DNA of 64,000 nt from Pseudomonadota bacterium (lineage in GTDB: Bacteria > Pseudomonadota > Gammaproteobacteria > QQUJ01). Both the position numbers and the translations under genes were made by a program. The DNA is taken from the NCBI GenBank assembly GCA_008501635.1, contig QQUJ01000025.1:32196-96195 (forward strand), given 5' to 3'. Below, in pieces: positions 1-64,000 of the stretch. The notes below the pieces were generated by a model, which was not told the origin of the DNA, ran no database searches, and saw only the letters and a list, made by a program, of their open reading frames with translations. Each line of letters starts with the position of its first letter. Positions within the stretch are counted from its first letter, which is position 1.

Positions 1-1275
1 ATGAAAGTCCTTGTCATTGGCAGCGGTCTGGCCGGCGTCGCCAGCGCCTGGTTTCTGCGCCAGTACGGTGCGGAAGTTACCGTCGTGGATCGATGTGACG
101 GTGCTGCGATGGAGACCAGCCACGCCAACGCCGGCATGCTGACCCCCAGCATGGCCGACCCCTGGAACCATCCGGGGATGCTGTTGAAGCTGCTCAAGTG
201 GATCGGGCGTGAGGAGTCTCCGATGCTGTTGCGTCCCGCGGCACTGCCGGCAATGGCGGTTTGGGGACTGCAGTTTCTGCGCAACTCATCGCCCGAACGT
301 CATCGGGAGAACACACTCAAGAATCTGCGTCTCGCCAACTACAGCCTAGACATACTGCGGGAACTGCGCGCCGAGCTCGGTATCGAGTACGACAGTCTCA
401 CCGCGGGAACCCTCAAGTTCTTCCGTGATCGCAAGACGCTGGATGAGTTCGTTCAGCTGGCCGAAGTTCTGCACGAGCATGGCGTGGATTACCGCGCCCT
501 CAAAGGCGACGCCGTCATCGAACTGGAGCCCAGTCTCGCGCCCATCCGCAACGCACTGGTGGGTGGTCTGCACTTTCCTGCAGACGAATCAGGCGATGCG
601 CGACTATTTTGTGAAGCGCTGGCGACACGGGCCGGTGAACGGGGTGTCGTGTTTCGCTTCGGCGAAACCGTCAGCGATATCGTCACAGAGCGGGGCAGGT
701 TTCAGGCGCTGCTGACCTCCGCTGGCCGACTGGAAGCCGATGCCTGTGTCGTGGCAGCAGGTAGCTACAGCCCCCTGCTGGTGAAACCGCTCGGTATCAA
801 GCTACCGGTGCGCCCCGTAAAAGGGTATTCGATCACGCTGCCGCTGGGCGACTGGCATCCCCGGCCACAAATGCCGCTCATCGACGAGACGCTGCATCTC
901 GCGGCTACGCCGCTGGGCGACAAACTGCGCGTTGCCGGAACGGCTGAGTTGGCCGGTTGGGACAACCGCATTCGTCCGGAACGTATCGCCAATCTACAGC
1001 GTTTCGTAGGGCAGGTTTTTCCCACCTATCCTGCGCATCGTCATCAGGACACGATCACCGAATGGGCAGGGCTGCGACCCATGAGCACCGATGGTGTCCC
1101 CGTCATCGGCGCGACCCCTGTCGCGGGACTCTACCTGGCGACCGGTTACGGGCATCTCGGCTGGACGATGTCCTCCGGGGCAGGCGCACTTCTGGCCGCG
1201 CTCGTCACCGACCATCATCCCCCTCTGGATCTTGGACCGTACAGTCTGCAAAGACAACCGCATCCGGATCGCTAA
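1..1275 (+). CDS. dadA: D-amino acid dehydrogenase, FAD-dependent
   Basis: N-terminal VLVIGSGLAG dinucleotide fold, ETSHANAG, WAGLRPMSTDGVPVIG and GHLGWTM motifs typical of DadA. Confidence 0.9.
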   Translation: MKVLVIGSGLAGVASAWFLRQYGAEVTVVDRCDGAAMETSHANAGMLTPSMADPWNHPGMLLKLLKWIGREESPMLLRPAALPAMAVWGLQFLRNSSPERHRENTLKNLRLANYSLDILRELRAELGIEYDSLTAGTLKFFRDRKTLDEFVQLAEVLHEHGVDYRALKGDAVIELEPSLAPIRNALVGGLHFPADESGDARLFCEALATRAGERGVVFRFGETVSDIVTERGRFQALLTSAGRLEADACVVAAGSYSPLLVKPLGIKLPVRPVKGYSITLPLGDWHPRPQMPLIDETLHLAATPLGDKLRVAGTAELAGWDNRIRPERIANLQRFVGQVFPTYPAHRHQDTITEWAGLRPMSTDGVPVIGATPVAGLYLATGYGHLGWTMSSGAGALLAALVTDHHPPLDLGPYSLQRQPHPDR

Positions 1276-1335
1276 CGCACCACACAACCACGGCCGACAG
1301 TTGGTCTACGCTTGCTAGAAACGGCGGGATATCCC

Positions 1336-2229
1336 ATGCAGCACACGACTTACGCAGCACACTATCGCGGCCTGATCCTGATCCTTGTCGCCGGTTTGAT
1401 GTTGAGCGCCTGCAGCGCCACGCGCATCGCCTATCAGAATGCCGACAACCTGATCGCCGGTTACGCCGAAAAACATCTCGACCTCGGCAATGAACAATCA
1501 CAACTGCTGCGCGACCGATTGGCGGCATGGTTGGTGTGGCATCGCACCGAACAGGTACCCGGAATGCGCGAGCAACTCGACGCGATACATCGACAACTGG
1601 CCGACGGGTTGACGGCACAGGAAGCCGAGGCGGTGATCCAGGCGATACGACATGGCCTGAAGAGCGTGATCGCGGGATTGCTTCCCGCATCGGCAGAGCT
1701 CTATTCCTCACTCTCCACATCACAATTGGCCGAACTCGAAGCGGCCTTTAAAGAGAACAACGAGGAGTACCGCGAGGATCTTCTCAACGACAGTCTTGAG
1801 GCGCGTCAGGAAAAGCGCCTGCGGTGGTTCGTCAAACAGGCAGAACGCTGGGTGGGTGATCTGAGCGACGCCCAAACCAATTGGTTGGAGCTGCAATTGC
1901 TGCGCTATCCAAGCACTGCCGAGGAGTGGTTGGAGTACCGCATCGCACAACAGCAGAGACTGCTTGGCTTGCTCCGCCGACACTCCGGCGCCGCGCAAAT
2001 TGAGAAGTTTTTACTCGAATGGACGGTGGAGCGTCAGGGGTTGACCCCGTCTCTCGCGAAATCCAGGCAGGAGATGCTGAACGATGCGCCGCGTCTGCTG
2101 CTGGAGTTCGATGGCAGCCTGAGCCCTCGGCAGCGCGAGCACTGGTTGGAGCGACTGACTTTTTATCTGGGTATGGCCGATAAGATGATTCTCCCACGCG
2201 GGGAGAATAGCGCGCCTGCTCAGAACTGA
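1336..2229 (+). CDS. Putative lipoprotein (DUF6279-like)
   Basis: Hydrophobic signal with lipobox LSAC followed by SATRIAYQNAD; helical body resembles the DUF6279 lipoproteins; start ATG 1336 chosen over 1312. Confidence 0.6.
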   Translation: MQHTTYAAHYRGLILILVAGLMLSACSATRIAYQNADNLIAGYAEKHLDLGNEQSQLLRDRLAAWLVWHRTEQVPGMREQLDAIHRQLADGLTAQEAEAVIQAIRHGLKSVIAGLLPASAELYSSLSTSQLAELEAAFKENNEEYREDLLNDSLEARQEKRLRWFVKQAERWVGDLSDAQTNWLELQLLRYPSTAEEWLEYRIAQQQRLLGLLRRHSGAAQIEKFLLEWTVERQGLTPSLAKSRQEMLNDAPRLLLEFDGSLSPRQREHWLERLTFYLGMADKMILPRGENSAPAQN

Positions 2230-2292
2230 ACCCACCGGTGTTGTCTACCCGCTCCGTTACCTGCAGGCGGCGCTGGCGCTCTCCGCAGTGCG

Positions 2293-2820
2293 CTACCTGC
2301 ACTCTCCGATCGATTCGGCTGCGCAGATACGACCGTCGGTCCAGGTCGCATTATCAAAGCGCGCTTTGATGATGATCGCCCCTAGGAGATTGGCCCCACG
2401 CAGATTGGCCCCCGTCAAATCCGCATCCAGCAGATTGACACCCACCAGGTTCGCCAGCATCAGGTTGGCACCGCGCAGATTGGTGCCGTGCATGTGAGCC
2501 TTCTCCAGATTGGCCAGCATCAGGTTGGCGCCCTCCAGACTGGAGAGTTGGAGAATCGAGCCCGATAGATCGGCGCCCTGCAGATCGGCGTTGTCGAGTC
2601 GCATCGAGGCCATCGATGAATCGTGCATATCCACGCCCGCTGCCTTAGCGCCGATACGAATCGCCCACGAACACTGGGCCTCGGGTTCGAATTTACAGAG
2701 CGTGTTGATGTCTTTCAGCTTGTCGATATCTTTGGTCCAGGCCCCCGCTCCGGATGCAACCACAGCCATCAGCACGAAGCCTGCGCCAGTCAGGAAATGT
2801 CGGAAGTTACGAATACCCAT
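2293..2820 (-). CDS. Secreted pentapeptide-repeat protein
   Basis: Signal peptide, many A(D/N)LxG pentapeptides, Cys pairs at both ends. Confidence 0.85.
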   Translation of the reverse strand: MGIRNFRHFLTGAGFVLMAVVASGAGAWTKDIDKLKDINTLCKFEPEAQCSWAIRIGAKAAGVDMHDSSMASMRLDNADLQGADLSGSILQLSSLEGANLMLANLEKAHMHGTNLRGANLMLANLVGVNLLDADLTGANLRGANLLGAIIIKARFDNATWTDGRICAAESIGECR

Positions 2821-3023
2821 CTCAAAACTCCTCCTGGCCCATCTTGAGTGTCCCTCGCAGCGCCCTGCGCTGTTGCGGAATTTCTATTGTTTATCCCATT
2901 GGAGATAGAACGAGCAGAGGGGCATCATGGAGCAGAAAAGAGGGTGTGTAAAGGGAGAGACATGCGCGCGCCAGAGACCAGAGAATCAGCGGGCAACTCG
3001 GTCGTTACCCGCTATCCCGGGAT

Positions 3024-3586
3024 TCAAACGTCGATGCGTTCCAGGTATTCCTTGGCCTTTTTCAGGTATTTCGGCCACCACTTTTCGGTCTGATCGATCA
3101 GCCACTTCCTCTGATCCTTTTTCGAAGGTCCGTTGACCGCCGTGTACGCGTCAGTCACACCGCGCCAATAGGCACGGGCAAGGAGTCGTGCCAGGCGCTC
3201 ATCGTCCGGTAGCTGCTCCAGGTCGGTCACCGTTTCCTGATCGTTGGCGGCCTCTTGCAGCTCCTCAAGTTTTTCCCCCTCGGGTTGTGGGATGTACATC
3301 TGGCCAGGAACCATGAGTTTGAAATTCGCCAGTCCCTCCTCTTCCTTGATCTGTGCGAACACCTCGCAGGTCATGCAGGAGAGGCGCTTTTCCGCGAACG
3401 AGCCCTGTACCTTGCCGCCGCACAGTGTCCCGGTGACGGCCCAACAGATACGGCCGCCATTTTTGCCGCTGTTGAGGCCGTTAGCATGCGTGTCAACGGA
3501 TGCCGCGCAGACACCAACTCCGCCGACTTGATTCCGCCCGGCTCGCGGCCACACCCTTTAAAATCCCAACAGTTTGCTTTTTGCAT
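3024..3586 (-). pseudogene. Frameshifted two-CW-domain Cys-rich protein with an extra C-terminal helical domain
   Basis: MQKANCWDFKGCGREPGGIKSAEL in one frame continues as GVCAASVD...GRICWAVTGTLCGG...SCMTCEVF in another; one extra base at the CC at 3514-3515 restores a single ORF; GAGGGG RBS upstream of ATG 3586. Confidence 0.7.
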
Positions 3587-3814
3587 ACTCATCCCCTCAT
3601 TTATCAGCGAAAAACGCTCGCGGGCGCACGGCTGCGACCGCGAATTGACGACTACCGGGGATCAAAACACTAGATTTACTTATAAGTTACTATGGTTTTT
3701 GAAATATATACATTATTTAGGCGTGAAAGGTTAAATAAATTTTCATTATGAGTGCCATGGATATTAATTGGTCACCACAGCCCCCGGAGAAACGAAATTC
3801 CCTTCTGTAGCGCG

Positions 3815-4708
3815 TTACCTGTCGCGTTTTAACTCGGGATTGACTATCGGGGGCAACGATTTCAGGTAAGTGGCGATCGCCTGACGGTCCTCGGAGGTCA
3901 GCCGGCTGGTGCCGTGATCGATCACCTCGGCCATCAGGCTGCCTGCGTAATCACCATCCGGCGTTCCACCGGTCTCCAGGTACCAAACGATATCGCGTGT
4001 GCCCCACTTCCCGAGGCCGGTCGTGCGTTCCGGCGTCAGGTTGGGTACCGGATCGCCCTCCGGGCCGATCGGGTTACCCGACAATTCCAGGGATTCTCTG
4101 ACGCTACCCCACGGCGTTCGTGGTGTATGGCATTCACCACAATGGCTTAGCGCCCGCACCAGATAGGCACCGCGATTCCACTCTTCAGATCGGGTGGAAT
4201 CAGGCTCGAAGTCGGAACGGTCAAAAAACGACCATTTCCACACCCGCGCTGCTACAGAACGCACCAGGTACCAGGGCAGTTCATGAGGCCGGTTGGGTTG
4301 GGAAATCGCGGGGACCGATTGCAGGTAGGTCCACAAATCACGTGCATCCTCGATGCGCATCCGCGTATAGCTGGTGTAAGGGAACACGGGGAAATAGTGC
4401 CCGTTGGGCCCGGTCCCCTCACGCAGCGCCGAGACGAAGGTTGCTTCCGACCACCGACCTAATCCATGTTCCGGATGCGGGGTGATGTTGGGGGCATAGA
4501 AGACACCGAAAGGCGTGTTCAGGGCACGTCCTCCAGCCAGGTATTCGCCGCCCTCCGGTTCAGTATGACAGGCTGTACAACCCGCGGCGGCCAGCAGATA
4601 GCGACCGCGTTCCAGACTGCCGGAGGCGCCGAACGCAGGCGCCAGAACCATCGCGCACACCAAGCCCATGGCAGCGCCTAGTTGAATCAAACGCTGGTCG
4701 CAAAGCAT
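3815..4708 (-). CDS. Diheme c-type cytochrome (alcohol/gluconate dehydrogenase cytochrome-subunit-like)
   Basis: CTACH and CGECH heme motifs, GVFYAPNITP, PVFPYTSY; signal peptide; start inferred at ATG 4708. Confidence 0.85.
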   Translation of the reverse strand: MLCDQRLIQLGAAMGLVCAMVLAPAFGASGSLERGRYLLAAAGCTACHTEPEGGEYLAGGRALNTPFGVFYAPNITPHPEHGLGRWSEATFVSALREGTGPNGHYFPVFPYTSYTRMRIEDARDLWTYLQSVPAISQPNRPHELPWYLVRSVAARVWKWSFFDRSDFEPDSTRSEEWNRGAYLVRALSHCGECHTPRTPWGSVRESLELSGNPIGPEGDPVPNLTPERTTGLGKWGTRDIVWYLETGGTPDGDYAGSLMAEVIDHGTSRLTSEDRQAIATYLKSLPPIVNPELKRDR

Positions 4709-4718
4709 GGCGTGGTAA

Positions 4719-5177
4719 TCAGTTTTTCTTGCGCCGGTACTCCTCGTGACACCCCTTGCAGCTTTGCCCGACCGCCTTATAGGCTTGCCCGATCCTGCCC
4801 GGATCACCCGACTGGGTCGCTGCTACCAATCCCGATGCCGCTTCCTCCGCAGCGGCGACTTTGGATTTAAAGTCATCCTTGTTGCTCCAGATCTTGTCCA
4901 GAGCATCCGTCTCTCCGAAGTCGGACCCCTCGGGAAACAGTGCCGGGACGATCTTGGTGAGCGTAAGCAGTCCCTGGGCATGATCCGCCATGTTGCCGGC
5001 AAAATCGGCGCGCCCCTGCACCACCATGCCCATCGCGCCCATATAGCCGGCCTGGGCTTTCATGATGCCTTGCCGGTACTTGATGGTGCCTTCTTCGTCG
5101 GCGATGGCCTGGCCGACAAGAAGACACAGCAACATCGCTGAAATGGAAGGGATTCGCTGGGGGACGGGGTGTTTCAT
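4719..5177 (-). CDS. Class II cytochrome c' / c556
   Basis: Signal peptide, IKYRQGIM, C-terminal CKGCH; GGAGA RBS upstream of ATG 5177. Confidence 0.88.
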   Translation of the reverse strand: MKHPVPQRIPSISAMLLCLLVGQAIADEEGTIKYRQGIMKAQAGYMGAMGMVVQGRADFAGNMADHAQGLLTLTKIVPALFPEGSDFGETDALDKIWSNKDDFKSKVAAAEEAASGLVAATQSGDPGRIGQAYKAVGQSCKGCHEEYRRKKN

Positions 5178-5463
5178 GGTTGGGTTCTCCTTAACGGAAG
5201 GGACAAATGGTAAAACGCCAAAAGGTTCCAACTTATTCCGCTGTTTCATCAAATGTAGCCCATCGCGAATCAGCCATTGGCTGAAAAAGCTGACGGCGTT
5301 CAGGCGATGTTCGCCGGCAGCAGAGCCTCTTCATTCTGAAAGTCGGTGGCATCCAACAACCAGACCAAAAGGTGAGCGTCAGCAGTTTGTACCGCACCGG
5401 GCTGGTGAGGGCTTGCCGGAACGCCCAGCGCATACTGCTTTCCCCTAACGCGGACAGGGGATT

Positions 5464-6876
5464 CTACATCTCATTCCACTGGTGGAGTTTTCTTTCCAGG
5501 GTCTTGCGCCCGATGCCCAGGCGCCGGGCGGCTTCCGATTTGTTGCCCCCCGCGCTCTCCAGCACCTGCAGTATATGGCGTTTCTCGACCTCTTCCAGAG
5601 ACCACTCGGAGGGATAGCCGATGCGGCCTACCGGTTGCTTGTCGCCATTGCCGCGTTCCTGCCAACACTCGCTGGGATGCGCCCCCAGCAGCAGGCAACG
5701 CTCGATAAGGTTTTTCAACTCACGCACGTTGCCCGGCCAACCGTAGGTCTGCAACTGCTGGATATCGGCATGATCGAAAGCCAGTGCCGGAACGCCCAGT
5801 TCCGCAGCCATCCGTTCCGAGAAAAAGAAGGCGAGTTCGGGGATATCCTCGATGCGTTCGCGCAGCGGCGGCATGGTGATGGTGAGGACATTGAGGCGAT
5901 AGAAGAGATCCTCGCGGAAATTACCGAGCTCCACCTCCTTCTCGATGTGCTTGTTGGTGGCGGCAATGACGCGCACATCAACCGGCGTCTCGCGCTCACT
6001 CCCGATCGGCCGTACGGTGCGCTCCTCCAGCACCCGCAACAGCTTGGGCTGCATGGGCAGCGGCATTTCGCTGATTTCGTCGAGAAACAGGGTGCCGCCA
6101 TTGGCGTAGGTAAAGAGTCCTTCGCGTGATGTATGCGCGCCGGTAAAGGCCCCCTTGACGTGGCCGAAAAGTTCGCTCTCCAGCAATTCGGGGGAAATCG
6201 CCCCGCAGTTGATGGGCACGAAGGGGCCGTCGCGACCGCTGAACTCATGCACCGAGCGCGCAGCCAGCTCCTTACCGGTGCCCGATTCACCGGCGATATG
6301 CAGCGTCGAAGGTGTTGGTGCCACACGTTGGATGATCTCACAGACCCGCTGGATCGCCGGGCCGTGCCCCACCATACCGCCCATGTCGTACATGCCGGCT
6401 ATCTGACGGCGCAGTACAAAATTCTCGCGCGCCATACGGCGTTGATCCAGGCATCGATGGACCGATGCCAGCATCTGCTCGAGCCGGAAGGGCTTGATAA
6501 TGAAATCCGACGCCCCTGCCCGCAGTGCATCGATGGCTGTCTCCACCTCCGCGTAGGCCGTGATGAAAATGACGTCGGCACGATTGCCCTGCTCGCGCAG
6601 ATGGTGCAGCCATTTGAGTCCGTCGCAACCGGAGCGGCCTATATCGACGATCATCAGATCGAAATCGGCCTCGGCGAGCAGCACCTCGGCCTCTCGCGTG
6701 CGCTCAACCGCTTCGACCCGCTCGCAGGCGTTGGCGAGTGCGCGCTGCAGCAGGTTGCGCATCCCCGCTTCGTCATCGACGATCAGAATCGCGGCCAGAC
6801 CGCGCGCTTCGTGACGGTTTGCATTTTCTACGTCTGGCGCGGCTTGTTGCGCATCCGACGCTAACGGTGCTGCCAT
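5464..6876 (-). CDS. Sigma54-dependent response regulator (REC-AAA+-HTH, NtrC family)
   Basis: ILIVDDE receiver, GESGTGKE Walker A, intact [15 protein letters not shown]-terminal Fis-type HTH. Confidence 0.93.
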
Positions 6877-7074
6877 ACCTCAGATCCCTCGAAATGGTTC
6901 CAAATGGCCCAATTCTGTCCCTTCAACTGACCCGCAAGCGATTCACAATGAACATGAATCACTCTACTGCGTCATAATGAACCAATGACAACCGATCAGG
7001 CATTACCCCATAACTGCGGTTCACTACGTAATCCCCATTAAATCCAAGGTGTAATGAAGTACCCGCTTTTCCCG

Positions 7075-7089
7075 TGGCATAGGATTTGC
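7075..7089 (+). promoter_or_regulatory. Sigma54 (-24/-12) promoter upstream of mobA
   Basis: TGGCAT-AGGAT-TTGC fits TGGCAC-N5-TTGC with exact GG/GC spacing, 76 bp before the mobA ATG and divergent from a sigma54 activator. Confidence 0.75.
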
Positions 7090-7165
7090 CATCACCGTGC
7101 CGATCTGAGAAAAGAGGTTCGTTGAATCGTTAACACGAAATCACCATTGCAGATCTGGAAGAACG

Positions 7166-7771
7166 ATGAACACTGATTCTAATAATAGACTCTCCCTGAC
7201 GGGTGTGGCGCTCGCCGGCGGCATGGGACGACGTATGGGGGGGCAAGACAAGGGGCTGATCCTGCTGGCCGGACGTCCCATGATCGAGTACGTCCTGGAT
7301 GCGCTGCGCGACCAGGTGGACAGTTTGATCATCAGTGCCAACCGCAATCAGGAGGTCTACGCGGCCTATGGCGTTCCGGTGGTCAGTGATGACATAGGCA
7401 ACTACTTCGGACCCCTGGCAGGTATGACCAGCGCCATGAACGTCGCCCCCGCAGGGCTGCTTCTGACCGCACCTTGCGATTCCCCGCTGGTCGCGAAAGA
7501 CTATGCGAGTCGCATGCGCCAGGCTTTGGTAGAGAATAGGGCAGAAATTGCCGTCGCCCACGACGGCGAGCGGTTGCAACCGGTGTTCGCCCTGCTGCTC
7601 ACCTCTTTACGCCAGGATCTGATCGGATTTCTCGAATCCGGCGAACGCAAGATCGACCGCTGGTATTCGCGGCATCGCATGGTTGAGGTCGATTTTTCCG
7701 ATCGCGCGGAGATGTTCTTGAACGTCAATCGTCCCGAGGATCGCGAAGCCCTGGAGATGCGGCTTGGATAG
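7166..7771 (+). CDS. mobA: Molybdenum cofactor guanylyltransferase
   Basis: LAGGMGRRMGGQDKGL, GPLAG, APCDSP, FLNVNRPED. Confidence 0.95.
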   Translation: MNTDSNNRLSLTGVALAGGMGRRMGGQDKGLILLAGRPMIEYVLDALRDQVDSLIISANRNQEVYAAYGVPVVSDDIGNYFGPLAGMTSAMNVAPAGLLLTAPCDSPLVAKDYASRMRQALVENRAEIAVAHDGERLQPVFALLLTSLRQDLIGFLESGERKIDRWYSRHRMVEVDFSDRAEMFLNVNRPEDREALEMRLG

Positions 7772-7828
7772 CGGCAACGCCGGTGCGCAAACGCACCCAC
7801 ACCATCTTTACACCAGAGGACCACAGGT

Positions 7829-8368
7829 TTGTTGACGAAACCCATACTCGGCATCGCCGCTTACAGCGGAACGGGCAAAACAACCCTGTTGCGTCAGGTT
7901 ATTCCCCTTCTCGGCCAGCGCGGTATAAGGGTTGGGATGATCAAGCACGCTCACCACAAACTGGAAATCGACACACCCGGCAAGGACAGCTATGAGTTGC
8001 GCAAATCCGGCGCCGATCAGGTTTTGGTGGCCTCCAATCGTATGTGGGCATTGATGGTGGATACCCCAGGCCAGGATGAGCCACAGCTCGATGAACTGGT
8101 GCGCAAGCTGGATCAGGAGCGCATCGATCTGATTCTCGTGGAAGGCTTCAAACAGGGCCGCTTTCCCAAAATCGAACTGCATCGACCGAGCGTCAATAAG
8201 CCGCTGATTTTTCCCAAAGACGACACCATCATCGCGATAGCCTGCGACGCCGAGCTATCGACAGCAACGGACCTGCCGTTGCTGGACATCAACAGTCCGC
8301 AACAGATAGCCGATTTCATATGCAGCTATGTGGAAACTGCAGGATCCGTCACTGCCTCCATGCCCTGA
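7829..8368 (+). CDS. mobB: Molybdopterin-guanine dinucleotide biosynthesis protein B
   Basis: AYSGTGKTTLL, IKHAHH, DTPGKDSY, LVEGFK; exact start uncertain. Confidence 0.93.
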   Translation: MLTKPILGIAAYSGTGKTTLLRQVIPLLGQRGIRVGMIKHAHHKLEIDTPGKDSYELRKSGADQVLVASNRMWALMVDTPGQDEPQLDELVRKLDQERIDLILVEGFKQGRFPKIELHRPSVNKPLIFPKDDTIIAIACDAELSTATDLPLLDINSPQQIADFICSYVETAGSVTASMP

Positions 8369-8475
8369 TCCTCATTCCCCGTACTGCAGGCGTCCGATGA
8401 TCCTGATCATAGGCAAGCGGGAGCGGCCACGGTTAGTATCGCACTCGTTCAGGGCTGAGGTCGTGGAGGTGCTCA

Positions 8476-8925
8476 GTGCGCAAAATCCAAATCGCGATGG
8501 TAGTGGCGTGGTTCACTGTCGCCGGCGAAACGGTTGCCGCCGCGGGAGATCAACGCCAGATGGTGGAGTTGCCTCCCATGATGCAGGAACACATGCTGGG
8601 TAATATGCGTGACCACCTGCTGGCTCTCAATGAAGTACTGCTGATGCTCGCGGCAGGGGACATGGATCAGGCAGGCCAGATAGCGGAAAACAGGATCGGA
8701 CTTTCATCACTGCAGCTCCACGGTGCTTCACATATGGCGCCGTTCATGCCGGAACAGATGCGTACCATCGGGACTGATCTTCACAAGGCAGCGAGTCGCT
8801 TTGCGGTGGTGGCGCAAGACGCCGGAGTTGAGCACAGCTATGCGGCACAGCAGAAGGTGTATGGCGCGCTGGCGGAGATCACCGCCCGCTGCAATGCCTG
8901 CCACGCGGCGTTTCGCATTCGCTGA
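8476..8925 (+). CDS. Periplasmic class II-like monoheme cytochrome c
   Basis: Signal peptide, helical Met/His-rich body, C-terminal CNACH. Confidence 0.75.
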   Translation: MRKIQIAMVVAWFTVAGETVAAAGDQRQMVELPPMMQEHMLGNMRDHLLALNEVLLMLAAGDMDQAGQIAENRIGLSSLQLHGASHMAPFMPEQMRTIGTDLHKAASRFAVVAQDAGVEHSYAAQQKVYGALAEITARCNACHAAFRIR

Positions 8926-9126
8926 TCAAGCGACACCGTCGAAATCGGTCCCTGGTTTAAGACCGAAATGCATCTCCAGATCCAATTCGTGGATCAAACC
9001 GTTGACCGCCGACGGGCCATGCTCGAGTTGAATCTCGCGCAGTATCAGTCGCGCCGCATCGCGGTTGCACCCGCTGCCGAATTCGACCCGCACGCGAATC
9101 GGTTCACGTGCTCTTGCGATGGTCAT
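8926..9126 (-). CDS. Small conserved hypothetical protein
   Basis: 66-aa ORF with protein-like composition (EFGSGCNRDAARLIL...ELDLE), in tandem with the next minus-strand ORF. Confidence 0.6.
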   Translation of the reverse strand: MTIARAREPIRVRVEFGSGCNRDAARLILREIQLEHGPSAVNGLIHELDLEMHFGLKPGTDFDGVA

Positions 9127-9177
9127 TCGCTTTAATTACTCCGCAGCGTCGGGAGCACGGGCGCTACTTCACGCCAG

Positions 9178-9630
9178 TCAGGGTGCAGGGCGCACCGATC
9201 GTCCCTGATAGTGAGATATGGATCGAATGACTTCTTCCATCGGGATCTCGGCAAGCGCCCCGAATCGGTTTTTCGCGTCCGTTATCAGCGCGTAGATATC
9301 GTCCACCGACTTACTCTCCGAATCCGGGTCCAGCGTCTGCCGCAAGCCCATCAAGCCGCCCCCCTGGACCTTGATCTCCTTGGCATGCGGCAACGGACCT
9401 GTGATGTGCGTGAGATGCAGCGCAAACCGGGCGTGTTCATGAACCAATCTCAAGAATTCGCTGCAGCTCAACTGCGCGGATTGCGAAGCGCATGAGATCC
9501 CCTCTCTCTCCGCCAGGTTGAATTTCTGCGCGTTTCCACACCCGCACCGACCCGAGAGGATGATCTTCTCAAATGAGCAGGGTATATCCTGGAGATCCAG
9601 GTAAGTCTTTCTGAGTTCGTTTTCATCCAT
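9178..9630 (-). CDS. Cys-rich hypothetical protein
   Basis: 150 aa, ATG start, CSFEK..RCGCG..ISC..SC pattern, LPHAK motif; divergent from moeA. Confidence 0.7.
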   Translation of the reverse strand: MDENELRKTYLDLQDIPCSFEKIILSGRCGCGNAQKFNLAEREGISCASQSAQLSCSEFLRLVHEHARFALHLTHITGPLPHAKEIKVQGGGLMGLRQTLDPDSESKSVDDIYALITDAKNRFGALAEIPMEEVIRSISHYQGRSVRPAP

Positions 9631-9865
9631 CGGAAAGTATCTTCATACCAACGGTACCGCGAGAAGGTGCGCTACGCCGGCTACTATTCAACGAATAACA
9701 CGAAAGCCCGGCGCGTTTCAGATACTACGCCACCAGCAGGGATCAATATAGCGTCTCAGTACTCTGACATCACACCTGGCCGTGTTTCGTGCAAGAGCCG
9801 CATTTGCCCCATGAATGCGGTAAGCTATTGCGCCTTGCAGAAATAATCCGCACACGAGGAAGACC

Positions 9866-11131
9866 ATGAGCGAAACGCACGCCCACGCCGCCAACTGCTG
9901 TGACGATATGCCCAAAGGCACATTGACCGTCGATCAGGCGCTCGAGCGCATTCAGAGTGCCGTGCCGCTGGTATCGGGCATCGAGCGCGTCGCGATCCGC
10001 GAGGCGCTGGGGCGGGTGCTGGCGGTGGATGTGCACTCGGCGGTGGATGTCCCCTCCCACACCAACTCGGCGATGGACGGCTACGCGGTCAACTCGGCCG
10101 ATCTGCCCGGTGAGGGCGAGGCAAAACTGAAGGTGATCGGCACCTCGTGGGCCGGTCGCCCCTATACCGGCACGGTAGGCCGTGGCGAGTGCGCGCGTAT
10201 CTTCACCGGTGCGGCCATGCCGGATGGAACCGACACCGTGCTGATGCAGGAGGCCGTAGAGCGCGACGACGATACCATTCGTCTTCTGGCGCGCCATAAA
10301 GCGGGCGAGAACGTGCGTCACGCCGGTGAGGATCTCGCCCAGGGCGGCCTGGTACTGGAGGCGGGTCATTGGATACGCCCCGCCGACATCGGCGTGCTCG
10401 CCTCGGTGGGCGTTCCCGAGGTCAACGTGCGCCGGCGCCTGCGCGTCGCCTTCTTCTCCACCGGCGATGAGTTGCGCTCCATCGGCGAGCCTCTGGGCAA
10501 AGGCGAGATCTACGACTCCAACCGCTACACGATTTACGGAATGTTAAAGCGCCTCGGCGTCGAAATGATCGATATGGGCGTAATCCGCGACGACCGCGAT
10601 GCCACGCGTCAGGCGTTCAAGGATGCCGCTGCCATCGCCGACGTGGTGATAACTTCAGGTGGTGTCTCGGTGGGCGAAGCCGATTTCGTCAAGGAGACGC
10701 TCGACGAACTGGGCAAGGTGGATTTCTGGAAGATTGCCATGAAGCCCGGCAAACCGCTGGCCTTCGGTTTCGTCGACGGTGCGGTTTTCTTCGGATTGCC
10801 CGGCAATCCGGTATCGGTCATGGTCACCTTCTACCAGTTCGCGCTTCCCGCCATGAAAAGCATGATGGGCTGCCGCGAGACCTTTACCCCGACCTTCCGT
10901 CTGCCGCTGGTGGATAGTCTGAGGAAAGGCAAAGGCCGCACCGAATTCCAGCGCGGCATCCTTGAACGCGACGCCAGCGGCCAGCCGGTGGTGCGCACCA
11001 CCGGCGAACAGGGATCGGGTATCCTCAGTTCCATGAGCCGCGGCAACTGCTTTATCATCCTGCCGCGCGACAGCGAAGGCGCACAGCCGGGGGATATCGT
11101 CGAGGTGCAGCCGTTTGATGGGATTGTTTGA
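9866..11131 (+). CDS. moeA: Molybdopterin molybdotransferase
   Basis: NSAMDGYAV, STGDEL, ITSGGVSVGEAD, MKPGKP, LPGNPVS. Confidence 0.96.
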   Translation: MSETHAHAANCCDDMPKGTLTVDQALERIQSAVPLVSGIERVAIREALGRVLAVDVHSAVDVPSHTNSAMDGYAVNSADLPGEGEAKLKVIGTSWAGRPYTGTVGRGECARIFTGAAMPDGTDTVLMQEAVERDDDTIRLLARHKAGENVRHAGEDLAQGGLVLEAGHWIRPADIGVLASVGVPEVNVRRRLRVAFFSTGDELRSIGEPLGKGEIYDSNRYTIYGMLKRLGVEMIDMGVIRDDRDATRQAFKDAAAIADVVITSGGVSVGEADFVKETLDELGKVDFWKIAMKPGKPLAFGFVDGAVFFGLPGNPVSVMVTFYQFALPAMKSMMGCRETFTPTFRLPLVDSLRKGKGRTEFQRGILERDASGQPVVRTTGEQGSGILSSMSRGNCFIILPRDSEGAQPGDIVEVQPFDGIV

Positions 11132-11143
11132 CAATCACTTTTT

Positions 11144-11282
11144 AACCACAAAGTACACGAAGTGAGTTCCGCTGCCACTGGCGGCATTCAGCCGGAGTAA
11201 AGACTGAAATTTCGCCCTCCCTTTTTGGTATTGAAATTTTGTTGTGTTTTAACTTCGTGAACTTTGTGTACTTAGTGGTAAC
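11144..11282. repeat. Intergenic palindromic element built from 9-bp CACGAAG-type units
   Basis: Left arm AACCACAAAGTACACGAAGT (11144-11163) is the inverted counterpart of right arm ACTTCGTGAACTTTGTGTACTTAGTGGTA (11252-11280). Confidence 0.7.
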
Positions 11283-11303
11283 CGCTTTTCGCCTTTGAGC
11301 CCG

Positions 11304-14300
11304 ATGTCCAACTCCGCATATATCTCGGTCTTCGAACCCCGCCTCCCCAGCAAACCCGGTCAACGCCTGACCTGGGGCCGGCTGCCGGGTGCCAGTTCGG
11401 CACTCGTGATCGCCACCGCCGCACAACGCCACGACGGCCTGGTGCTGGCGCTGGTCGATGACGCGGCGAGCGTCGATCGGCTGGAGGCGGAACTGCGTGT
11501 CTTTGTCGACGATCTTCCGATTCTCGCCTTCCCGGACTGGGAGACACTGCCCTACGACGTCTTCTCGCCACATCCCGATATCGTTTCGCGACGCCTGTGG
11601 ACGCTGAGCCGCTTGCCCACGCTGGCGCGGGGCATACTGGTGGTCTCGGTCAACAACCTGTTGCATCGCCTCGCCCCGCCGAGCTACCTGGCAGGTGCCA
11701 GCCTGCTCCTGGATGCAGGCGATACCCTCGATATCGACGTGATGCGCAGCCGGCTGGAGGCGAGCGGCTATCACTGCGTACCCCAGGTGGTGGAGCACGG
11801 CGATTTCGCAGTGCGTGGCTCGCTGCTCGACCTCTACCCCACGGGTGCCGAACTTCCCTACCGCATCGATCTGTTCGACGACGAAGTGGAATCGATTCGC
11901 ACCTTCGATCCTGAGACCCAGCGGTCACTGGAGAAGGTGACAAAGGTAGAGCTGCTGCCGGCACGCGAGTTCCCCTTCACCGAGGCGGCGATCCGCCAGT
12001 TCCGTCAGGCGTGGCGCAGTGCCTTCGAGGGCGACCCGCAGCGCAGTCAGATCTATCGCGAGGTGAGCAACGGCATCACCCCCGGCGGGCTGGAGTATTA
12101 CCTGCCGCTGTTCTTCGAAACGACCGCCAGTCTGTTCGACTATCTGCCCGTTCACACCCTGCTGGTGGGACCGCAGGGGCTGTTCGACTATGCCCAGACG
12201 TTCTGGAGCGAACTGGAGACCCGCTACGAGCAGCGCCGTCACGATATCGAGCGCCCGCTGCTGCCACCTCGCCAGCTGTTCGTCGAGGTCGATGAGCTGC
12301 GTCATCACTGCAAGCGCTTTCCGCGGGTCGCCGAGCAGTCCTTCGAGGCGACCGATACCGCGGCGGTGAACTTCGCCGCCAGCGCCCCACCGGCGTTGGC
12401 GCTGCAGCCGCGTGCCGCGCGTCCCGCCGGGATGCTGCAGGATTTCATCGCCGGCTTTGAAGGCCGCACCCTGTTTGCAGCCGAGTCGCCCGGGCGCCGC
12501 GAGGTGTTGCGTGACATGCTGCGCGATTGGGGAATCAACGCCGCGTCGGTGGAAGGCTGGCACGAGTTTCTCGCCAGCACCGAAGCAGTGGCCCTGACCG
12601 TAGCGCCGCTGGAACGCGGTCTGTTGCTGGAGTCCCCGCGCCTGGCGGTGATTGCCGAGTCGCAGATCTTCGGCGAGCGCGCCGCTCAGCCGCGTCGCCG
12701 CCGCGACAGACAGCGCGATACCGATGCCATCGTCCGCAATCTCACCGAATTGCAGCTCGGCGCCCCGGTGGTGCATGAGGAGCATGGCGTCGGCCGCTAC
12801 CTGGGATTGGAAAGCCTCACCGCCGGCGGCATGGAGGGAGAATTCCTGAAGCTCGAGTACGCGGCTGGCGACAAACTCTACGTGCCGGTGGCCTCGCTGC
12901 ATCTCATCAGCCGCTATACTGGATCGGCGCCGGAATCCGCGCCGCTGCACAGACTCGGCAGCGAACAATGGGCCAGGGCCAAGCGCAAAGCGGCGGAGCA
13001 GGTGCGCGATGTGGCCGTCGAACTGCTTGATCTCTACGCCCGGCGTGCCACCAGCAAGGGCCATGCGCTGCACCCCGCGACCGACGAGTACGCGCAGTTC
13101 GCCGCCGCCTTCCCGTTCGAGGAGACGCCCGATCAGCAGAGCACCATCGACGCGGTACTCGAGGATCTGCAGAAGGATCTGCCCATGGACCGGGTGGTGT
13201 GCGGCGATGTGGGATTCGGCAAGACCGAGGTGGCGTTGCGCGCCGCCTTCATGGCGGCCACCGCCGGCAGGCAGGTGGCGGTGCTGGTGCCTACCACGCT
13301 TCTCGCCCAGCAGCATCACAACAACTTCAATGACCGCTTCGCCGACTGGCCGATCCGTATCGAGGTGCTGTCGCGTTTCAAATCCAGGAAACAGCAGGAT
13401 GCAGTGATGGAGGAGCTGGCCACCGGTAAAGTGGATATCGTGATCGGCACCCACAAGCTGCTGCAGAAAGGCGTGAAATTCAAAAACCTCGGGTTGGTCA
13501 TCATCGACGAGGAGCACCGCTTCGGCGTGCGCCAGAAAGAGGTCTTTAAGAACCTGCGCGCCGATGTGCACGTCTTGACGCTCACCGCAACTCCCATCCC
13601 ACGCACTTTGAACATGGCGCTCTCGGGACTGCGCGATCTGTCGCTGATCAGCACCCCACCGGCACGCCGCACCGCGATCAAGACCTTCGTCGGCGAGTGG
13701 AACGATGGCTTGTTGCAGGAGGCCTGTCTGCGTGAGATCAAACGCGGCGGTCAGGTCTACTTCGTCCACAACCGGGTGGAGAGCATCGACAAGACTGCGC
13801 AGCGCGTCGAGAAGCTCATACCGCAGGCGACACTGCGTGTGGCTCACGGCCAGATGCGCGAAAGCGAATTGGAGCGCATCATGCTCGACTTCTACCACCG
13901 GCGTTTCAACATCCTGGTCTGCACCACCATCATCGAGAGCGGCATCGATGTCCCTACCGCCAACACCATCGTCATCGATCGCGCCGACCGTCTCGGCCTG
14001 GCCCAGCTGCACCAGTTGCGCGGGCGCGTGGGCCGCTCGCACCACCGGGCCTACGCCTATCTGGTCACGCCCCCGCTCCGTTCCTTGACCGCCGATGCCA
14101 TCAAACGACTGGAGGCGATCGAATCTTTGGAAGACCTGGGCGCGGGCTTCATGCTGGCCAGCCACGACCTGGAGATCCGTGGTGCCGGCGAACTGCTCGG
14201 TGAAGAACAGAGCGGCCAGATGCACGAGGTGGGCTTCACCCTCTACATGGAGATGCTGGAGCGTGCGGTCACGGCGCTCAAATCCGGCCGACAGCCGGAG

Positions 14301-14768
14301 TTGGAACAACCGCTGCACCGCGGCGCGGAAGTCGATCTTGGTATGCCGGCGCTGATCCCCGAGGACTACCTGCCTGACGTGCACACCCGACTGGTGCTCT
14401 ACAAACGCATCGCCAGCGCCGAAGACGCGGACGAATTGCGCGAACTGCAGGTCGAGATGATCGACCGCTTCGGCCTCCTGCCCGAACCCTTGAAACGGCT
14501 CTTCGAGGTCACACGCCTCAAGCTCAAGGCCCAGGAGTTGGGCATCACCAAGATCGAGTCCAGCGCCAACGGCGGGCGCTTCAGTTTTGTGGAGCAGCCC
14601 GATATCGACCCGCAGCGTGTGATCCAGCTCATTCAAACCCGGCCCGATGTGTATAAAATGGACGCCCAGCAACGGCTGCGTTTCAACCAGGACCTGGCCG
14701 ATCCAGCGGCCCGTGTGAAGGTCATCGATGAATTGCTCGACACCTTGGCCCGGAAAGCCGCGGCGTAG
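11304..14768 (+). CDS. mfd: Transcription-repair coupling factor
   Basis: FPDWETLPYD, CarD-like domain, CGDVGFGKTEV, DEEH, QLRGRVGR, TRCF C-terminus. Confidence 0.98.
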   Translation: MSNSAYISVFEPRLPSKPGQRLTWGRLPGASSALVIATAAQRHDGLVLALVDDAASVDRLEAELRVFVDDLPILAFPDWETLPYDVFSPHPDIVSRRLWTLSRLPTLARGILVVSVNNLLHRLAPPSYLAGASLLLDAGDTLDIDVMRSRLEASGYHCVPQVVEHGDFAVRGSLLDLYPTGAELPYRIDLFDDEVESIRTFDPETQRSLEKVTKVELLPAREFPFTEAAIRQFRQAWRSAFEGDPQRSQIYREVSNGITPGGLEYYLPLFFETTASLFDYLPVHTLLVGPQGLFDYAQTFWSELETRYEQRRHDIERPLLPPRQLFVEVDELRHHCKRFPRVAEQSFEATDTAAVNFAASAPPALALQPRAARPAGMLQDFIAGFEGRTLFAAESPGRREVLRDMLRDWGINAASVEGWHEFLASTEAVALTVAPLERGLLLESPRLAVIAESQIFGERAAQPRRRRDRQRDTDAIVRNLTELQLGAPVVHEEHGVGRYLGLESLTAGGMEGEFLKLEYAAGDKLYVPVASLHLISRYTGSAPESAPLHRLGSEQWARAKRKAAEQVRDVAVELLDLYARRATSKGHALHPATDEYAQFAAAFPFEETPDQQSTIDAVLEDLQKDLPMDRVVCGDVGFGKTEVALRAAFMAATAGRQVAVLVPTTLLAQQHHNNFNDRFADWPIRIEVLSRFKSRKQQDAVMEELATGKVDIVIGTHKLLQKGVKFKNLGLVIIDEEHRFGVRQKEVFKNLRADVHVLTLTATPIPRTLNMALSGLRDLSLISTPPARRTAIKTFVGEWNDGLLQEACLREIKRGGQVYFVHNRVESIDKTAQRVEKLIPQATLRVAHGQMRESELERIMLDFYHRRFNILVCTTIIESGIDVPTANTIVIDRADRLGLAQLHQLRGRVGRSHHRAYAYLVTPPLRSLTADAIKRLEAIESLEDLGAGFMLASHDLEIRGAGELLGEEQSGQMHEVGFTLYMEMLERAVTALKSGRQPELEQPLHRGAEVDLGMPALIPEDYLPDVHTRLVLYKRIASAEDADELRELQVEMIDRFGLLPEPLKRLFEVTRLKLKAQELGITKIESSANGGRFSFVEQPDIDPQRVIQLIQTRPDVYKMDAQQRLRFNQDLADPAARVKVIDELLDTLARKAAA

Positions 14769-14784
14769 TTGGCACGGAACCGAA

Positions 14785-15762
14785 ATGCCTATGACTCGAC
14801 GACTCACGCTGATCTTCATCACCTGCCTGGCATCGTTGTCGGCCCTGGCCCAGGGGGCCGATCCGCGCTGGTATCAGGTCGAAATTGTACTGTTTCTCAA
14901 TGAAACCGCGGGTAAGGTGAGCCGCGAAGATTGGTCACGCGATCCTGGTACGCCCGACCTCCAAGACGCAGTGACGCTACAACCCATCCCCGAAGCGGCC
15001 GCAGGATTGATGCCGTTTCAGATCCTCACTGCCGATGAACTGGAGCTGGGTTCCGCGGTTGAGAAATTGCACCGATCCGGTCACTACAAACCGTTGCTGC
15101 ATACCGGTTGGCGCCAGCCGGTCGAAGAGAATCAGGTCGTCTTCCCGCCGGTTCTGATCGATGCGCCTTTGGCGGTGCCACCGGAGAAAAATATCGCCGA
15201 AAAAGCGGTGGAAGCTCAGTCTACCGATACGCACCAGGCACCGGCATTGGCCGACCCGGCCATTGCCCAACCCATTCCTCTGGCACCCGTTGCCGCGTCG
15301 ATCGAACTCCAGCCTCCCGAACCCAAGGCCGGTATAGAAGGATTCATCCGATTGCGTGTCGCACGGTTCCTGCACCTGGATGTGGATCTGGTTTACCGCA
15401 AAGAGCTGCCGCTGCTGCCGGAGATGATGCAGACGCCCAATGCCGCGGGTAGCGGCGCGCTGCTCACCAGCGACAGCACTTCCCGGGAGACGCCGCAACA
15501 GCCTTTTGTTTCGGGATTGATGGCCGATTTTCTGGGTCTGACCAAGACCTTCTTCCAGCCCTATCGGTTGACCGAACAGCGCCGCATGCGTCGCGATGAA
15601 CTGCACTACATCGATCATCCCTACTTCGGTGTGTTGGCCAAGGTTTCCGCCTACGAACTGCCGGCTGCGGAAAACGTACCGGCTGTTCCCGTGGCGCAAC
15701 CCGCGCCGCTGCCGCTACCGGTTACCAACCCCGGAAAAGCAACCGCAAAACCACTGCGCTGA
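14785..15762 (+). CDS. csiV: CsiV-family peptidoglycan-binding protein
   Basis: RWYQVEIVLF, YKPLLHTGWRQP, RRMRRDELHYIDHPYFGVL; usual position downstream of mfd. Confidence 0.85.
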   Translation: MPMTRRLTLIFITCLASLSALAQGADPRWYQVEIVLFLNETAGKVSREDWSRDPGTPDLQDAVTLQPIPEAAAGLMPFQILTADELELGSAVEKLHRSGHYKPLLHTGWRQPVEENQVVFPPVLIDAPLAVPPEKNIAEKAVEAQSTDTHQAPALADPAIAQPIPLAPVAASIELQPPEPKAGIEGFIRLRVARFLHLDVDLVYRKELPLLPEMMQTPNAAGSGALLTSDSTSRETPQQPFVSGLMADFLGLTKTFFQPYRLTEQRRMRRDELHYIDHPYFGVLAKVSAYELPAAENVPAVPVAQPAPLPLPVTNPGKATAKPLR

Positions 15763-15882
15763 ATACACCTTTCAACATCGAGCCACACAAAGCTTACGAA
15801 CCCAACCCGCTCCGGTGGCGTTCACCGGCCGCACAACGCCGGTCGATTTGTCGTAGATGGGTGTCTGCTCTTGAAACAGGCA

Positions 15883-15919
15883 GTTTTAACTTCGTGTACT
15901 TGGTGCACTTCGTGGTAAC
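15883..15919. repeat. Second copy of the 9-bp-unit element (right arm)
   Basis: GTTTTAACTTCGTGTACTTGGTGCACTTCGTGGTAAC matches 11246-11282 at 33/37 positions. Confidence 0.75.
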
Positions 15920-15933
15920 AAGCGCCTTTTCGC

Positions 15934-16674
15934 TCACAATATCGGAATCACTGCGCCCAGCAATTTCTTCACCTTCTCCATGCCCGATTTCAGGTTGAGG
16001 TCGATCTCTTCCATGGTGATCGTGCCCGGCGCGCGTCCCGCCGCCCAGTTGGCCACCACTGCACAGGTGGCGTACTCCAACTTCAGTTCGCGGGCAAGCG
16101 CGGCTTCCGGCATGCCGGTCATGCCGACGATGTCGCAGCCATCACCTTCCAGACGGTTGATTTCGGCAGCACTCTCCAGCCGTGGCCCCTGCGTGGCGCC
16201 GTAGGTGCCGTTCTCAACGGCATTGATGCCTGCTTCCCGTGCGCTGGCGATCAACGCCCGGCGTAGCGATTCGGTGTAGGGGTAGGTGAAGTCGATATGG
16301 GTCACCTCGGAGAGGTCGGTTTCGAAAAAGGTGCTCTGCCGACCCCAGGTGTAATCGATAATCTGATTGGGGAAGACAATCTGGCCGGGCGCCATGTCCG
16401 AACGGATACCTCCAACCGCCGCCACCGCGATAATGCACTTTACGCCGATGTGCTTCAACGCCCAGAGATTGGCGCGGAAATTCACCTTGTGCGGCGGAAT
16501 GGTATGCCCCGACCCGTGACGCGGCAGAAACACCACCTCGTGTCCCTGCAGCACGCCGCTGCGCAGCGCCGCGGACGGTGGCCCGTAAGGGGTGCTCACC
16601 ACCTCTTTGCCCGTCAGCTCGATATTGCTGAGCGAGGTGAGTCCCGTACCGCCAATTATCGCGATTTCCGCCAT
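15934..16674 (-). CDS. S-methyl-5'-thioinosine/thioadenosine phosphorylase
   Basis: IAIIGGTG, FLPRHG, QGPRLESAAE, VGMTGMPEA; mfd-csiV neighbourhood as in Pseudomonas. Confidence 0.92.
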   Translation of the reverse strand: MAEIAIIGGTGLTSLSNIELTGKEVVSTPYGPPSAALRSGVLQGHEVVFLPRHGSGHTIPPHKVNFRANLWALKHIGVKCIIAVAAVGGIRSDMAPGQIVFPNQIIDYTWGRQSTFFETDLSEVTHIDFTYPYTESLRRALIASAREAGINAVENGTYGATQGPRLESAAEINRLEGDGCDIVGMTGMPEAALARELKLEYATCAVVANWAAGRAPGTITMEEIDLNLKSGMEKVKKLLGAVIPIL

Positions 16675-16689
16675 TGCAAATACCCGCCT

Positions 16690-17244
16690 TTAGCTTTCGC
16701 GCAGGGCATAAATGCCTGCGGCACTGCGAAGATAACCCTTGTAGTCCATGCCGTAACCAAACACATACCGATCGGGGACTTCGAGCCCGGCATAGTCAAC
16801 GGTGCTGTCGGCCGGCCTACGATCGTGCATTTTCATCACTAAAGCGGCACTGCGCACCTCGGCGGCCCCCTCCTGGCGCAGATAATCGACAATCGCTCTG
16901 AGTGTCAGTCCTTCGTCGAGAATGTCGTCCACCACCAGGATGCAGCGGTCGCGGACCGCCATGCTGGGACGCGTGATCCAGTAGAGATCGCCACCGCGCG
17001 TTCCGCCACGATAGCGCGTTGCATGAAGATAGTCATACTGAAAGGGGAACTGCAGTCGCTCAATCAGCTTGGCGGCCGGCAGTAATCCGCCCAACATCAC
17101 GCACAACACCAGCGGATCGCGGTCCTGCAGATCGCGCGTGACGGCAGCGGCCATGCGATCGAGGGCAGCTTCGACCTGGTCGCGAGTGAAGAGGCAATCG
17201 GCGTTCGCTGCAATCTGACGCACTTCCTCCACTTTGAGACTCAT
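16690..17244 (-). CDS. hpt: Hypoxanthine-guanine phosphoribosyltransferase
   Basis: ILVVDDILDEGLTL PRPP loop, VPDRYVFGYGMDY. Confidence 0.92.
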   Translation of the reverse strand: MSLKVEEVRQIAANADCLFTRDQVEAALDRMAAAVTRDLQDRDPLVLCVMLGGLLPAAKLIERLQFPFQYDYLHATRYRGGTRGGDLYWITRPSMAVRDRCILVVDDILDEGLTLRAIVDYLRQEGAAEVRSAALVMKMHDRRPADSTVDYAGLEVPDRYVFGYGMDYKGYLRSAAGIYALRES

Positions 17245-17295
17245 CCGCATGCTCCCCTGTCGCTACCCGCAAAGCGGCTGATTATAGAGGCCGAA

Positions 17296-17763
17296 TCAGG
17301 GTGAGGCTATGTCACTCGATAATCGATAAAGGTGCGCAGGACAGCCGCACCTGCAATCCGTTGCTCCGAATCCGGCTATGGGTACGCTGGTGCCAGGTGC
17401 CGCCGCCAACGTGAGGGAAAGTTCGCACTCATCGCCTTGCGGCACCAGATCAACGGCGACCACGCGTGCATGGCGATGCATTAACAGTGCATCGATATGC
17501 CAGTGCCCTCCGCATGACTGGCCGCTCGCGACACGTAGGTGGCGTGCCACCCGCTGGTGCAGTCCGCGCCGGGCACTACCCAGGTAACAGTACCGGCCAG
17601 GCGCCAGACGCAGCCGCCCCAGGCACCCGGGAGTGATGCAAGCCGGACGTGAAAGCGCGACGATCAATCGATAGGCGCCGCTGTTGAGGGAGTACGCCTG
17701 ATCGCCAGGACGGCTGTTGCCGTTTCCGGCCAGCGTGAACTCAGGTGGGAAAATCCTCTGCAT
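17296..17763 (-). CDS. DUF123 / GIY-YIG (Uri-type) nuclease-like protein
   Basis: GAYRL, GRYCYLGSA, HWHIDALL, GFGATDCRCGCPAHL; start uncertain. Confidence 0.75.
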   Translation of the reverse strand: MQRIFPPEFTLAGNGNSRPGDQAYSLNSGAYRLIVALSRPACITPGCLGRLRLAPGRYCYLGSARRGLHQRVARHLRVASGQSCGGHWHIDALLMHRHARVVAVDLVPQGDECELSLTLAAAPGTSVPIAGFGATDCRCGCPAHLYRLSSDIASP

Positions 17764-18148
17764 AGCGTTCGATCCATTCCGCGGCGGCCTGTTCACCGCT
17801 CAACCGGCGCCCCTCCGTGGCCAGCACCTCGCGCTTGTAGTGCTCGATGTGGCAGGCTTGCTCGACCATGCGCACCGCGAAGCCGGTCTCTTCGTCGGCA
17901 AAACGCACCCCGATGTCATGACCACTGTCAGCTGGACGGCACCACACCACCGTGCCCTCCGCTCGGAAGGGCGGCCCATGCAGCGCAATCGTGATGGACA
18001 ATACAGTACCGGGCGGCAGGGGTTCGCGGGCATGGAAACAGAGCCCGCCATGACCGATATCGCGCAACGGCTGTTGTCTGCTCGCTGTCTGATCAGTGAG
18101 CTGAAAGTGCAGCGGTATGTCGGTAGGGTGTCTGAGATATTGGCGCAT
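17741..18148 (-). CDS. PilZ-domain (c-di-GMP-binding) protein
   Basis: RQYLRHP (RxxxR) and DIGHGG (DxSxxG-like) motifs, GTVVWCR, IGVRF. Confidence 0.85.
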   Translation of the reverse strand: MRQYLRHPTDIPLHFQLTDQTASRQQPLRDIGHGGLCFHAREPLPPGTVLSITIALHGPPFRAEGTVVWCRPADSGHDIGVRFADEETGFAVRMVEQACHIEHYKREVLATEGRRLSGEQAAAEWIERYAEDFPT

Positions 18149-18240
18149 CGGGATCGGGGCGGATCCCTCCACCCACTCCTGCGACCAAGGTTAACCCGGT
18201 TTGGCCATCAATGACTACGGCGGAGAGGAGCAACCGTAAC

Positions 18241-18606
18241 TCAGTGCTCGCCCTTGGTCTTGCGTATGCCCGCCAGCCGATTGCCCTGTTTCTGTGGGCC
18301 ACCGAGTGGAAACATGTCGTGCAGGTAGCGGTTCGTCCCGAACTCCGGGCCCCACGCCTCCTGAAAATGCTTGATCATCACCCGTACCTGCGCCTGCACA
18401 CCGTGTTTTTGATAGTAATCACGGATATAGCGAATGACATCCCAGTGACGTTCGCTGAGCTCCACGCCTTCCTGCGCCGCCAGCGCTTCGGCAAATCCCT
18501 CGCTCCATTCACTCATATCCTGGATATAACCCTCGGAGTCGGTCAGCACTTCGCGGCCATCGACGTGCACGGCACCGGTTTTATGGGCGTAGGGGTTGGT
18601 CTTCAA
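18241..18606 (-). CDS. DsrC/TusE-family protein lacking cysteines (RspA-like)
   Basis: TDSEGY, EWSEGFA, HWDVI, LHDMFPLGGPQKQGNRLAG; no Cys in the whole protein; TTG start with AGGAGA RBS. Confidence 0.85.
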   Translation of the reverse strand: MKTNPYAHKTGAVHVDGREVLTDSEGYIQDMSEWSEGFAEALAAQEGVELSERHWDVIRYIRDYYQKHGVQAQVRVMIKHFQEAWGPEFGTNRYLHDMFPLGGPQKQGNRLAGIRKTKGEH

Positions 18607-18787
18607 ATCACTATCTCCTGTATTGTGGTGACACAGCGGTCACTATGGGAAGCACACTGTCGCGGTTGAATACCACCGAGTGGCTATCACTCTAGTTATA
18701 TCCACCCCCTGAGCAGGCAGTGAAAACGCATAATCCGCACCGGGCGTGGGGGTAATTCCGTTGCAGGGATTCTGTGCCGGTCTACGA

Positions 18788-19885
18788 TCAGCGGCTCGCA
18801 ACCTGGCACCCATCCCCGTCTGCCAATGCCCCTGTTGCGAAAAACCGCTGCAATCGCTGTTTGAATGGTTGAAGATCGAAACCGTTTTTCTCCAGCCAAC
18901 GCGTATCGTAATAGGTATCCCGATAACGTTCACCACTGTCGCAGATCAAGGTTACCACGCTGCCCGACTGACGTTGGCGGTGCATCCCGGCGATGATATG
19001 GAAAGCCGCGTATAGGTTGGTGCCGGTCGAGCCCCCGCAGCGCCGGTTGAGCAGCCCCTGCAACGCGTGAATGGTGGCCAGCGATGCTGCGTCCGGCACT
19101 TTGATCATGCGATCAACCACCGACGCGACGAACGACGCTTCGACTCGCGGCCGCCCTATGCCTTCGATACGCGAAGTGGTGGTGATATGCACATCGCGAT
19201 CGGGGTGCTGATAGTGTTCATAGAAGACCGAGTTCTCGGGATCGGCCACGCACAGGCGTGTCTCGTGACAGCGGTAGCGCAGATAGCGGCCTATCGTTGC
19301 CGAGGTGCCGCCAGTGCCCGCGCTCATGACAATCCAACGCGGCATCGGATGCGGCTCCGCCGCCATCTGACTGAAGATCGATTCGGTGATGTTGTTGTTG
19401 CCGCGCCAATCGGTGGCGCGTTCGGCATAGGTGAACTGATCCATGTAATGCCCGCCCAATTGCTCAGCGAGGTGGCTTGCTTCGCTGTAGATCTCTGCCG
19501 GTTGCACAAAATGGCACTCGCCGCCGTAGAACTGGATCTGTTCGATTTTTTCTCTTGAAGTACCTTCCGGTACGACAGCGATGAAGCGCAGATCGAGCAG
19601 CCGCGCAAAATAGGCCTCCGACACCGCGGTGCTGCCCGACGATGCTTCGATGACCGGTGTTCCACGATGAATCCAGCCATTGCACAAGCCGTAGAGATAG
19701 AGCGAACGCGCCAGGCGATGTTTGAGGCTACCCGTTGGATGTACCGATTCGTCCTTGAGGTAGAGTTGTATATCCGGCGTGGACGGCAGATCGAGCCGAA
19801 TGAGATGGGTGTCGGCCGAGCGCGTGAAATCGGCCTCGATACGGCGAATCGCCTCCGTCACCCAGCGTCGATCGGCCTCACTCAC
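18788..19885 (-). CDS. PLP-dependent cysteine synthase family, Cds1-like L-cysteine desulfhydrase
   Basis: [51 protein letters not shown]. Confidence 0.85.
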
Positions 19886-21204
19886 AACGTTTCCTCCCTG
19901 ATCAGCCTCCTCCTGAGGCTGCGCACGCCGATAAAGACCGCGGCGATCACCAGGGGAATGGAGAGGCCCGTCACCAGATCCGTATCGATGGGGGCACCGC
20001 TCGCTTTGACCGCCTTCGCCAGATAGCCGACCAATCCCACCGAATAGTAGCTGAGCACCACTACCGACAGTCCTTCCACGGTCTCCTGCAGTCGTAACTG
20101 CTGACGTGCACGCCTGTTCATTGACTCGAGCAGATCGCGATTCTGCTGCTCCAGAGCGACATTGACCCGCGCGCGCAACAGACTGCCGGTTCGCCCGACG
20201 CGATAGGAAAGCGCGCGCAGTCGATCGCTGACCGATTCGCAGGTGCGCATCGCAGGCGCAAGTCGGCGCTCCATGAATTCGTTGAAGGTCTGAATGCCTT
20301 GTACGCGCTCTTCGCGCAGCTCGCTGATGCGGCGCGTGACCAACGCGTAATAGGCCCGCGCAGCGCTGAATCGATATTCGGTGGTGGCGGCGATCCTCTC
20401 GACCTCAGCCGCAGCGCGGGAGAGCTCCAGCAAAAGGCGCTGCTCATCCTCGAGATTATTGATCTCGGTTACCCGCTGCGTGAGTTCGGCCAGATGCTCA
20501 TCGATGCGCGTCACCGCTTGCCCGTAGTGTTGAGCCTCAGGGAAGGCCATCAGCGCCAGCGTACGATAGGTCTCGATCTCCACCAGACGTTGCACCAGAC
20601 GCCCCACCTGGCGCACGCGCAGATCCAGATCTTCAACCAGCAATCGACTGAAACCGTCCGCATGCAGGCGATAGTCTGTCCACGCTTTGGCGGCTCCCCC
20701 GGCAACGACACTGCCCGCCACGGTATTGCCACTGAACAGGGGGGCCAGTTCCGCAAGATCACGCTGTCCACCGCGACGATCTTCGACCGCTACATGGATG
20801 GCGACCAGCGCCTCGCCGGGCAGACTGGCGAGCCACTCGCTGGGTACTTCGCCGATGACGGGGTCGGCAAAGGGCGCTGCAAATGCACCGTACTTGAGAA
20901 ATCCATAGGACGAGAACTCTGTATGACGTTCCCAGCGCAGCCGAAACGGGCCGAGGTCCACGCTGTAGTGGGAAGCCCCTTCGGGCGGCGCGCTCACCCC
21001 GTAGCGCTGACAGAGATCGCCGACGGCCGTCCAATCGTCCCGCGAGGCGGCTTCACCCGAATGCAGCGCAATGAACGAGCCGCGTGCCGGTGGCGGCATC
21101 ATCTCGTAAGGGCGCGCGTGCACCTCGTCGGTCAGCGTGCGTCGCAACGGATGTTCACGAAGGCCGGGCATCAGTTGGGCGGTGTTGCGGTCCTGTCGAT
21201 TCAT
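19882..21204 (-). CDS. DUF3422-family membrane-anchored protein
   Basis: [48 protein letters not shown] and C-terminal TM helices. Confidence 0.88.
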
Positions 21205-21326
21205 GGGATTTCGCTTGCTTGCTGCTGATTCACTGGGACGATCAGGGCGCGATTCTAACGTGCATCCGGGTCGCTGGGTTACGATAAGCGACCTTCACAC
21301 CACTGCGACCCGGCATTCACCCTTCC

Positions 21327-22187
21327 ATGACACCGACCTTGCCCCGCGATATCGAGATCCAGACCCGTTACCTTCGCATTGCCGCCCGCCAATGGGGCGA
21401 TCCCAACGGGGTGCCGGTCATGGCCATTCATGGCTGGCTCGACAATGCGGCCAGTTTCGATGCCCTGGCCCCTCTGCTGACAGGGATGAACCTCATTGCC
21501 GTGGATATGCCCGGGCATGGCCGATCCGAGCATCGCCCGCCGGGCACCCCCTATCACTTCATCGATTCGATTCCCGACGTGCTGGCGATTGCCGACGCAC
21601 TCGATTGGCCCCGGTTCTCGCTGTTGTCACACTCACTGGGCGCCGGGATCTCTGCCATCGTGGCCGGCACCGCCCCGCAGCGTATCCGGCGACTCGTTCT
21701 GATCGAGGGTCTCGGTCCCTGGTCGGGCAGCGCCGAAGAGAGCCCGGAACGGTTGTCCGAAGCGACCAACCATATCCTCTACAAGGAGCGTCGCCGGGCC
21801 CCGAGTTACCCGACGGTGGAAGAGGCTGCACACGCCCGCGAGAAAGCCGGCGATCTCGGTTTCGAAGCCGCCATGATGCTGGCCGGTCGCGGCACCTATG
21901 GGATCGGCGACCGCGTAGCCTGGCGCACCGATCCGCGGCTCACCTACCGTTCGCCGCTTTACCTCACCGAGGAGCAGGTCGGCGCGTTTCTGCCCCGCAT
22001 CAGCGCGCCGACACTGCTGATCTGGGGCGAGTCGGGACTCGATTCGCCCCTGCAGAACCTCGAGGAGCGTAAAAAGCTGGTGCCCGATCTGATCTTTCAG
22101 CGGATACCGGGCGGTCACCACCTGCATATGGACAATCCCGAACCGGTCGCTGCCGTTGTGCAGCCCTTCCTGGTTCCGGTGACCTGA
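21327..22187 (+). CDS. Alpha/beta hydrolase
   Basis: HGWLDNAASF, DMPGHGRS, SHSLG nucleophile elbow, GGHHLHM. Confidence 0.9.
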   Translation: MTPTLPRDIEIQTRYLRIAARQWGDPNGVPVMAIHGWLDNAASFDALAPLLTGMNLIAVDMPGHGRSEHRPPGTPYHFIDSIPDVLAIADALDWPRFSLLSHSLGAGISAIVAGTAPQRIRRLVLIEGLGPWSGSAEESPERLSEATNHILYKERRRAPSYPTVEEAAHAREKAGDLGFEAAMMLAGRGTYGIGDRVAWRTDPRLTYRSPLYLTEEQVGAFLPRISAPTLLIWGESGLDSPLQNLEERKKLVPDLIFQRIPGGHHLHMDNPEPVAAVVQPFLVPVT

Positions 22188-22200
22188 AGCGCAAACCGGG

Positions 22201-24624
22201 TCAAATAGAGATTCTGACCAGCGCCGGCGGCATCTCTTTCAATGTCTGCTCGGGATTGCAGATAATCAGTCGTTTGGCTTCGATCCCCCCTCTGTCCACC
22301 AGGTTGTCCTTGACCGCCTCAGCTCGTTTGGCCGCCAGCGCCCACAGCGTTTTTGCCTGCTCCGCGGTGGGCGTGCGAGGTTCGACTGAAGCTGCCGGGG
22401 CGGGGGCGGGTGCGGATTGGACCGGTCCGCCCCCCTCCATCGGGGTAGCTTGCGCTGCTGTATCAGGCTTTGCCGCGGGCGGAGCCGGCGGCGGTGGCGG
22501 CGGTGGCGGGTAGAGCTGATCAAAATCGGCGCGTGTCACATCGCCGCATAAAGCGAGACGCACCTGCGGGCGCTCCTGCAACAACTTGCCGATATCACCC
22601 AGCGACTTTTGCGCTTCGCCGGGCAATGCCGCATCGCCCGGGGCGAAGGCTACCGGTTCGAAGTCAAGCCCGGTGGCAAGATCCAGGACCGCGCCCGCCA
22701 GTTTCAGCAGCCCGAAGGGCGAATAGTAGGCCAGGATAGCGCTCTTGATCGCCTTTCCCATCACCTTGCCCAGGATGTTGTTGACCGAGACATCGGGGCT
22801 CTCTACATCCCCGGCGATCGGCAGACTGAGGCGAATGGCATCATCCTTGTCGCGCAACAGGGAGAGCGCTGCGTTCAGCGGTATCCCCAGCTCCTGTGCC
22901 GCAGCACCCGCCTTCTCCTCCTCGGAGAGCGGTTCCAGCTCCAGTTTGTGCAGTTCCACCTTCACTTCACTGTCCAGCATTCCATTGTCGACCTTGACGT
23001 TCAGTTCGACATCGAGGCTGCCCTGGCGTATGTGGTGCTGAACAACGTCGCGCGCGTACGAGGTCACCGGACCCAGATCGATCCCACTCACGGTCCCGGT
23101 AAGTGTCAAATCGGGCCGCACGGCAAAGGGTTTGACCTCGCCGGCGAGCGCGAGTTTGCCGTAGCGTCCGATGGCGGCTTCGAGCGTGACGGGAGAAGAG
23201 CTTCCGGGTGTCGTGGTATCGATATTGTCCATGCTGAGTCTGATATCGCTGATCGTCTCCTGATAGCGCGGCTCAACCTTGTGATCCGCCAGTGTGATCT
23301 TTCCTTCGCCGTCGATTCGGAGCTCGCCAAGCAGTAACTTGAGCGATTCGCTGGGCGGTGCTTCACGCGCACCATCGGCCTTTTCCTGCAACGCCAGCCA
23401 ATCGATCACCTCCCAGCTGCCCTGGCTACCGCGACCCAGCCAGATGGCAGGGGTTTGCAGGTGAAGTCTTTCGATTCGTAACGAGGAAGGTTCGGGCATG
23501 GTCAGGGCTTCGACGGCCAGCGATTTGACCGTGGCGATGTGAGCGGGCGTCCCCTCCTGCTGCGGTTTGCGCCGGAGTGCACTGACCCCTTCGAGCGCAA
23601 CGCTTTGTACCGACAGGTTTGGTGCACCGGTCAGTTGCTCGATCTGCAACGCGGTTAGATTCAATCTATCAATACCCAGCATCTGCTGCCCGGTTTGCGA
23701 TCCCTGGGTCTGCAGCAGCGCCAATGACTGAAGCTGCAGCGATGCGAGTTGCAGGTTCTCGAGCGACGCCATCTGCGCTCTGTCGAGTGTCAGGCGTTCG
23801 AGGGTTACCCAATCTGCCAGGTGTTGTTCATGCACAGGGTCGGCGAGCCGGAGTTCTTCGATGACGACCTGCTCTGCCGTCATGGTTTCACCACCCTGCA
23901 GCTTGAGCTGCTGGACCAGGAATTCCTTGAAACCGAAACGCAGCTCACCGCCAGCCGCTGAAGTGACCGCCAATCCCGTCCAGCGCAACGAGCCGGTCAC
24001 CCGCCAGGGAAGCGGCAGCGTGGCATCCGCAGGCTGCGGCCCCACCGAGGTCTCACCATGCCACGCCAGCTCCGCCCAACGGGCGCAGACATCGGCGAAA
24101 CCACGCACCGCCTCTTCGGTATGCAGTGCCAGAATCTCATCCTGATAGCAGACCCGCAGATCTGTAACGTTGATGCCGCCTACCCCGTAGTGCCAGGGAG
24201 AGGGTGCGGCGGGTGGGGTCGTGGGGGGGGGCTGAGGCATGGTGTCCGCAGAAGGGATGATCAATCCGCCGACCTTCATTTGTCCCTGCGCATTGCGTGT
24301 CGCGTCGATGTCGAGTCCGTCGACCTCGATCCCGGCAATTCGCACCTGCTTGTCCCACATGGGACTCCAACGCCATGTCACTCGGAAACTGCGCAGATCG
24401 AATCCACCACCGTCAGGCGCCTTACCCTTCGCTCCTCGAACAACCACCCAACCCTCGCTGAGATCGAGTTCGACGTCATCGATTTCCGCCTCCATACCCT
24501 GGTCACGCAGCCACTTTTCACCCCCCCAACGGATCCCCGCGGGTAGCGAGTAAACGGCAATGACAAGTAGTATCACGAGGGCTGAAAAGACAATAGATAA
24601 CTTGAAGAATAGTTTATTACGCAT
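22201..24624 (-). CDS. DUF748-domain envelope protein with OmpA-like C-terminus
   Basis: N-terminal TM anchor, long beta-rich body, LSLLRDKDDAIRLSLPIAGDV, LALAAKRAEAVK. Confidence 0.8.
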   Translation of the reverse strand: MRNKLFFKLSIVFSALVILLVIAVYSLPAGIRWGGEKWLRDQGMEAEIDDVELDLSEGWVVVRGAKGKAPDGGGFDLRSFRVTWRWSPMWDKQVRIAGIEVDGLDIDATRNAQGQMKVGGLIIPSADTMPQPPPTTPPAAPSPWHYGVGGINVTDLRVCYQDEILALHTEEAVRGFADVCARWAELAWHGETSVGPQPADATLPLPWRVTGSLRWTGLAVTSAAGGELRFGFKEFLVQQLKLQGGETMTAEQVVIEELRLADPVHEQHLADWVTLERLTLDRAQMASLENLQLASLQLQSLALLQTQGSQTGQQMLGIDRLNLTALQIEQLTGAPNLSVQSVALEGVSALRRKPQQEGTPAHIATVKSLAVEALTMPEPSSLRIERLHLQTPAIWLGRGSQGSWEVIDWLALQEKADGAREAPPSESLKLLLGELRIDGEGKITLADHKVEPRYQETISDIRLSMDNIDTTTPGSSSPVTLEAAIGRYGKLALAGEVKPFAVRPDLTLTGTVSGIDLGPVTSYARDVVQHHIRQGSLDVELNVKVDNGMLDSEVKVELHKLELEPLSEEEKAGAAAQELGIPLNAALSLLRDKDDAIRLSLPIAGDVESPDVSVNNILGKVMGKAIKSAILAYYSPFGLLKLAGAVLDLATGLDFEPVAFAPGDAALPGEAQKSLGDIGKLLQERPQVRLALCGDVTRADFDQLYPPPPPPPPAPPAAKPDTAAQATPMEGGGPVQSAPAPAPAASVEPRTPTAEQAKTLWALAAKRAEAVKDNLVDRGGIEAKRLIICNPEQTLKEMPPALVRISI

Positions 24625-24726
24625 TGTTTTATAAGATTATTTAAATTTATTAGGAGAGGGTACTTATGCAATAGTCTGATATAAGCATAGCGTGTACCAG
24701 TAGTTTCCACAGGGCAGATTTTTTAT

Positions 24727-24742
24727 TTGACCTTTCGTTCCA
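24727..24742. promoter_or_regulatory. Degenerate TetR operator overlapping a TTGACC -35-like box
   Basis: TTGACC-TTTC-GTTCCA has the same spacing and right half as the perfect site at 25362. Confidence 0.45.
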
Positions 24743-24760
24743 ATAAGCTACTCTCCCCCT

Positions 24761-25345
24761 ATGCCCAGACCGAAGAACTTCGATATCGAGCAGACGCTGG
24801 AGCGCGCCGTTGGCATCTTCTGGCGCAAAGGTTATGCGGCCACCTCGATTCAAGATCTTCTGGATGAGATGGGCCTCAACCGCGGCAGTCTCTACGCCAC
24901 CTACGGCGGCAAAAGACGGTTATTCGCAACCGCCGTGGATCGCTACCGGCAAGACGTTGTAGCGCCGCGCCTGGTCGCCATGGAGTCTGAAACGGCGGGA
25001 CTCAGTGAGATACGCAACTTCTTCGAGGCGTTTCTCGAGCGGGTCCGTTCGGGCCACAGCCGCTACGGATGCCTGATGACCAACACCTGCGTCGAACTGG
25101 CTCCTCACGATCCCGCGATGGCTGCCAAGGCACGCCAAAATCTAGCGCGCATTGAAGGCGCCTTTACCCAGGCACTGCGGTGTGCGCAGGCACGCGATGA
25201 GTTGAACGGCAATCTGAACCCTCAGGCGCTTGGACGGTTCCTCACCGCAACTCTGCAGGGCTTGCAGGTCATGACCAAAGCGGGCCTGCCGATCGCGCAC
25301 CTGGAAGATGTGGTTCGAACCGCGTTAGCCACTCTGGAACCGTAA
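24761..25345 (+). CDS. TetR/AcrR-family regulator (NemR/ComR-like)
   Basis: MPRPKNFD, FWRKGYAATSIQDL, GLNRGSLYATYGGK HTH, GCLMTN. Confidence 0.93.
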   Translation: MPRPKNFDIEQTLERAVGIFWRKGYAATSIQDLLDEMGLNRGSLYATYGGKRRLFATAVDRYRQDVVAPRLVAMESETAGLSEIRNFFEAFLERVRSGHSRYGCLMTNTCVELAPHDPAMAAKARQNLARIEGAFTQALRCAQARDELNGNLNPQALGRFLTATLQGLQVMTKAGLPIAHLEDVVRTALATLEP

Positions 25346-25361
25346 TTTTTTCACCTGTTTT

Positions 25362-25377
25362 TGGAACATACGTTCCA
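25362..25377. promoter_or_regulatory. Putative TetR operator
   Basis: Perfect inverted repeat TGGAAC-ATAC-GTTCCA 20 bp upstream of the redoxin ATG. Confidence 0.6.
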
Positions 25378-25397
25378 TTTAACCATGGAGATCACCA

Positions 25398-25928
25398 ATG
25401 AGCCGTTTAATGCCGCGCCAGAAAACCCCCGATCTTTCCGTCAACCTCGTCGGTGGCGGCACCTGGAGTCTGGCGAAAAGCCGCCCCGAACACTTCACCA
25501 TGATCGTCGCCTATCGCGGCCTGCACTGCCCGATCTGCCAACCCTATCTGCGCGAAGCGGATCGCACGCTTGGCGAGTTTGCCCAACGTGGTGTCGAGGT
25601 CGTGGCTGTCAGCAGCGATACGCGCGAGCGCGCCGAACAGACACGCAACGATTGGGGCTTGAAGGCGTTGCCGGTCGGCTACGGACTCAGCATCGACAGT
25701 GCCCGCGAATGGGGCCTTTACGTCTCGACCAGTCGTGGCAAGACATCGACCGGTGTCATGGAACCTGAGCTGTTCTCGGAGCCCGGCCTTTTTCTGGTAC
25801 GGCCCGATCAGACGCTCTACGCCGCCTCCTACGCCACCATGCCCTTCGCCCGCCCCCACTTCAGCGAACTCCTGAAGGCACTGGATTTCATCATCGCCAA
25901 CGACTATCCGGCCCGCGGTGAGGCCTGA
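25398..25928 (+). CDS. AhpC/TSA (peroxiredoxin-like) redoxin
   Basis: YRGLHCPICQPYL, FSEPGLFLVRPD, MPFARP. Confidence 0.88.
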   Translation: MSRLMPRQKTPDLSVNLVGGGTWSLAKSRPEHFTMIVAYRGLHCPICQPYLREADRTLGEFAQRGVEVVAVSSDTRERAEQTRNDWGLKALPVGYGLSIDSAREWGLYVSTSRGKTSTGVMEPELFSEPGLFLVRPDQTLYAASYATMPFARPHFSELLKALDFIIANDYPARGEA

Positions 25929-25983
25929 TTGGTAGATTGAGCGCAGCGTCTCCAGTACCCTGTCCCGGAAGAGGAGACACCGC

Positions 25984-26670
25984 ATGATAGAAAATGCTCA
26001 ACCGCACCTGGAACCGGATGATTATCTGCAGCCCAGGGAGTTCATTGACGCCGACCATGACTCGATTCAGGAGTTCGTGAGCAAGCACACGGTCTCCGGC
26101 GAATCCGCCCTGCAGACGGCCCTTCGACTCTACCTGGCGGTACGGGACGGGATCATCTATGACCCCTACCATGTCGGCCCCGAACCGCATTATTTCCGCG
26201 CCAGCGATTGCCTGGCGGCAGGCCGCGGCTTCTGCATCCCCAAGGCCGCGCTCCTGGCGGCCTGCGCACGTGCCGCTGGAATCCCGGCACGGGTCGGCTA
26301 CGCCGATGTGCGCAACCATCTCTCGACGCCCAAGCTGGACGAGCTGACCGGGGGCAACGTCTACACCTGGCACAGCTATACCGATCTCTTTCTTGACGGC
26401 CAGTGGGTAAAGGCCACTCCCGCTTTCGACAAGGCGCTCTGCGAACGCTTCGGCGTACACGTGCTGGAATTCGACGGCCGCACCGATTCGCTGTTTCAGG
26501 AGTTCAATCAGTCCGGCCATCGTCACATGGAGTACGTGCGCAAGCGCGGCGTATTCGAGGACGTGCCCTTCGAGACCATCGTGGCCGAATTCGATCGCAA
26601 CCACCCCAAATGGCTGCACCATCGCAAAGATCTTGAGGATCTCGCCTTCAAGCATCGCGCAGAGGCTTAG
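25984..26670 (+). CDS. Transglutaminase-like protein
   Basis: GFCIPKAALLAACARAAGIPARVG, HSYTDLFLDGQWVKATPAF. Confidence 0.88.
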   Translation: MIENAQPHLEPDDYLQPREFIDADHDSIQEFVSKHTVSGESALQTALRLYLAVRDGIIYDPYHVGPEPHYFRASDCLAAGRGFCIPKAALLAACARAAGIPARVGYADVRNHLSTPKLDELTGGNVYTWHSYTDLFLDGQWVKATPAFDKALCERFGVHVLEFDGRTDSLFQEFNQSGHRHMEYVRKRGVFEDVPFETIVAEFDRNHPKWLHHRKDLEDLAFKHRAEA

Positions 26671-26792
26671 TAATATTTAAATTAATCAATTAGTTATCAG
26701 GCTTATTTAAAGCTGATAACAACTCCAGATCCGCCAATCTCGCGGTGTTTGCCACCCCTCCCCCCAGGGGGTCACTTGCTTTTTTCTCAATA

Positions 26793-26826
26793 CTGTTAAT
26801 AATTGCAGCACTGCTTTTAACAACAG
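26793..26826. promoter_or_regulatory. Tandem LexA (SOS) boxes upstream of lexA
   Basis: CTG-TTAATAATTG-CAG (26793-26808) and CTG-CTTTTAACAA-CAG (26811-26826), both CTG-N10-CAG. Confidence 0.8.
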
Positions 26827-26835
26827 GTTTCCGCC

Positions 26836-27441
26836 ATGACCGAGAAGCTGACCCCGCGCCAGGCCAGGATCCTGGACTTTATTCGTCAACGTATTGAGGC
26901 TGACGGCCTACCGCCCACCCGCGCGGAGATCGCCACAGCCCTGGGCTTCCGTTCGGTCAATGCCGCCGTCGATCACCTCAAGGCGCTGGCCCGCAAGGGG
27001 GCCATCGAACTGGTCCCCGGCTCCTCGCGCGGCATCCGCCTGCCCCAGGGCCCCGGACTCCCCGTGGTCGGCCGTGTGGCGGCAGGCAGCCCCATCCTTG
27101 CCACCGAGCACATCGAGGATCACTACCGGCTCGATCCCACTCTCTTTCACCCTTCGGCCGACTATCTGCTGCGGGTGCGCGGCATGAGCATGCGCGATGC
27201 GGGTATCCTCGATGGTGATCTGCTGGCCGTGCACCGCACCCCTACCGCCGAGAACGGTCAGATCGTGGTGGCGCGGCTGGAGGACGAGGTCACCGTCAAA
27301 CGCCTGCGCCGTACCCGCAGTCGCGCCTGGCTGCTGCCCGAGAATCCCGATTTCGAACCCATCGAGGTCGATCTGCGCGAGCAGGAACTCAACATCGAGG
27401 GGATCGCCGTCGGTGTACTGCGCGACCATCCGCCCAAATGA
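26836..27441 (+). CDS. lexA: SOS repressor LexA
   Basis: PPTRAEI winged HTH, VAAGSP Ala-Gly cleavage site, GMSM (Ser), VTVKR (Lys). Confidence 0.97.
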
Positions 27442-27467
27442 TCCCGGATCCGGAATGAACCGTTTCC

Positions 27468-27578
27468 GCCGCCCCGCCGCTGGCAGCGTGTCGAACATGG
27501 ACAGCCTCCGACACGCTGCCAATCCCACATCCTCCGCTGCCACCCCTTGGCACTGCGGCGGGGCGGCACCTCTTTTTT
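27468..27578 (+). other. Nested inverted-repeat structure between lexA and imuA ending in a U-tract
   Basis: Outer 13-bp stem 27468-27480/27555-27567, inner 13-bp stem 27481-27493/27509-27521, T6 at 27573-27578. Confidence 0.55.
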
Positions 27579-27594
27579 ACAACGGTACCTAACC

Positions 27595-28242
27595 GTGCTG
27601 GCCGAACTCCTCCAGCGCGCCGACATCTGGCGCGGCAGGCAAACTGCCCCCCGCGCCCAGCGATCGACCGCACCCACCGGCTACGGGACGCTTGATACCC
27701 GTCTGCCCGGTGGCGGCTGGCCGATCGGTGCGCTGACCGAAATCCTCTATCCGCAGGAGGGGATCGGCGAACTGCAGCTCACCCTGCCCACGTTGGCGCG
27801 ACTCAGCCAGGGTGAACGCTGGATCGCCTGGATCAACCCGCCCTTGACCCCCTATGCGCCGGCCCTCGCGGCCCACGGCGTCAATCTGCAACGGCTGCTC
27901 TGGGTGTGCACTCAACGTCCCGAAGAGGGGCTTTGGGCACTGGAACAGGCCTTGCGCTCCGGCATCTGCGCGGCCGTTCTGAGCTGGCCCGCCCGCTGCG
28001 ACGATCGCACCCTGCGCCGCCTGCAGCTGGCGGCCGAGCATGGTCAGGTCCTGGCGTTTCTCTACCGCCCTCTGGAAAACGCACGGAAGGCCTCGCCCGC
28101 CGCCCTGCGCCTGATCCTCCAGAAAACGCCGGAGGGAGGATTGGCGGTGAACTTCGTGAAATGCCGCGGCGCCTGGATCAGCGACACCCTGCACCTGCCC
28201 CGATCCGTCACCGGAGATGCACGCCCATGGAACAGCAGGTAA
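27595..28242 (+). CDS. imuA: Translesion synthesis protein ImuA
   Basis: LLQRADIWRG, PGGGWPIGALTE, WALEQALRSG, LRRLQLAA, SPAALR; GTG start inferred. Confidence 0.92.
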   Translation: MLAELLQRADIWRGRQTAPRAQRSTAPTGYGTLDTRLPGGGWPIGALTEILYPQEGIGELQLTLPTLARLSQGERWIAWINPPLTPYAPALAAHGVNLQRLLWVCTQRPEEGLWALEQALRSGICAAVLSWPARCDDRTLRRLQLAAEHGQVLAFLYRPLENARKASPAALRLILQKTPEGGLAVNFVKCRGAWISDTLHLPRSVTGDARPWNSR

Positions 28243-29813
28243 TCGATCTGCCCCTGCCGCCGGCGGTGAAAGAATCACCGCAGCCAGTGCCGCCGCACGG
28301 TGCACCCCCCGCGATGACGCCAATCCCACGGCCAATCCCTCCCTCTGCGAACCATCAGAAATCCACCCTGACACCGCCAGCGCAGCCGCGCCCAACCCGC
28401 GCCCCGCTGTGGCTTGCCCTCCACTTTCCCCATCTCCCGCTGGAGGTGGTCACCCGCGGTGCGCCGGTAACCGGGCCTTTCGCCGTGATCGAGGGGCAAG
28501 GCACTCAATGCTGTGTTCTGAGCCGCAACCGGGCAGCGGCCGCTACCGGCGTGAAACCGGGGCAGCACCTCAGTGCCGCACAGAGCCTGGCGCCTTTGTT
28601 GAATACCGCCATGCGCCAGGAAGCGGCCGAAGCCGCCGCCTTGGAGCGGTTGGCCGCCTGGGCTTATCAATTCAGCTCCCGCGTCGCCATCGTTGCGCCC
28701 AATGGGCTGTTGCTGGAGATCTCCGGCAGCTTGCGCCTGTTCAAAGGGTTGGAGAACCTGGTGTGCGCTCTGCAGCGGGATCTCACCAACCTGGGCTACC
28801 GCACTCGGCGCAGCATTGCGCCTACCCCACTTGGCGCCTGGCTGCTGGCGCGCAGCGGCGATCGACGCCCCGCGCTGAAGCTGGACGATCTGCGCCGCCA
28901 GCTGGGCGCCCTGCCCCTGCAGATGCTGGAACTCCCGGCCGACACTTTGTCGGCTCTGCGCGAACTCGGTCTGCTACGGGTGCGCGACTGCCTGCGCCTG
29001 CCCCGCGACGGCCTCAATCGTCGCCTCGGTACCGCGGTGCTCGACTACCTGGATCGCGCCCTGGGCCGCAAACCCGACCTGCGCCCTCCGTTCGAAGCTC
29101 GTGAAGGTTTCACCAACCGCCTTGCACTGCCGGCCGAGGTCCACACCACCGAGGGCCTGCATTTCGCGCTGCACCGATTGCTCTTGGAACTGGTCGGTGT
29201 ATTGCGCGCCCGGGATGGCGTCATCCAGCAATTCACGCTGAAGCTTCATCACTTGAAGCGCCCTCCCACGGAGTTGACACTGGGACTATTGGTACCGGGG
29301 CGCGATCTCGTCCATCTGCAGCAGTTGGTCGACAACCGCCTGGAACGGCTCGAACTCCCGGCGCCGGTACTGGAACTCTCCCTGGAGGCAAACGGGATCA
29401 TGCCCTTTCGCGGCGAGCGGCATGACTTCTTTGTCCATACCACGGGGGACCAACTGAACGCGGGCCAGCTTATCGACCGCCTGCGCACCCGCCTCGGTGA
29501 ACAGGCTGTGCGAATGCTCAGCCCCGTTGCCGATCATCGACCCGAGCATGCCTGGCGCAGCGCCGGCAGCACCGTCATCAACACGAGTCACCCAGGCGTT
29601 CGCCCTCTCTGGTTGCTGGAAAAGCCGCAGCTGCTGCCCGGTGCGGACCGCTGGCAACTGCAAGCCGGACCGGAACGCGTCGAAAGCGGCTGGTGGGACG
29701 GTCAGGACCTGGCCCGGGATTATTTCGTGGCGGAACGCAAGGGTGCACGCCTGTGGCTGTTTCGTGAATTGCGTGGCTCGCTGCGCTGGTTTCTGCACGG
29801 GGTATTCGGCTGA
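28227..29813 (+). CDS. imuB: Inactive Y-family polymerase ImuB with Pro-rich N-terminal extension
   Basis: LWLALHFPHLPLE, LLLEISGSLRLF, RPLWLL, GPERVESGWWD, RDYF; overlaps imuA stop. Confidence 0.92.
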   Translation: MEQQVIDLPLPPAVKESPQPVPPHGAPPAMTPIPRPIPPSANHQKSTLTPPAQPRPTRAPLWLALHFPHLPLEVVTRGAPVTGPFAVIEGQGTQCCVLSRNRAAAATGVKPGQHLSAAQSLAPLLNTAMRQEAAEAAALERLAAWAYQFSSRVAIVAPNGLLLEISGSLRLFKGLENLVCALQRDLTNLGYRTRRSIAPTPLGAWLLARSGDRRPALKLDDLRRQLGALPLQMLELPADTLSALRELGLLRVRDCLRLPRDGLNRRLGTAVLDYLDRALGRKPDLRPPFEAREGFTNRLALPAEVHTTEGLHFALHRLLLELVGVLRARDGVIQQFTLKLHHLKRPPTELTLGLLVPGRDLVHLQQLVDNRLERLELPAPVLELSLEANGIMPFRGERHDFFVHTTGDQLNAGQLIDRLRTRLGEQAVRMLSPVADHRPEHAWRSAGSTVINTSHPGVRPLWLLEKPQLLPGADRWQLQAGPERVESGWWDGQDLARDYFVAERKGARLWLFRELRGSLRWFLHGVFG

Positions 29814-29970
29814 GGCAGCAGCGCTGGCGTCAACCGCCAGTCAAGAGAGTCCGATACCGGCGCATAGGACATGAAACAGAAGGCATATTCAGGTAAAGTC
29901 AGCCCTTCAAACACCGTGGTGCTGATGCACGACGGCATTTCCACAGCCACTCAAGCAGGATCATTGTCAC

Positions 29971-30129
29971 ATGAGCGATAAACCAGGCACGACCACGACC
30001 GGGACAAAGCAGGATACCGCCCGGATCAATTCGGAAAAGACTCAGAAAATCAACGAGATCAAAGTAATTCAGCAGGAAGAGGTCAAGGACAAGACCAAGT
30101 CGAATCCCTGCTGCGGCTCTTGCACCTGA
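29971..30129 (+). CDS. 52-aa small protein ending in CCGSCT (CCGSCS-motif-like); absent from the ORF track
   Basis: Hand translation MSDKPGTTTTGTKQDTARINSEKTQKINEIKVIQQEEVKDKTKSNPCCGSCT*; AGCAGGA RBS 10 nt upstream; terminator downstream. Confidence 0.7.
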   Translation: MSDKPGTTTTGTKQDTARINSEKTQKINEIKVIQQEEVKDKTKSNPCCGSCT

Positions 30130-30158
30130 ACAACTATCAGCCCTGGGCTGTACTTTCG

Positions 30159-30188
30159 AACCACTGGCACAGACCAGTGGTTTTTTTT
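30159..30188 (+). terminator. Rho-independent terminator
   Basis: AACCACTGG-CACAGA-CCAGTGGTT followed by a T run. Confidence 0.85.
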
Positions 30189-30264
30189 GCCTGCTGGCAG
30201 CGCACGCTACCGACAAAGAGCCATTTCACACTGTCCGCGTCGCGCACCAATCAGAGACTGCGCG

Positions 30265-31341
30265 CTACTCAAAAGCGCATCGCGCCCGCAGGGCATCGCC
30301 CAACTTGGCGTGTAAATTCCGCAACAGCCTCTCGGTAGTCTCCCAATCGATGCAGGCGTCCGTGATGGAGACGCCGTACTCGAGATCGGCCGGATTGGCG
30401 GTGAGCTTCTGATTGCCCTCTTTAAGATGGCTCTCCAGCATGAGACCGACAATGGATCGGTTGCCTTCAAGGATCTGGTGACTGACGTTCTCGGCCACCA
30501 GGGGCTGAAGCTGAAAATTCTTGTGCGAGTTGGCATGACTGCAATCGATGATGATGTTCTTCGGCATGCCCGCTTTTTCCAACGCCTGTTCGGCCAACGC
30601 CACATTGACTGAATCGTAATTGGGTTCCCTCCCGCCGCGCAGGATGATGTGACCATAGCGATTGCCCGCCGTTTCGATCACAGCCACTTGACCACCTGTG
30701 CTGATGCCGAGAAAGCGGTGCGGCGCCGAAGCCGATTGCAACGCGTTGATGGCAACATCCAACTGGCCTTCGGTCCCGTTCTTGAAACCGACCGGGGTGG
30801 AAAGGCCGCTGGACATCTCACGATGAGTTTGGGATTCCGTGGTGCGCGCGCCGATAGCCGACCAGCTGAAGAGATCCGCCAGATATTGCGGGCTGATGGG
30901 ATCGAGCGCTTCGGTGGCCGTTGGAATGCCCAGCTCACCCAGCCAGACCAGAAGTTCACGGGCGCTTCGCAACCCCTTTTCGATATCGAACGAATCGTTG
31001 ATGTGCGGGTCGTTGATGAAACCCTTCCAGCCGATGGTGGTTCGCGGCTTTTCGAAATAGACGCGCATCACGATGAAAAGCACGTCGCCCAACTCGTCGT
31101 ACAGTCGCTTCAGCCGCTCGGCATACTCTCGAGCAGCAGCGAGGTCGTGAATCGAGCAAGGACCCGCAATTACCAGCAAACGCGGATCCTGGTGATCGAG
31201 AATGCCCTGTATGACGTGGCGACCGCGTTCGACAGTGCTCGCTGCGGCCTCGCTGGTCGGCACCTGGTGGTGCAGTGCTTCGGGGCTGATAAGGACGCGG
31301 ACCCCGGTGACATTGACATTTTCCAGTTGATATTCGGTCAT
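30265..31341 (-). CDS. 3-deoxy-7-phosphoheptulonate (DAHP) synthase, class I alpha (AroF/G/H family)
   Basis: GPCSIHD, RVYFEKPRTTIGWKG, IGARTTESQTHRE, DCSHANS, SITDAC. Confidence 0.96.
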   Translation of the reverse strand: MTEYQLENVNVTGVRVLISPEALHHQVPTSEAAASTVERGRHVIQGILDHQDPRLLVIAGPCSIHDLAAAREYAERLKRLYDELGDVLFIVMRVYFEKPRTTIGWKGFINDPHINDSFDIEKGLRSARELLVWLGELGIPTATEALDPISPQYLADLFSWSAIGARTTESQTHREMSSGLSTPVGFKNGTEGQLDVAINALQSASAPHRFLGISTGGQVAVIETAGNRYGHIILRGGREPNYDSVNVALAEQALEKAGMPKNIIIDCSHANSHKNFQLQPLVAENVSHQILEGNRSIVGLMLESHLKEGNQKLTANPADLEYGVSITDACIDWETTERLLRNLHAKLGDALRARCAFE

Positions 31342-31495
31342 GATTCCAACGGCTTCACTTGTCAAAAAGGATGGGACCGATCCAGCGGATCGATCCCATG
31401 GGACTTATTGTATAGAAAAACACTCAATTTATAAGAGGAGATCCAACTATTGACCGACACTCGCAGCACCCAGCAGATAATACCGATGGCGGCTA

Positions 31496-32143
31496 TCACT
31501 TCGTCGCACCCAGCTGGTCGGGTGCGAGTCGCTTGCCGGTGTCGGGAAGATAGCGGTAGTGGCCTGTGATCGGGTACGAGAACAGCACATCCGCCAGTTC
31601 TGGACCTTCACCAATGTTGTGTACGATCAGTGGACGCTGACCGCCGGGCGATTGTTCCGCGACTACAATACCGATATGGGGCAGCCTGCCGGCGAGCAGC
31701 CAGGTGACCAGATCCCCGGCGCGATAATCGGCGGGATCGCCCGTCACAGGTAAATCGATCCCCCGCCGTTCGAGGAAGCGGCGAAGATTGGGTACGCGGC
31801 GATGATCGATATTGGGATCGGGACGCGATAGCCCCCACAGCTGCGGGAAGGCGTCAAACGCCACGCGCATCTCCTCGTGTACCTCGCGCTGCAGATCGAC
31901 ACCCACTTGCCGATAGGCGCGAATCACGACGTCGGTGCAGACCCCGATATGACTCGGCACATCACCGCCAGGATAGGTGATGCGAACGTACCGACCATCG
32001 TAGGTAACTGCTTGTTGAGTCCGCGCCAGGGCCGCTTCTGCCAGTCGCAGCGGGAACGAAGGTGCGTACGGCAGCCCATCCGCGCGTGACGTCAATGAAA
32101 CCAGAGCTGATACCAACACCGCCAGCAACTGAATAGATCCCAT
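31496..32143 (-). CDS. DUF1287-family secreted protein
   Basis: YPGGDVP..GVCTDVVIRAYR, DPNIDHRRVPNL, HIGIV, HNIG. Confidence 0.88.
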   Translation of the reverse strand: MGSIQLLAVLVSALVSLTSRADGLPYAPSFPLRLAEAALARTQQAVTYDGRYVRITYPGGDVPSHIGVCTDVVIRAYRQVGVDLQREVHEEMRVAFDAFPQLWGLSRPDPNIDHRRVPNLRRFLERRGIDLPVTGDPADYRAGDLVTWLLAGRLPHIGIVVAEQSPGGQRPLIVHNIGEGPELADVLFSYPITGHYRYLPDTGKRLAPDQLGATK

Positions 32144-32298
32144 ATTCTTGTCAGTCTCGAAATCGGCCTCTCCGGCTCACCGTCTGTTCACGACTTCAAC
32201 CTCACATTCTATTCAAAATAGCACCGGGGCTTGGGCTGAACCGCACCGGATAACTCTGCTGTTATGATCGCCTGTCACAAGGCCGCGAGGGAGCACTC

Positions 32299-32901
32299 GT
32301 GAGATCAACCAGAGTTCCGCCACTCGGTCCTGCTACGCCAACGCGCGGCAACGCATTTACGCGCCTGTTGGGGCATTCCATTCTGTCGATAAGCGATTGG
32401 CGTGTCAGCGGCGCAATTCCCAACTTGCCCAAACTGGTCGTGATCGTGGCACCCCACACCTCCAACTGGGATTTCGTGCACGGCATGGCAGCGGCGTTCG
32501 CTTTGGGACTAAAGGTCTCCTGGATGGGCAAACACACACTCTTTCGCCGGCCCTTCGGCGGCCTGATGCGCTGGCTGGGTGGCATCTCCATCGATCGGCG
32601 CGCCTCCCACGGTGTCGTCCAGCAGACCATGCAGATCTATGCCGAAAGAGAGCAACTGATACTGGGTATCACGCCGGAGGGAACACGCGGCAGGGCCCCG
32701 CAATGGAAAATGGGTTTCTACCATATTGCCAAGGGTTCGGGGATCCCCATCGTCCCCGTCTACTTCGATTACCCGCGACGCACAATCGGATTTGGCGAGC
32801 CACTGATACCCGGAGACGATCCCGACATCGATCTTGAGAAACTCATCGCCTTCTACCGCGGGCACCTGGGCAAACGACCGGAAAACCAGACGTATGCCTA
32901 A
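32299..32901 (+). CDS. Lysophospholipid acyltransferase (PlsC-like)
   Basis: APHTSNWD (HX4D), ITPEGTRG. Confidence 0.9.
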   Translation: MRSTRVPPLGPATPTRGNAFTRLLGHSILSISDWRVSGAIPNLPKLVVIVAPHTSNWDFVHGMAAAFALGLKVSWMGKHTLFRRPFGGLMRWLGGISIDRRASHGVVQQTMQIYAEREQLILGITPEGTRGRAPQWKMGFYHIAKGSGIPIVPVYFDYPRRTIGFGEPLIPGDDPDIDLEKLIAFYRGHLGKRPENQTYA

Positions 32902-32920
32902 CGACAATTACCCTATGGAT

Positions 32921-33532
32921 TCAACGTTCGGTCATAGCCAACCGCGCGCCCAGCAGGGCAAAGATACCGGCAAACCCGCGCTGCAGCCAGCGCACTGCGC
33001 GCGGTGAACGGGTCGCATAGCGACGCACGGCATGGGCCATCGCACCGTAAGCCACGAAGACCACCAACGTCATGGCCATGAATACGGCACTCAGCAGCAG
33101 CAGTTCCGGGAGTGGCTCGGATGACTGGTGGGAAATGAACTGCGGCAGGAAGGCAAGAAAAAAGAGCGAGAGCTTGGGATTGAGGATGTTGATCAGAATA
33201 CCGCGCACGACGATCTGGCGGTGGTTCCGCCTCCCTACCGTACTGTCCATCTGCAATGCATCCGCATCCCGCCACAGCGACCAGGCGAGATAGAGCAAAA
33301 AGAGGACACCCGCGTACTTCATGGTCTGAAATGCCAGTGCGCTCATGTGGAGGATTGCCGTCAGCCCGAGAATGCTGGCGATCAGATGGGGAACGATGCC
33401 CAAGGTGCATCCCACCGCGGCCGCGACGCTCGCTCGCCAACCGAGAAACAGTCCTGTTGAAACGGTGTAGATCACACCGGTCCCGGGAATCAGCACGATT
33501 ATCAAACTGGTGATCAGAAATTCGAGGCTCAT
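32921..33532 (-). CDS. LysE/RhtB-family exporter
   Basis: IPGTGVIYTVS, NILNPKLSLFFLAFLPQF; start at MSLEFL. Confidence 0.92.
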   Translation of the reverse strand: MSLEFLITSLIIVLIPGTGVIYTVSTGLFLGWRASVAAAVGCTLGIVPHLIASILGLTAILHMSALAFQTMKYAGVLFLLYLAWSLWRDADALQMDSTVGRRNHRQIVVRGILINILNPKLSLFFLAFLPQFISHQSSEPLPELLLLSAVFMAMTLVVFVAYGAMAHAVRRYATRSPRAVRWLQRGFAGIFALLGARLAMTER

Positions 33533-33581
33533 GGTCTTATTTCGTGGTCTGTTGTCCGGCTGGCACTTGCCGCACGAATGC

Positions 33582-35174
33582 TCAACGAACAGCCAGATCA
33601 GTGGCGAGTCTGCTCGCATTGCGCGCCGCGAGTCCATAGATCGACAACTGCGGATTGGTGCCCACACTGGTCGGGAACAGCGATCCATCGCAGATGCTCA
33701 CGTTATCCAACTGATGATGACGACCAAAAGAATCTGCCACGCCATCTCTCGCGCTGGCCGCCATGCCGCAGCCTCCCATCACATGCGCGCTCACGACGCG
33801 GGCAAGGTTAGGCGTCAGGGGCAGTTCCTGTATACCCCGTTGCACTTCCTTCCAGCTTGCATAGCCTCCCGCCTTCTCATGAACCGGGGTGACCCGCTTT
33901 GCCCCCGCGGCGAACTGGATCTCCGCCATGGCCAACCATGAACGGCGCACGCCTTCCCAGACGAACTCGGTGATCGGATAATCGAGCACCGGTGTGCCGT
34001 CGGATTGCAGGTGGACGGTCCCGCCCGGACTGCCGGGATTGAAACCGTCACGGAGCAGCGCAATCACCACGTGCGTATTGGCGAATCGTTGCATCTGCTG
34101 TGCGTGAGCTGTGCCGAAACCCTGCAGCGTGGTACTGAATAACACGGGGTGCAGAGGCGGCACCTCGAGCTTGAATCCCATGGGGCCCCGCAGCGGAACG
34201 TTGTCGAGAAAGTGATTGCTGTAGACGGACTGTGGCGCGCCCGCGTAACCGTCGACCCTGCCGTCCATCTGCCCCGCCGAGATAGTGGTTGGATGGAGAA
34301 ACGTGCGCTTGCCCAAATGTCCGTGGGGATCGGGCGCATCACTGCGCATCAGCAATGCGGGGGTGCCGAGCGATCCCGCGGCGAGGACGAAATGCTTTGC
34401 GTGTATCCGCACACGATAGGGTAACGGGCGGATCCCCGCCTCCTCCATCGCCAAGCACTCAAGAACCACCGCACGACCACCGCTGAGCACGAGGCGTTCG
34501 GCGCGCAGACGGTGCCATAGTGCGGCGCCGGACGAGAGCGCCGCTGGAATCGTGGTCACCAGCATCGACTGCTTGGCGTTGGTGGGGCAGCCCAGGCCGC
34601 AGTAGCCCAGATTCAGACAACCCTTCACGTTGCGCGGTATGGTCGCGGTGGAGATGCCCAGTTTTTCCGCCCCGCGCCGCAGCAGGTCGTTGTTCTCGTT
34701 CGCGGGCACGCTCCAGGTCTCGATTCCCAGCTGCTGTTCCATGCGTTCGAACCATGGCGCCAACGCATCACCATCGAGATCCGCGAGACCGAATTCGCTC
34801 CGCCAGTAGGCCAATGTCTCGGGAGGCGTGCGAAAGCAACTGGTCCAATTGACCGTGGTGGAACCTCCGACGCAGCGTCCCTGCAGGATATTGATGGCCT
34901 TGTCCCTGGTCTTGCGGGCCGCCGACTCCTGGTAGAGCTGCGGATAGGCATCCGCCTCGCGCATTCTGAATTCACGCGAGCTTTTCAGCGGTCCCTCTTC
35001 GACCAGCAGCACCCGCAAGCCCGAGGCCGCCAGAATCTCTGCCGCTGTCCCGCCTCCCGCGCCGCTGCCGACGATCACAACATCCGCTTCGAGCGTGTGA
35101 TCGGCGGTCAAGGCCGATCCGTTCCGCACCTGCCAGCCCGACCGCAAGCCTGCCGCAACCATATCTTCGGTCAT
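33582..35174 (-). CDS. GMC-family oxidoreductase (LaoA-like long-chain alcohol dehydrogenase)
   Basis: IVGSGAGGG, GRCVGGSTTVN, SAHVMGGC, DGSLFPTSVGTNP; ATGA overlap with the upstream gene. Confidence 0.88.
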   Translation of the reverse strand: MTEDMVAAGLRSGWQVRNGSALTADHTLEADVVIVGSGAGGGTAAEILAASGLRVLLVEEGPLKSSREFRMREADAYPQLYQESAARKTRDKAINILQGRCVGGSTTVNWTSCFRTPPETLAYWRSEFGLADLDGDALAPWFERMEQQLGIETWSVPANENNDLLRRGAEKLGISTATIPRNVKGCLNLGYCGLGCPTNAKQSMLVTTIPAALSSGAALWHRLRAERLVLSGGRAVVLECLAMEEAGIRPLPYRVRIHAKHFVLAAGSLGTPALLMRSDAPDPHGHLGKRTFLHPTTISAGQMDGRVDGYAGAPQSVYSNHFLDNVPLRGPMGFKLEVPPLHPVLFSTTLQGFGTAHAQQMQRFANTHVVIALLRDGFNPGSPGGTVHLQSDGTPVLDYPITEFVWEGVRRSWLAMAEIQFAAGAKRVTPVHEKAGGYASWKEVQRGIQELPLTPNLARVVSAHVMGGCGMAASARDGVADSFGRHHQLDNVSICDGSLFPTSVGTNPQLSIYGLAARNASRLATDLAVR

Positions 35175-35686
35175 GGGGATAACGGGGGCGGGCCAGGATA
35201 GGCGATGGTCGGCCACGATTGCGGGTCACCGTACCAAGCACCCAACACCAGATCGTGCAATGCGGCGTAGGCGCTGCGCAGGAGCGCAAAGCGGCTCATG
35301 CGCCAGCTTTCGAGGAAGGCGGCCACCTGATCCGGAGTTGCGCCGGCCCAGGATGTCCAAATGCCGGCCACAACCGCGCGGGCGGGTGCGAAATTCAATA
35401 GCGCGAACAGCTCGGCAATCTCCTTTTGCGCCTGAGCGGAGAGTCCCGCGACCGCTGTGTTCACGCCCTCGACCGTTGTTGCAATCGCGGCGCGCCGGGC
35501 CTCGCCCGATACGGGTATGACACCGGCCAGCATTACCGGCACGAGTACGGCCACGATCTCGCGTTCACTTACGCCCAACTCCCCCGATTCGCTGGTGGTG
35601 TGGCGCAACCCATAGTAAGCACCGGCGCCAGCAAGCGCTGCGCTGCCCAGCAGGCCAGCCTTGAGGAAGGTGCGCCGTGTGACCAT
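35171..35686 (-). CDS. Tat-exported partner protein (LaoB-like)
   Basis: TRRTFLK twin-arginine signal; between ALDH and GMC genes with overlapping stop/start codons. Confidence 0.8.
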   Translation of the reverse strand: MVTRRTFLKAGLLGSAALAGAGAYYGLRHTTSESGELGVSEREIVAVLVPVMLAGVIPVSGEARRAAIATTVEGVNTAVAGLSAQAQKEIAELFALLNFAPARAVVAGIWTSWAGATPDQVAAFLESWRMSRFALLRSAYAALHDLVLGAWYGDPQSWPTIAYPGPPPLSP

Positions 35687-37113
35687 CAGCGTAGCAGCAC
35701 AGCCATGAGCCGCTCGAACAGCGTGCCATACGGTGGCTTGAACAGACCTACACCGCTGATGCGTGACTGAAAGAAAACGGACTTCTTTTTGGAGAACGTT
35801 TCAAACCCTTCGTAGCCGTGGTAGTGCCCCTTGCCGCTCTCACCGACTCCGCCGAACGGCAGATTGTCCTGGGCGATGTGCAGGATGGTGTCGTTGATCG
35901 TCACGCCGCCGGAGATGGTCTCTGTCAGCACCTTGTCGATCCGCTTGCGGTCGTTATCGAAATAGTAGAGCGCCAGCGGTTTCGGCCTTGTGTTGACGTA
36001 GCGAATCGCCTCGTCAAGCTCGCGATAGGTGACGACAGGCAACAGCGGGCCGAAAATCTCCTCCTGCATGATGCGCATACTGTCCCTGGCATTGATGACA
36101 GCCAGTGGCGGAATACGCCGCGTCGATGAGTCCGGCGCTACCTCAAGCGAGGTCAGCGGGACAATATCGGCACCTTGGTCCCTGGCCTCCTCGGCCAATT
36201 CCAGCAGACGCTGAAAATGGCGCTCGTTGATGATCGAGGAGTAATCGGGCGTTTGCATGATGTCCGGGTAGCATCGCGCTACAGTACGCTTGGCGGCGGT
36301 CACAAAATCTTGCGTCCGGTTCTCGGGAATCAACACATAATCAGGGGCAATGCAGGTCTGTCCCGCGTTCATCGTCTTGCCGACCATGACACGTTCGGCA
36401 AATCGCGCCATCGAAAAATCCACCCCGAGTATCGCCGGTGATTTGCCGCCCAGTTCCAGCGTGATGGGAGTCAGGTTCTCCGCCGCAGCACGCATGACGC
36501 TGTACCCCACCCGGGTCGAGCCGGTGAACAGAAGATGTCCGAACGGTTGGCGTGAAAAGGCCTCTGCCACCTGACTGTCACCCTGCACCACAATCACGCT
36601 GTCCCTGGCAAAGTAGTTGGCGGCCAACCCGGCAACCAGCGCGGCGGTCGCGGGCGCGAACTCAGACATCTTGAGCATTACGCGATTACCCGCGGCCAGC
36701 GCCGCCGTCAACGGTCCGATCGACAACAGGATCGGATAGTTCCACGGGGCGATGACTCCCACCACGCCCAGCGGCTGATGCATGACCCGCGCACGGCCTG
36801 GTTGAAACCACAGCGTTACCGGGCGGCGCTCCGGCCGCATCCATTGTTTGAGATGACGTCGCGCGTGCTTGACGGCCTCGAGGCTTGGGAACAGCTCCAG
36901 CAATTGCGTCTCATGCGCTGAGCGATGACCGAAATCCTGGTCGACCGCGGCGATGAACGCGTCCGCATTCTCGCGCAGCAATCGTTCCAGAGCAGCCAGC
37001 TGGTTATCGCGGTCGCGCCACGAGGGATAGGGATCGCACTCGGCCGCACGCTGCAAGCAGGCGAACACCGGGCTCAGTGCCGCATCTTCATCGCTCGCTG
37101 TTCCCGGATCCAT
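35686..37113 (-). CDS. Coniferyl-aldehyde-dehydrogenase-family ALDH (LaoC-like)
   Basis: APWNYP, FTGSTRVG, LELGGKSP, NAGQTCIAPDY, EEIFGP. Confidence 0.92.
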   Translation of the reverse strand: MDPGTASDEDAALSPVFACLQRAAECDPYPSWRDRDNQLAALERLLRENADAFIAAVDQDFGHRSAHETQLLELFPSLEAVKHARRHLKQWMRPERRPVTLWFQPGRARVMHQPLGVVGVIAPWNYPILLSIGPLTAALAAGNRVMLKMSEFAPATAALVAGLAANYFARDSVIVVQGDSQVAEAFSRQPFGHLLFTGSTRVGYSVMRAAAENLTPITLELGGKSPAILGVDFSMARFAERVMVGKTMNAGQTCIAPDYVLIPENRTQDFVTAAKRTVARCYPDIMQTPDYSSIINERHFQRLLELAEEARDQGADIVPLTSLEVAPDSSTRRIPPLAVINARDSMRIMQEEIFGPLLPVVTYRELDEAIRYVNTRPKPLALYYFDNDRKRIDKVLTETISGGVTINDTILHIAQDNLPFGGVGESGKGHYHGYEGFETFSKKKSVFFQSRISGVGLFKPPYGTLFERLMAVLLR

Positions 37114-37291
37114 GTGATTTCCCGCTGCTGCTTTGTAGCCCTAGGCACTATACAGATCCTGGCGCAGCTTGTGTTATCCCCGGGTGACACACTGCCACTG
37201 TGCACCAGCGGGCGTCATCAAACTGCAGACCTCACAACGACCGACGACAATGCGGTTGCCCGTGGTCAACGGTTTAAACCGGGAAGCACAG

Positions 37292-37450
37292 TCACCCCGA
37301 TCCGAGGCCCGCCGGCTGGATGGTGAACACTATCGCCAGAGTAACCGATAGCACGACGGCCAAAGCAATCAGCAACGGTTTCCACTTCCGTTTCCGACGT
37401 GCTGGTGTTCGGAACGGAACAATCACCGAATGGGCTCTGCCAACGTCCAT
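37292..37450 (-). CDS. Putative 52-aa single-pass membrane protein; absent from the ORF track
   Basis: Hand translation MDVGRAHSVIVPFRTPARRKRKWKPLLIALAVVLSVTLAIVFTIQPAGLGSG*; basic patch then a hydrophobic helix; starts 5 nt after the upstream stop. Confidence 0.45.
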   Translation of the reverse strand: MDVGRAHSVIVPFRTPARRKRKWKPLLIALAVVLSVTLAIVFTIQPAGLGSG

Positions 37451-37455
37451 TGGAT

Positions 37456-37689
37456 TCAAGGTTTTTTCGGCAACGATTTCTTGCGGCGCCGCTGACCCTT
37501 CTTGGACTTGGAGGGAACTTCGGGCTGCGGATTGAGCGCCTTCAGGTCATGCTGGTGTTGCTGCCGCTTCTGGCGCGCCCGCGAGGGCACCTCTGGTTGC
37601 GGGTTGAGCGCCCAGACCGTGCCACTTGCGCAGAGACCGGCACCCAGTCCCAAACAGGCGATCAGTAGTTTGCGACGTTGCGGATTCAT
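37456..37689 (-). CDS. Small secreted basic peptide with duplicated ALNPQPEVPS motif
   Basis: QRRKLL Tat-like signal ending VWA, two identical 10-aa motifs encoded by synonymously diverged codons, GAGGAG RBS. Confidence 0.75.
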   Translation of the reverse strand: MNPQRRKLLIACLGLGAGLCASGTVWALNPQPEVPSRARQKRQQHQHDLKALNPQPEVPSKSKKGQRRRKKSLPKKP

Positions 37690-37871
37690 TCTCTCTCTCC
37701 TCGGGAATCACCACCGTATTGACGGTGTTCAGGCCCTGAGTCGTGGGCTTGAAGCGGACGGTTCAACGGGCAACTGCCCGGGTTCGGCGACCGTGGATGG
37801 CGGAACGCACACTCTGCGACCGTTATCAGTTATTCTCATGTTCCTGATTAAGCCAACGCCCTGAGCATCCG

Positions 37872-39299
37872 ATGAGTCTGCCCAGCCAATTTGCCGACGC
37901 GCTCGCCAGCCTGGTGGGCGTCACCGGCATCATCACCGATACCGAAGCGCTCGCACCCTACGTCAACGAAGAACGCGGTAGATTTCGTGGCCAGGCTGCC
38001 GCGCTTGTGCGCCCGGCGGATACGCATCAGGTCGCCGAGGTCGTCAGGCTCTGTGCCGCTCACGGGATTCCCATCACGCCCCAAGGTGGCAACACCGGTC
38101 TGTGCGGTGGCGGTGTACCCCACGGCGGCATCATCCTCAGCCTCGCGCGCATGAACCGCGTACGCACGATCGATCCGATCAATTACACCGTCACGGTGGA
38201 GGCCGGCGCGATCCTGGCCGAGATTCAACAGGCGGCGGATCGCGAAGGTTGCCTCTTTCCGCTGTCGCTCGGGGCGGAGGGTTCCTGTCAAATCGGCGGC
38301 AATCTGGCGACCAACGCGGGTGGCATCAACGTGCTGCGCTATGGCAATGCCCGCGACCTGGTATTGGGTCTGGAAGTGGTGCTGCCCGACGGTCGTATCT
38401 GGGACGGATTGCGCGCACTGAGCAAAGACAACACCGGCTACGCGCTAAAGCATCTGTTCGTCGGCTCCGAAGGAACGCTGGGGATCATCACCGCGGCGGT
38501 GCTGAAACTCTTCCCCAAGCCGCTCGATGTACAGACGGCACTGTGCGGACTCGACAGCGTGCAGGCCGCCACTCACCTGCTGTCGCTCGCAAGGGCGCGC
38601 TCGGGCGATGCGGTGACAGGCTTTGAGTTGATCTCGAATTTTGCGATGGAGATCACCACCCGGCATGTGCCTGACTGCGTAAACCCGCTGGCGCAAACCC
38701 ATCCCTGGTACGTCCTGATCGAACTCTCCTCCTCACGGCCCGATGCGGGGTTGCGGTCGGTCTTCGAAGGTTTGCTGGAAGAGGCCTATGCCAAGGGGGT
38801 GATTGCAGATGCCGCCGTCGCCGAATCCCTGGAACAGGCACGGCGATTCTGGCGCTTGCGCGAGGCGATTCCCGAGGCACAGAAGCGCGAGGGCAGTTCC
38901 ATCAAGCACGATGTAGCGGTGCCGGTATCCCGGGTGGCGGAGTTTATCGAGCGGGGCATCGCCGCCGTTACGCAAACCTTCCCTGGCGTGCGTCCCTGCC
39001 CTTTTGGCCATCTTGGTGACGGCAACATCCACTTCAACATCACTCAGCCGGTGGGGATGGATAAAAGCACCTATCTGGCGCAGTGGGAGGCGATGAACCG
39101 TGTGGTACACGATCTGGTTGCCGAAATGGATGGCTCGATCTCCGCCGAGCACGGTGTGGGACTGTTGAAGGTCGACGAGATACGCCGCTACAAGAGCCCG
39201 GTTGAACTCGATCTCATGGAGAATCTGAAACGCGCTTTGGACCCCGACAATCTGATGAATCCCGGCAAGGTGGTGCGCTTGTCCGACCTGCGCAAATAG
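37872..39299 (+). CDS. FAD-binding oxidoreductase (D-2-hydroxyacid dehydrogenase family)
   Basis: PQGGNTGLCGG, GGNLATNAGG, FGHLGDGNIH, SISAEHGVG, MNPGKV. Confidence 0.92.
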   Translation: MSLPSQFADALASLVGVTGIITDTEALAPYVNEERGRFRGQAAALVRPADTHQVAEVVRLCAAHGIPITPQGGNTGLCGGGVPHGGIILSLARMNRVRTIDPINYTVTVEAGAILAEIQQAADREGCLFPLSLGAEGSCQIGGNLATNAGGINVLRYGNARDLVLGLEVVLPDGRIWDGLRALSKDNTGYALKHLFVGSEGTLGIITAAVLKLFPKPLDVQTALCGLDSVQAATHLLSLARARSGDAVTGFELISNFAMEITTRHVPDCVNPLAQTHPWYVLIELSSSRPDAGLRSVFEGLLEEAYAKGVIADAAVAESLEQARRFWRLREAIPEAQKREGSSIKHDVAVPVSRVAEFIERGIAAVTQTFPGVRPCPFGHLGDGNIHFNITQPVGMDKSTYLAQWEAMNRVVHDLVAEMDGSISAEHGVGLLKVDEIRRYKSPVELDLMENLKRALDPDNLMNPGKVVRLSDLRK

Positions 39300-39402
39300 G
39301 CCGACGCCCGTCATCGTACCCTCCTCAGGGTGAGCAACAGATCCTGAGCTGATCCAGCCTGCTGAAGTCTCCTCCTCGCGCGCTTGAAACATTCCTCGAA
39401 TG

Positions 39403-39418
39403 CTGTACATTTATACAG
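39403..39418. promoter_or_regulatory. LexA (SOS) box upstream of dnaE2
   Basis: CTGT-ACATTTAT-ACAG, perfect CTGT-N8-ACAG 27 bp before the ATG. Confidence 0.9.
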
Positions 39419-39445
39419 TATTGAGCAACGTTTCCAACCACCCCG

Positions 39446-42400
39446 ATGTCATCGCAGCCCGACTACGCCGAGCTTCATGCGCTCACCAATTTCACCTTTC
39501 TGCGCGGTGCCTCGCATCCCGAGGAGCTGGTGGAACGGGCGGTGGCTGAGGGCTATACCGCCCTGGCGATCACCGACGAATGCACCGTAGCCGGGGTGGT
39601 GCGGGCCCATCTCGCCGCGCGCGGAACACCCTTGAGACTTATCGTCGGCAGCGAATTGCACCTGGCCGATGGGCCGCGTCTGGTGCTGCTGGCGACCAAC
39701 CGCGCCGGCTACGGGGCACTCTGCGCCCTGATCACCCGCGGCCGGCGGGCGACAACGAAAGGCAGCTACCACCTGACCCGCGCCGATGTAGAGGCATTCG
39801 ATCTGGATCGCTGCCTGGCCCTGCTGCTGCCCGCCGAGGAGCCTGCGGTGGAATCCGCCCGCTGGGTGTCCGGGCTGTTTCCCGACCGCGCGTGGCTGGC
39901 GGTGGAGCTGCACCACGGCTGCGACGACGCGGCGCGCCTCGCTCTGTTGCGCGAACTGGGGCGCATGAGCAGTCTGCCCCTGGTGGCAGCGGGCGATGTG
40001 CATATGCACCGCCGCGCCCGCCGCCCGCTGCAGGATGTGCTCACCGCCATACGCCTCAACCGCCCCGTGGCCCAATGCGGCTATGCGCTATTCCCCAACG
40101 CTGAGCGCCACCTGCGCCGCCGTGAGGTGCTGGCGCGGATCTACCCGCCGGAATTGCTGGAAGAGACGCTGCGCATTGCCGCGCGCTGCCAGTTTGTGCT
40201 CGATGAGCTGCGTTACGAATATCCCGACGAATTGGTACCCACAGGCACCACCCCCGCCGTGCATCTGCGCCAGTTGACCGAAGCGGGCCTGCGCCAACGC
40301 TGGCCGCAGGGCGAGTCCGCCAAGGTGCGCCAGCTCATCGAACACGAGCTGGCGCTGATCGGCGAACTGCGCTACGAACCCTACTTTCTCACCGTCCACG
40401 ACATCGTCCGCTTCGCCCGCGCCCGCGGCATCCTCTGCCAGGGGCGCGGTTCGGCGGCCAATTCGGCGGTCTGCTACGCCCTGGGGATCACCGAGGTGGA
40501 CCCCTCGCGCATGGAGATGCTCTTCGAGCGTTTCCTCTCCCGGGAGCGCGACGAACCGCCGGATATCGACGTGGATTTCGAGCACGAACGGCGCGAAGAG
40601 GTGATCCAGTACCTCTACGCCAAATACGGCCGCGAGCGGGCGGCGCTGGCCGCCACCGTCATCACTTATCGGCCCAAGAGCGCGGTGCGCGACGTGGGCA
40701 AGGCGCTGGGGCTGGATGGGGCGCAGATCGAGCGCCTGGCCAAGGCGCTCAAGGGGTGGGTGAGCCGCAAAGAGATCGGCGAGCGCCTCACCGAGGCCGG
40801 GTTCGACCCCGACAACCCGGTGATCGCGCGCCTGCTGTGGCTGGTCAGCGAACTGCTGGGCTTCCCGCGCCATCTCTCCCAGCATGTCGGCGGTTTCGTC
40901 ATCGCCCGGGACTCCTTGCACGAACTGGTGCCCATAGAAAACGCCACCATGCCCGAACGCACGGTGATCCAGTGGGACAAGGATGATCTTGAGGCCCTGG
41001 GCCTGCTCAAGGTCGATGTACTGGGGCTGGGAATGCTGAGCGCCATCCGCAAGGCGCTGGATCTGATCAACGGTTATCGGAGTCGGATGTCCGCTCGTAG
41101 GAGCGACTTCAGTCGCGATGTGCGGCCTGATCCGATCGTGACATTCGCGGTTGAAACCGCTCCTACGAGCACCAGTAACGGGGAAAACCGTGAACGGGAC
41201 TCCGCCCGGACATCAGGGCCGATCAACGGCCATCGGGGTCGAATACCCCCCAGTAGGAGCGACTTCAGTCGCGATGCACACCCCGATCCGACCGCGACGT
41301 TCGCGGTTGAAACTGCTCCTACGGGCACCGGTAGCGGGGAAACCCGCCCGCCGCTCTCCCTGGCCACCATCCCCCCCGAAGACCCGGCCGTCTACGACCT
41401 GATCTGCGCCGGCGACACGGTGGGCGTGTTCCAGATCGAGTCCCGGGCCCAGATGGCCATGCTGCCGCGCCTCAAGCCGCGCACCTTCTACGATCTGGTC
41501 ATCGAAGTGGCCATCGTCCGTCCCGGCCCCATCCAGGGGGACATGGTCCATCCCTACCTGCGCCGCCGTCAGGGTATCGAACCGGTCACCTACCCCAGCG
41601 AGGCGGTACGCGGCGTGCTGGAGCGCACTCTGGGGGTGCCCATCTTCCAGGAACAGGTGATCAAACTGGCGATGGTGGCGGCGGGTTTCTCCGCCGGTGA
41701 GGCCGACGCCCTGCGTCGCGCCATGGCGGCGTGGCGGCGGCGCGGCGGGCTGGAACCCTTCGAGCAGCGACTGATCACCGGCATGCGTCAACGCGGCTAC
41801 TCCGAGACCTTCGCCCGTCAGATCTACCAGCAGATCTGCGGCTTCGGCGAGTACGGCTTCCCCGAAAGCCACGCCGCCAGCTTTGCGCTGCTCGCCTACG
41901 CCTCGGCCTGGCTCAAGCGTCACGAACCCGCCGCCTTCTGTGCGGCCCTGATCAACAGCCTGCCCATGGGTTTCTACGCCCCCGCGCAGCTGGTGCAGGA
42001 CGCTCAGCGCCACGGGGTCGAGGTGCGGACCGTGGATGTGCGTCACAGCAATTGGGATTGCACGCTGGAGCCTCCTGGGGCCCCTATCTCGCGTCAGGAC
42101 ACCAGGGTGCCAGGAACGCGGAAAACGCTGGCATCAGCACCTGTTTTTGCCCCACGAGACGACAACGGGCAGAGCATTCTGACGACCGTTCCCCCTCACC
42201 CCAGCCCTCTCCCCAGGGAGAGGGAGCCCAACTGCATCCCCAGTACCCTCTCCCCCCGGGAGAGGGTCAGGGTGAGGGCCCAACCCACCCTGCGCCTCGG
42301 CCTGCGGCAGGTAAAGGGCCTTTCGCGCGAAGGCGCGGAGCGCCTTGTCGCCGTACGGGCCGAACAACCCTTCGCCGATGTGGCCGATCTGGTCCGCCGC

Positions 42401-42988
42401 GCTCGCCTCGACAAGCGGGACCGCAATGCCCTCGCGGCGGCCGGGGCACTGGCGGGACTGGCCGGTAACCGCCACCAGGCGCGCTGGCAGACGCTGGGCA
42501 TTGAGGCGGCGACACCCCTTGGGGTGGAGAACACCATCGCTGAAGCCACCCCCATGCTGGCACCCCCTAGCGAAGGTGCAGCGATTGCGGCGGACTACCG
42601 CAGCCTGGGACTCACACTGGAGCGCCACCCCTTGGCGCTGTTGCGTGAGCAACTAACCACACAGCATCTCGTCACCGCCGAGGCAATCAATACTTTGCCC
42701 CACGGCCGCCGGGCGCGCATGGCAGGCCTGGTGGTCACCCGGCAACGACCCGGCACCGCCAGCGGCGTGGTCTTCGTCACCCTGGAGGATGAGACCGGTG
42801 TGGTGAATGTGGTGGTGTGGGGGCAGCTGGCCGAGCGCCACCGCCGTGTGCTGCTGGAATCGCAGCTACTGGCAGTGAGCGGTGAGGTGCAGACCGAAGA
42901 TGGCGTCACGCACCTCATCGCCCACCGTTTGGAGAACTACAACCCGCTACTGGGCGGCCTGGAAACCCGATCGCGGGATTTCCACTGA
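39446..42988 (+). CDS. dnaE2: Error-prone DNA polymerase DnaE2 (ImuC) with two large in-frame repeat-derived insertions
   Basis: PHP domain, [36 protein letters not shown] fold, C-terminal SRDFH. Confidence 0.96.
41097..41166. repeat. GTAG-family REP doublet (REPIN) 1 inside dnaE2
   Basis: GTAGGAGCGACTTCAGTCGCGA (41097-41118) inverted to TCGCGGTTGAAACCGCTCCTAC (41145-41166). Confidence 0.88.
41253..41322. repeat. GTAG-family REP doublet (REPIN) 2 inside dnaE2
   Basis: GTAGGAGCGACTTCAGTCGCGA (41253-41274) and TCGCGGTTGAAACTGCTCCTAC (41301-41322), 156 bp after copy 1. Confidence 0.88.
42193..42278. repeat. CCCTCTCCC/GGGAGAGGG palindromic doublet inside dnaE2
   Basis: CCCTCACCCCAGCCCTCTCCC-CA-GGGAGAGGG ... 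CCCTCTCCC-CCC-GGGAGAGGGTCAGGGTGAGGG. Confidence 0.85.
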
Positions 42989-42994
42989 CACGCC

Positions 42995-43810
42995 TCAGCG
43001 CGTGGGCATACCCGGCATACCCGGCATGCCCGGCAGCTGCGCCGGCTGGTAATCGTCGGGAACCGTAAACAGCGCGCTGGCAATGCGGTCTGTGCCGACT
43101 TTGGTCAACTGCACGATGTCCTTTTTGCCGGCACGGATGTGGGACGCCCGCACTGGCACCCCCGGTATCTCCTCCGGGCCGAAGAACGGCATATCCCGTC
43201 CCATACCCCCCCGTGCCGAATCAGCCATGCTGCCCATCACCTTGAAGAATGCCTGCAGGGTCTGGAAATCCCGATCCGAAATTCCCAATGTCTTTGCCTT
43301 GGCGACACAGAGCTCGCTGGTCACCCTGGCACCTTCGACCACCTCGATAACCTCGCAATTCCACGAACCCACCTTTTCGGTGCGTTTGGTCCTGCGAATC
43401 TGCGGCTTGGCACGCGCACCACCCGCCGGCTTACCCATCATCTGTTCGACCTGGGCGCGCTGCTCAGGCGTCATGTTCTTCATCTGCTCCGCCATCATCG
43501 CCTGCATCTGTTGCATCATGCCGGACGCCTGCTGCATGGTCTGCCTGACCTGCTGCGGCGTGATGGTCATGACCGTCTTGGCTTTACCGTCAAGCACCTG
43601 GTACTGATCGCTGCCTTCACGGTACAGCACGATGAATTCCTGTCCTTGAACACCGCTCGTCACCCGCACCCGGCCCTCGCTCACCTGGATCAGCTGTTTC
43701 ATCTGATTGCCGGCAGCCACATCCATTTCCAACGTGACATCCGCCGTCACGACGGTCGTAACCAGCGCCAGTGCTGCGCCGAGGATCGTTTGGTATTGCC
43801 CTACATTCAT
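42995..43810 (-). CDS. Secreted DUF4412-like protein
   Basis: Signal peptide, Met/Gln-rich helix, RTEKVGSWNCEV, C-terminal FTVPDDY and PGMPGMP. Confidence 0.75.
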   Translation of the reverse strand: MNVGQYQTILGAALALVTTVVTADVTLEMDVAAGNQMKQLIQVSEGRVRVTSGVQGQEFIVLYREGSDQYQVLDGKAKTVMTITPQQVRQTMQQASGMMQQMQAMMAEQMKNMTPEQRAQVEQMMGKPAGGARAKPQIRRTKRTEKVGSWNCEVIEVVEGARVTSELCVAKAKTLGISDRDFQTLQAFFKVMGSMADSARGGMGRDMPFFGPEEIPGVPVRASHIRAGKKDIVQLTKVGTDRIASALFTVPDDYQPAQLPGMPGMPGMPTR

Positions 43811-44278
43811 CCTGTTTCTCCTTATCGCTCGCTCAGTTTTGTTCGCCCGGACCGGGCGCTGAATCAGTCCGTACTCGTATTGATTATTATCCAGCTTATC
43901 AATCGGTTAACTTGTTCTATCCGCCAAGCCTCAGAAATCACTGACACCGGAGCATGCGACCCCGGGGCACGGCGCTACGGACCTCGGTACAGACGATTGG
44001 TACCGCACTCCAACTATGAGACTAGCCAATCAACGGAAGGGATGCATCACTTTGCTGGTCCGGCAGCGATGGCTGGCTGTCATCGCATCCAGTATGCGAA
44101 CCTGCCTACAGTTTTCGTCGGCCGCGTCGATATGATGTCCAAGAACACCCCGCGGGGCGTCGGCGTCCAACCTCAACAAGAGACGTTAGCGGCCGCCCTG
44201 CACTGCAGTATCCCCCGGAACCGGCGTGACGGCGCAGCCGTTCACAGTGATATACGTTACGCTGACAGGGGTGATGTA

Positions 44279-45757
44279 ATGGGCGTGTACAAGCAGTCTC
44301 TCAGACTAGTTGGCGGTTCGCTTTGGTTGGCCGCCGGAATCGGATTAGGTGCCTTCTTCGTCGACCAGGTACGTAAACCGGCGATCGACACCATGCTGGA
44401 CTCATCGGTGGCGATTCGCACCATCACCCACGTCAAAATCGATCAGCTGGGCGACTCGGTCTGGTCCAAACGTCATGGTTCCGGTTTCCTCGTATCGGCA
44501 GAGAACTGCGAAGTATGGACCAACCACCACGTGGTCGCCGAAGCAGCGCTGATCGAGATCATCCCGCGAGATTGGTCCGCGCCCGAGGGCATCGCCGCGC
44601 GTGTCATCAGCTCTGATCCGCACACCGATATCGCAGTGCTGCGCATGACCCACTGCGCCGGCATGAAGGCGGCCGAGTTCGGCGATTCCGATACGCTGCA
44701 AACCGGTGATGAGGTTTTCGCAGTCGGCAATCCCTTCGGCCGCAATCCCGACTCCATCAGCCGGGGTATCGTCTCGCACAAACATCGTTACCTGCGGGGT
44801 GGTGTCGAGTACCTGCAAAGCGACGCCATGATCAATACCGGCAATTCCGGCGGTGCGCTTTTTGACCGCCGCGGCCGGGTAATCGGTGTCAATACAGCCG
44901 TTGCAACCGACAACAGCTCCGGCGGTACGGGCGTCAGCTACTCGGTGCCCATCAACAATGCACTGCGCGCGGTGGAACGGCTGCACGCCGGCACTCCCAG
45001 CTGGGGGGATATTGGATTGGGTGACCTGCTCACTGAGCTTGCCCCGACGGAAGCCGAGATGTTTCGCATCCCAGCCGGACGTCCAGCGGTAACACTGATC
45101 AGCGATCCGCAAAAAGGGAGCGCTCTCGGGCTACTCAAGGCGCGCGATGCCATCTTCGAGATAAACGGCATTCCCCTGCGCGGCCTCGCGCACCTGGAGT
45201 GGTTGGTCAGTAACAGCCGTCCCGGCAGCAAACTGGACGTGCAATTCATGCGTAACGGTATTGCGGAACGCACCAGGATCGCGGTGGAGAATGGTTGGAA
45301 TGTCGAGCCCCCTCCCAGTCCCGAGCACTACGATGGCTACCTGGGCATGAAACTGGCGAACTGGTCGGGTGAAGAGGACGAAAAAAGCAACTTCAAATCT
45401 CCAGTGATACTCCATGTAACCAGCCTGGGACCCGCGCATCGCGCCGGCGTGCTCAGTTCTCAACACCAGTTCTATCGCCAGGGGCCGTTTCTGCAGTCCT
45501 ACCTGATGGAAGTGCGCGCGATCACAGGGATCATCGTCGACGGCCAGTATGAACGATTGGCGAGTCCGGATGATCTCAACGCAGTCGCCGAAGTGGCATT
45601 GTCGTCAGGCGCCGCGATTCTTCTCGAGATCGAGGAGTGGCAACGTGAGCCCAAGAATCAGGCCGAAGCGCCATTCAGGCATGTCGGTACAACGTATCAC
45701 CGTGTGCAACCTGCCGCGTCCATACCGGCCAGCGGGCGCTTTGCTAGCGCACTTTGA
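44279..45757 (+). CDS. Trypsin-like serine protease (S1C/HtrA-like) with PDZ-like domain
   Basis: N-terminal TM, WTNHHVV (His), TDIAVL (Asp), INTGNSGGAL (Ser); start inferred at ATG 44279. Confidence 0.85.
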   Translation: MGVYKQSLRLVGGSLWLAAGIGLGAFFVDQVRKPAIDTMLDSSVAIRTITHVKIDQLGDSVWSKRHGSGFLVSAENCEVWTNHHVVAEAALIEIIPRDWSAPEGIAARVISSDPHTDIAVLRMTHCAGMKAAEFGDSDTLQTGDEVFAVGNPFGRNPDSISRGIVSHKHRYLRGGVEYLQSDAMINTGNSGGALFDRRGRVIGVNTAVATDNSSGGTGVSYSVPINNALRAVERLHAGTPSWGDIGLGDLLTELAPTEAEMFRIPAGRPAVTLISDPQKGSALGLLKARDAIFEINGIPLRGLAHLEWLVSNSRPGSKLDVQFMRNGIAERTRIAVENGWNVEPPPSPEHYDGYLGMKLANWSGEEDEKSNFKSPVILHVTSLGPAHRAGVLSSQHQFYRQGPFLQSYLMEVRAITGIIVDGQYERLASPDDLNAVAEVALSSGAAILLEIEEWQREPKNQAEAPFRHVGTTYHRVQPAASIPASGRFASAL

Positions 45758-46946
45758 AGCCGTAATTGCGCAGAGCCTGGACGATCTCGCTCACGTGCGG
45801 GAGACCGCGTGTTTCCAGGCTCATTTCCGCCTCTGCCTCCTCCAGACGAACTTCGCTGGCGTGGTGATTCTGGGAAATTCGCAGAATGTTGGCCTGTTGC
45901 TCGCCAATGATGCGCGCCAACTCAGCCATGCTTCCCGGGCGGTCGGCCACGACTACGCTGAGGTTGGCGATACGCCCATCGATCTCCAAACCGCGCTCGA
46001 TGATGCGTGACAGCATCGTCATATCGATATTACCCCCGCTGATGACAACGACGACCTTCCTGCCGGCAACATCGTCCACGTGACCGTTGAGGAGCGCAGA
46101 AAACCCGACGACGCCCGCGCCCTCTGCCAACGTTTTTTCACGCTCCAGCAACACCATGATGCCGTTGGCGATTTCTTCCTCCGTAACGGTAACAATGCGT
46201 TCGACATGACGTTCCACGATGGGATAGGTGTGCTGCCCCACCTCGGCGACCGAGATGCCATCGGCGATGGAGTTGATATTGGGCACTCTGACAATTTTGT
46301 GCACAGCCAGGCTCTCCTTCATGGCCGCCATGCGCTCCGCCTCGATCCCTACCAATCGGGTTGCGGGCTTGATGGTCTTCACGGCGGTGGCGATTCCGGC
46401 GATCAATCCACCACCACCGACCGGGACTATAACCACATCGAGATCCGGTACCTGTTCGAGAATCTCCAGTCCCACCGTTCCCTGGCCCGCGATAACCGTC
46501 GGATCATCAAACGCGTGGACAAATGTATACCCCACCTGTTGCTGCAGTTCGCGCGCGTGGCGATAGGCCTCGTCGTAGCTCTTGCCCCACAATACAACCT
46601 CCGCACCCAGTTCCCGTGTGCCCCGCACTTTGGCCAGGGGCGCGGTTTCCGGCATCACCACCACGGCGTGGATGCCACCGATGCGCGCAGCGTGTGCCAA
46701 TCCCTGGGCATGATTGCCCGCGGAGGCGCAGATCACGCCCGCGGACTTCTCACCGTCGCTGAGGCAGAGGATCTTGTTGAGCGAGCCCCGCTCTTTGTAT
46801 GAGCCTGTCATCTGCAGATTTTCGAGCTTGAGATATACCTGACAGCCCATCATGCGGCTTAGCGTCTCGGAACGCGCGCAGGGCGAGTAGAAGACCGATT
46901 GGCGAATTCGCTCGTGGGCCGCTTGAATGTCACGCAGTTGTATCAT
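45744..46946 (-). CDS. ilvA: Threonine ammonia-lyase with ACT domain
   Basis: KLENLQMTGSYKERG, ASAGNHAQG, PVGGGGLI, SGGNID, DRPGSM ACT domain. Confidence 0.92.
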   Translation of the reverse strand: MIQLRDIQAAHERIRQSVFYSPCARSETLSRMMGCQVYLKLENLQMTGSYKERGSLNKILCLSDGEKSAGVICASAGNHAQGLAHAARIGGIHAVVVMPETAPLAKVRGTRELGAEVVLWGKSYDEAYRHARELQQQVGYTFVHAFDDPTVIAGQGTVGLEILEQVPDLDVVIVPVGGGGLIAGIATAVKTIKPATRLVGIEAERMAAMKESLAVHKIVRVPNINSIADGISVAEVGQHTYPIVERHVERIVTVTEEEIANGIMVLLEREKTLAEGAGVVGFSALLNGHVDDVAGRKVVVVISGGNIDMTMLSRIIERGLEIDGRIANLSVVVADRPGSMAELARIIGEQQANILRISQNHHASEVRLEEAEAEMSLETRGLPHVSEIVQALRNYGFKVR

Positions 46947-47074
46947 CACGATGTCTTTCGAGAGTGTTCGAATGCACAATCGTTGACCTGGCCCGGATGA
47001 AACGCAACCCCTATAAAGCAAAACGGCGAGTTCCGAAGGCTCGCCGCTGTGCAATCAGTTTGTCGAGATGGATT

Positions 47075-48874
47075 CTACTTGTTCAGATGCACCTTGGCGT
47101 AGGAGCCGGGTGCGGCCTCGATGACCGGCAGATCCCCTGCACCGGGGACGCGCGCCGCGACCTTACCGCCGGCGCGACGGTAACACCACTTGTACCAATC
47201 GTTCCACCAGGAACCGTCGTATTGCTTGGCTCCCGAGAACCACTCCTCGGGACTATCGGCCAGGTTGGTCTTTGTCCAGTAGCAATATTTGCCCGCTACC
47301 GGTGGGTTGATGACGCCTGCGATATGACCGGATCCGCCGAGTACAAACTTGACCTGGCCAGCGAAGAGCTTGGCACCGTCGAAAGTCGCTTTCCACGGCG
47401 CGATATGATCCTCGATCGTTGAGAGGAAGTAGACCGGTGTCTTGACCTGCGTAAGGTCGATCTTTTCGCCAACCAATGTCAGGCCGCCGGGTTCTCGCAA
47501 CAGGTTTCCTTGATACATTTTGCGCAGGTAGAAACTGTGCATGGCCGCCGGCATGCGCGTGGAATCGGAGTTCCAGAACAGCAGATCGAATGGAAATGGC
47601 TCTTTGCCCAGCAGATAGTTATTGATGAAGAACGACCAGATCAAATCGTTGGCGCGCAGCATGCTGAAAGTGGTCGCCATTTCGCCGCCGTCGAGGAAAC
47701 CCGCCTTTTGCATCTTCGCTTCCAGCGCCTGCAGTTCATCTTCATCGATAAACACTTCCAGCTCACCGGGATTGGAAAAATCCAGCATGGTGGTAAAGAA
47801 GGTGGCACTCTTGATGCGATCGTCATTTTTGGCATTGAGATAGGCCAGAGTGCTGGCGAGCAATGTACCGCCGAGACAGTAGCCCACGGCATTGATCTCG
47901 TCCTCGCCAGTCGCCCGCGCGATGGCATCCAAAGCCGCCAGTGTGCCCTCCGAGAGATAGTCTTCGAATTGCTTCTCTGCCAGTCCGGCATCTGGATTTA
48001 CCCAGGAGATAACGAAAACAGTGAAGCCTTGATCCACAGCCCACTTGACGAAGGAATTTTTTTCGCGCAAATCGAGAATATAGTACTTATTGATCCACGG
48101 CGGCACGATCAGCAACGGACGTTTATAGACTTTCTCAGTGCTCGGTTCGTACTGGATGAGCTGCATCAGGTCGGTCTGGAATACGACCTTGCCTTTCGTG
48201 GTGGCAATGTTTTCACCCAGCTTGAAGGCATCAAGGTCAGTCATTCGGATTTTCAGTTTGCCGCGCCCGCGCTCAAGGTCGTCCAACAGGTTCTTCAGTC
48301 CCTGCACCAGGTTCTGACCACCCGACTCGACCGTGGAACGCAACACTTCGGGGTTGGTGATCGGGAAATTGGTGGGCGCCAGGGCATCGACGAACTGGCG
48401 AGTGTAGAACTCGACTTTCTTCTTGGTCTTCTCATCCATGCCCTCCACCTCGGCGACGGTGTTCTGCAGCCAGTTGGCGGTGAGCAGGTAGGTCTGCTTC
48501 ACGTAATCAAAGAAGAAGTGCTCCTCCCAATCGTCGTGTTTGAAGCGGCGATCCGTCTTGTCGGGGGCAATCGCCGGTTCGACCTGCATACCGAAAAAGG
48601 AGGCGGCGCTTTTGTGCCAGATATCCAGATACCCCTGCCACAGCGTGAAGTTGGCCTCAGCCAGTTTGGCCGGGTTTTGCAGCATCTTTTCCGTCAGTTG
48701 CAAAAAGGCCTGCCCCAAATTGGTTCGATCCCCCATCCCCATGTGGCCTTCCGCCACCTGCTTGCCCAGCCAGTCATTGACGATACGCTGGCTTTGCTCA
48801 GCGATTCCCACCATCGTCTCCGAAAGTTTCGCGAGATCAGGCATTTGGATATCGGCTGTCTGGGGTTCGGCCAT
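47075..48874 (-). CDS. phaC: Class I poly(hydroxyalkanoate) synthase
   Basis: PPWINKYYILDL, GYCLGG lipase box, EDHIAPW, SGHIAG. Confidence 0.96.
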   Translation of the reverse strand: MAEPQTADIQMPDLAKLSETMVGIAEQSQRIVNDWLGKQVAEGHMGMGDRTNLGQAFLQLTEKMLQNPAKLAEANFTLWQGYLDIWHKSAASFFGMQVEPAIAPDKTDRRFKHDDWEEHFFFDYVKQTYLLTANWLQNTVAEVEGMDEKTKKKVEFYTRQFVDALAPTNFPITNPEVLRSTVESGGQNLVQGLKNLLDDLERGRGKLKIRMTDLDAFKLGENIATTKGKVVFQTDLMQLIQYEPSTEKVYKRPLLIVPPWINKYYILDLREKNSFVKWAVDQGFTVFVISWVNPDAGLAEKQFEDYLSEGTLAALDAIARATGEDEINAVGYCLGGTLLASTLAYLNAKNDDRIKSATFFTTMLDFSNPGELEVFIDEDELQALEAKMQKAGFLDGGEMATTFSMLRANDLIWSFFINNYLLGKEPFPFDLLFWNSDSTRMPAAMHSFYLRKMYQGNLLREPGGLTLVGEKIDLTQVKTPVYFLSTIEDHIAPWKATFDGAKLFAGQVKFVLGGSGHIAGVINPPVAGKYCYWTKTNLADSPEEWFSGAKQYDGSWWNDWYKWCYRRAGGKVAARVPGAGDLPVIEAAPGSYAKVHLNK

Positions 48875-49069
48875 CTTGGGTTTGCTCCTCGTGATTGTCA
48901 GGTCGGCGTGCACTAACGACAGGGGTAACACCCTCAGTCCCTAGGGGATTTGGCGGGCTGGAGATATCTGAACCGGGAATTCGTCAATTTGACGCGGGAA
49001 AACTACCCGATTTGTCGCTGCGCTGCAACATTTTTAGCGGGGTGGCAGTGGGTTGCGGGCCTTTCACCA

Positions 49070-50185
49070 TCATCGAAGGCCCGCCGACCATAGCGCCGGG
49101 CACACGGTCTTCGAGTGAAAAGCCGCCTCTTCGGGATCAACCGGGAGCTTGATTTTAAAGGTGGTCCCTCTACCCGACTCGCTCTCTATATCAAGCAACC
49201 CCTTGTGCTTGGTAACTAGAACCTATCTCAATATCCCGCGCGAGCTGTGCCGGTCGCTCGTGGTTTCAGCGCCAGGCGCGGCGAGCGTGGTTGGGTCATT
49301 CCCAATGAGCGAGCCGCAACACCGCGCTGGAGCCACGAGCGGCCGGCCCTTCGGGCCCACCCAGCGCCCTCTGGGGCTCAACACAGCTCACGGGGGATAT
49401 TGAGATAGGCTCTATGTTGTACACCACATTGAGGCCCAAACCCGTTCCTTACCCAGATCCGGGAAATAGTCTTCGGCTTCATAGGCACCATCCAGGATCG
49501 CGGACCTGCGATACTTGGTGCCGTAGTGACGTTTTCTCACCGCATCAGACGCGCAATCAACGATCAGATCGGCCATTAGGGGACGCTCTGATCCGTAGAA
49601 GGCTCGCCATTGTTCAGACTTGCCGACCATCTGCTCCGCGCTATAGCCGGTTAACACCGCGCAGGCATGGTTCCAATGGGTGATCCTGTGCTGACGATCG
49701 ATGACCAGCGTAGCGATAGGCACCCCCTCGAGCGTTTCACGCAGATATTGATCGCTTGCGATCAGCGTTTGCCGCGCCCTGGCACCCTCGGTGACATCGG
49801 TAAGCGCAATAAGAATGCCCCCTTCATCGAGCAACTTCTGAGTCTCCTCCAGCACAGTGCTCTCATCGTGGGCGCGATGGACCCTGCACTGAGAAACGGA
49901 ACCCAGACATTCTGCCTACTCTACCGAGAGCTGGTTGGCATCCCCTTCCCCAAAGTCCCCGCGATCAGTACAAAAACGCGTGACCGCCTCTATGGGTGAG
50001 CCCGGTTCAGCCAGATGCTCAGAGAGTTGCAGCAGCTCGCGAAAGGCGAGATTGGTTGCCACTATGCGATGGTCGGTACTGAGGATGCAGAGTCCTTCCG
50101 CCGCTGATTGAATGCCTCCATGAAAAGCACTGTTCGATCCACCGCCCCTCCCGGTGTTCTCAAACTCTGCAATCCGAGTCGACAA
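49070..50185 (-). pseudogene. Decayed PAS-PAS-histidine kinase gene
   Basis: PAS-like start, in-frame TAG at 49916-49918, second PAS, deletion junction into GTGLGLNVVYNI, MITE, then VTKHKG...ESESGRGTTFKIKLP HATPase tail. Confidence 0.85.
49219..49412. mobile_element. 194-bp MITE with 19-bp TIRs and TA target duplication
   Basis: GAACCTATCTCAATATCCC ... GGGATATTGAGATAGGCTC (18/19 complementary), TA on both flanks, excision restores the kinase reading frame. Confidence 0.9.
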
Positions 50186-50225
50186 CCCGAATGAGTGTTT
50201 CGGCCAAGGCTACGCCAGGGCATAG

Positions 50226-51296
50226 TGTAATCCCCCTATTTGTAATCCCCCATGGAAGTAGACGTAGGCTGCCAATGCCAGCGTTTGAATCGGGGTGATA
50301 CCTCCATTGGCCATGTTGGACCGTTCGTCATTGTAGCGCCATAGCCAGTCAGTGGCAGTTCGTTGTGCATGATCGATGGAATCGAACAGATGCTCGTCCA
50401 ACCACTCATGGCGGACAGTCCGATTGAAGCGTTCAACGTAGGCATTCTGAGTTAGCTTGCTGGGTTGGATAAACAACAAGCGGATATCTCGCTTTGCAGC
50501 CCAACTCTGGAACTTAGCACTGCACGTTTTGCGGCCATAGTCTGAGCGGACGACTTTTGGATTACCGCGCCATTCCATGATCTGATCCAGCGCTCGTACA
50601 ATGCGTGCGGCTGGCAAACCGAAATCAACTTCGATGCCCAGGCTCTCGCGATTATAATCGTCCAGCACATTGAAAGTGCGAAAGGCGGTACCGTTAGCCA
50701 GAGCATCATGCATGAAGTCGATCGACCAAACGGTATTGACCTGCCGAGGCACATCCAGCAGATTGGGTGAATCACGCCTCAGGCGGAGTCTGGACTTGAT
50801 GCGTAAATTTAACTCCAGCCCCCGGTAAATGCGGTAGACATGCTTATGGTTGTACGGCATACCTTTGGCGTTGCGAAGATATAGAAAGCACAGGCCAAAA
50901 CCCCAGCGACGGTTTGTGGTGATCTATCGCAGCGGCTAGTCGGCGATCAATGCATTGTCATCGTTGAGCTTCACCTGGTAGCGGTAGCGGGTCTCGGAAA
51001 TACCAAAAGTCTGGCAGGACAACCGGATAGATACGCCCTTCTCGGTAACTGCTCGTTGCGCCAGCTCTTTGCGTCGAGATGGTTTCACCACTTTTTTAGA
51101 GGGTCTCAGCGACTTCATGTTCGACGCATTCATGCCGCCATACTTGACGCACCACTTGTAAAACGAAGCATTGCTCATGCCGTACTTCCTGCACAGCTCC
51201 GGTACCGGAACGCCGGCATCGGCTTCTTCATTCGTAGAATCTCCTCTTGCAAGAAAATTCTACTCCCCGCGGCAACTATTTTCCGGGGGGATTACA
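50226..51296 (-). mobile_element. Degenerate IS3-family (IS407-group-like) element
   Basis: TGTAATCCCCC...GGGGGATTACA ends, OrfA remnant EADAGVPVPELCRKYG, A6G slippery site 51091-51097, Orf[21 protein letters not shown] with stops and deletions. Confidence 0.88.
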
Positions 51297-51562
51297 CATC
51301 CCCAGGTGCGAAAGATCGCGGTGGCCCTGCTGGGTACCATTGAAGAAGATCTCCGGAAGGCGACGGCGGTATCGAGAACGTCAACTCGTGTACCGACGCT
51401 AGGAAACCATGCGCACCTTGCAAGGTGAGGCGACCCGCTTTTTCGGCTTCTCGTCAGGCCAACTTCAGAATTTTAGTTCCCTTCCTTTTTCCATCCTCGT
51501 GTCTTTCCGTGAGTCTATTTGTGAGAGGTTGGCCAGCAGTACGAATCTAAATACAAAAATAT

Positions 51563-51663
51563 GTGCGTATAGCGCACTTTTAATCAGTGCTATTGACAAG
51601 TCTATGTTATGCGTAATAGGTTCTTTTTAACTATATATAAATATAAGTGTGCGTACTTCGCAC
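51563..51663. promoter_or_regulatory. Pair of 15-bp palindromic operators upstream of the UbiD gene
   Basis: GTGCG-TATAG-CGCAC (51563-51577) and GTGCG-TACTT-CGCAC (51649-51663). Confidence 0.6.
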
Positions 51664-51691
51664 ATACATTAGGGTCGAATGGGAGGAGACG

Positions 51692-53167
51692 ATGCGGGTC
51701 AAAAAACACGGTCAGATCTTGTCAAATCATACGCAGGGGGAAAACGCCGGAGGCGTGTCCTTCAACGATCTTAGGGGCTTCATAGCCCTTTTAGAGGAAG
51801 CAGGTGAACTAAAACGTATTTCAGCGGAAGTAGACTGGGACCTGGAGTTGTCTCATGTCGCTAAGCTTAACGAACAGAATGGAGGGCCAGCGTTGCTGTT
51901 CGAAAATGTAAAGGACTACGAGTGGCCGGTTTTCACCAGCGCTCTCGCCACCTCACAGCGTCTCGCTATCGCACTAGGCCTACCTAAGGAGACCTCCTTT
52001 ACTGAGTTGGCCAAGGCGTGGGTCATCAAGGTCAAAACTCGAATCCCTCCGAAAGAAGTAAAAAGTGGGCCGTGCAAGGAAAACATACTCCGCGGCGACG
52101 AGGTCAATTTGTTCGATTTCCCGGCTCCACGCTATTACGAGGGCGATGGTGGCCGATTCATTGGCACTACCCATTGCATCATCTCACGAAGCCCATCGTC
52201 AGGCTGGGTTAATCTGGGTACCCACCGCATGCAAATTCTCGACGAAAAATCGGCGGGCATCTGGATGATTCCTGGCAAGCATGTCCAGCTCCACCTTAAA
52301 GAGTACGAGGCTCTCGGCAAACCCATGCCTGTAGCAGTTGCCATCGGCGTTGATCCAACTGTCTTCCTAACCGCCAGCGCTCCAATTCCAGCTGAGGAGT
52401 GTGAGTACGACTATATCGGCGGTCTGCGCGGCTCCCCGATTGAGGTGGTACGCGGCGAGACTGTCGACCTCCCGGTCCCGGCCAACGCCGAGGTAATCCT
52501 GGAAGGCGAGGTCGACCCCATCGCGCTGCGCGACGAAGGTCCTTACGGTGAGTACTCCGGAACCTATCAAGCCGCCTACCCCAAGCCATTCATGAAAGTG
52601 AAGTGCATCACTCACCGTAATTCGCCCATACATTGGGGCTGCACTACTGGTAGACCCATCACGGACATTCATCAACTAATGGCCCTCAATCGCACGGCCA
52701 CCTTGTGGAGTGACCTACAGAATATGGGTATCCCCGGTATCGTAGGCGTTTATTGCCCACCGGAAACCGGCGGCTACTTCACAACCGTTGTCTCGGTAAA
52801 ACAGCTCTATGCTGGACACGCCCGCCAAGTAGGTACAGCCGTGCTGTCCTCGCCGTCGGGCGCCTATTCAACGAAGTTTGTGGTGGTCGTCGACGACGAC
52901 GTCGATCCCACCAATCTTAGCGAAGTTTGGTGGGCCATAGGAATGCGCTATCAACCCGACCGCGGTACCGACATCCTGCACCGCGGAATGCCCTCGCACA
53001 TCGACCCATCGCTGCATCATTCGGATAAGCATCACACATCGCGGGTAATAATCGACGCCACTGTCCCCTTCGAGTGGGCGCCCGAGGACAAACCGGAACT
53101 CATTGCCCTGACACCAGATATTGAAGCCAGAGTGCGGAAACGTTGGAACGAGCTCTTTTCCAGTTGA
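51692..53167 (+). CDS. UbiD-family prFMN (de)carboxylase, PpcB-like
   Basis: DLRGFI, GTHRMQ, EGPYGEY, VVVDDDVDP; GGAGGAG RBS; segments resemble the recalled phenylphosphate carboxylase beta subunit. Confidence 0.9.
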   Translation: MRVKKHGQILSNHTQGENAGGVSFNDLRGFIALLEEAGELKRISAEVDWDLELSHVAKLNEQNGGPALLFENVKDYEWPVFTSALATSQRLAIALGLPKETSFTELAKAWVIKVKTRIPPKEVKSGPCKENILRGDEVNLFDFPAPRYYEGDGGRFIGTTHCIISRSPSSGWVNLGTHRMQILDEKSAGIWMIPGKHVQLHLKEYEALGKPMPVAVAIGVDPTVFLTASAPIPAEECEYDYIGGLRGSPIEVVRGETVDLPVPANAEVILEGEVDPIALRDEGPYGEYSGTYQAAYPKPFMKVKCITHRNSPIHWGCTTGRPITDIHQLMALNRTATLWSDLQNMGIPGIVGVYCPPETGGYFTTVVSVKQLYAGHARQVGTAVLSSPSGAYSTKFVVVVDDDVDPTNLSEVWWAIGMRYQPDRGTDILHRGMPSHIDPSLHHSDKHHTSRVIIDATVPFEWAPEDKPELIALTPDIEARVRKRWNELFSS

Positions 53168-53206
53168 CTGCCCATTAAGTCTAATCGCGGGGTTCTGGGA
53201 GGTTTT

Positions 53207-53710
53207 GTGGAACGACTTGAGCAAATTCTGGCACGCATTACCGCTTTAGTGACCCGAGTGGTCGGGTGGATAATGGGTCTGATGGTTGTGCACATCGTCG
53301 TGGATGTGGCGATGAAGTACCTCTTCAATCAGCCAATCTTCGGCACCATCGAGGTCACCGAACACTACTACATGGTACCGGTGGTGTTCGGTGCACTGGT
53401 CTATCTTCAGGCCCTCCGTGGGCACGTCAAGGTGGAAATTTTTACTCTGGGTCTTCCGGTCGGAGGTCGCCGATTCCTCGATGGGATCGCAAGTTTAGCC
53501 ATGGCTGCATTCATGATGCTATTCAGCGCAGTGGGCTACGAAGAGGCCGTTGCCAGTACCGCTCGTCTCGAGTTGGTTGAGGCAGCGACCACAACTATCT
53601 ACATCTGGCCAGCTCGCTGGGTGTTGCCGCTCGCCGGCACTCTGGTGTCGCTAATCGCTCTGCTCCAAAGCGTCCAGCTACTGAGACCTGGAAGCAGGGT
53701 GGGCTGTTAA
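53207..53710 (+). CDS. dctQ: TRAP transporter small permease
   Basis: Four TM helices, GHVKVE motif, upstream of dctM. Confidence 0.85.
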   Translation: MERLEQILARITALVTRVVGWIMGLMVVHIVVDVAMKYLFNQPIFGTIEVTEHYYMVPVVFGALVYLQALRGHVKVEIFTLGLPVGGRRFLDGIASLAMAAFMMLFSAVGYEEAVASTARLELVEAATTTIYIWPARWVLPLAGTLVSLIALLQSVQLLRPGSRVGC

Positions 53711-53782
53711 CGGAGCGCCCCGAGCAATGTCGACGATCGCGGTAGTTACAGAAGTGATTGCGAAGCAGCCCCAGAACCTGCC

Positions 53783-55090
53783 ATGACGCCACTATCTGTG
53801 GGCTTTATCGGTCTAGCCACAATCTTTGTGCTACTAGCCCTGCGGACACCCATAGGCTTGGCGTTGATCGGCGTCTGTTTTATCGGTACTTGGACGATAA
53901 TTGGCCTAACCCCAGCACTGAGCATGCTCCGAATCATGCCCTATGAGTTTGTTGCCCATTGGAGTCTGTCTGCCATTCCCATGTTTTTGCTAATGGGTGC
54001 GATAAGCTACCACGCCGGCCTAGTCAGCACCCTTTACCGAGCAGCTCGACTATGGTTCTGGTTTGTACCTGGCAACTTGGCGATAGCGAGTAATTTCGCC
54101 TGCGCCGGTTTTGCGGCTGCCTCAGGCTCTAGCGTTGCTACAGCAACCGCCATGGGAAGGCTGACCATTCCGGAGATGCTACGCTGTCGCTACGACCCAG
54201 GCTTGGCCACAGGAGTTGTGGCGGCAGCTGGAACCCTCGGCTCACTGATCCCACCCAGCATCTTGCTGATTTTGTATGGCCTGTTCACTGAGCAATCGAT
54301 AAGCGCGCTACTGATGGCTGGAGTGTTGCCCGGCATCCTCACCGCAGTGGTTTACGCGGTGATGATCATTATAAGAGTGAGACATAACCCTTCCCTCGCC
54401 CCACCCATGGAGGGTCACATAAATCGAGCGGAGAAGTGGGAGGCGCTACGCGGCGCATGGCCGATTCCACTACTCATTCTCGGTGTGATAGGAGGCATCT
54501 ACAGCGGTATTTTGACCGCCACTGAAGCGGGAGCCGCTGGCGCATTCCTCGCGTTCCTCATCGGTGTCGCGCGCGGACAAATGACCCGCGCTGTGCTAGA
54601 TGAAAGTGTGCGCGAAGCCTTGGCTAGCACCGCTTTCATCTTTTTCATTGCCATAGGCGCTAGCTTATTGGCCAAATTCATGGTACTCAGCGGTATACCC
54701 ACTTACCTGGGCCAGTTGACCGTCCAGTGGTTTGATGGCCCACTCGGCCTGCTCATGGCGGCCTTCGTTATATTCTTGGTCCTTGGCATGTTCCTCGATC
54801 CGATCGGACTGATGCTGTTGTCAATCCCGGTGCTGCTTCCGATGTTCAAGCAGGCGGGTTTCGACTTAGTCTGGTTCGGCATCTTGGTCATCAAGTTTGT
54901 AGAAATTGGTTTGATAACGCCCCCAGTAGGGCTAAATATATATGCCATTAAGAGTGTCACGGGCGACGCGGTTCCTCTCGAAACTATCTTCAAGGGCGCG
55001 GCATGGTTTCTGCTGTGTGAGTTCATCGTTGTCGCGCTTTTGGTGGTCTTCCCTGACATCGCATTATTGCTACCGCGAATGATGCGATAG
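53783..55090 (+). CDS. dctM: TRAP transporter large permease
   Basis: AIPMFLLMG, SGSSVATA, GTLGSLIPPS, GLITPPVG. Confidence 0.95.
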   Translation: MTPLSVGFIGLATIFVLLALRTPIGLALIGVCFIGTWTIIGLTPALSMLRIMPYEFVAHWSLSAIPMFLLMGAISYHAGLVSTLYRAARLWFWFVPGNLAIASNFACAGFAAASGSSVATATAMGRLTIPEMLRCRYDPGLATGVVAAAGTLGSLIPPSILLILYGLFTEQSISALLMAGVLPGILTAVVYAVMIIIRVRHNPSLAPPMEGHINRAEKWEALRGAWPIPLLILGVIGGIYSGILTATEAGAAGAFLAFLIGVARGQMTRAVLDESVREALASTAFIFFIAIGASLLAKFMVLSGIPTYLGQLTVQWFDGPLGLLMAAFVIFLVLGMFLDPIGLMLLSIPVLLPMFKQAGFDLVWFGILVIKFVEIGLITPPVGLNIYAIKSVTGDAVPLETIFKGAAWFLLCEFIVVALLVVFPDIALLLPRMMR

Positions 55091-55145
55091 GAGAGACGGG
55101 ATGGCCGTAATCACTGCAAGTAAGTAGGCTATGGGAGAAACGACT

Positions 55146-56252
55146 ATGCGAACAAACGTTATTCTGACATCACTAGTACTCGGATTTGCCTTATTGCAGC
55201 CAACATCGCTGATCGCTGCCGAATTGCGATACGCTACCTATATTCCGGCAACCTCAAGTAATAACACCAAGGGTGTCCTGCCATTATTCGAGGCGGTGAA
55301 AGCCAATACCGGTGGTAGGCTGTCGTTCAGTTTTTATCCTGGAGGCCAACTCCTCGACGCCCGCGCAATGCTCTCCGGCATCAAGGACGGTATTGCCGAC
55401 GCAGGTTTTCTGGTAGTGCCTTACTACCCCAGTGAACTCAAGCATGCGGCCGTGATACCGGGTATGGTTACTTTCGGCAGCAATCCGGTCGCCACTGCTG
55501 GCGCAGTACTTGAGACATACCTACTCGACTGTCCCAAGTGTAATGCTGACTTCACCGACAATGGGGTTATTTTTCTGGCTGGCCACGCCACCACACCTTA
55601 CAATATCTTGTGCTCAAAACCTGTCGCTTCGGTCAATGATCTGAAGGGATTAAAAATGCGGACGGCCGGCGGCGGTCTGGCACGTGAAGTCGAAGCGCTC
55701 GGTGGGGTACCGGTCTCTATGACCTCCGGGGAGGTGTACGAAGGACTACAGCGCGGTCAAATCGATTGCGTAATCGCACCCAAGGCATGGTTGCGCCAAT
55801 ATAGCCTTGCTGAGGTTGTCAAGTTCATCTACGACGTACCACTGGGCAGCATCGGCGGTCTCGGCCTGATGACTATGAATATCAACAAGTGGAAGGGACT
55901 AGATGACGCCGATCGTACTATGATACTCAAGGAGTTACCTGGAATGGTCGCACGTGTGGTGCTTGACGGATACGTTGCTGACGACAAAATGGGGATCGAT
56001 GCTGCTGAAAAGGCGGGGATTGAGATCGTAGCCGCCCCACAGGAGCTACACGACAAACTAGCCATCTTCCGTCAAACCGAATTGGCAGAGGTTGAGCGCA
56101 GCGCAACCGAACGCGGAGTCGAGAATGCGCGGGAAATTACTGGTGCCTACCTCGACAACCTAAAAAAATGGAACAGTCTGGCCGAGGATATCGGCACCAA
56201 TAGTGACAAGTACCGCGAGGTGCTTTGGCGAGAGATCTACAGTAAACTTTGA
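55146..56252 (+). CDS. dctP: TRAP substrate-binding protein
   Basis: Signal peptide, FYPGGQL, DLKGLKMR, EVYEGLQRG; alternative start at 55131. Confidence 0.9.
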   Translation: MRTNVILTSLVLGFALLQPTSLIAAELRYATYIPATSSNNTKGVLPLFEAVKANTGGRLSFSFYPGGQLLDARAMLSGIKDGIADAGFLVVPYYPSELKHAAVIPGMVTFGSNPVATAGAVLETYLLDCPKCNADFTDNGVIFLAGHATTPYNILCSKPVASVNDLKGLKMRTAGGGLAREVEALGGVPVSMTSGEVYEGLQRGQIDCVIAPKAWLRQYSLAEVVKFIYDVPLGSIGGLGLMTMNINKWKGLDDADRTMILKELPGMVARVVLDGYVADDKMGIDAAEKAGIEIVAAPQELHDKLAIFRQTELAEVERSATERGVENAREITGAYLDNLKKWNSLAEDIGTNSDKYREVLWREIYSKL

Positions 56253-57084
56253 GTGTCCGGTCGTATACGAGCCGCCCGGCACTCGGGCGGCTCGCACCGG
56301 TGAGAAGCGCATTCCATGCTACACTGACGCTGAGTATAGATACAAAAAAGGACGATGGGGCGACCTAACAACACCGACCAGACCTAGTCAATTTTTAACT
56401 GGATAGTTTTACGCACGTCACAAGACAAAAATCTTCCACACTACCCGGACAAAAACTCGGCGTGACCCTGCAGGCAGTGAGTAACCTCCGATTAACCGTG
56501 CAGGCAGGGCCTGTCAACTATTTATTCGTACAAAGTCCACGCTTAGTTTGCCTCATTATGTATCAACACGCGGGGAGCGGTTGCTCTCCGTAGCAATCAT
56601 CTTCGCAGCATGTATGTCATATACGATTTGTCATATCGATAGCCACGGTCCTCCCAGATAGAGCGATGATTACTTGCACCTTCAGCGAACAAAGACGCCA
56701 ATTTTAAAGTCGGCATTTTGATTAAGTTCTCTCCTACCATTCCCTTCGCTTTGCTCAGCTCAAAGCGATATCCTTACCCGGAAGCAGAACATTCTCTCAA
56801 TCACAATTCAACGCTTTCTGTGGCCAATTAGGTGTGATGGTACTGCCGTATGCGGTTCGATCTCGATGTCGGCTATTGTGCAGATACGCTTGAAGTATTT
56901 CTCGTAGCTCGCTGCTCTTTGCACCCTGTCACTCCAATTGGGGAAAGCGCCACCGCATTCTTATGTGAACGTGGATTTCAAGAGTACCAACCGAACCTAA
57001 AAACCCATTACTGACACTAGGAGATTGACAGCGAGATTAGTGTCGCTGCGCATTTATTTGACCGGGTGAAACGGTGAATCCAGA

Positions 57085-57675
57085 TCAACCGTCGCCATAG
57101 CGCACCGCGTATTCGACCCGCAACGCTGCCAATGTGGTGGCCGCCTCTGCGCTGAAGTCAGCCCCTGTCCAAGCTCGGTGAAGCCCTTGACGGTAGTGTT
57201 TGGCATTGTGCCAATAGGTCAGCGCATTCGCCTTGTTATCGACGAAGTTGTTGCGGGTTCTCTTGACCACGGCGGGTGTGCCTGCGACGATCGAGTTGTC
57301 GGGTATCACAGTACCCTCGCGGACGATCGAACCGGGCGCGATAATGCAGTTGTCCCCCACGCGTGCATTGTCCATGATCACCGCATTGATACCGACTAGA
57401 CAGTTATTGCCAATCGTACAACCGTGCAATATGACATGATGGGTGATCGAGCAATAGTCCCCAATCACCGTGTCACCCTCCCAGCATGTGTGGATCATCA
57501 CGAAGTCCTGTATATTAGAGAAGCAACCAATGCGCACCGCATTCACCTCGGCTCGGACCACGCTATAAGGCCAGAATGACACCCCCTCTCCGACGGTCAC
57601 GTCACCGTAAATCTGCGTAGTCTGATGAATATATGCATTGTCGTGGATCATCACCTTCGGTCCATAATTAGTCAT
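57085..57675 (-). CDS. Gamma-carbonic-anhydrase-family hexapeptide protein (PaaY/CaiE-like)
   Basis: IYGDVTVG, SNIQDFVMIH, THHVILHGCTIG left-handed beta-helix. Confidence 0.9.
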   Translation of the reverse strand: MTNYGPKVMIHDNAYIHQTTQIYGDVTVGEGVSFWPYSVVRAEVNAVRIGCFSNIQDFVMIHTCWEGDTVIGDYCSITHHVILHGCTIGNNCLVGINAVIMDNARVGDNCIIAPGSIVREGTVIPDNSIVAGTPAVVKRTRNNFVDNKANALTYWHNAKHYRQGLHRAWTGADFSAEAATTLAALRVEYAVRYGDG

Positions 57676-57829
57676 TCGGGACTCCTCGTCCAGTATATTG
57701 CCCCCGTAGGCACACCGCTTGTGCAGCTGTTTCCTGCACCTGCACTGGCAGGGCTATTCAGTTTCCCTCTATTCTTGATGGTGCAACCTCTTCCGTTGTG
57801 CACCTCGCATGAACTCCACCAGATTTACT

Positions 57830-58741
57830 TTACCCAGGACTACGACTAGTTGGCCGGGCAACCAACCACGAGGCAGTCACCAAGAGCACTAATCCGACGG
57901 AGTGGTAGCGCTCAAAGACCTCTCCAAGCAGTATGATCGCCATGAGAACACCGAAACTCAGGATCAGATAGGAGATGATCCCAGCGCGGTTTGCACCTAA
58001 GAGTTCGACGACACGATTGTACGAAAGGTGGGCGATTATCGACGAGAATAAGGCGAGAAACAGAATAGCTACGACGGTGTCGCCGGTAAACGGGAATGCC
58101 TCGATTGTCAATGTTTCCCAAATATATAATGGCAATAGCTGCAACAATCCGAAGATTACCGCAAAAGCCATAAAGCTTGCGGGATGAATGGACGGGCGTT
58201 TGGGAAGCAGGACGGTGTAGAGGGCCCAAGTTACGGTCGCTGCGAAAACCCACAAATCACCGGAGTTGAATATAAACTCCGATATTCGGAATAAATCACC
58301 GCGCAGAATTATAACCACAGTGCCTAGTAATCCACAGATCAAACCAATCAGAATGGTGTTGCGTACACTGACTTGAAACAATAAAAAAGATAGCAGTACG
58401 ATGATTGCGGGACGGGACGAGTTAATCAACAGTGCGTTAACGGCGGTGGTCCGCTCCAGTCCGAGATAAATGAATGTATTGAATCCGCTGATCGCGAGGG
58501 CAGCTAATAAGAACATCCAACGCCATTGACTGCGCACCACAGGCCAATCCTCACGCAAATGTGGCCAAGCTAGCGCCAGTAGTATTGGCACCGTCGGTAC
58601 CCAGCGCCAGAAGTTGAGACCGATAGGAGGAACTAGGTCGTGTATGCCACGTCCGACGATGATATTGCTCGCCCACACAAGGGCGGCAATCACCATCAAC
58701 ACATACCCCTGGTCGTAGATCCAGCGCTTCATCCTGGTCAC
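57830..58741 (-). CDS. EamA/DMT-family exporter
   Basis: Ten hydrophobic segments, VWASNIIVGR, GDLWV, LGANRAG. Confidence 0.9.
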   Translation of the reverse strand: MTRMKRWIYDQGYVLMVIAALVWASNIIVGRGIHDLVPPIGLNFWRWVPTVPILLALAWPHLREDWPVVRSQWRWMFLLAALAISGFNTFIYLGLERTTAVNALLINSSRPAIIVLLSFLLFQVSVRNTILIGLICGLLGTVVIILRGDLFRISEFIFNSGDLWVFAATVTWALYTVLLPKRPSIHPASFMAFAVIFGLLQLLPLYIWETLTIEAFPFTGDTVVAILFLALFSSIIAHLSYNRVVELLGANRAGIISYLILSFGVLMAIILLGEVFERYHSVGLVLLVTASWLVARPTSRSPG

Positions 58742-58870
58742 ACAAAGATCCTCTGAGGCACATACGCGTTCATTCTATGATTGCAAAATAGTGTGCGTAT
58801 TGGACAACTTAAACACTCATACGATGTCACCGAGCACGCTGCAACTGAAAGATCTACCGTTACAAGTTCT

Positions 58871-60331
58871 TTATAGCCTCACGCAGATATTCTGAAGCTC
58901 GGTGTAAAATTCTAGAGAGTGGACCCCCCCTTCGCGGCCAATACCGGAGTGTTTACTTCCACCAAATGGTGTACGTAAATCACGCAACATCCAACTGTTC
59001 ACCCAGCAAACTCCAACATCCAACCGCTGCGCGACACGGTGCGTACGGCTAGCATTTTCACTCCATAGTGCCGCACCTAGGCCATAGCGTGTGTCGTTGG
59101 CCAGTGCGATCACCTCTTCCTCACTATCAAAGGGACGTACGTGACAACACGGGCCGAAGATTTCCTCGCGCACAATGACAGAGTCATCCGAGAGGCCCGT
59201 CCAGATAGTAGGCTGCACCCATGCGCCACCTGCTAACTCACCAGGCATTTCTGGTACGCCGCCTCCCGTTATTACAGTAGCGCCTTGTTCAATTGCTCGC
59301 TTGTAGTACACCAATACTTTGTCGCGATGGTTCTGACTAATCAATGGGCCAAGGGTTGTTCCAGGGTGATTCCACGCGCCAAGCACCAAGTGTTCTGCGC
59401 CGGTCTTCAGCCGGACCACAAATTCGTCAAAGATCGCTCGCTCTACGTAAAGGCGTTCGGTGCTAAGGCAGATTTGACCGCAGTTATCGAACACCGAACG
59501 CAGTGTGCCCGCGACGGCCTTGTTCATATCACAGTCGGCAAAAACGATGCCGGGGTTCTTACCTCCTAACTCGAAACTGATATCGCGCACGCCGTTCGCT
59601 GCAGCACGCATGATAGTCTCTCCCGTGCTCGTTTCACCGGTAAAGGTAATCGCATCCACATCGGGATGCTCCGTAAGGAAGGTACCAGCTGAGTTGGGCC
59701 CAAAACCGTGCACCACGTTGTACACGCCCGGCGGTACGCCTGCCGTGTTCATTACCTCGCCTAGCAACGCGGCGGTTGTGGGTGTTTCCTCGGAGGGTTT
59801 GACCACCACTGAATTTCCACAGGCCAATGCCGGGGCGACCTTCCAAGTCATCAGTAGCAACGGCATATTCCAAGGGCTAATTACACCAATCACACCCTTG
59901 GGTTTGCGCACAGTGTAATTAAGCGCACCTGCACTATCTGTAGTGTCAAGCATAAAGCTCTCGGCGGCAAAACCCTTTAGAGCTTCGGCGAAGAAACTGA
60001 AATTAGCTGCACCGCGGGGAATATCAATTTGACTAGCTACTTGCTTCGGCTTACCAGTGTCCCCGCATTCGGCGTCGAGGAACTCATCAAAACGTGCATT
60101 GATACCATCAGCGATACGGTGCAAGATCGCCGTACGCTCGTCTAGCGAAAGACGGCTCCAAGGACCTCGCAACGCGGCGCGTGCCGCAGAAACCGCAGCG
60201 TCGATCTCTTCGTGACCTCCCTCGTGGGTCTCACCGATCTTTACTCCAGTCGCCGGGTCGCGGTTGGCGAAGCGCCGGTCGCTGACCGAACCGACGTGTT
60301 TGCCGTTGATGAAATGTTTGACTTCTCGCAT
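58871..60331 (-). CDS. dmpC: 2-hydroxymuconic semialdehyde dehydrogenase-type ALDH
   Basis: MREVKHFING, IDIPRGAANF, FELGGKN, GQICLSTERLY, EGGVHSLEFYTE closely follow recalled DmpC/XylG; start inferred. Confidence 0.85.
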   Translation of the reverse strand: MREVKHFINGKHVGSVSDRRFANRDPATGVKIGETHEGGHEEIDAAVSAARAALRGPWSRLSLDERTAILHRIADGINARFDEFLDAECGDTGKPKQVASQIDIPRGAANFSFFAEALKGFAAESFMLDTTDSAGALNYTVRKPKGVIGVISPWNMPLLLMTWKVAPALACGNSVVVKPSEETPTTAALLGEVMNTAGVPPGVYNVVHGFGPNSAGTFLTEHPDVDAITFTGETSTGETIMRAAANGVRDISFELGGKNPGIVFADCDMNKAVAGTLRSVFDNCGQICLSTERLYVERAIFDEFVVRLKTGAEHLVLGAWNHPGTTLGPLISQNHRDKVLVYYKRAIEQGATVITGGGVPEMPGELAGGAWVQPTIWTGLSDDSVIVREEIFGPCCHVRPFDSEEEVIALANDTRYGLGAALWSENASRTHRVAQRLDVGVCWVNSWMLRDLRTPFGGSKHSGIGREGGVHSLEFYTELQNICVRL

Positions 60332-60642
60332 GTCATTCTCCATCCTCTCGAATCTTCTGGAAGTCGCGAGTTGAAGTGCCATTGTCCCACATGCTCGCAG
60401 CCCCCATCTTGCGCCAAACTGACACCAGCACTCTCTCTTAATCAATATCAAAGTTGGCCAGTGAAAACGATCACTTCCCAATTCTATTGCTCTCGACCCC
60501 TCGGCAAATTCGTCACGCACCCTTTGTAGCTCGCTGCGATCCAGTATTGAACCGGTCTCGGGCACCCACAGACAATATCTGAACCCTAGAATCAACTGCT
60601 CCGATTGAGTCTTTACATCTGACATTCAGGGCCGGAAAAAAT

Positions 60643-62157
60643 CTACGTCATCTTCGTGAGTTGGCTCTTCCAAATTTTGCCGGTGGGACCGACGGGCAAT
60701 GCTGCCACTAACACCACTTTATTCGGCCGCTTGTATGGTGAGAGGAGAGGTGTGACGTGTTCGCCAATATCAGCATCGCTCATCTTCCATCCAGGCAAGG
60801 GTTGAACGAAGGCGATGATCTCCTCGTCACTGCCCCTCACCGGACGACCAATAACGGCGCATTGGGCCACGCCTGGATGGCTGGCGATGGCAGTTTCAAC
60901 CTCGCCAGGATAGACATTGAATCCGGACCGAATAATTATCTCCTTCGTCCGTCCGACAATGGCATAGTTACCACACGGAAGCCTAATGGCCAGATCGCCC
61001 GTGACAAACCATCCATCGGGTCGAAAAACGCTAGCAGTGGCTTCGGGGTTACGATAGTACCCCATCATGAGCGATGGTCCTCGGACCCACAGTTCCCCGA
61101 CTTCGCCGTCAGTAACGTCACGGTTCTTAGCAACAATCTTAATTTCAATGCCTCCCTGGGGAATCCCCACGCTTTCCGATGCAGCGTTTGTACCCAGCTC
61201 TGTGCGAAGTATCGGTGTGCATTCGGTCATCGCGAAACCGTTGCAAAGAGGCATACCAAACAACTGTTCGACCCTCGCTTTCAAGCTGGGGTCGAGGGGG
61301 GCTCCACCTGTAATCAGATTGCGTAAACGATGCCCCGTCAGGTTACGGTCTCGCTGCTGCAGATAATCCAAGAGGCGTGTGAACAATGTTGGCACACCCA
61401 TCAACACAGTTATTTCTCCCCGCTTAAGTGCGCCCTCCAAATCTTCTAAATCAAGCCGCGGCACCAGCCGTGTAGTCGCTCCAGCCCACACGCTGGTCAT
61501 GATGTACATTGCCACCCCCATGATGTGGGAGAGTGGTGCCAGACCGTACAACCGGTCCTCCGGACCGATTCTCCGAGCAGTCGACGTACTCGACCCCATG
61601 TTGAGCAAAGCACGGTGACTAAGCATCACACCCTTAGGTTGCCCGGTGGTTCCAGAGGTAAACAGCAGCAACCCCACCTGCCGGTCATTTTCCGGATGGA
61701 CTCGTTCAGGTACCGCCGCCGCGTCTGTGGCTCCGAAGGCTACTTTACCGGTGGGAAGGTCTAGAATCTCGGTATCCGTAGCGGCGGTATGGTTCAACGC
61801 CGCGTGTGAATTTTCAATGATGTAGGCAATCAAGCGGGCCCCAAGGGACTGTTTCATCGCCGAGATCTCACACTCGGAAACTCGTGCGTTGACTATCGCT
61901 GGCCACGCGTCAATACGTTGTGCAGCAAACATCAGCACTACGGTACTGATGCTATTTTCAGCCACAATCATAATCCTATCACCCGGCCGCACCCCACGAT
62001 CGACGAGAGTATCGACCGACGCGGATATGGCTGCCGACAGTTCACTGTAGCTCACTCGATCGCTACCGACTTCCTCAAAGGCCGTCTGTTCGGGTGCCTC
62101 ACGTGCCCAATGCAAAACTGGTTCATACGCGCGCGCAGGCAGGTCTGAAATCGCCAC
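60643..62157 (-). CDS. Acyl-CoA synthetase (candidate hydroxycinnamoyl-CoA ligase)
   Basis: FTSGTTGQPKG, GFAMTE, FVTGD, PVGPTGKIWK; directly downstream of the HCHL gene. Confidence 0.88.
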   Translation of the reverse strand: MAISDLPARAYEPVLHWAREAPEQTAFEEVGSDRVSYSELSAAISASVDTLVDRGVRPGDRIMIVAENSISTVVLMFAAQRIDAWPAIVNARVSECEISAMKQSLGARLIAYIIENSHAALNHTAATDTEILDLPTGKVAFGATDAAAVPERVHPENDRQVGLLLFTSGTTGQPKGVMLSHRALLNMGSSTSTARRIGPEDRLYGLAPLSHIMGVAMYIMTSVWAGATTRLVPRLDLEDLEGALKRGEITVLMGVPTLFTRLLDYLQQRDRNLTGHRLRNLITGGAPLDPSLKARVEQLFGMPLCNGFAMTECTPILRTELGTNAASESVGIPQGGIEIKIVAKNRDVTDGEVGELWVRGPSLMMGYYRNPEATASVFRPDGWFVTGDLAIRLPCGNYAIVGRTKEIIIRSGFNVYPGEVETAIASHPGVAQCAVIGRPVRGSDEEIIAFVQPLPGWKMSDADIGEHVTPLLSPYKRPNKVVLVAALPVGPTGKIWKSQLTKMT

Positions 62158-62172
62158 CGCTGTATCTGCCCG

Positions 62173-63027
62173 TCACGTTTCCCGGCGGTAAGCTTGCAGC
62201 CCAGGCTTATATGATTTCTCGTCGAGGAACTGTCTCATACCCTTTTCACGACCACGCTCCGGATCGAGTGCAATGGTTTGGTCGAGCTTGGCGCGCAGGT
62301 ATTCAGACGATTGCTCCCACGACAGGCTCTTCGACATCTTGATGGCGGTTTTTGTCGCCCGCACCACCATCGGATTTTTCTCCAAGAGACTCTTTGCCAC
62401 CTCGATAGTTCTGTCCTTAAGGCGACCTTTAGGAACAGCCTCGTTAACCAACCGCATATCCACAGCCTTTCGGCCGTCGAAATTCTCACCGGTCATGGCG
62501 TAGTAAAGGGCGTCGCGCTGGCTCATGACCTCGGTCAGTACTTTAGAGACGATTCCCCCGGGGATGATGCCCCAGTTCACCTCAGACAGCCCGAAAACGG
62601 CATCCTCGGCTGCAATAGCGAGATCGCAAGCGACCAGCGGAGTGAATGCACCGCCGAAACACCAGCCGTTGACCATAGCAATGGTCGGCTTCGGATAGTC
62701 TACAAGGCGGCCCCATTGCCAAGCCGCATTAGCGCGATAGACTTGCGCTTTTTCCATCGGGCTCATCTTATCTACGGCACGGAAGTAGTCTTGGAGATCC
62801 ATACCTGCAGACCACGAATCGCCGACGCCGGTCAATACCAATACGCCGCAGGATTCGTCTAGTTCCAACGCATCCAACGTGGCGAGCATCTCGAACGCCA
62901 ACTCAGCACTCATCGCATTGAGTTTCGCCGGACGATTGATCGCTACCCAAGCTATTCCGTCTGCAATGTCAACAACTACGTCCTTACCCCACGGTTTACC
63001 TTCATGTACAGTGTTCGAGTTACTCAT
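62173..63027 (-). CDS. ech: p-hydroxycinnamoyl-CoA hydratase/lyase (HCHL)
   Basis: SAGMDLQDYFR, KPTIAMVNGWCFGG, FGLSEVNWGI, QFLDEKSYKPGLQAY follow recalled Pseudomonas HCHL. Confidence 0.92.
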   Translation of the reverse strand: MSNSNTVHEGKPWGKDVVVDIADGIAWVAINRPAKLNAMSAELAFEMLATLDALELDESCGVLVLTGVGDSWSAGMDLQDYFRAVDKMSPMEKAQVYRANAAWQWGRLVDYPKPTIAMVNGWCFGGAFTPLVACDLAIAAEDAVFGLSEVNWGIIPGGIVSKVLTEVMSQRDALYYAMTGENFDGRKAVDMRLVNEAVPKGRLKDRTIEVAKSLLEKNPMVVRATKTAIKMSKSLSWEQSSEYLRAKLDQTIALDPERGREKGMRQFLDEKSYKPGLQAYRRET

Positions 63028-63070
63028 CAAATGTTCCCCTTACTGAATAGACTTGATTTGACGTAATCCC

Positions 63071-64000
63071 TTACGCTTCGGCGGCAAACAACCCCCCGCC
63101 CGCAGCCAGTCGGGACAGGTGATGATCGGCATCTCCGAATAGAATATCGATCGCTGTGAGACGTTGCACGTAATGTCCGATATCATGCTCAATAGCGAGC
63201 CCAATGCCGCCATGAAGCTGAATCGCCTGCTGGCCGATCAGACGTGCCGAACGACCGATTTGCACTTTGACGGCCGCCAGCGCCTGCCGTCGTTCACGCG
63301 CGTTCGAATAGTCAGCCATCATCGTACCGAACATCGCCATACTGCGACTCTGCTCGAGTGATACCAACATGTCGACAGCACGGTGCTGAAGTACCTGGAA
63401 CTTACCAATAGCAGTGCCGAATTGGACGCGGGTTTTGAGGTACTCGACGGTCCTCTCGTGTGCGGCAGTCATCGCCCCCACTGCTTCAGCAGCTAAGGCC
63501 GCGATGGCATGGTCAAGTACCCGTTCAATGATTGGTAGGGCTTCGTCGGCATTACCAATCACCGACTCTGGTCCTACTCTCACGCCGGTCATCACTACAT
63601 CCGCGGCGCGTCGCCCGTCAATGGTCGCGTAAGCCGTGCGTAGCAATCCATGGGCGGTGTCATCAACCAAAAACAAACCTATCCTGCTTTTGCCTGGGTG
63701 GCCGGTCTCCGTACGAGCTGTAATGATCAAGGCATCAGCACAATCGCCGTGCAACACCATGGTCTTGGCGCCGTCGAGCACCCAGCCGTCTCCGTCATGC
63801 CTGGCCGTGGTCCTGACGTGCGCCGGGTCATGACGTGATGTTGACTCAGTGTGCGCGAATGCGAGTCGCCATTCGCCTGAGACGATGCGCGGTAAAAGTG
63901 CCTTACACTGCTCATCATCGCCGCCCTCGCGTATCAACCCCCCACCTAATACCACTGTTGCCAGATAGGGCTCGAGAGCGAGAGCACGTCCCAACGCCTG
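63071..64000 (-). CDS. Acyl-CoA dehydrogenase (PimD-like), 5' end outside the window
   Basis: LAFAHTE, RVQFGTAIGKFQVLQHR, QLHGGIG; ORF open at the window edge. Confidence 0.9.
   Translation of the reverse strand, partial: QALGRALALEPYLATVVLGGGLIREGGDDEQCKALLPRIVSGEWRLAFAHTESTSRHDPAHVRTTARHDGDGWVLDGAKTMVLHGDCADALIITARTETGHPGKSRIGLFLVDDTAHGLLRTAYATIDGRRAADVVMTGVRVGPESVIGNADEALPIIERVLDHAIAALAAEAVGAMTAAHERTVEYLKTRVQFGTAIGKFQVLQHRAVDMLVSLEQSRSMAMFGTMMADYSNARERRQALAAVKVQIGRSARLIGQQAIQLHGGIGLAIEHDIGHYVQRLTAIDILFGDADHHLSRLAAGGGLFAAEA

What the first reader, a model, noticed from the sequence alone, without database searches (positions are those of the whole stretch)
51300..64000. Lower-GC aromatic island: hydroxycinnamate cleavage paired with a prFMN (de)carboxylase
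Seen: composition drops (hand counts: 25/60 GC at 58321-58380 vs 43/60 at 40441-40500) with many CTA/TTA/ATA codons. The minus strand carries acyl-CoA dehydrogenase, HCHL, CoA ligase, ALDH, EamA and gamma-CA; the plus strand carries UbiD and a TRAP transporter. Established: CoA ligase + HCHL + ALDH (+ acyl-CoA DH, as in Acinetobacter hca) turn (dihydro)coumarate, caffeate or ferulate into hydroxybenzoates. Inference: the UbiD enzyme could then decarboxylate these to phenols or catechols, or carboxylate an intermediate; this would be an oxygenase-independent lignin-monomer route acquired horizontally by a probable sulfur-oxidiser lineage.
Basis: partly seen in the sequence, partly recalled or inferred. 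Interest (0 to 1): 0.72.

Follow-up and report, generated by a model that had tools for sequence, protein, structure and literature searches.

The report
IS-bounded aromatic-acid catabolic island

Summary
GC falls from 0.607 to 0.536 at about 50.2 kb. Island genes have GC3 of 0.58 against 0.73 in core genes, and four times more CTA/TTA/ATA codons. The island runs at least 25 kb, from an IS3 transposase to a high-copy IS at the contig end.

The minus-strand operon (PimCD-like acyl-CoA dehydrogenase, HCHL, CoA ligase, aldehyde dehydrogenase, EamA, hexapeptide protein) is a plausible (dihydro)hydroxycinnamate-to-hydroxybenzoate module. It is an unusual variant: HCHL has Arg in place of the phenol-binding Tyr239, and the dehydrogenase is of the 2-amino/hydroxymuconate-semialdehyde type.

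The proposed pairing with the prFMN enzyme is not supported:
- HCHL sits near the UbiD clade in 0 of about 11 independent loci.
- A UbiD sits near HCHL in 1 of 80 genome loci, and it belongs to another clade.
- The UbiD promoter carries two palindromes that occur nowhere else in the island.
- The host has genuine phenylphosphate synthase and carboxylase, so decarboxylating 4-hydroxybenzoate to phenol would be futile.

The UbiD clade instead travels with TRAP or TAXI importers and CoA-activating enzymes in anaerobes. Its substrate is unknown. Hydroxybenzoates most likely enter the host's benzoyl-CoA pathway, as in Rhodopseudomonas palustris.

The parts
50210..51178 (-). IS3-type transposase (orfB with rve domains 50210-50860; short orfA-like frame 50936-51178). 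It marks the left edge of the low-GC island.
   Evidence: Pfam rve and rve_3. GC drops here. The same layout is seen in contigs from other sequencing runs.
51563..51663 (+). Two operator-like palindromes (GTGCG-N5-CGCAC at 51563-51577 and 51649-51663) in the AT-rich region just upstream of the UbiD start codon.
   Evidence: 2 matches against 0.21 expected in the window. No exact match elsewhere in the island; the three one-mismatch matches were not examined beyond one, which lies inside the MmgE/PrpD gene. Only 10 other exact matches in the 3.9-Mb genome.
51692..53167 (+). Stand-alone PpcB-like UbiD-family (prFMN-dependent) (de)carboxylase, 491 aa.
   Evidence: Pfam UbiD_N, UbiD and UbiD_C. 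TIGR02724 scores 471.5 against a cut-off of 468.95. 48% identical to the host's own PpcB. 72% identical to homologues in anaerobe MAGs. Closest solved structure is 7PDA, the phenazine-1-carboxylate decarboxylase PhdA (PMC10850782).
53207..56252 (+). TRAP transporter DctQ (53207-53710), DctM (53783-55090) and DctP solute receptor (55131-56252). With 39-72 bp gaps it is in one operon with UbiD.
   Evidence: Pfam DctQ, DctM and DctP. The DctP lineage is rare: the nearest independent relatives are 85% identical, then 48% or less in marine Rhodobacterales. No informative solved homologue.
57085..57675 (-). Hexapeptide-repeat protein, gamma-carbonic-anhydrase/PaaY-like. Last gene of the minus-strand operon.
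   Evidence: Pfam Hexapep. Gamma-CA scores 127 bits and PaaY 115 bits, both below their cut-offs.
57830..58741 (-). EamA-family (drug/metabolite transporter) membrane protein.
   Evidence: Pfam EamA, two stretches.
58871..60343 (-). Aldehyde dehydrogenase of the 2-hydroxy/2-aminomuconate semialdehyde dehydrogenase clade, 490 aa. The true start is M95 of the 584-codon frame.
   Evidence: TIGR03216 scores 834.6 against a cut-off of 693. 58% identical to P. fluorescens AMSDH, with Arg120, Arg464, Glu268 and Cys302 conserved.
60584..60589 (.). Point in the 299-bp ligase-ALDH spacer where a related metagenome contig (L014) carries a 1.17-kb IS. The 6 bases appear on both sides of that IS.
   Evidence: blastn alignment of L014 to the island at 94-95% identity. 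Gene map of L014.
60643..62157 (-). AMP-forming acyl-CoA ligase, 504 aa.
   Evidence: Pfam AMP-binding. No NCBIfam model above cut-off. Best solved relatives tie at about 203 bits: malonyl-CoA synthetase 4FUQ and feruloyl-CoA synthetase 8WEV.
62173..63030 (-). Hydroxycinnamoyl-CoA hydratase-lyase (HCHL) family enzyme, 285 aa, with Arg at the Tyr239 position.
   Evidence: NF006588 scores 410.8 against a cut-off of 276. 347 bits and 57% identity to P. fluorescens HCHL. Glu143 and Tyr75 are kept, Ser123 is Thr, and Tyr239 is Arg.
63071..64000 (-). PimD-like small subunit of a two-subunit acyl-CoA dehydrogenase. The gene runs to about 64231, and the PimC-like large subunit follows beyond the window.
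   Evidence: The full-length proteins score 500 bits on TIGR03203 and 563 bits on TIGR03204.

Best explanation
The stretch is the first half of a horizontally acquired catabolic island of at least 25 kb. It runs from window position about 50.2 kb to the contig end at the equivalent of about 75.7 kb. An IS3 transposase bounds it on the left and a high-copy IS on the right. It is a mosaic of independent units.

Unit A is the minus-strand operon: PimC-PimD-HCHL-ligase-ALDH-EamA-hexapeptide protein. It shortens the C3 side chain of a 3-arylpropionate or cinnamate-type acid. The ligase makes the CoA ester. The PimCD-like dehydrogenase desaturates dihydro forms. HCHL hydrates and cleaves the enoyl-CoA to acetyl-CoA plus an aromatic aldehyde. 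The ALDH oxidises that aldehyde to the benzoate. The most likely substrates are p-coumarate or 3-(4-hydroxyphenyl)propionate and relatives. The product, 4-hydroxybenzoate, would enter the host's anaerobic hydroxybenzoate/benzoyl-CoA route.

Unit B is the plus-strand operon UbiD-DctQMP. It is a self-contained uptake-plus-(de)carboxylation unit for a different aromatic carboxylate that is not yet identified. It depends on the genome's only UbiX, which lies in the phenol cluster on another contig. It is not a dedicated downstream step of unit A.

Shown: gene identities, composition, boundaries, conservation patterns and the host pathways. Inferred: the substrates, the direction of the UbiD reaction and the metabolic hand-over to benzoyl-CoA.
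For: Island status:
- GC and codon shift.
- IS3 at the left edge.
- The contig ends in an IS whose ends also terminate most other contigs of the assembly.
- This UbiD is absent from 40 relatives, including the same genus, and the only HCHL found among them (in the same-genus genome) is just 56% identical.

Unit A:
- HCHL is above its family cut-off, with Glu143 and Tyr75 conserved.
- The genes are tightly spaced on one strand.
- Two-subunit PimCD-like dehydrogenases lie directly next to HCHL homologues in about 10 of 80 genome loci. One example is Neorhizobium galegae, with a FerA-like ligase and an ALDH in the same cluster.
- The same five genes occur at 94-99% protein identity on a transposase-flanked metagenome contig.
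- The genome has no catechol 2,3-dioxygenase. The muconate-semialdehyde-type ALDH therefore has no classical meta-cleavage job here.

Unit B as a separate unit:
- In about 11 independent loci of the UbiD clade (64-91% identity), HCHL, PimCD and this ALDH type are never present.
- A TRAP or TAXI transporter is adjacent in about 7 of those loci, and an AMP-ligase or CoA-transferase in about 7.
- The operator-like palindromes occur only at the UbiD promoter.
- There is a single UbiX, at C3:53137-53676.

Host sink:
- Oah scores 718 bits, above its cut-off.
- The genome has the genuine cluster PpsAB, PpcB (831 bits), PpcD and PpcA (968 bits).
- Precedent: the R. palustris cou cluster (PMC3610893).
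Against: - No expression or biochemical data exist.
- HCHL lacks Tyr239, a residue shown to matter for binding the phenolic substrate. I recall this from Bennett et al. 2008 and have not re-read the paper.
- The ALDH keeps both arginines that bind the distal carboxylate in AMSDH.
- The ligase resembles malonyl-CoA synthetase as much as feruloyl-CoA synthetase.
- PimCD acts on a dicarboxylyl-CoA. Unit A could therefore act on a carboxylated or non-phenolic substrate.
- The link from 4-hydroxybenzoate to benzoyl-CoA is not secured. The only HcrA-like enzyme scores 638 bits against a cut-off of 994 and resembles xanthine dehydrogenase about equally.
- Both units share the same codon bias and are adjacent in every sampled copy of this island, so a metabolic link cannot be excluded.
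- One related HCHL locus (L016) does carry a UbiD of another clade.
Confidence: 0.55

Rival explanations
1. Units A and B form one pathway in which the UbiD enzyme decarboxylates the hydroxybenzoates made by HCHL and ALDH to phenols or catechols, or carboxylates an intermediate.
For: - The two units are adjacent, and all island genes share the same codon bias.
- They are together in every sampled copy of the island.
- The UbiD is a paralogue (48%) of an enzyme that interconverts a phenol derivative and 4-hydroxybenzoate.
- One HCHL locus elsewhere (L016) has a UbiD two genes away.
Against: - HCHL is adjacent in 0 of about 11 independent UbiD-clade loci. A UbiD is adjacent in 1 of 80 HCHL loci. 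Both that UbiD and the one in L016 are only 36% identical to this one.
- The host encodes phenylphosphate synthase and carboxylase. Phenol formed from 4-hydroxybenzoate would have to be re-carboxylated at the cost of ATP.
- The operons are convergent and share no operator.
- A TRAP importer in the UbiD operon implies an external substrate.
- All copies are the same island at about 100% identity, so they do not count as independent evidence.
Confidence: 0.1
2. A modified pairing. Unit A acts on a phenylpropanoid or other acid that carries an extra carboxylate, for example 5-carboxyferulate from lignin dimers or a carboxyphenylpropionate. This yields an aromatic dicarboxylate, and the UbiD enzyme removes the surplus carboxyl group to give (hydroxy)benzoate for the benzoyl-CoA pathway. 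The TRAP system also imports such dicarboxylates from outside.
For: There is a consistent 'second anionic group' signature in unit A:
- Arg replaces Tyr239 only in the nine closest HCHL homologues.
- The ALDH keeps the two carboxylate-binding arginines of AMSDH.
- The ligase ties with malonyl-CoA synthetase.
- The dehydrogenase is PimCD-like.

Other support:
- One Arg239-type HCHL locus (L016) carries both an Amidohydro_2 (LigW-type fold) gene and a UbiD gene.
- PpcA/UbiD-like enzymes are the proposed decarboxylases for terephthalate in anaerobes (PMC9516798).
Against: - Arginines could equally bind a phenolate. This is inference.
- Two other Arg239-type loci (L018, L019) have no decarboxylase within 10 kb.
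- No UbiD-clade locus has HCHL.
- The chemistry and the natural substrate are speculative.
Confidence: 0.1
3. The TRAP system is a TarPQM-like hydroxycinnamate importer that serves unit A. The UbiD gene is a passenger, namely the remnant of a larger UbiD cluster truncated by the IS3 insertion, with little or no role.
For: [quoted passage not shown]
- A DctM gene lies within 10 kb of HCHL in 11 of 80 loci.
- The TRAP proteins here are not orthologous to those beside the 72% UbiD homologues: DctM is 32-34% identical, and the order is QMP rather than PQM.
- The usual partners of the UbiD clade (a ligase overlapping its start, a second UbiD, Amidohydro_2, OYE) are missing from the whole genome, and an IS3 sits exactly where they would be.
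- DctM is split in two in some copies of the island.
Against: - UbiD and DctQ are 39 bp apart, behind a promoter region with its own palindromes.
- The UbiD frame is intact, with the Arg and Glu residues of the family motifs visible in the alignment to 7PDA.
- TRAP or TAXI genes accompany the UbiD clade in about 7 of 11 independent loci and come from different transporter lineages. This argues for a functional link between uptake and this enzyme.
- The nearest DctP relatives in Rhodobacterales sit with no HCHL.
Confidence: 0.15
4. Unit A is not a phenylpropanoid pathway at all. It shortens a non-phenolic (alicyclic, aliphatic or otherwise substituted) dicarboxylic acid by a hydratase-aldolase step.
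For: - Tyr239 is absent.
- PimCD-like, MatB-like and AMSDH-like affinities.
- The rest of the island holds glutamate-mutase-like genes, MmgE/PrpD and a DUF35/thiolase pair.
Against: - HCHL is 57% identical to the characterised enzyme, with Glu143 and Tyr75 kept.
- In 80 genome loci Tyr239 is present in only 24, and the PimCD-linked homologues in ferulate-type clusters also lack it. Loss of Tyr239 therefore does not argue against hydroxycinnamates.
- As far as I recall, no non-aromatic substrate is known for this family.
Confidence: 0.1

Closest known systems
Rhodopseudomonas palustris cou cluster (CouA hydratase-lyase, CouB p-coumarate-CoA ligase, CouR, with the CouPSTU ABC and TarPQM TRAP importers), feeding 4-hydroxybenzoate into the anaerobic benzoyl-CoA pathway (PMC3610893)
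   Same: CoA-dependent, non-beta-oxidative side-chain cleavage by a ligase plus an HCHL-type enzyme. A TRAP transporter at the same locus. A host with an anaerobic benzoyl-CoA pathway (Oah).
   Different: - Here a two-subunit PimCD-like dehydrogenase, a muconate-semialdehyde-type ALDH, an EamA protein and a hexapeptide protein are in the operon.
- No MarR-type regulator was seen.
- The TRAP genes are co-transcribed with a UbiD enzyme, not with the cou-like genes.
- Sequence relatedness to CouA, CouB and TarP was not tested, because those sequences were not at hand.
   Same: 57% identity to the P. fluorescens enzyme. Catalytic Glu143 and substrate-binding Tyr75 are conserved. There is a neighbouring ligase, ALDH and acyl-CoA dehydrogenase.
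   Different: - Tyr239 is Arg and Ser123 is Thr.
- The ALDH is not of the vanillin-dehydrogenase type: ALDHs beside 80 other HCHL genes are at most 41% identical to it.
- The dehydrogenase has two subunits.
- The host lacks the oxygenase tested for here, catechol 2,3-dioxygenase.
Phenylphosphate carboxylase beta subunit (PpcB) of anaerobic phenol metabolism (TIGR02724)
   Same: Best-scoring named family, just above the cut-off. 48% identical to the host's own PpcB.
   Different: - It is stand-alone. No alpha, gamma or delta subunit genes and no phenylphosphate synthase genes lie next to it.
- The genuine set, with a PpcB scoring 831 bits, lies on another contig.
- It is co-transcribed with a carboxylate importer.
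UbiD-type aryl-carboxyl-CoA decarboxylases of anaerobic phthalate and isophthalate degradation, and the PpcA/UbiD-like candidates for terephthalate (PMC9516798, PMC13040137)
   Same: In anaerobes the clade is found with an importer and a CoA ligase or class III CoA-transferase, as those systems are.
   Different: - It is only distantly related to solved phthaloyl-CoA decarboxylase (64 bits).
- No ligase or transferase is present in this operon.
- No substrate is known for the clade.
2-Aminomuconate / 2-hydroxymuconate semialdehyde dehydrogenase (PDB 4I1W; TIGR03216)
   Same: 58% identity, above the family cut-off, with Cys302, Glu268, Arg120 and Arg464 conserved.
   Different: - It sits in an HCHL operon.
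- The genome has no catechol 2,3-dioxygenase to supply the usual substrate.
- It has probably been recruited to an aromatic aldehyde of similar length that bears an anionic group. This is inference.

Membership tests
HCHL (p-hydroxycinnamoyl-CoA hydratase/lyase) | Score above the curated cut-off of NF006588 | tested here: met
   410.8 bits against a cut-off of 276.
HCHL (p-hydroxycinnamoyl-CoA hydratase/lyase) | Catalytic Glu143 (P. fluorescens numbering) | tested here: met
   GLSEVNWG aligns with GLSEINWG. The residue is invariant in 122 aligned sequences.
HCHL (p-hydroxycinnamoyl-CoA hydratase/lyase) | Tyr75 and Tyr239, which bind the substrate's phenolic hydroxyl | tested here: inconclusive
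   Tyr75 is kept and Tyr239 is Arg. Tyr239 is present in only 24 of 80 homologues from genomes, so it does not define the whole family.
HCHL (p-hydroxycinnamoyl-CoA hydratase/lyase) | Cleavage of 4-hydroxycinnamoyl-CoA esters to aldehyde plus acetyl-CoA | not testable with these tools
   Needs an enzyme assay.
Hydroxycinnamate catabolic cluster (hca/cou/fer type) | Ligase, HCHL and aldehyde dehydrogenase encoded together | tested here: met
   All lie on one strand within 4.2 kb. The ligase and ALDH belong to other subfamilies than usual.
Phenylphosphate carboxylase beta subunit (PpcB) | Score above the TIGR02724 cut-off | tested here: met
   471.5 against 468.95, so marginal. The host's genuine PpcB scores 831.
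Phenylphosphate carboxylase beta subunit (PpcB) | Encoded with the alpha, gamma and delta subunits and phenylphosphate synthase | tested here: not met
   Its neighbours are an IS3 element and TRAP genes. The Pps/Ppc set is on contig C3.
UbiD superfamily (prFMN-dependent) | Three UbiD domains, and a prFMN synthase (UbiX) in the genome | tested here: met
   Pfam UbiD_N, UbiD and UbiD_C. One UbiX at C3:53137-53676 scores 231.6 bits.
VdcC/ShdC-type hydroxyarylic acid decarboxylase | Score above the NF041204 cut-off, with small B and D subunit genes adjacent | tested here: not met
   339 bits against a cut-off of 650. The next gene, 39 bp downstream, is DctQ.
2-Hydroxy/aminomuconate semialdehyde dehydrogenase | Family score, the catalytic Cys/Glu pair and the two carboxylate-binding arginines | tested here: met
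   834.6 bits against a cut-off of 693. Arg120, Glu268, Cys302 and Arg464 are conserved.
2-Hydroxy/aminomuconate semialdehyde dehydrogenase | Part of a meta-cleavage pathway with an extradiol dioxygenase | tested here: not met
   No catechol 2,3-dioxygenase in the 98%-complete genome (best 20.7 bits). Aminophenol and 3-hydroxyanthranilate dioxygenases were not tested.
Genomic island (horizontally acquired) | Deviant composition, mobile elements at the edges, absence from close relatives | tested here: met
   The empty-site test failed because the sister genome's contig ends 137 bp past phaC.

The most novel reading that the evidence does not exclude
The stand-alone PpcB-like UbiD with its importer is a free-acid (or CoA-ester) decarboxylase for an aromatic dicarboxylate, such as a phthalate isomer, hydroxyisophthalate or 5-carboxyvanillate. 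The Arg239-type HCHL operon beside it produces exactly such dicarboxylates from carboxylated phenylpropanoids. The island would then encode a previously undescribed anaerobic funnel from carboxylated lignin fragments or plastic-derived diacids into benzoyl-CoA.
Probability: 0.1. Interest if true: 0.7.

Novelty: new variant of a known kind. Interest (0 to 1): 0.35.

Why it matters
If unit A works as inferred, an uncultured sulfur-oxidising gammaproteobacterial lineage can feed plant phenylpropanoids into an oxygen-independent benzoyl-CoA pathway. It would do so with an unusual enzyme set: Arg239 HCHL, a recruited muconate-semialdehyde-type dehydrogenase and a two-subunit acyl-CoA dehydrogenase. 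That widens the range of organisms and enzymes relevant to lignin-monomer turnover in anoxic sediments.

The more open question is the PpcB-like UbiD clade. It is common in Desulfobacterota and Chloroflexi MAGs. It is routinely auto-annotated as phenylphosphate carboxylase beta subunit, yet it lacks the partner subunits and travels with importers and CoA-activating enzymes. Finding its substrate would correct a widespread annotation. It could also bear on the unresolved anaerobic terephthalate route.

Tried and rejected
- Empty-site test in the sister species: its contig ends 137 bp beyond phaC, so the insertion site cannot be reconstructed.
- Shared regulation: the GTGCG-N5-CGCAC palindromes upstream of UbiD have no exact counterpart anywhere else in the island. 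Of the three one-mismatch matches, the only one examined lies inside the MmgE/PrpD gene. This is only weak negative evidence.
- Promoter conservation: the region upstream of the 91%-identical UbiD (L003) is unrelated to ours.
- Ligand inference for DctP from solved structures: the best hit scores only 79 bits, so there is no usable ligand information.
- Securing the step from 4-hydroxybenzoate to benzoyl-CoA: the only xanthine-oxidase-family candidate (C12) scores below the HcrA, HcrB and HcrC cut-offs and resembles xanthine dehydrogenase equally. Inconclusive.
- I first read the near-identical L014 contig as proof of transfer between distant hosts. I rejected this because L014 carries the same high-copy IS as this genome and is 95% identical at the DNA level, so it probably comes from a close relative.
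- I first thought that loss of Tyr239 argued against hydroxycinnamates. I rejected this because only 24 of 80 homologues have Tyr239, and the PimCD-linked ones in ferulate-type clusters also lack it.
- Searching the genome for the UbiD clade's usual partners (second UbiD, 434-aa protein, Amidohydro_2, that PrpD type, OYE) found no close homologues.

Full report
**Observation.** The window is C2:32196-96195 of a 3.93-Mb, 30-contig genome with 59.6% GC. GC is 0.607 up to 50200 and 0.536 from there to 64000. The low-GC stretch continues for another 11.7 kb to the contig end. It forms five consecutive 5-kb windows near the 5th percentile of the genome. Seventeen island genes have GC3 of 0.583 and 32.4 CTA+TTA+ATA per 1000 codons. 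Ten core genes of the same window have 0.731 and 7.5.

**Anatomy.**
- Left edge: an IS3-type transposase lies at 50210-51178 on the minus strand.
- UbiD promoter: an AT-rich region follows, with two GTGCG-N5-CGCAC palindromes at 51563 and 51649.
- Plus-strand operon: UbiD (51692-53167, with an RBS in front of the ATG), then DctQ, DctM and DctP, with gaps of 39-72 bp.
- Minus-strand operon, converging on the first: a PimC-like large subunit and a PimD-like small subunit of an acyl-CoA dehydrogenase. These two genes overlap by 4 bp, and the large subunit lies beyond 64000. Then come HCHL, an AMP-forming ligase, a 299-bp spacer, an ALDH, EamA and a gamma-CA/PaaY-like hexapeptide protein.
- ALDH start: the ALDH frame has a 94-codon extension with no homology. 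The real start is M95.
- Beyond the operon: an MmgE/PrpD gene; glutamate-mutase-like E, S and L genes; a GntR regulator; a DUF35/thiolase pair; and an unknown 501-aa frame.
- Right edge: the contig ends in 270 bp of an IS whose two ends also terminate most other contigs of the assembly.

**Unit A, the HCHL operon.**

*HCHL.* It scores 410.8 bits on NF006588 against a cut-off of 276. It is 57% identical to the P. fluorescens enzyme. Glu143 and Tyr75 are conserved, Ser123 is Thr, and Tyr239 is Arg. From memory of Bennett et al. 2008, Tyr239 and Tyr75 bind the phenolic hydroxyl. Arg at this position is restricted to the nine closest homologues at 75-99% identity. However, only 24 of 80 homologues from species-representative genomes have Tyr239, so the residue does not define the family.

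*Acyl-CoA dehydrogenase.* About ten of the 80 HCHL loci have a two-subunit PimCD-like dehydrogenase directly beside HCHL. All ten have Thr, Ala or Ser at position 239. One of them, in Neorhizobium galegae, sits in a cluster with a FerA-like ADP-forming ligase and an ALDH. The dehydrogenase-HCHL pairing is therefore a recurring feature of plausible (dihydro)ferulate clusters.

*ALDH.* It is atypical. It scores 834.6 bits on TIGR03216 and is 58% identical to 2-aminomuconate semialdehyde dehydrogenase. The catalytic Cys302 and Glu268 and both carboxylate-binding arginines are conserved. ALDHs beside the other 80 HCHL genes are at most 41% identical to it. The genome has no catechol 2,3-dioxygenase, so the enzyme is not doing its textbook job. 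I infer that it was recruited. 4-Hydroxybenzaldehyde, as the phenolate, is planar and has about the same span between the aldehyde carbon and the anionic oxygen as 2-hydroxymuconate semialdehyde.

*Ligase.* It matches no specific model. It ties between malonyl-CoA synthetase and a feruloyl-CoA synthetase among solved structures.

*Alternative.* Taken together, these features also allow a substrate with a second anionic group. I keep this as a rival.

**Unit B, UbiD plus TRAP.** The UbiD scores 471.5 bits on the PpcB model against a cut-off of 468.95. It has none of the partner genes. It is 48% identical to the host's genuine PpcB. Its closest solved relative is PhdA (PMC10850782).

Close homologues are one metagenome sequence at 91% identity, then sequences at 64-73% from Thermodesulfobacteriota, Desulfatiglans and Chloroflexi. 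I examined about 11 independent loci of this clade: L003, L004/L107, L005/L006, L108, L109, L120-L123 and L125.
- HCHL, PimCD and the ALDH type of unit A never occur in them.
- A TRAP or TAXI system is adjacent in about seven.
- An AMP-ligase or class III CoA-transferase is present in about seven.
- In the Desulfobacterota loci the recurring order is GntR, a second UbiD, a 434-aa protein, a ligase that overlaps the UbiD start, UbiD, a transporter, Amidohydro_2, MmgE/PrpD and an old-yellow-enzyme homologue.

None of those partners has a close homologue in this genome. The TRAP proteins here are not orthologous to those loci: DctM is 32-34% identical and the gene order differs. The DctP lineage is rare. 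After an 85% relative, its next relatives are at most 48% identical and come from marine Rhodobacterales, where the locus has neither UbiD nor HCHL. Recurrent association with importers of different descent suggests that the enzyme acts on an imported carboxylate. The substrate is unknown. The genome's single UbiX lies in the phenol cluster on C3.

**Are the two units one pathway?** The comparative evidence says no.
- HCHL is present in 0 of about 11 UbiD-clade loci.
- A UbiD is present in 1 of 80 HCHL loci, and it is 36% identical. A further metagenome locus (L016) also has a 36%-identical UbiD.
- The palindromes are exclusive to the UbiD promoter.
- The island appears with the same layout in at least 24 contigs from many sequencing runs. 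These are essentially identical copies and are not independent.
- A 95%-identical variant (L014) covers only PimC through ALDH. It has a 1.17-kb IS in the ligase-ALDH spacer, and this IS is the same high-copy element as in this genome, so L014 is probably from a close relative.

Physiology also argues against the proposed decarboxylation. Contig C3 carries PpsA and PpsB, PpcB (831 bits), PpcD, PpcA (968 bits), a further UbiD, a PaaK-like ligase and UbiX. This is the ATP-dependent route from phenol to 4-hydroxybenzoate, so the reverse reaction would be futile.

**Host and sink.**
- The genome has SoxB at 824 bits.
- It has Oah of the benzoyl-CoA pathway at 718 bits.
- Oah is also present in the sister species. 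PpcA is found only in this genome among 41.
- The sister species has a different HCHL, 56% identical, next to a ligase and an MFS transporter.
- The dehydroxylation step is not secured. The only HcrA-like protein is below its cut-off and is equally similar to xanthine dehydrogenase.
- The closest described system is the R. palustris cou cluster, which also has a TRAP importer (PMC3610893).

**Verdict.** The hydroxycinnamate-cleavage reading and horizontal acquisition are supported, with caveats. The UbiD pairing is not supported. The island is a mosaic of a variant HCHL operon and an uncharacterised UbiD-importer unit. Interest is moderate to low for the finding as framed. The UbiD clade itself deserves biochemical attention.

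Noticed in passing
own genome, contig C3:41000-53700 (L013:7069-19728): A complete anaerobic phenol cluster: phenylphosphate synthase PpsA and PpsB, PpcB (831 bits), PpcD, PpcA (968 bits), a further 453-aa UbiD, a PaaK-like ligase and the genome's only UbiX. PpcA occurs in this genome alone among 41 relatives.
   Followed up: partly
window 60584-60589; contig C2 end (window equivalent 75460-75729); ends of most G000 contigs; L014:7803-8971: A high-copy IS of about 1.17 kb (DDE_Tnp_1) breaks the assembly at most contig ends. In the related contig L014 it sits in the ligase-ALDH spacer, with an apparent 6-bp duplication.
   Followed up: partly
L016:14412-19334, L018:3339-8261, L019:1952-6875: The Arg239-type HCHL homologues in three metagenome or MAG loci lie next to a conserved trio. 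It consists of an AMP-ligase, an FAD_binding_5/CO_deh_flav_C protein, and a 798-aa protein with an N-terminal 2Fe-2S domain fused to a DMSO-reductase-family molybdopterin domain. This could be an undescribed aryl-CoA reductase or hydroxylase. This genome has 32-36% homologues of the molybdopterin protein on C4 and C13.
   Followed up: no
L004, L107, L108, L109: Desulfobacterota MAGs share a conserved cluster of unknown function around the PpcB-like UbiD. The order is GntR, a second UbiD (32% identical), a 434-aa protein with a weak radical-SAM hit, an AMP-ligase overlapping the UbiD start, UbiD, TRAP or TAXI, Amidohydro_2, MmgE/PrpD and an old-yellow-enzyme homologue.
   Followed up: partly
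L002:2808-12043 (window equivalent 65612-74847): The rest of the island holds MmgE/PrpD, glutamate-mutase-like E (331 bits, below its cut-off), S and L genes, a GntR regulator, a DUF35/thiolase pair and an unknown 501-aa frame. It may be a third, unrelated catabolic unit.
   Followed up: no
L115:2136-3444 and L118:4458-5766: In two copies of the island from other sequencing runs, DctM is split into 201-aa and 227-aa frames. This is either a frameshift in those populations or an assembly error.
   Followed up: no
own genome, C12:24090-27700 (L105:10052-13735): A three-subunit xanthine-oxidase-family enzyme scores about equally on the 4-hydroxybenzoyl-CoA reductase and xanthine dehydrogenase models, below all cut-offs. 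It lies next to a methylmalonyl-CoA-mutase-like gene and an acyl-CoA dehydrogenase.
   Followed up: partly
window 60344-60625: The ALDH frame stays open for 94 codons upstream of its homology-supported start. Automatic gene calls in other assemblies report 584 aa, which is probably a miscalled start or the remnant of another gene.
   Followed up: partly
L003:2023-5075: The closest independent relative of the UbiD (91% protein, 83% DNA identity) is followed by a class III CoA-transferase and a ThDP enzyme instead of TRAP genes. Its upstream region is unrelated to ours.
   Followed up: partly

What the first reader, a model, noticed from the sequence alone, without database searches (positions are those of the whole stretch)
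51692..56252. Stand-alone PpcB-like UbiD enzyme with its own TRAP importer and no partner subunits
Seen: segments such as HRNSPIHWGCTTGRPITDIHQLMALNRTATLWSDL closely parallel my recollection of Thauera phenylphosphate carboxylase beta. Catalytic Arg and Glu motifs (GTHRMQ, EGPYGE) are present. No ppcA/C/D, phenylphosphate synthase or ubiX is in the window. A C-terminal HHSDKHH patch is unusual. Inference: a single-subunit enzyme of unknown substrate; the TRAP binding protein should reveal that substrate.
Basis: partly seen in the sequence, partly recalled or inferred. Interest (0 to 1): 0.62.

Follow-up and report, generated by a model that had tools for sequence, protein, structure and literature searches.

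The report
PpcB-like decarboxylase with TRAP importer
This is an intact four-gene operon that joins an uncharacterised sister type of the phenol-pathway enzyme PpcB to an acid importer, and it is not really alone: a PpcA-like and PpcC-like pair under the same control sites lies about 35 kb away in the same mobile island.

Summary
Window 51692-56252 encodes an intact UbiD-family enzyme followed by DctQ, DctM and DctP, and every quoted motif is present.

- **Family placement.** The enzyme only just reaches NCBI's PpcB model (471.5 bits against a cut-off of 468.95). It is 48% identical to the genome's real PpcB.
- **Phenol cluster elsewhere.** A complete phenol cluster (ppsAB, ppcBDAC and the only ubiX) lies on another contig.
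- **Phylogeny.** The enzyme belongs to a fully supported 25-member sister clade of true PpcB. That clade has its own active-site signature: His instead of Tyr before the catalytic Arg, and Tyr instead of Arg at position 362. In none of eight contexts checked is it next to phenylphosphate synthase genes. It repeatedly sits beside TRAP or TAXI importers and CoA ligases.
- **Partners.** "No partners" is only true of the window. The operon's promoter carries two PcaR-type IclR boxes in the same layout as the promoter of a second operon (PpcA-like UbiD, PpcC-like subunit, TAXI importer, PaaK-like CoA ligase). That operon is in the same IS-riddled island, and two contigs join across one IS copy.

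Best reading: one IclR-controlled regulon for uptake and prFMN-dependent decarboxylation of an aromatic (di)carboxylate that feeds the benzoyl-CoA pathway. The substrate is unknown.

The parts
50210..50860 (-). Truncated IS transposase (integrase core, rve/rve_3). It marks the upstream edge of the lower-GC island.
   Evidence: Pfam rve 6e-17 and rve_3 5e-19. GC falls from about 0.60 to 0.52-0.55 from 50 kb onward. The same remnant appears in independent Logan contigs L024 and L025.
51563..51577 (+). Operator-like box 1, GTGCGTATAGCGCAC (inverted repeat GTGCG-N5-CGCAC), 15 nt upstream of the -35-like TTGACA.
   Evidence: Sequence. At two mismatches or fewer the genome has 14 hits. The only one-mismatch hit is the box upstream of the PpcA-like UbiD on C17, GTGCGTATAGCGAAC. 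The box is kept upstream of the 93% orthologue L013 and of C17-type UbiDs in L031 and L033. It matches the published PcaR operator GTTCGATAATCGCAC at 10 of 15 positions (PMC12455658).
51593..51598 (+). -35-like hexamer TTGACA within CTATTGACA, shared with the C17 promoter (CTATTGACG).
   Evidence: read directly from the sequence. The consensus scan did not call a full sigma-70 promoter here, so the -10 element is unassigned.
51648..51664 (+). Operator-like box 2, TGTGCGTACTTCGCACA, 86 bp after box 1 and 28 bp before the start codon.
   Evidence: The C17 counterpart is TGTACGGAATACGCACA, 89-90 bp after its box 1. L031 has a second box 76 nt after its first and L013 one 87 nt after.
51692..53167 (+). 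UbiD-family prFMN (de)carboxylase, 491 aa, in the PpcB-sister 'clade A'. Catalytic R179, E282 and E287. Clade signature H178, S289, Q293, C317, T319, Y362.
   Evidence: Pfam and NCBIfam. PDB sequence hits PhdA 7pda at 3e-86 and ShVdcC 7ae4 at 2e-75. Tree. Signature positions. AF2 pLDDT 89.3 and Foldseek TM 0.84-0.88 to UbiD, VdcC and HudA. dN/dS 0.058.
53207..53710 (+). TRAP small membrane subunit DctQ.
   Evidence: Pfam PF04290 at 1e-16. 39-nt gap after ubiD. 38% identical to the DctQ of the Rhodobacterales locus L028.
53783..55090 (+). TRAP large membrane subunit DctM.
   Evidence: Pfam PF06808 at 2e-83; TIGR00786 at 286 bits, above its cut-off of 268. 62% identical to L028 DctM, but only 30-31% to the DctM next to clade-A relatives in L014 and L012.
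55131..56252 (+). TRAP periplasmic solute-binding protein DctP. It has a signal peptide, and the database copy starts at 55146.
   Evidence: Pfam PF03480 at 4e-29 and NF037995 at 83.5 bits against a cut-off of 50. The selectivity Arg in LKMRTAG aligns with the Arg of solved TRAP binding proteins (role of this Arg from PMC4646407, abstract seen). The subfamily is rare: 69 hits at E<=1e-20, the next relatives being 85% and then 42-48% identical, in Rhodobacterales.
56269..56293 (+). GC-rich hairpin GAGCCGCCCG-gcact-CGGGCGGCTC, 17 nt after the dctP stop codon. Probable end of the operon.
   Evidence: Read. It has no T-run, so the terminator scan did not list it.

Best explanation
The locus is a four-gene operon, ubiD'-dctQ-dctM-dctP.

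**The enzyme.** It is an intact prenylated-FMN (prFMN) dependent UbiD-family (de)carboxylase. It belongs to a distinct, uncharacterised sister subfamily of phenylphosphate carboxylase beta (PpcB). It most likely removes (reversibly) a ring carboxyl group from an aromatic carboxylic acid, probably a hydroxy- or dicarboxy-substituted one. It does not act on phenylphosphate.

**Regulation.** The operon is transcribed from a promoter with two PcaR/PobR-type IclR boxes. The same box-promoter-box layout drives a second operon about 35 kb away in the same IS-riddled island. That operon holds a PpcA-like UbiD, a PpcC-like small subunit, a TAXI-TRAP importer and a PaaK-like aryl-CoA ligase. It sits next to the genome's only PcaR/PobR-family regulator.

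**Inferred pathway.** Both operons form one regulon: import of the acid or acids, decarboxylation by one or both UbiD enzymes, CoA ligation, then entry into the class-I benzoyl-CoA reductase pathway. The prFMN must come from the single UbiX in the phenol cluster, because the island's own ubiX has been deleted.

**Shown:** gene content, family placement, clade signature, shared operator architecture, physical linkage of the two loci, purifying selection.

**Inferred:** direction of the reaction, aromatic nature of the substrate, control by the IclR regulator, and whether the enzyme acts alone or as the beta-like part of an alpha'-beta'-gamma' complex.
For: **UbiD membership.** Three Pfam domains are present. 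R179, E282 and G283-P284 are invariant and N174 is kept across 30 relatives. The AF2 model has pLDDT 89.3 and TM 0.84-0.88 to E. coli UbiD, ShVdcC and HudA.

**Sister of PpcB, not PpcB.**
- In the 122-row tree, a 25-row clade containing the window enzyme has 100% SH-aLRT support. It sits beside a 98%-supported clade holding the genome's own PpcB and the pps-linked PpcBs. Both lie inside a 51-row clade with 100% support.
- H178 occurs in 25 of 25 clade members. Tyr occupies that position in 94 of 95 PpcB-type, 120 of 120 C17-type and 116 of 128 broad representatives.
- Nine discriminating positions were found, including Y362 where PpcB has Arg.

**Context.** None of the eight clade-A neighbourhoods has pps genes. 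Five have an AMP-forming CoA ligase next to the enzyme or within a few kb (L012's was seen only as a tblastn match), and three have a TRAP or TAXI importer beside it, with a fused TRAP permease further off in two more. The two 54-55% relatives examined sit with ppsA and ppsB.

**Shared promoter.**. The regulator scores 292.5 bits on TIGR02431 (PcaR/PcaU/PobR), cut-off 284.75. The PcaR operator sequence comes from PMC12455658.

**PpcC-like subunit.** TIGR02725 E 2e-6, BLASTP against the genome's own PpcC 1e-4, PF09662 18.5 bits. The orthologue in L031 carries a weak Phenyl_P_gamma hit, and P0457 is a fusion of that domain with a UbiD.

**Physical linkage.** The two halves of a PNPOx pseudogene lie at the end of C2 and the start of C17. 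They flank an IS copy with a TCC(C)TTAA duplication. Relative L033 is collinear across the join.

**Downstream pathway and cofactor.** BcrB scores 849 bits on C4. There is a single UbiX, on C3.

**Functional constraint.** dN/dS is 0.058.
Against:
- The TRAP genes are not orthologous to those beside the enzyme's relatives. Their closest relatives lie in a Rhodobacterales cluster with GntR regulators, an acyl-CoA dehydrogenase and CoA-transferases but no UbiD. The importer's substrate need not be the enzyme's substrate, nor aromatic.
- The aromatic-acid ligands of the nearest solved TRAP binding proteins (4n6d, 4pgn, 4nap, 4p56, 5izz) are my recollection. I could not verify them, and identity is only about 25-30%.
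- Operator function is inferred from sequence alone. A single 14-of-15 match has a chance expectation of about 0.3 per genome (my own estimate, not a tool result). The argument rests on position, pairing and conservation across loci.
- C17-type cassettes occur widely without a clade-A UbiD, and clade-A enzymes occur without a C17-type partner. A fixed alpha'-beta' complex is therefore not required.
- UbiD enzymes are reversible, so carboxylation cannot be excluded.
Confidence: 0.6

Rival explanations
1. Obligate beta-like subunit of a second, kinase-less and delta-less phenylphosphate-carboxylase-type core enzyme. On this reading the window protein (beta') assembles with the C17 PpcA-like (alpha') and PpcC-like (gamma') proteins, as PpcA, PpcB and PpcC do. 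The complex decarboxylates, or exchanges CO2 on, a 4-hydroxybenzoate-like acid.
For: The genome holds exactly one extra paralogue of each of PpcA, PpcB and PpcC. The alpha'/gamma' operon and the beta' operon share the box-promoter-box layout. They lie in one island. The alpha-beta-gamma core of phenylphosphate carboxylase catalysing CO2 exchange is established knowledge (Schuehle and Fuchs 2004, recalled from memory).
Against: C17-type UbiD-gamma-ligase cassettes at 70-97% identity occur without any PpcB-like gene nearby. Clade-A enzymes in Thermodesulfobacteriota are paired with UbiD paralogues of other clades, or with none. No interaction data exist.
Confidence: 0.2
2. Spare or alternative PpcB that plugs into the C3 phenylphosphate carboxylase for phenol, cresol or catechol carboxylation. 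This is how automated annotation would read it.
For: It scores 471.5 bits on TIGR02724, just over the cut-off. It is 48% identical to the genome's PpcB. Relatives are named 'phenylphosphate carboxylase subunit beta' in public records.
Against: It lies outside the true-PpcB clade. It differs at nine positions that are conserved in PpcB and lie next to catalytic motifs, including Y178H and R362Y. It is never linked to pps or ppcACD in eight contexts. It is co-transcribed with a carboxylate importer, and it has a separate IclR-type operator. The real PpcB scores 831 bits.
Confidence: 0.05
3. Accessory of the adjacent hydroxycinnamate-cleavage genes. On this reading the TRAP system imports coumarate, ferulate or caffeate. 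The UbiD enzyme then decarboxylates either the hydroxycinnamate or its product (4-hydroxybenzoate, vanillate or protocatechuate).
For: Genes 0.8-7 kb downstream on the opposite strand encode a p-hydroxycinnamoyl-CoA hydratase/lyase (NF006588, 411 bits, cut-off 276), a CoA ligase and an aldehyde dehydrogenase. TRAP uptake of lignin-derived aromatics is known (TarPQM, cited in PMC5812351).
Against: The two gene sets are convergent. The divergent promoter of the HCHL/PrpD and mutase operons carries GntR-like TGGT-N3-ACCA palindromes and no IclR-type box. None of the enzyme's relatives sits beside an HCHL gene. Making phenol from 4-hydroxybenzoate would be futile in an organism that carboxylates phenol. 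VdcC-model membership fails (339 bits against a cut-off of 650).
Confidence: 0.1
4. Biosynthetic-direction carboxylase. On this reading the enzyme fixes CO2 onto a neutral aromatic or phenolic compound, as proposed for benzene and naphthalene carboxylases. The TRAP genes are then a chance operon partner brought in by the mosaic assembly of the island.
For: UbiD enzymes are reversible. In relatives a CoA ligase lies directly upstream, which fits 'carboxylate, then activate'. The operon is visibly mosaic: the enzyme's nearest relatives at 62-73% identity are in Thermodesulfobacteriota or unnamed metagenomes, and the TRAP genes' in Rhodobacterales.
Against: Three further clade-A loci independently carry TRAP or TAXI carboxylate importers next to the enzyme. 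No ATP-dependent activating enzyme (Pps-like) is present. The PcaR/PobR family senses organic acids.
Confidence: 0.05

Closest known systems
Phenylphosphate carboxylase beta subunit PpcB (Thauera/Aromatoleum type; TIGR02724), including the single-PpcB form of strict anaerobes linked to ppsAB
   Same: UbiD fold and catalytic Arg-Glu-Glu. It is the nearest family by HMM (471.5 bits) and by tree: sister clades inside one 100%-supported group. Identity is 48% to the genome's own PpcB and 53-57% to pps-linked PpcBs.
   Different: It lies outside the PpcB clade. It has H178 for Tyr, Y362 for Arg, and S289, Q293, C317 and T319. It has no pps, ppcA, ppcC or ppcD neighbours in any of eight contexts. 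It is co-transcribed with a carboxylate importer and has a PcaR-type operator.
Phenazine-1-carboxylate decarboxylase PhdA (PDB 7pda) and vanillate/4-hydroxybenzoate decarboxylase ShVdcCD (PDB 7ae4)
   Same: These are the closest solved structures by sequence (E 3e-86 and 2e-75). Both are non-oxidative prFMN decarboxylases of aromatic acids. VdcC works with a small partner subunit, as the C17 enzyme probably does.
   Different: Identity is only about 33-35%. They fall in separate clades in the tree. The score is below the VdcC model cut-off (339 against 650). No VdcB or VdcD genes lie in the operon.
Anaerobic phthalate and isophthalate modules: importer (TAXI-TRAP for o-phthalate), CoA ligase or transferase, UbiD-type aryl-CoA decarboxylase (PCD, IPCD), UbiX
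   Same: The logic is the same: import an aromatic dicarboxylate, activate it with CoA, and decarboxylate it with a UbiD enzyme to benzoyl-CoA. A PaaK-like ligase like the isophthalate ligase and a TAXI importer are present in the linked C17 operon.
   Different: The enzyme is only distantly related to phthaloyl-CoA decarboxylase (E 7e-17). No sequence comparison with the isophthaloyl-CoA decarboxylase or its ligase was possible here. The substrate is untested.
PcaR/PobR/PcaU-controlled aromatic-acid operons (IclR family)
   Same: A regulator in C17 scores above the TIGR02431 cut-off. The boxes GTGCG-N5-CGCAC share 10 of 15 positions with the PcaR operator GTTCGATAATCGCAC and overlap the promoter region.
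   Different: The target genes are anaerobic-type UbiD enzymes and TRAP importers rather than beta-ketoadipate pathway genes. Binding and effector are untested.

Membership tests
UbiD family of prFMN-dependent (de)carboxylases | UbiD_N, UbiD and UbiD_C domain architecture and fold | tested here: met
   Pfam E 7.5e-25, 4.2e-70 and 6.9e-32. AF2 pLDDT 89.3. Foldseek TM 0.84-0.88 to 5m1d, 7ae4 and 7abn.
UbiD family of prFMN-dependent (de)carboxylases | Catalytic Arg and two Glu (R173, E277, E282 in A. niger Fdc1, numbering recalled) and the metal-binding Asn of N-x-G-x-x-R | tested here: met
   N174, G176, R179, E282, G283, P284 and G286 are invariant and E287 nearly invariant in a 30-sequence alignment. 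The motifs NLGTHRMQ and EGPYGEYSG are present.
UbiD family of prFMN-dependent (de)carboxylases | A UbiX flavin prenyltransferase available to make prFMN | tested here: met
   There is one UbiX in the genome, at C3:53125-53727 (NF004685, 249.8 bits). The island's own copy, present in relative L033, is deleted here.
UbiD family of prFMN-dependent (de)carboxylases | Measured (de)carboxylase activity with bound prFMN | not testable with these tools
   This needs expression with UbiX and an assay.
Phenylphosphate carboxylase beta subunit (PpcB, TIGR02724) | Score above the equivalog cut-off | tested here: inconclusive
   471.5 bits against a cut-off of 468.95. The genome's true PpcB scores 831, and clade-A relative L014 scores 472.5.
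Phenylphosphate carboxylase beta subunit (PpcB, TIGR02724) | Placement inside the clade of PpcBs that are linked to pps/ppc genes | tested here: not met
   It falls in a sister clade (25 rows, 100% SH-aLRT) beside the PpcB clade (23 rows, 98%).
Phenylphosphate carboxylase beta subunit (PpcB, TIGR02724) | Genomic linkage with phenylphosphate synthase (ppsAB) and/or ppcA, ppcC, ppcD | tested here: not met
   None in the window or on contig C2. None in eight clade-A contexts: window, L012, L013 with L015, L014, L016, L017, L018 and P0023. The two 54-55% relatives examined, L021 and L022, do have ppsAB.
Phenylphosphate carboxylase beta subunit (PpcB, TIGR02724) | Residues conserved in PpcB next to the catalytic motifs (Y178, T289, S293, T317, V319, R362 in window numbering) | tested here: not met
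   All six are replaced, by H, S, Q, C, T and Y, in at least 24 of 25 clade-A sequences.
Non-oxidative hydroxyarylic acid decarboxylase VdcC/BsdC (NF041204) | Score above the cut-off, and vdcB/vdcD neighbours | tested here: not met
   339 bits against a cut-off of 650. The operon has no VdcB or VdcD gene. It lies in a separate part of the tree.
Phthaloyl-CoA decarboxylase (PCD) | Close sequence relationship to the solved PCD structures (8pmk, 8oz5) | tested here: not met
   E is only 7e-17 and 2e-16, far below PhdA, VdcC and UbiD.
DctP-type TRAP transporter | All three components (Q, M and P) encoded together | tested here: met
   PF04290, PF06808 and PF03480 in consecutive genes with gaps of 39-72 nt. 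TIGR00786 scores 286 against a cut-off of 268.
DctP-type TRAP transporter | Conserved carboxylate-binding Arg in the binding protein | tested here: met
   The R in LKMRTAG aligns with the Arg of 4n6d and 4pgn. Its role comes from PMC4646407, whose abstract was seen.
PcaR/PobR-type IclR regulon | A family regulator in the genome, plus operator-like inverted repeats at the promoter | tested here: met
   TIGR02431 scores 292.5 against a cut-off of 284.75 for C17:10411-11163. There are two boxes at each of two promoters, conserved in L013, L031 and L033. Each window box matches the PcaR operator at 10 of 15 positions.
PcaR/PobR-type IclR regulon | Demonstrated binding and effector response | not testable with these tools
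   This needs EMSA or footprinting and reporter assays.

The most novel reading that the evidence does not exclude
The window enzyme and the linked PpcA-like/PpcC-like pair are the decarboxylating core of an oxygen-independent route for an aromatic dicarboxylate. Candidates are terephthalate, isophthalate or a hydroxy-phthalate. Two binding-protein-dependent importers bring the acid in, and a PaaK-like ligase and the UbiD enzymes convert it to benzoyl-CoA. According to a 2026 review (PMC13040137), the anaerobic terephthalate pathway has not been defined genetically, so this island would be a candidate for it. The His178/Tyr362 signature would then mark a new substrate class within the PpcB lineage.
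Probability: 0.12. Interest if true: 0.8.

Novelty: new variant of a known kind. Interest (0 to 1): 0.45.

Why it matters
**Annotation.** Public pipelines name this whole clade "phenylphosphate carboxylase subunit beta" or "4-hydroxy-3-polyprenylbenzoate decarboxylase". The evidence here says it is neither. It is a separate, uncharacterised branch of the PpcB lineage with altered residues beside the catalytic Arg and Glu, and it is repeatedly coupled to carboxylate importers and CoA ligases. Using these names as markers for anaerobic phenol degradation in metagenomes would therefore overcount.

**Biocatalysis.** UbiD enzymes are sought as reversible CO2-fixing and decarboxylating catalysts. 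A branch with a new active-site signature is a reasonable target for substrate discovery.

**Regulation.** The shared IclR operator gives a concrete, testable regulon that links two UbiD paralogues, two importers and a CoA ligase in a denitrifier that has a benzoyl-CoA pathway.

**Caveat.** If the substrate proved to be a phthalate isomer, this would bear on anaerobic plastic-monomer degradation. That is speculative.

Tried and rejected
- **Co-occurrence in related genomes.** This led nowhere. The organism's order holds only three genomes, the same-genus genome lacks both this gene and PpcB, and only the window's own genome of 400 scored class-level genomes has a match. That shows the genes are accessory but says nothing about partnership.
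- **Orthology of neighbours.** The CoA ligases, second UbiDs, MmgE/PrpD proteins and TRAP genes next to clade-A relatives are not orthologous to anything in this island. A conserved vertical gene cluster is therefore rejected.
- **The HHSDKHH patch as a functional motif.** Rejected as a family feature. It is present only in the window protein and its 91% relative, inside a variable loop. The AF2 model gives pLDDT of about 81 for the two ten-residue blocks that span the loop.
- **Riboswitch or other RNA in the 400-nt leader.** There were no Rfam hits at gathering threshold in 50000-58000.
- **Ligands of the nearest solved TRAP binding proteins.** I could not confirm them from the library, so they remain a recollection.
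- **A permissive genome scan for the box with one mismatch.** With the central five bases left free it gave 313 hits and was uninformative. Only the full 15-mer and 19-mer scans were useful.
- **PCD-like aryl-CoA decarboxylase membership.** Considered and rejected on sequence distance.
- **Structure model.** It was used only for fold confirmation.

Full report
**1. What is at the coordinates.**
Window 51692-56252 holds four same-strand ORFs separated by 39-72 nt.
- A 491-aa UbiD-family protein (ATG 51692, preceded by GGGAGGAG).
- DctQ (53207-53710), DctM (53783-55090) and DctP (55131/55146-56252).

Pfam confirms all four. A GC-rich hairpin follows the dctP stop codon. No Rfam family matches the region. 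Against its 91%-identical orthologue the enzyme gene has dN/dS 0.058, so it is a working gene.

**2. Which UbiD enzyme is it.**
The best NCBIfam model is phenylphosphate carboxylase beta (TIGR02724), but only just: 471.5 bits against a cut-off of 468.95. The VdcC, menaquinone, UbiD and PpcA models are all far below their cut-offs.

The genome has six UbiD paralogues. One contig (C3) carries a textbook phenol cluster:
- ppsA and ppsB;
- ppcB (831 bits), ppcD, ppcA (968 bits) and an 89-aa ppcC;
- a third UbiD, a CoA ligase, and the genome's only ubiX.

The window enzyme is 48% identical to that true PpcB, 37% to a PpcA-like paralogue on contig C17, and 33% to PpcA.

The closest solved structures by sequence are phenazine-1-carboxylate decarboxylase PhdA (7pda, 3e-86; identified through PMC10850782) and the Sedimentibacter vanillate decarboxylase VdcC (7ae4). 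Phthaloyl-CoA decarboxylase is remote at 7e-17. An AlphaFold model (pLDDT 89.3) superposes on E. coli UbiD, VdcC and HudA with TM 0.84-0.88.

**3. Phylogeny and signature.**
I built a 122-sequence tree (IQ-TREE, SH-aLRT support) from these rows:
- the close homologues found;
- 50%-identity representatives from an exhaustive HMMER search;
- the genome's paralogues;
- three second UbiDs from relatives' clusters;
- PhdA and VdcC.

The window enzyme sits in a 25-member clade with 100% support. I call it clade A; its members are at least 62% identical to the window protein. Clade A lies beside a 98%-supported clade that holds both the genome's own PpcB and the PpcBs of strict anaerobes. The two sit together inside a 51-member group with 100% support. 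PhdA, PpcA with the C17 enzyme, VdcC and canonical UbiD are all elsewhere.

Clade A has a sharp signature.
- The residue before the catalytic Arg is His in 25 of 25 members. It is Tyr in 94 of 95 PpcB-type, 120 of 120 C17-type and 116 of 128 broad representatives.
- Nine positions separate clade A from PpcB. Most lie next to the catalytic motifs: H178/Y, S289/T, Q293/S, C317/T, T319/V and Y362/R.
- The catalytic Arg and both Glu are kept.
- The HHSDKHH patch is confined to the window protein and its 91% relative, in a variable loop.

**4. Context of relatives.**
Clade-A genes occur in Thermodesulfobacteriota and Desulfatiglans MAGs and other metagenome contigs. They lie beside AMP-forming CoA ligases, a second UbiD of other clades, GntR or IclR regulators, DctPQM or TAXI importers, and variable MmgE/PrpD, old-yellow-enzyme, amidohydrolase-2, acyl-CoA dehydrogenase or HGD-D genes. 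They never lie beside phenylphosphate synthase.

The two 54-55% relatives whose neighbourhoods were examined, L021 and L022, sit next to ppsA and ppsB, with UbiX also nearby in L022.

The neighbours of clade-A relatives are not orthologous to the window's neighbours. What recurs is the kind of partner, a carboxylate importer and a CoA ligase, rather than a fixed cluster.

The window's DctQMP is closest to a Rhodobacterales locus (DctM 62% and DctP 45% identical). That locus has GntR regulators, an acyl-CoA dehydrogenase and CoA-transferases but no UbiD. The operon is therefore a mosaic.

**5. The promoter and a second locus.**
Upstream of the start codon lie the following elements:
- an inverted repeat GTGCGTATAGCGCAC (51563-77);
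- 15 nt later, TTGACA;
- a second repeat TGTGCGTACTTCGCACA (51648-64).

The only other copy of box 1 in the genome within one mismatch lies upstream of the PpcA-like UbiD on contig C17. It has the same spacing to CTATTGACG and a second box 89-90 bp downstream. The same layout precedes C17-type UbiD genes in two other assemblies (L031, 81% identical; L033, 97%). It also precedes the 93% orthologue of the window enzyme (L013). It is absent upstream of the clade-A genes of the Thermodesulfobacteriota relatives.

The C17 gene is divergent from a regulator that passes the PcaR/PcaU/PobR model (292.5 bits against 284.75). The published PcaR operator GTTCGATAATCGCAC (PMC12455658) shares the GT-CG...CGCAC half-sites with the boxes here.

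The C17 operon continues with these genes:
- a small ORF that weakly but specifically matches the PpcC (gamma) family (TIGR02725 2e-6; BLASTP against the genome's own PpcC 1e-4; PF09662 18.5 bits);
- a TAXI binding protein and a fused TRAP permease;
- a PaaK-like CoA ligase.

Homologous cassettes are widespread, and one is a gamma-UbiD fusion.

**6. The two loci are one island.**
- The window's contig C2 ends, and C17 begins, in multi-copy IS ends.
- Just inside each end lie the two halves of a decayed PNPOx-like gene. They are in matching orientation and meet at the same codons, with a duplicated TCC(C)TTAA.
- In the close relative L033 the same sequences are contiguous and uninterrupted. There they also include a UbiX-like gene, which has been deleted here.

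The PpcA-like/PpcC-like operon therefore lies roughly 35 kb from the window enzyme. The estimate is 24 kb to the end of C2, plus one IS, plus 9-10 kb. The island has lower GC (0.54 against 0.596 for the genome) and is bounded upstream by an IS remnant. It is absent from the sister species.

**7. Interpretation.**
The enzyme is a bona fide prFMN (de)carboxylase from an uncharacterised PpcB-sister subfamily. Four points argue that it is not a phenylphosphate carboxylase subunit: the changed residues beside the catalytic centre, the absence of pps/ppc partners in every clade-A context, the recurrent coupling to carboxylate importers, and the PcaR-type operator.

The points that make me favour one IclR-controlled regulon are these:
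- the shared operator;
- the physical linkage to an operon with an alpha-like UbiD, a gamma-like subunit, an importer and a ligase;
- a class-I benzoyl-CoA reductase in the genome.

The proposed regulon takes up an aromatic (di)carboxylate, decarboxylates it and passes it to the benzoyl-CoA pathway. prFMN would come from the phenol cluster's UbiX. I cannot decide whether the window enzyme acts alone (my preference, because each type occurs elsewhere without the other) or as the beta-like member of an alpha'-beta'-gamma' complex.

The adjacent hydroxycinnamoyl-CoA hydratase/lyase cluster is convergent and appears to have GntR-type rather than IclR-type sites. I therefore rate a direct functional tie as less likely.

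**8. Limits.**
- There are no expression data.
- No coordinates were available to place H178 and Y362 in the active site.
- I could not retrieve the isophthaloyl-CoA decarboxylase or the terephthalate-induced UbiD sequences for comparison.
- The aromatic ligands of the nearest solved TRAP binding proteins are recalled, not verified.
- Earlier notes from this scan independently describe the CoA ligase, PpcA-like UbiD and small-subunit cassette as widespread and uncharacterised. I treat them as leads only.

Noticed in passing
G000 contig C2:107457-107924 and C17:1-488 (outside the window; L020:13457-13924 and upstream of L011): A PNPOx-like pseudogene is split by a multi-copy IS with a TCC(C)TTAA target duplication, which joins contigs C2 and C17. 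Relative L033 is collinear and uninterrupted. It also has a UbiX-like gene between the PNPOx gene and the 501-aa ORF; an approximately 0.8-kb deletion has removed that gene here.
   Followed up: yes
L020:5609-8993 (= C2:99609-102993; about 3.6 kb past the window end): A complete B12-mutase set sits in the island: a GlmE-like gene (505 aa, TIGR01503 at 331 bits, below its cut-off of 390), a 149-aa GlmS-like gene with a DxHxxG motif (GADAHMIG), and GlmL (545 bits).
   Followed up: partly
window 57085-64000 (- strand), continuing to L020:5315: A convergent catabolic operon holds these genes: a PaaY/gamma-carbonic-anhydrase-like hexapeptide protein; an EamA exporter; an aldehyde dehydrogenase; an AMP-forming CoA ligase; a p-hydroxycinnamoyl-CoA hydratase/lyase (411 bits); PimD- and PimC-like acyl-CoA dehydrogenases; and an MmgE/PrpD protein. 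The aldehyde dehydrogenase ORF is 584 aa with about 100 extra N-terminal residues, and its best model is 2-hydroxymuconic semialdehyde dehydrogenase (835 bits). The divergent promoter region (L020:5316-5608) has TGGT-N3-ACCA-type palindromes that suggest the island's GntR regulator (L020:9093-9842).
   Followed up: partly
L009 (G000 C3:38001-58000): The phenol cluster has the gene order ppsA-ppsB-ppcB-ppcD-ppcA-ppcC-ubiD3, then a riboflavin-kinase-like gene, NUDIX, PNPOx, a CoA ligase, a CBS protein and ubiX. This differs from the Thauera order as I recall it. NUDIX, PNPOx and UbiX are 69-82% identical to the copies that follow the C17-type cassette in L033, so this trio looks like a mobile cofactor-maturation module.
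   Followed up: partly
L013 (WYAX01000025.1, labelled as a Nitrospira defluvii MAG): The 93% orthologue of the window enzyme keeps both operator boxes. It is preceded by two transposase fragments and by a fused TRAP permease, a QRPTase-like gene, LarB- and LarC-like nickel-pincer cofactor genes and a nucleotidyltransferase. The contig may be mis-binned.
   Followed up: partly
L015 (Logan SRR8731049 contig): The 91% orthologue has a different downstream context: a formyl-CoA-transferase-like CoA-transferase (400 bits, below cut-off) and an oxalyl-CoA decarboxylase / 2-hydroxyacyl-CoA lyase-like ThDP enzyme. It has no IclR boxes upstream.
   Followed up: no
G000 C17:1747-2434: The NUDIX gene downstream of the C17 cassette matches its L033 counterpart in two pieces, so it is probably frameshifted. 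Together with the PNPOx pseudogene and the lost UbiX, the cofactor-maturation end of the island appears to be decaying.
   Followed up: no
window 56300-57085: About 800 bp after the operon has no ORF of 80 aa or more and no Rfam match. Its content is unexplained and may be a remnant of a deleted gene.
   Followed up: no
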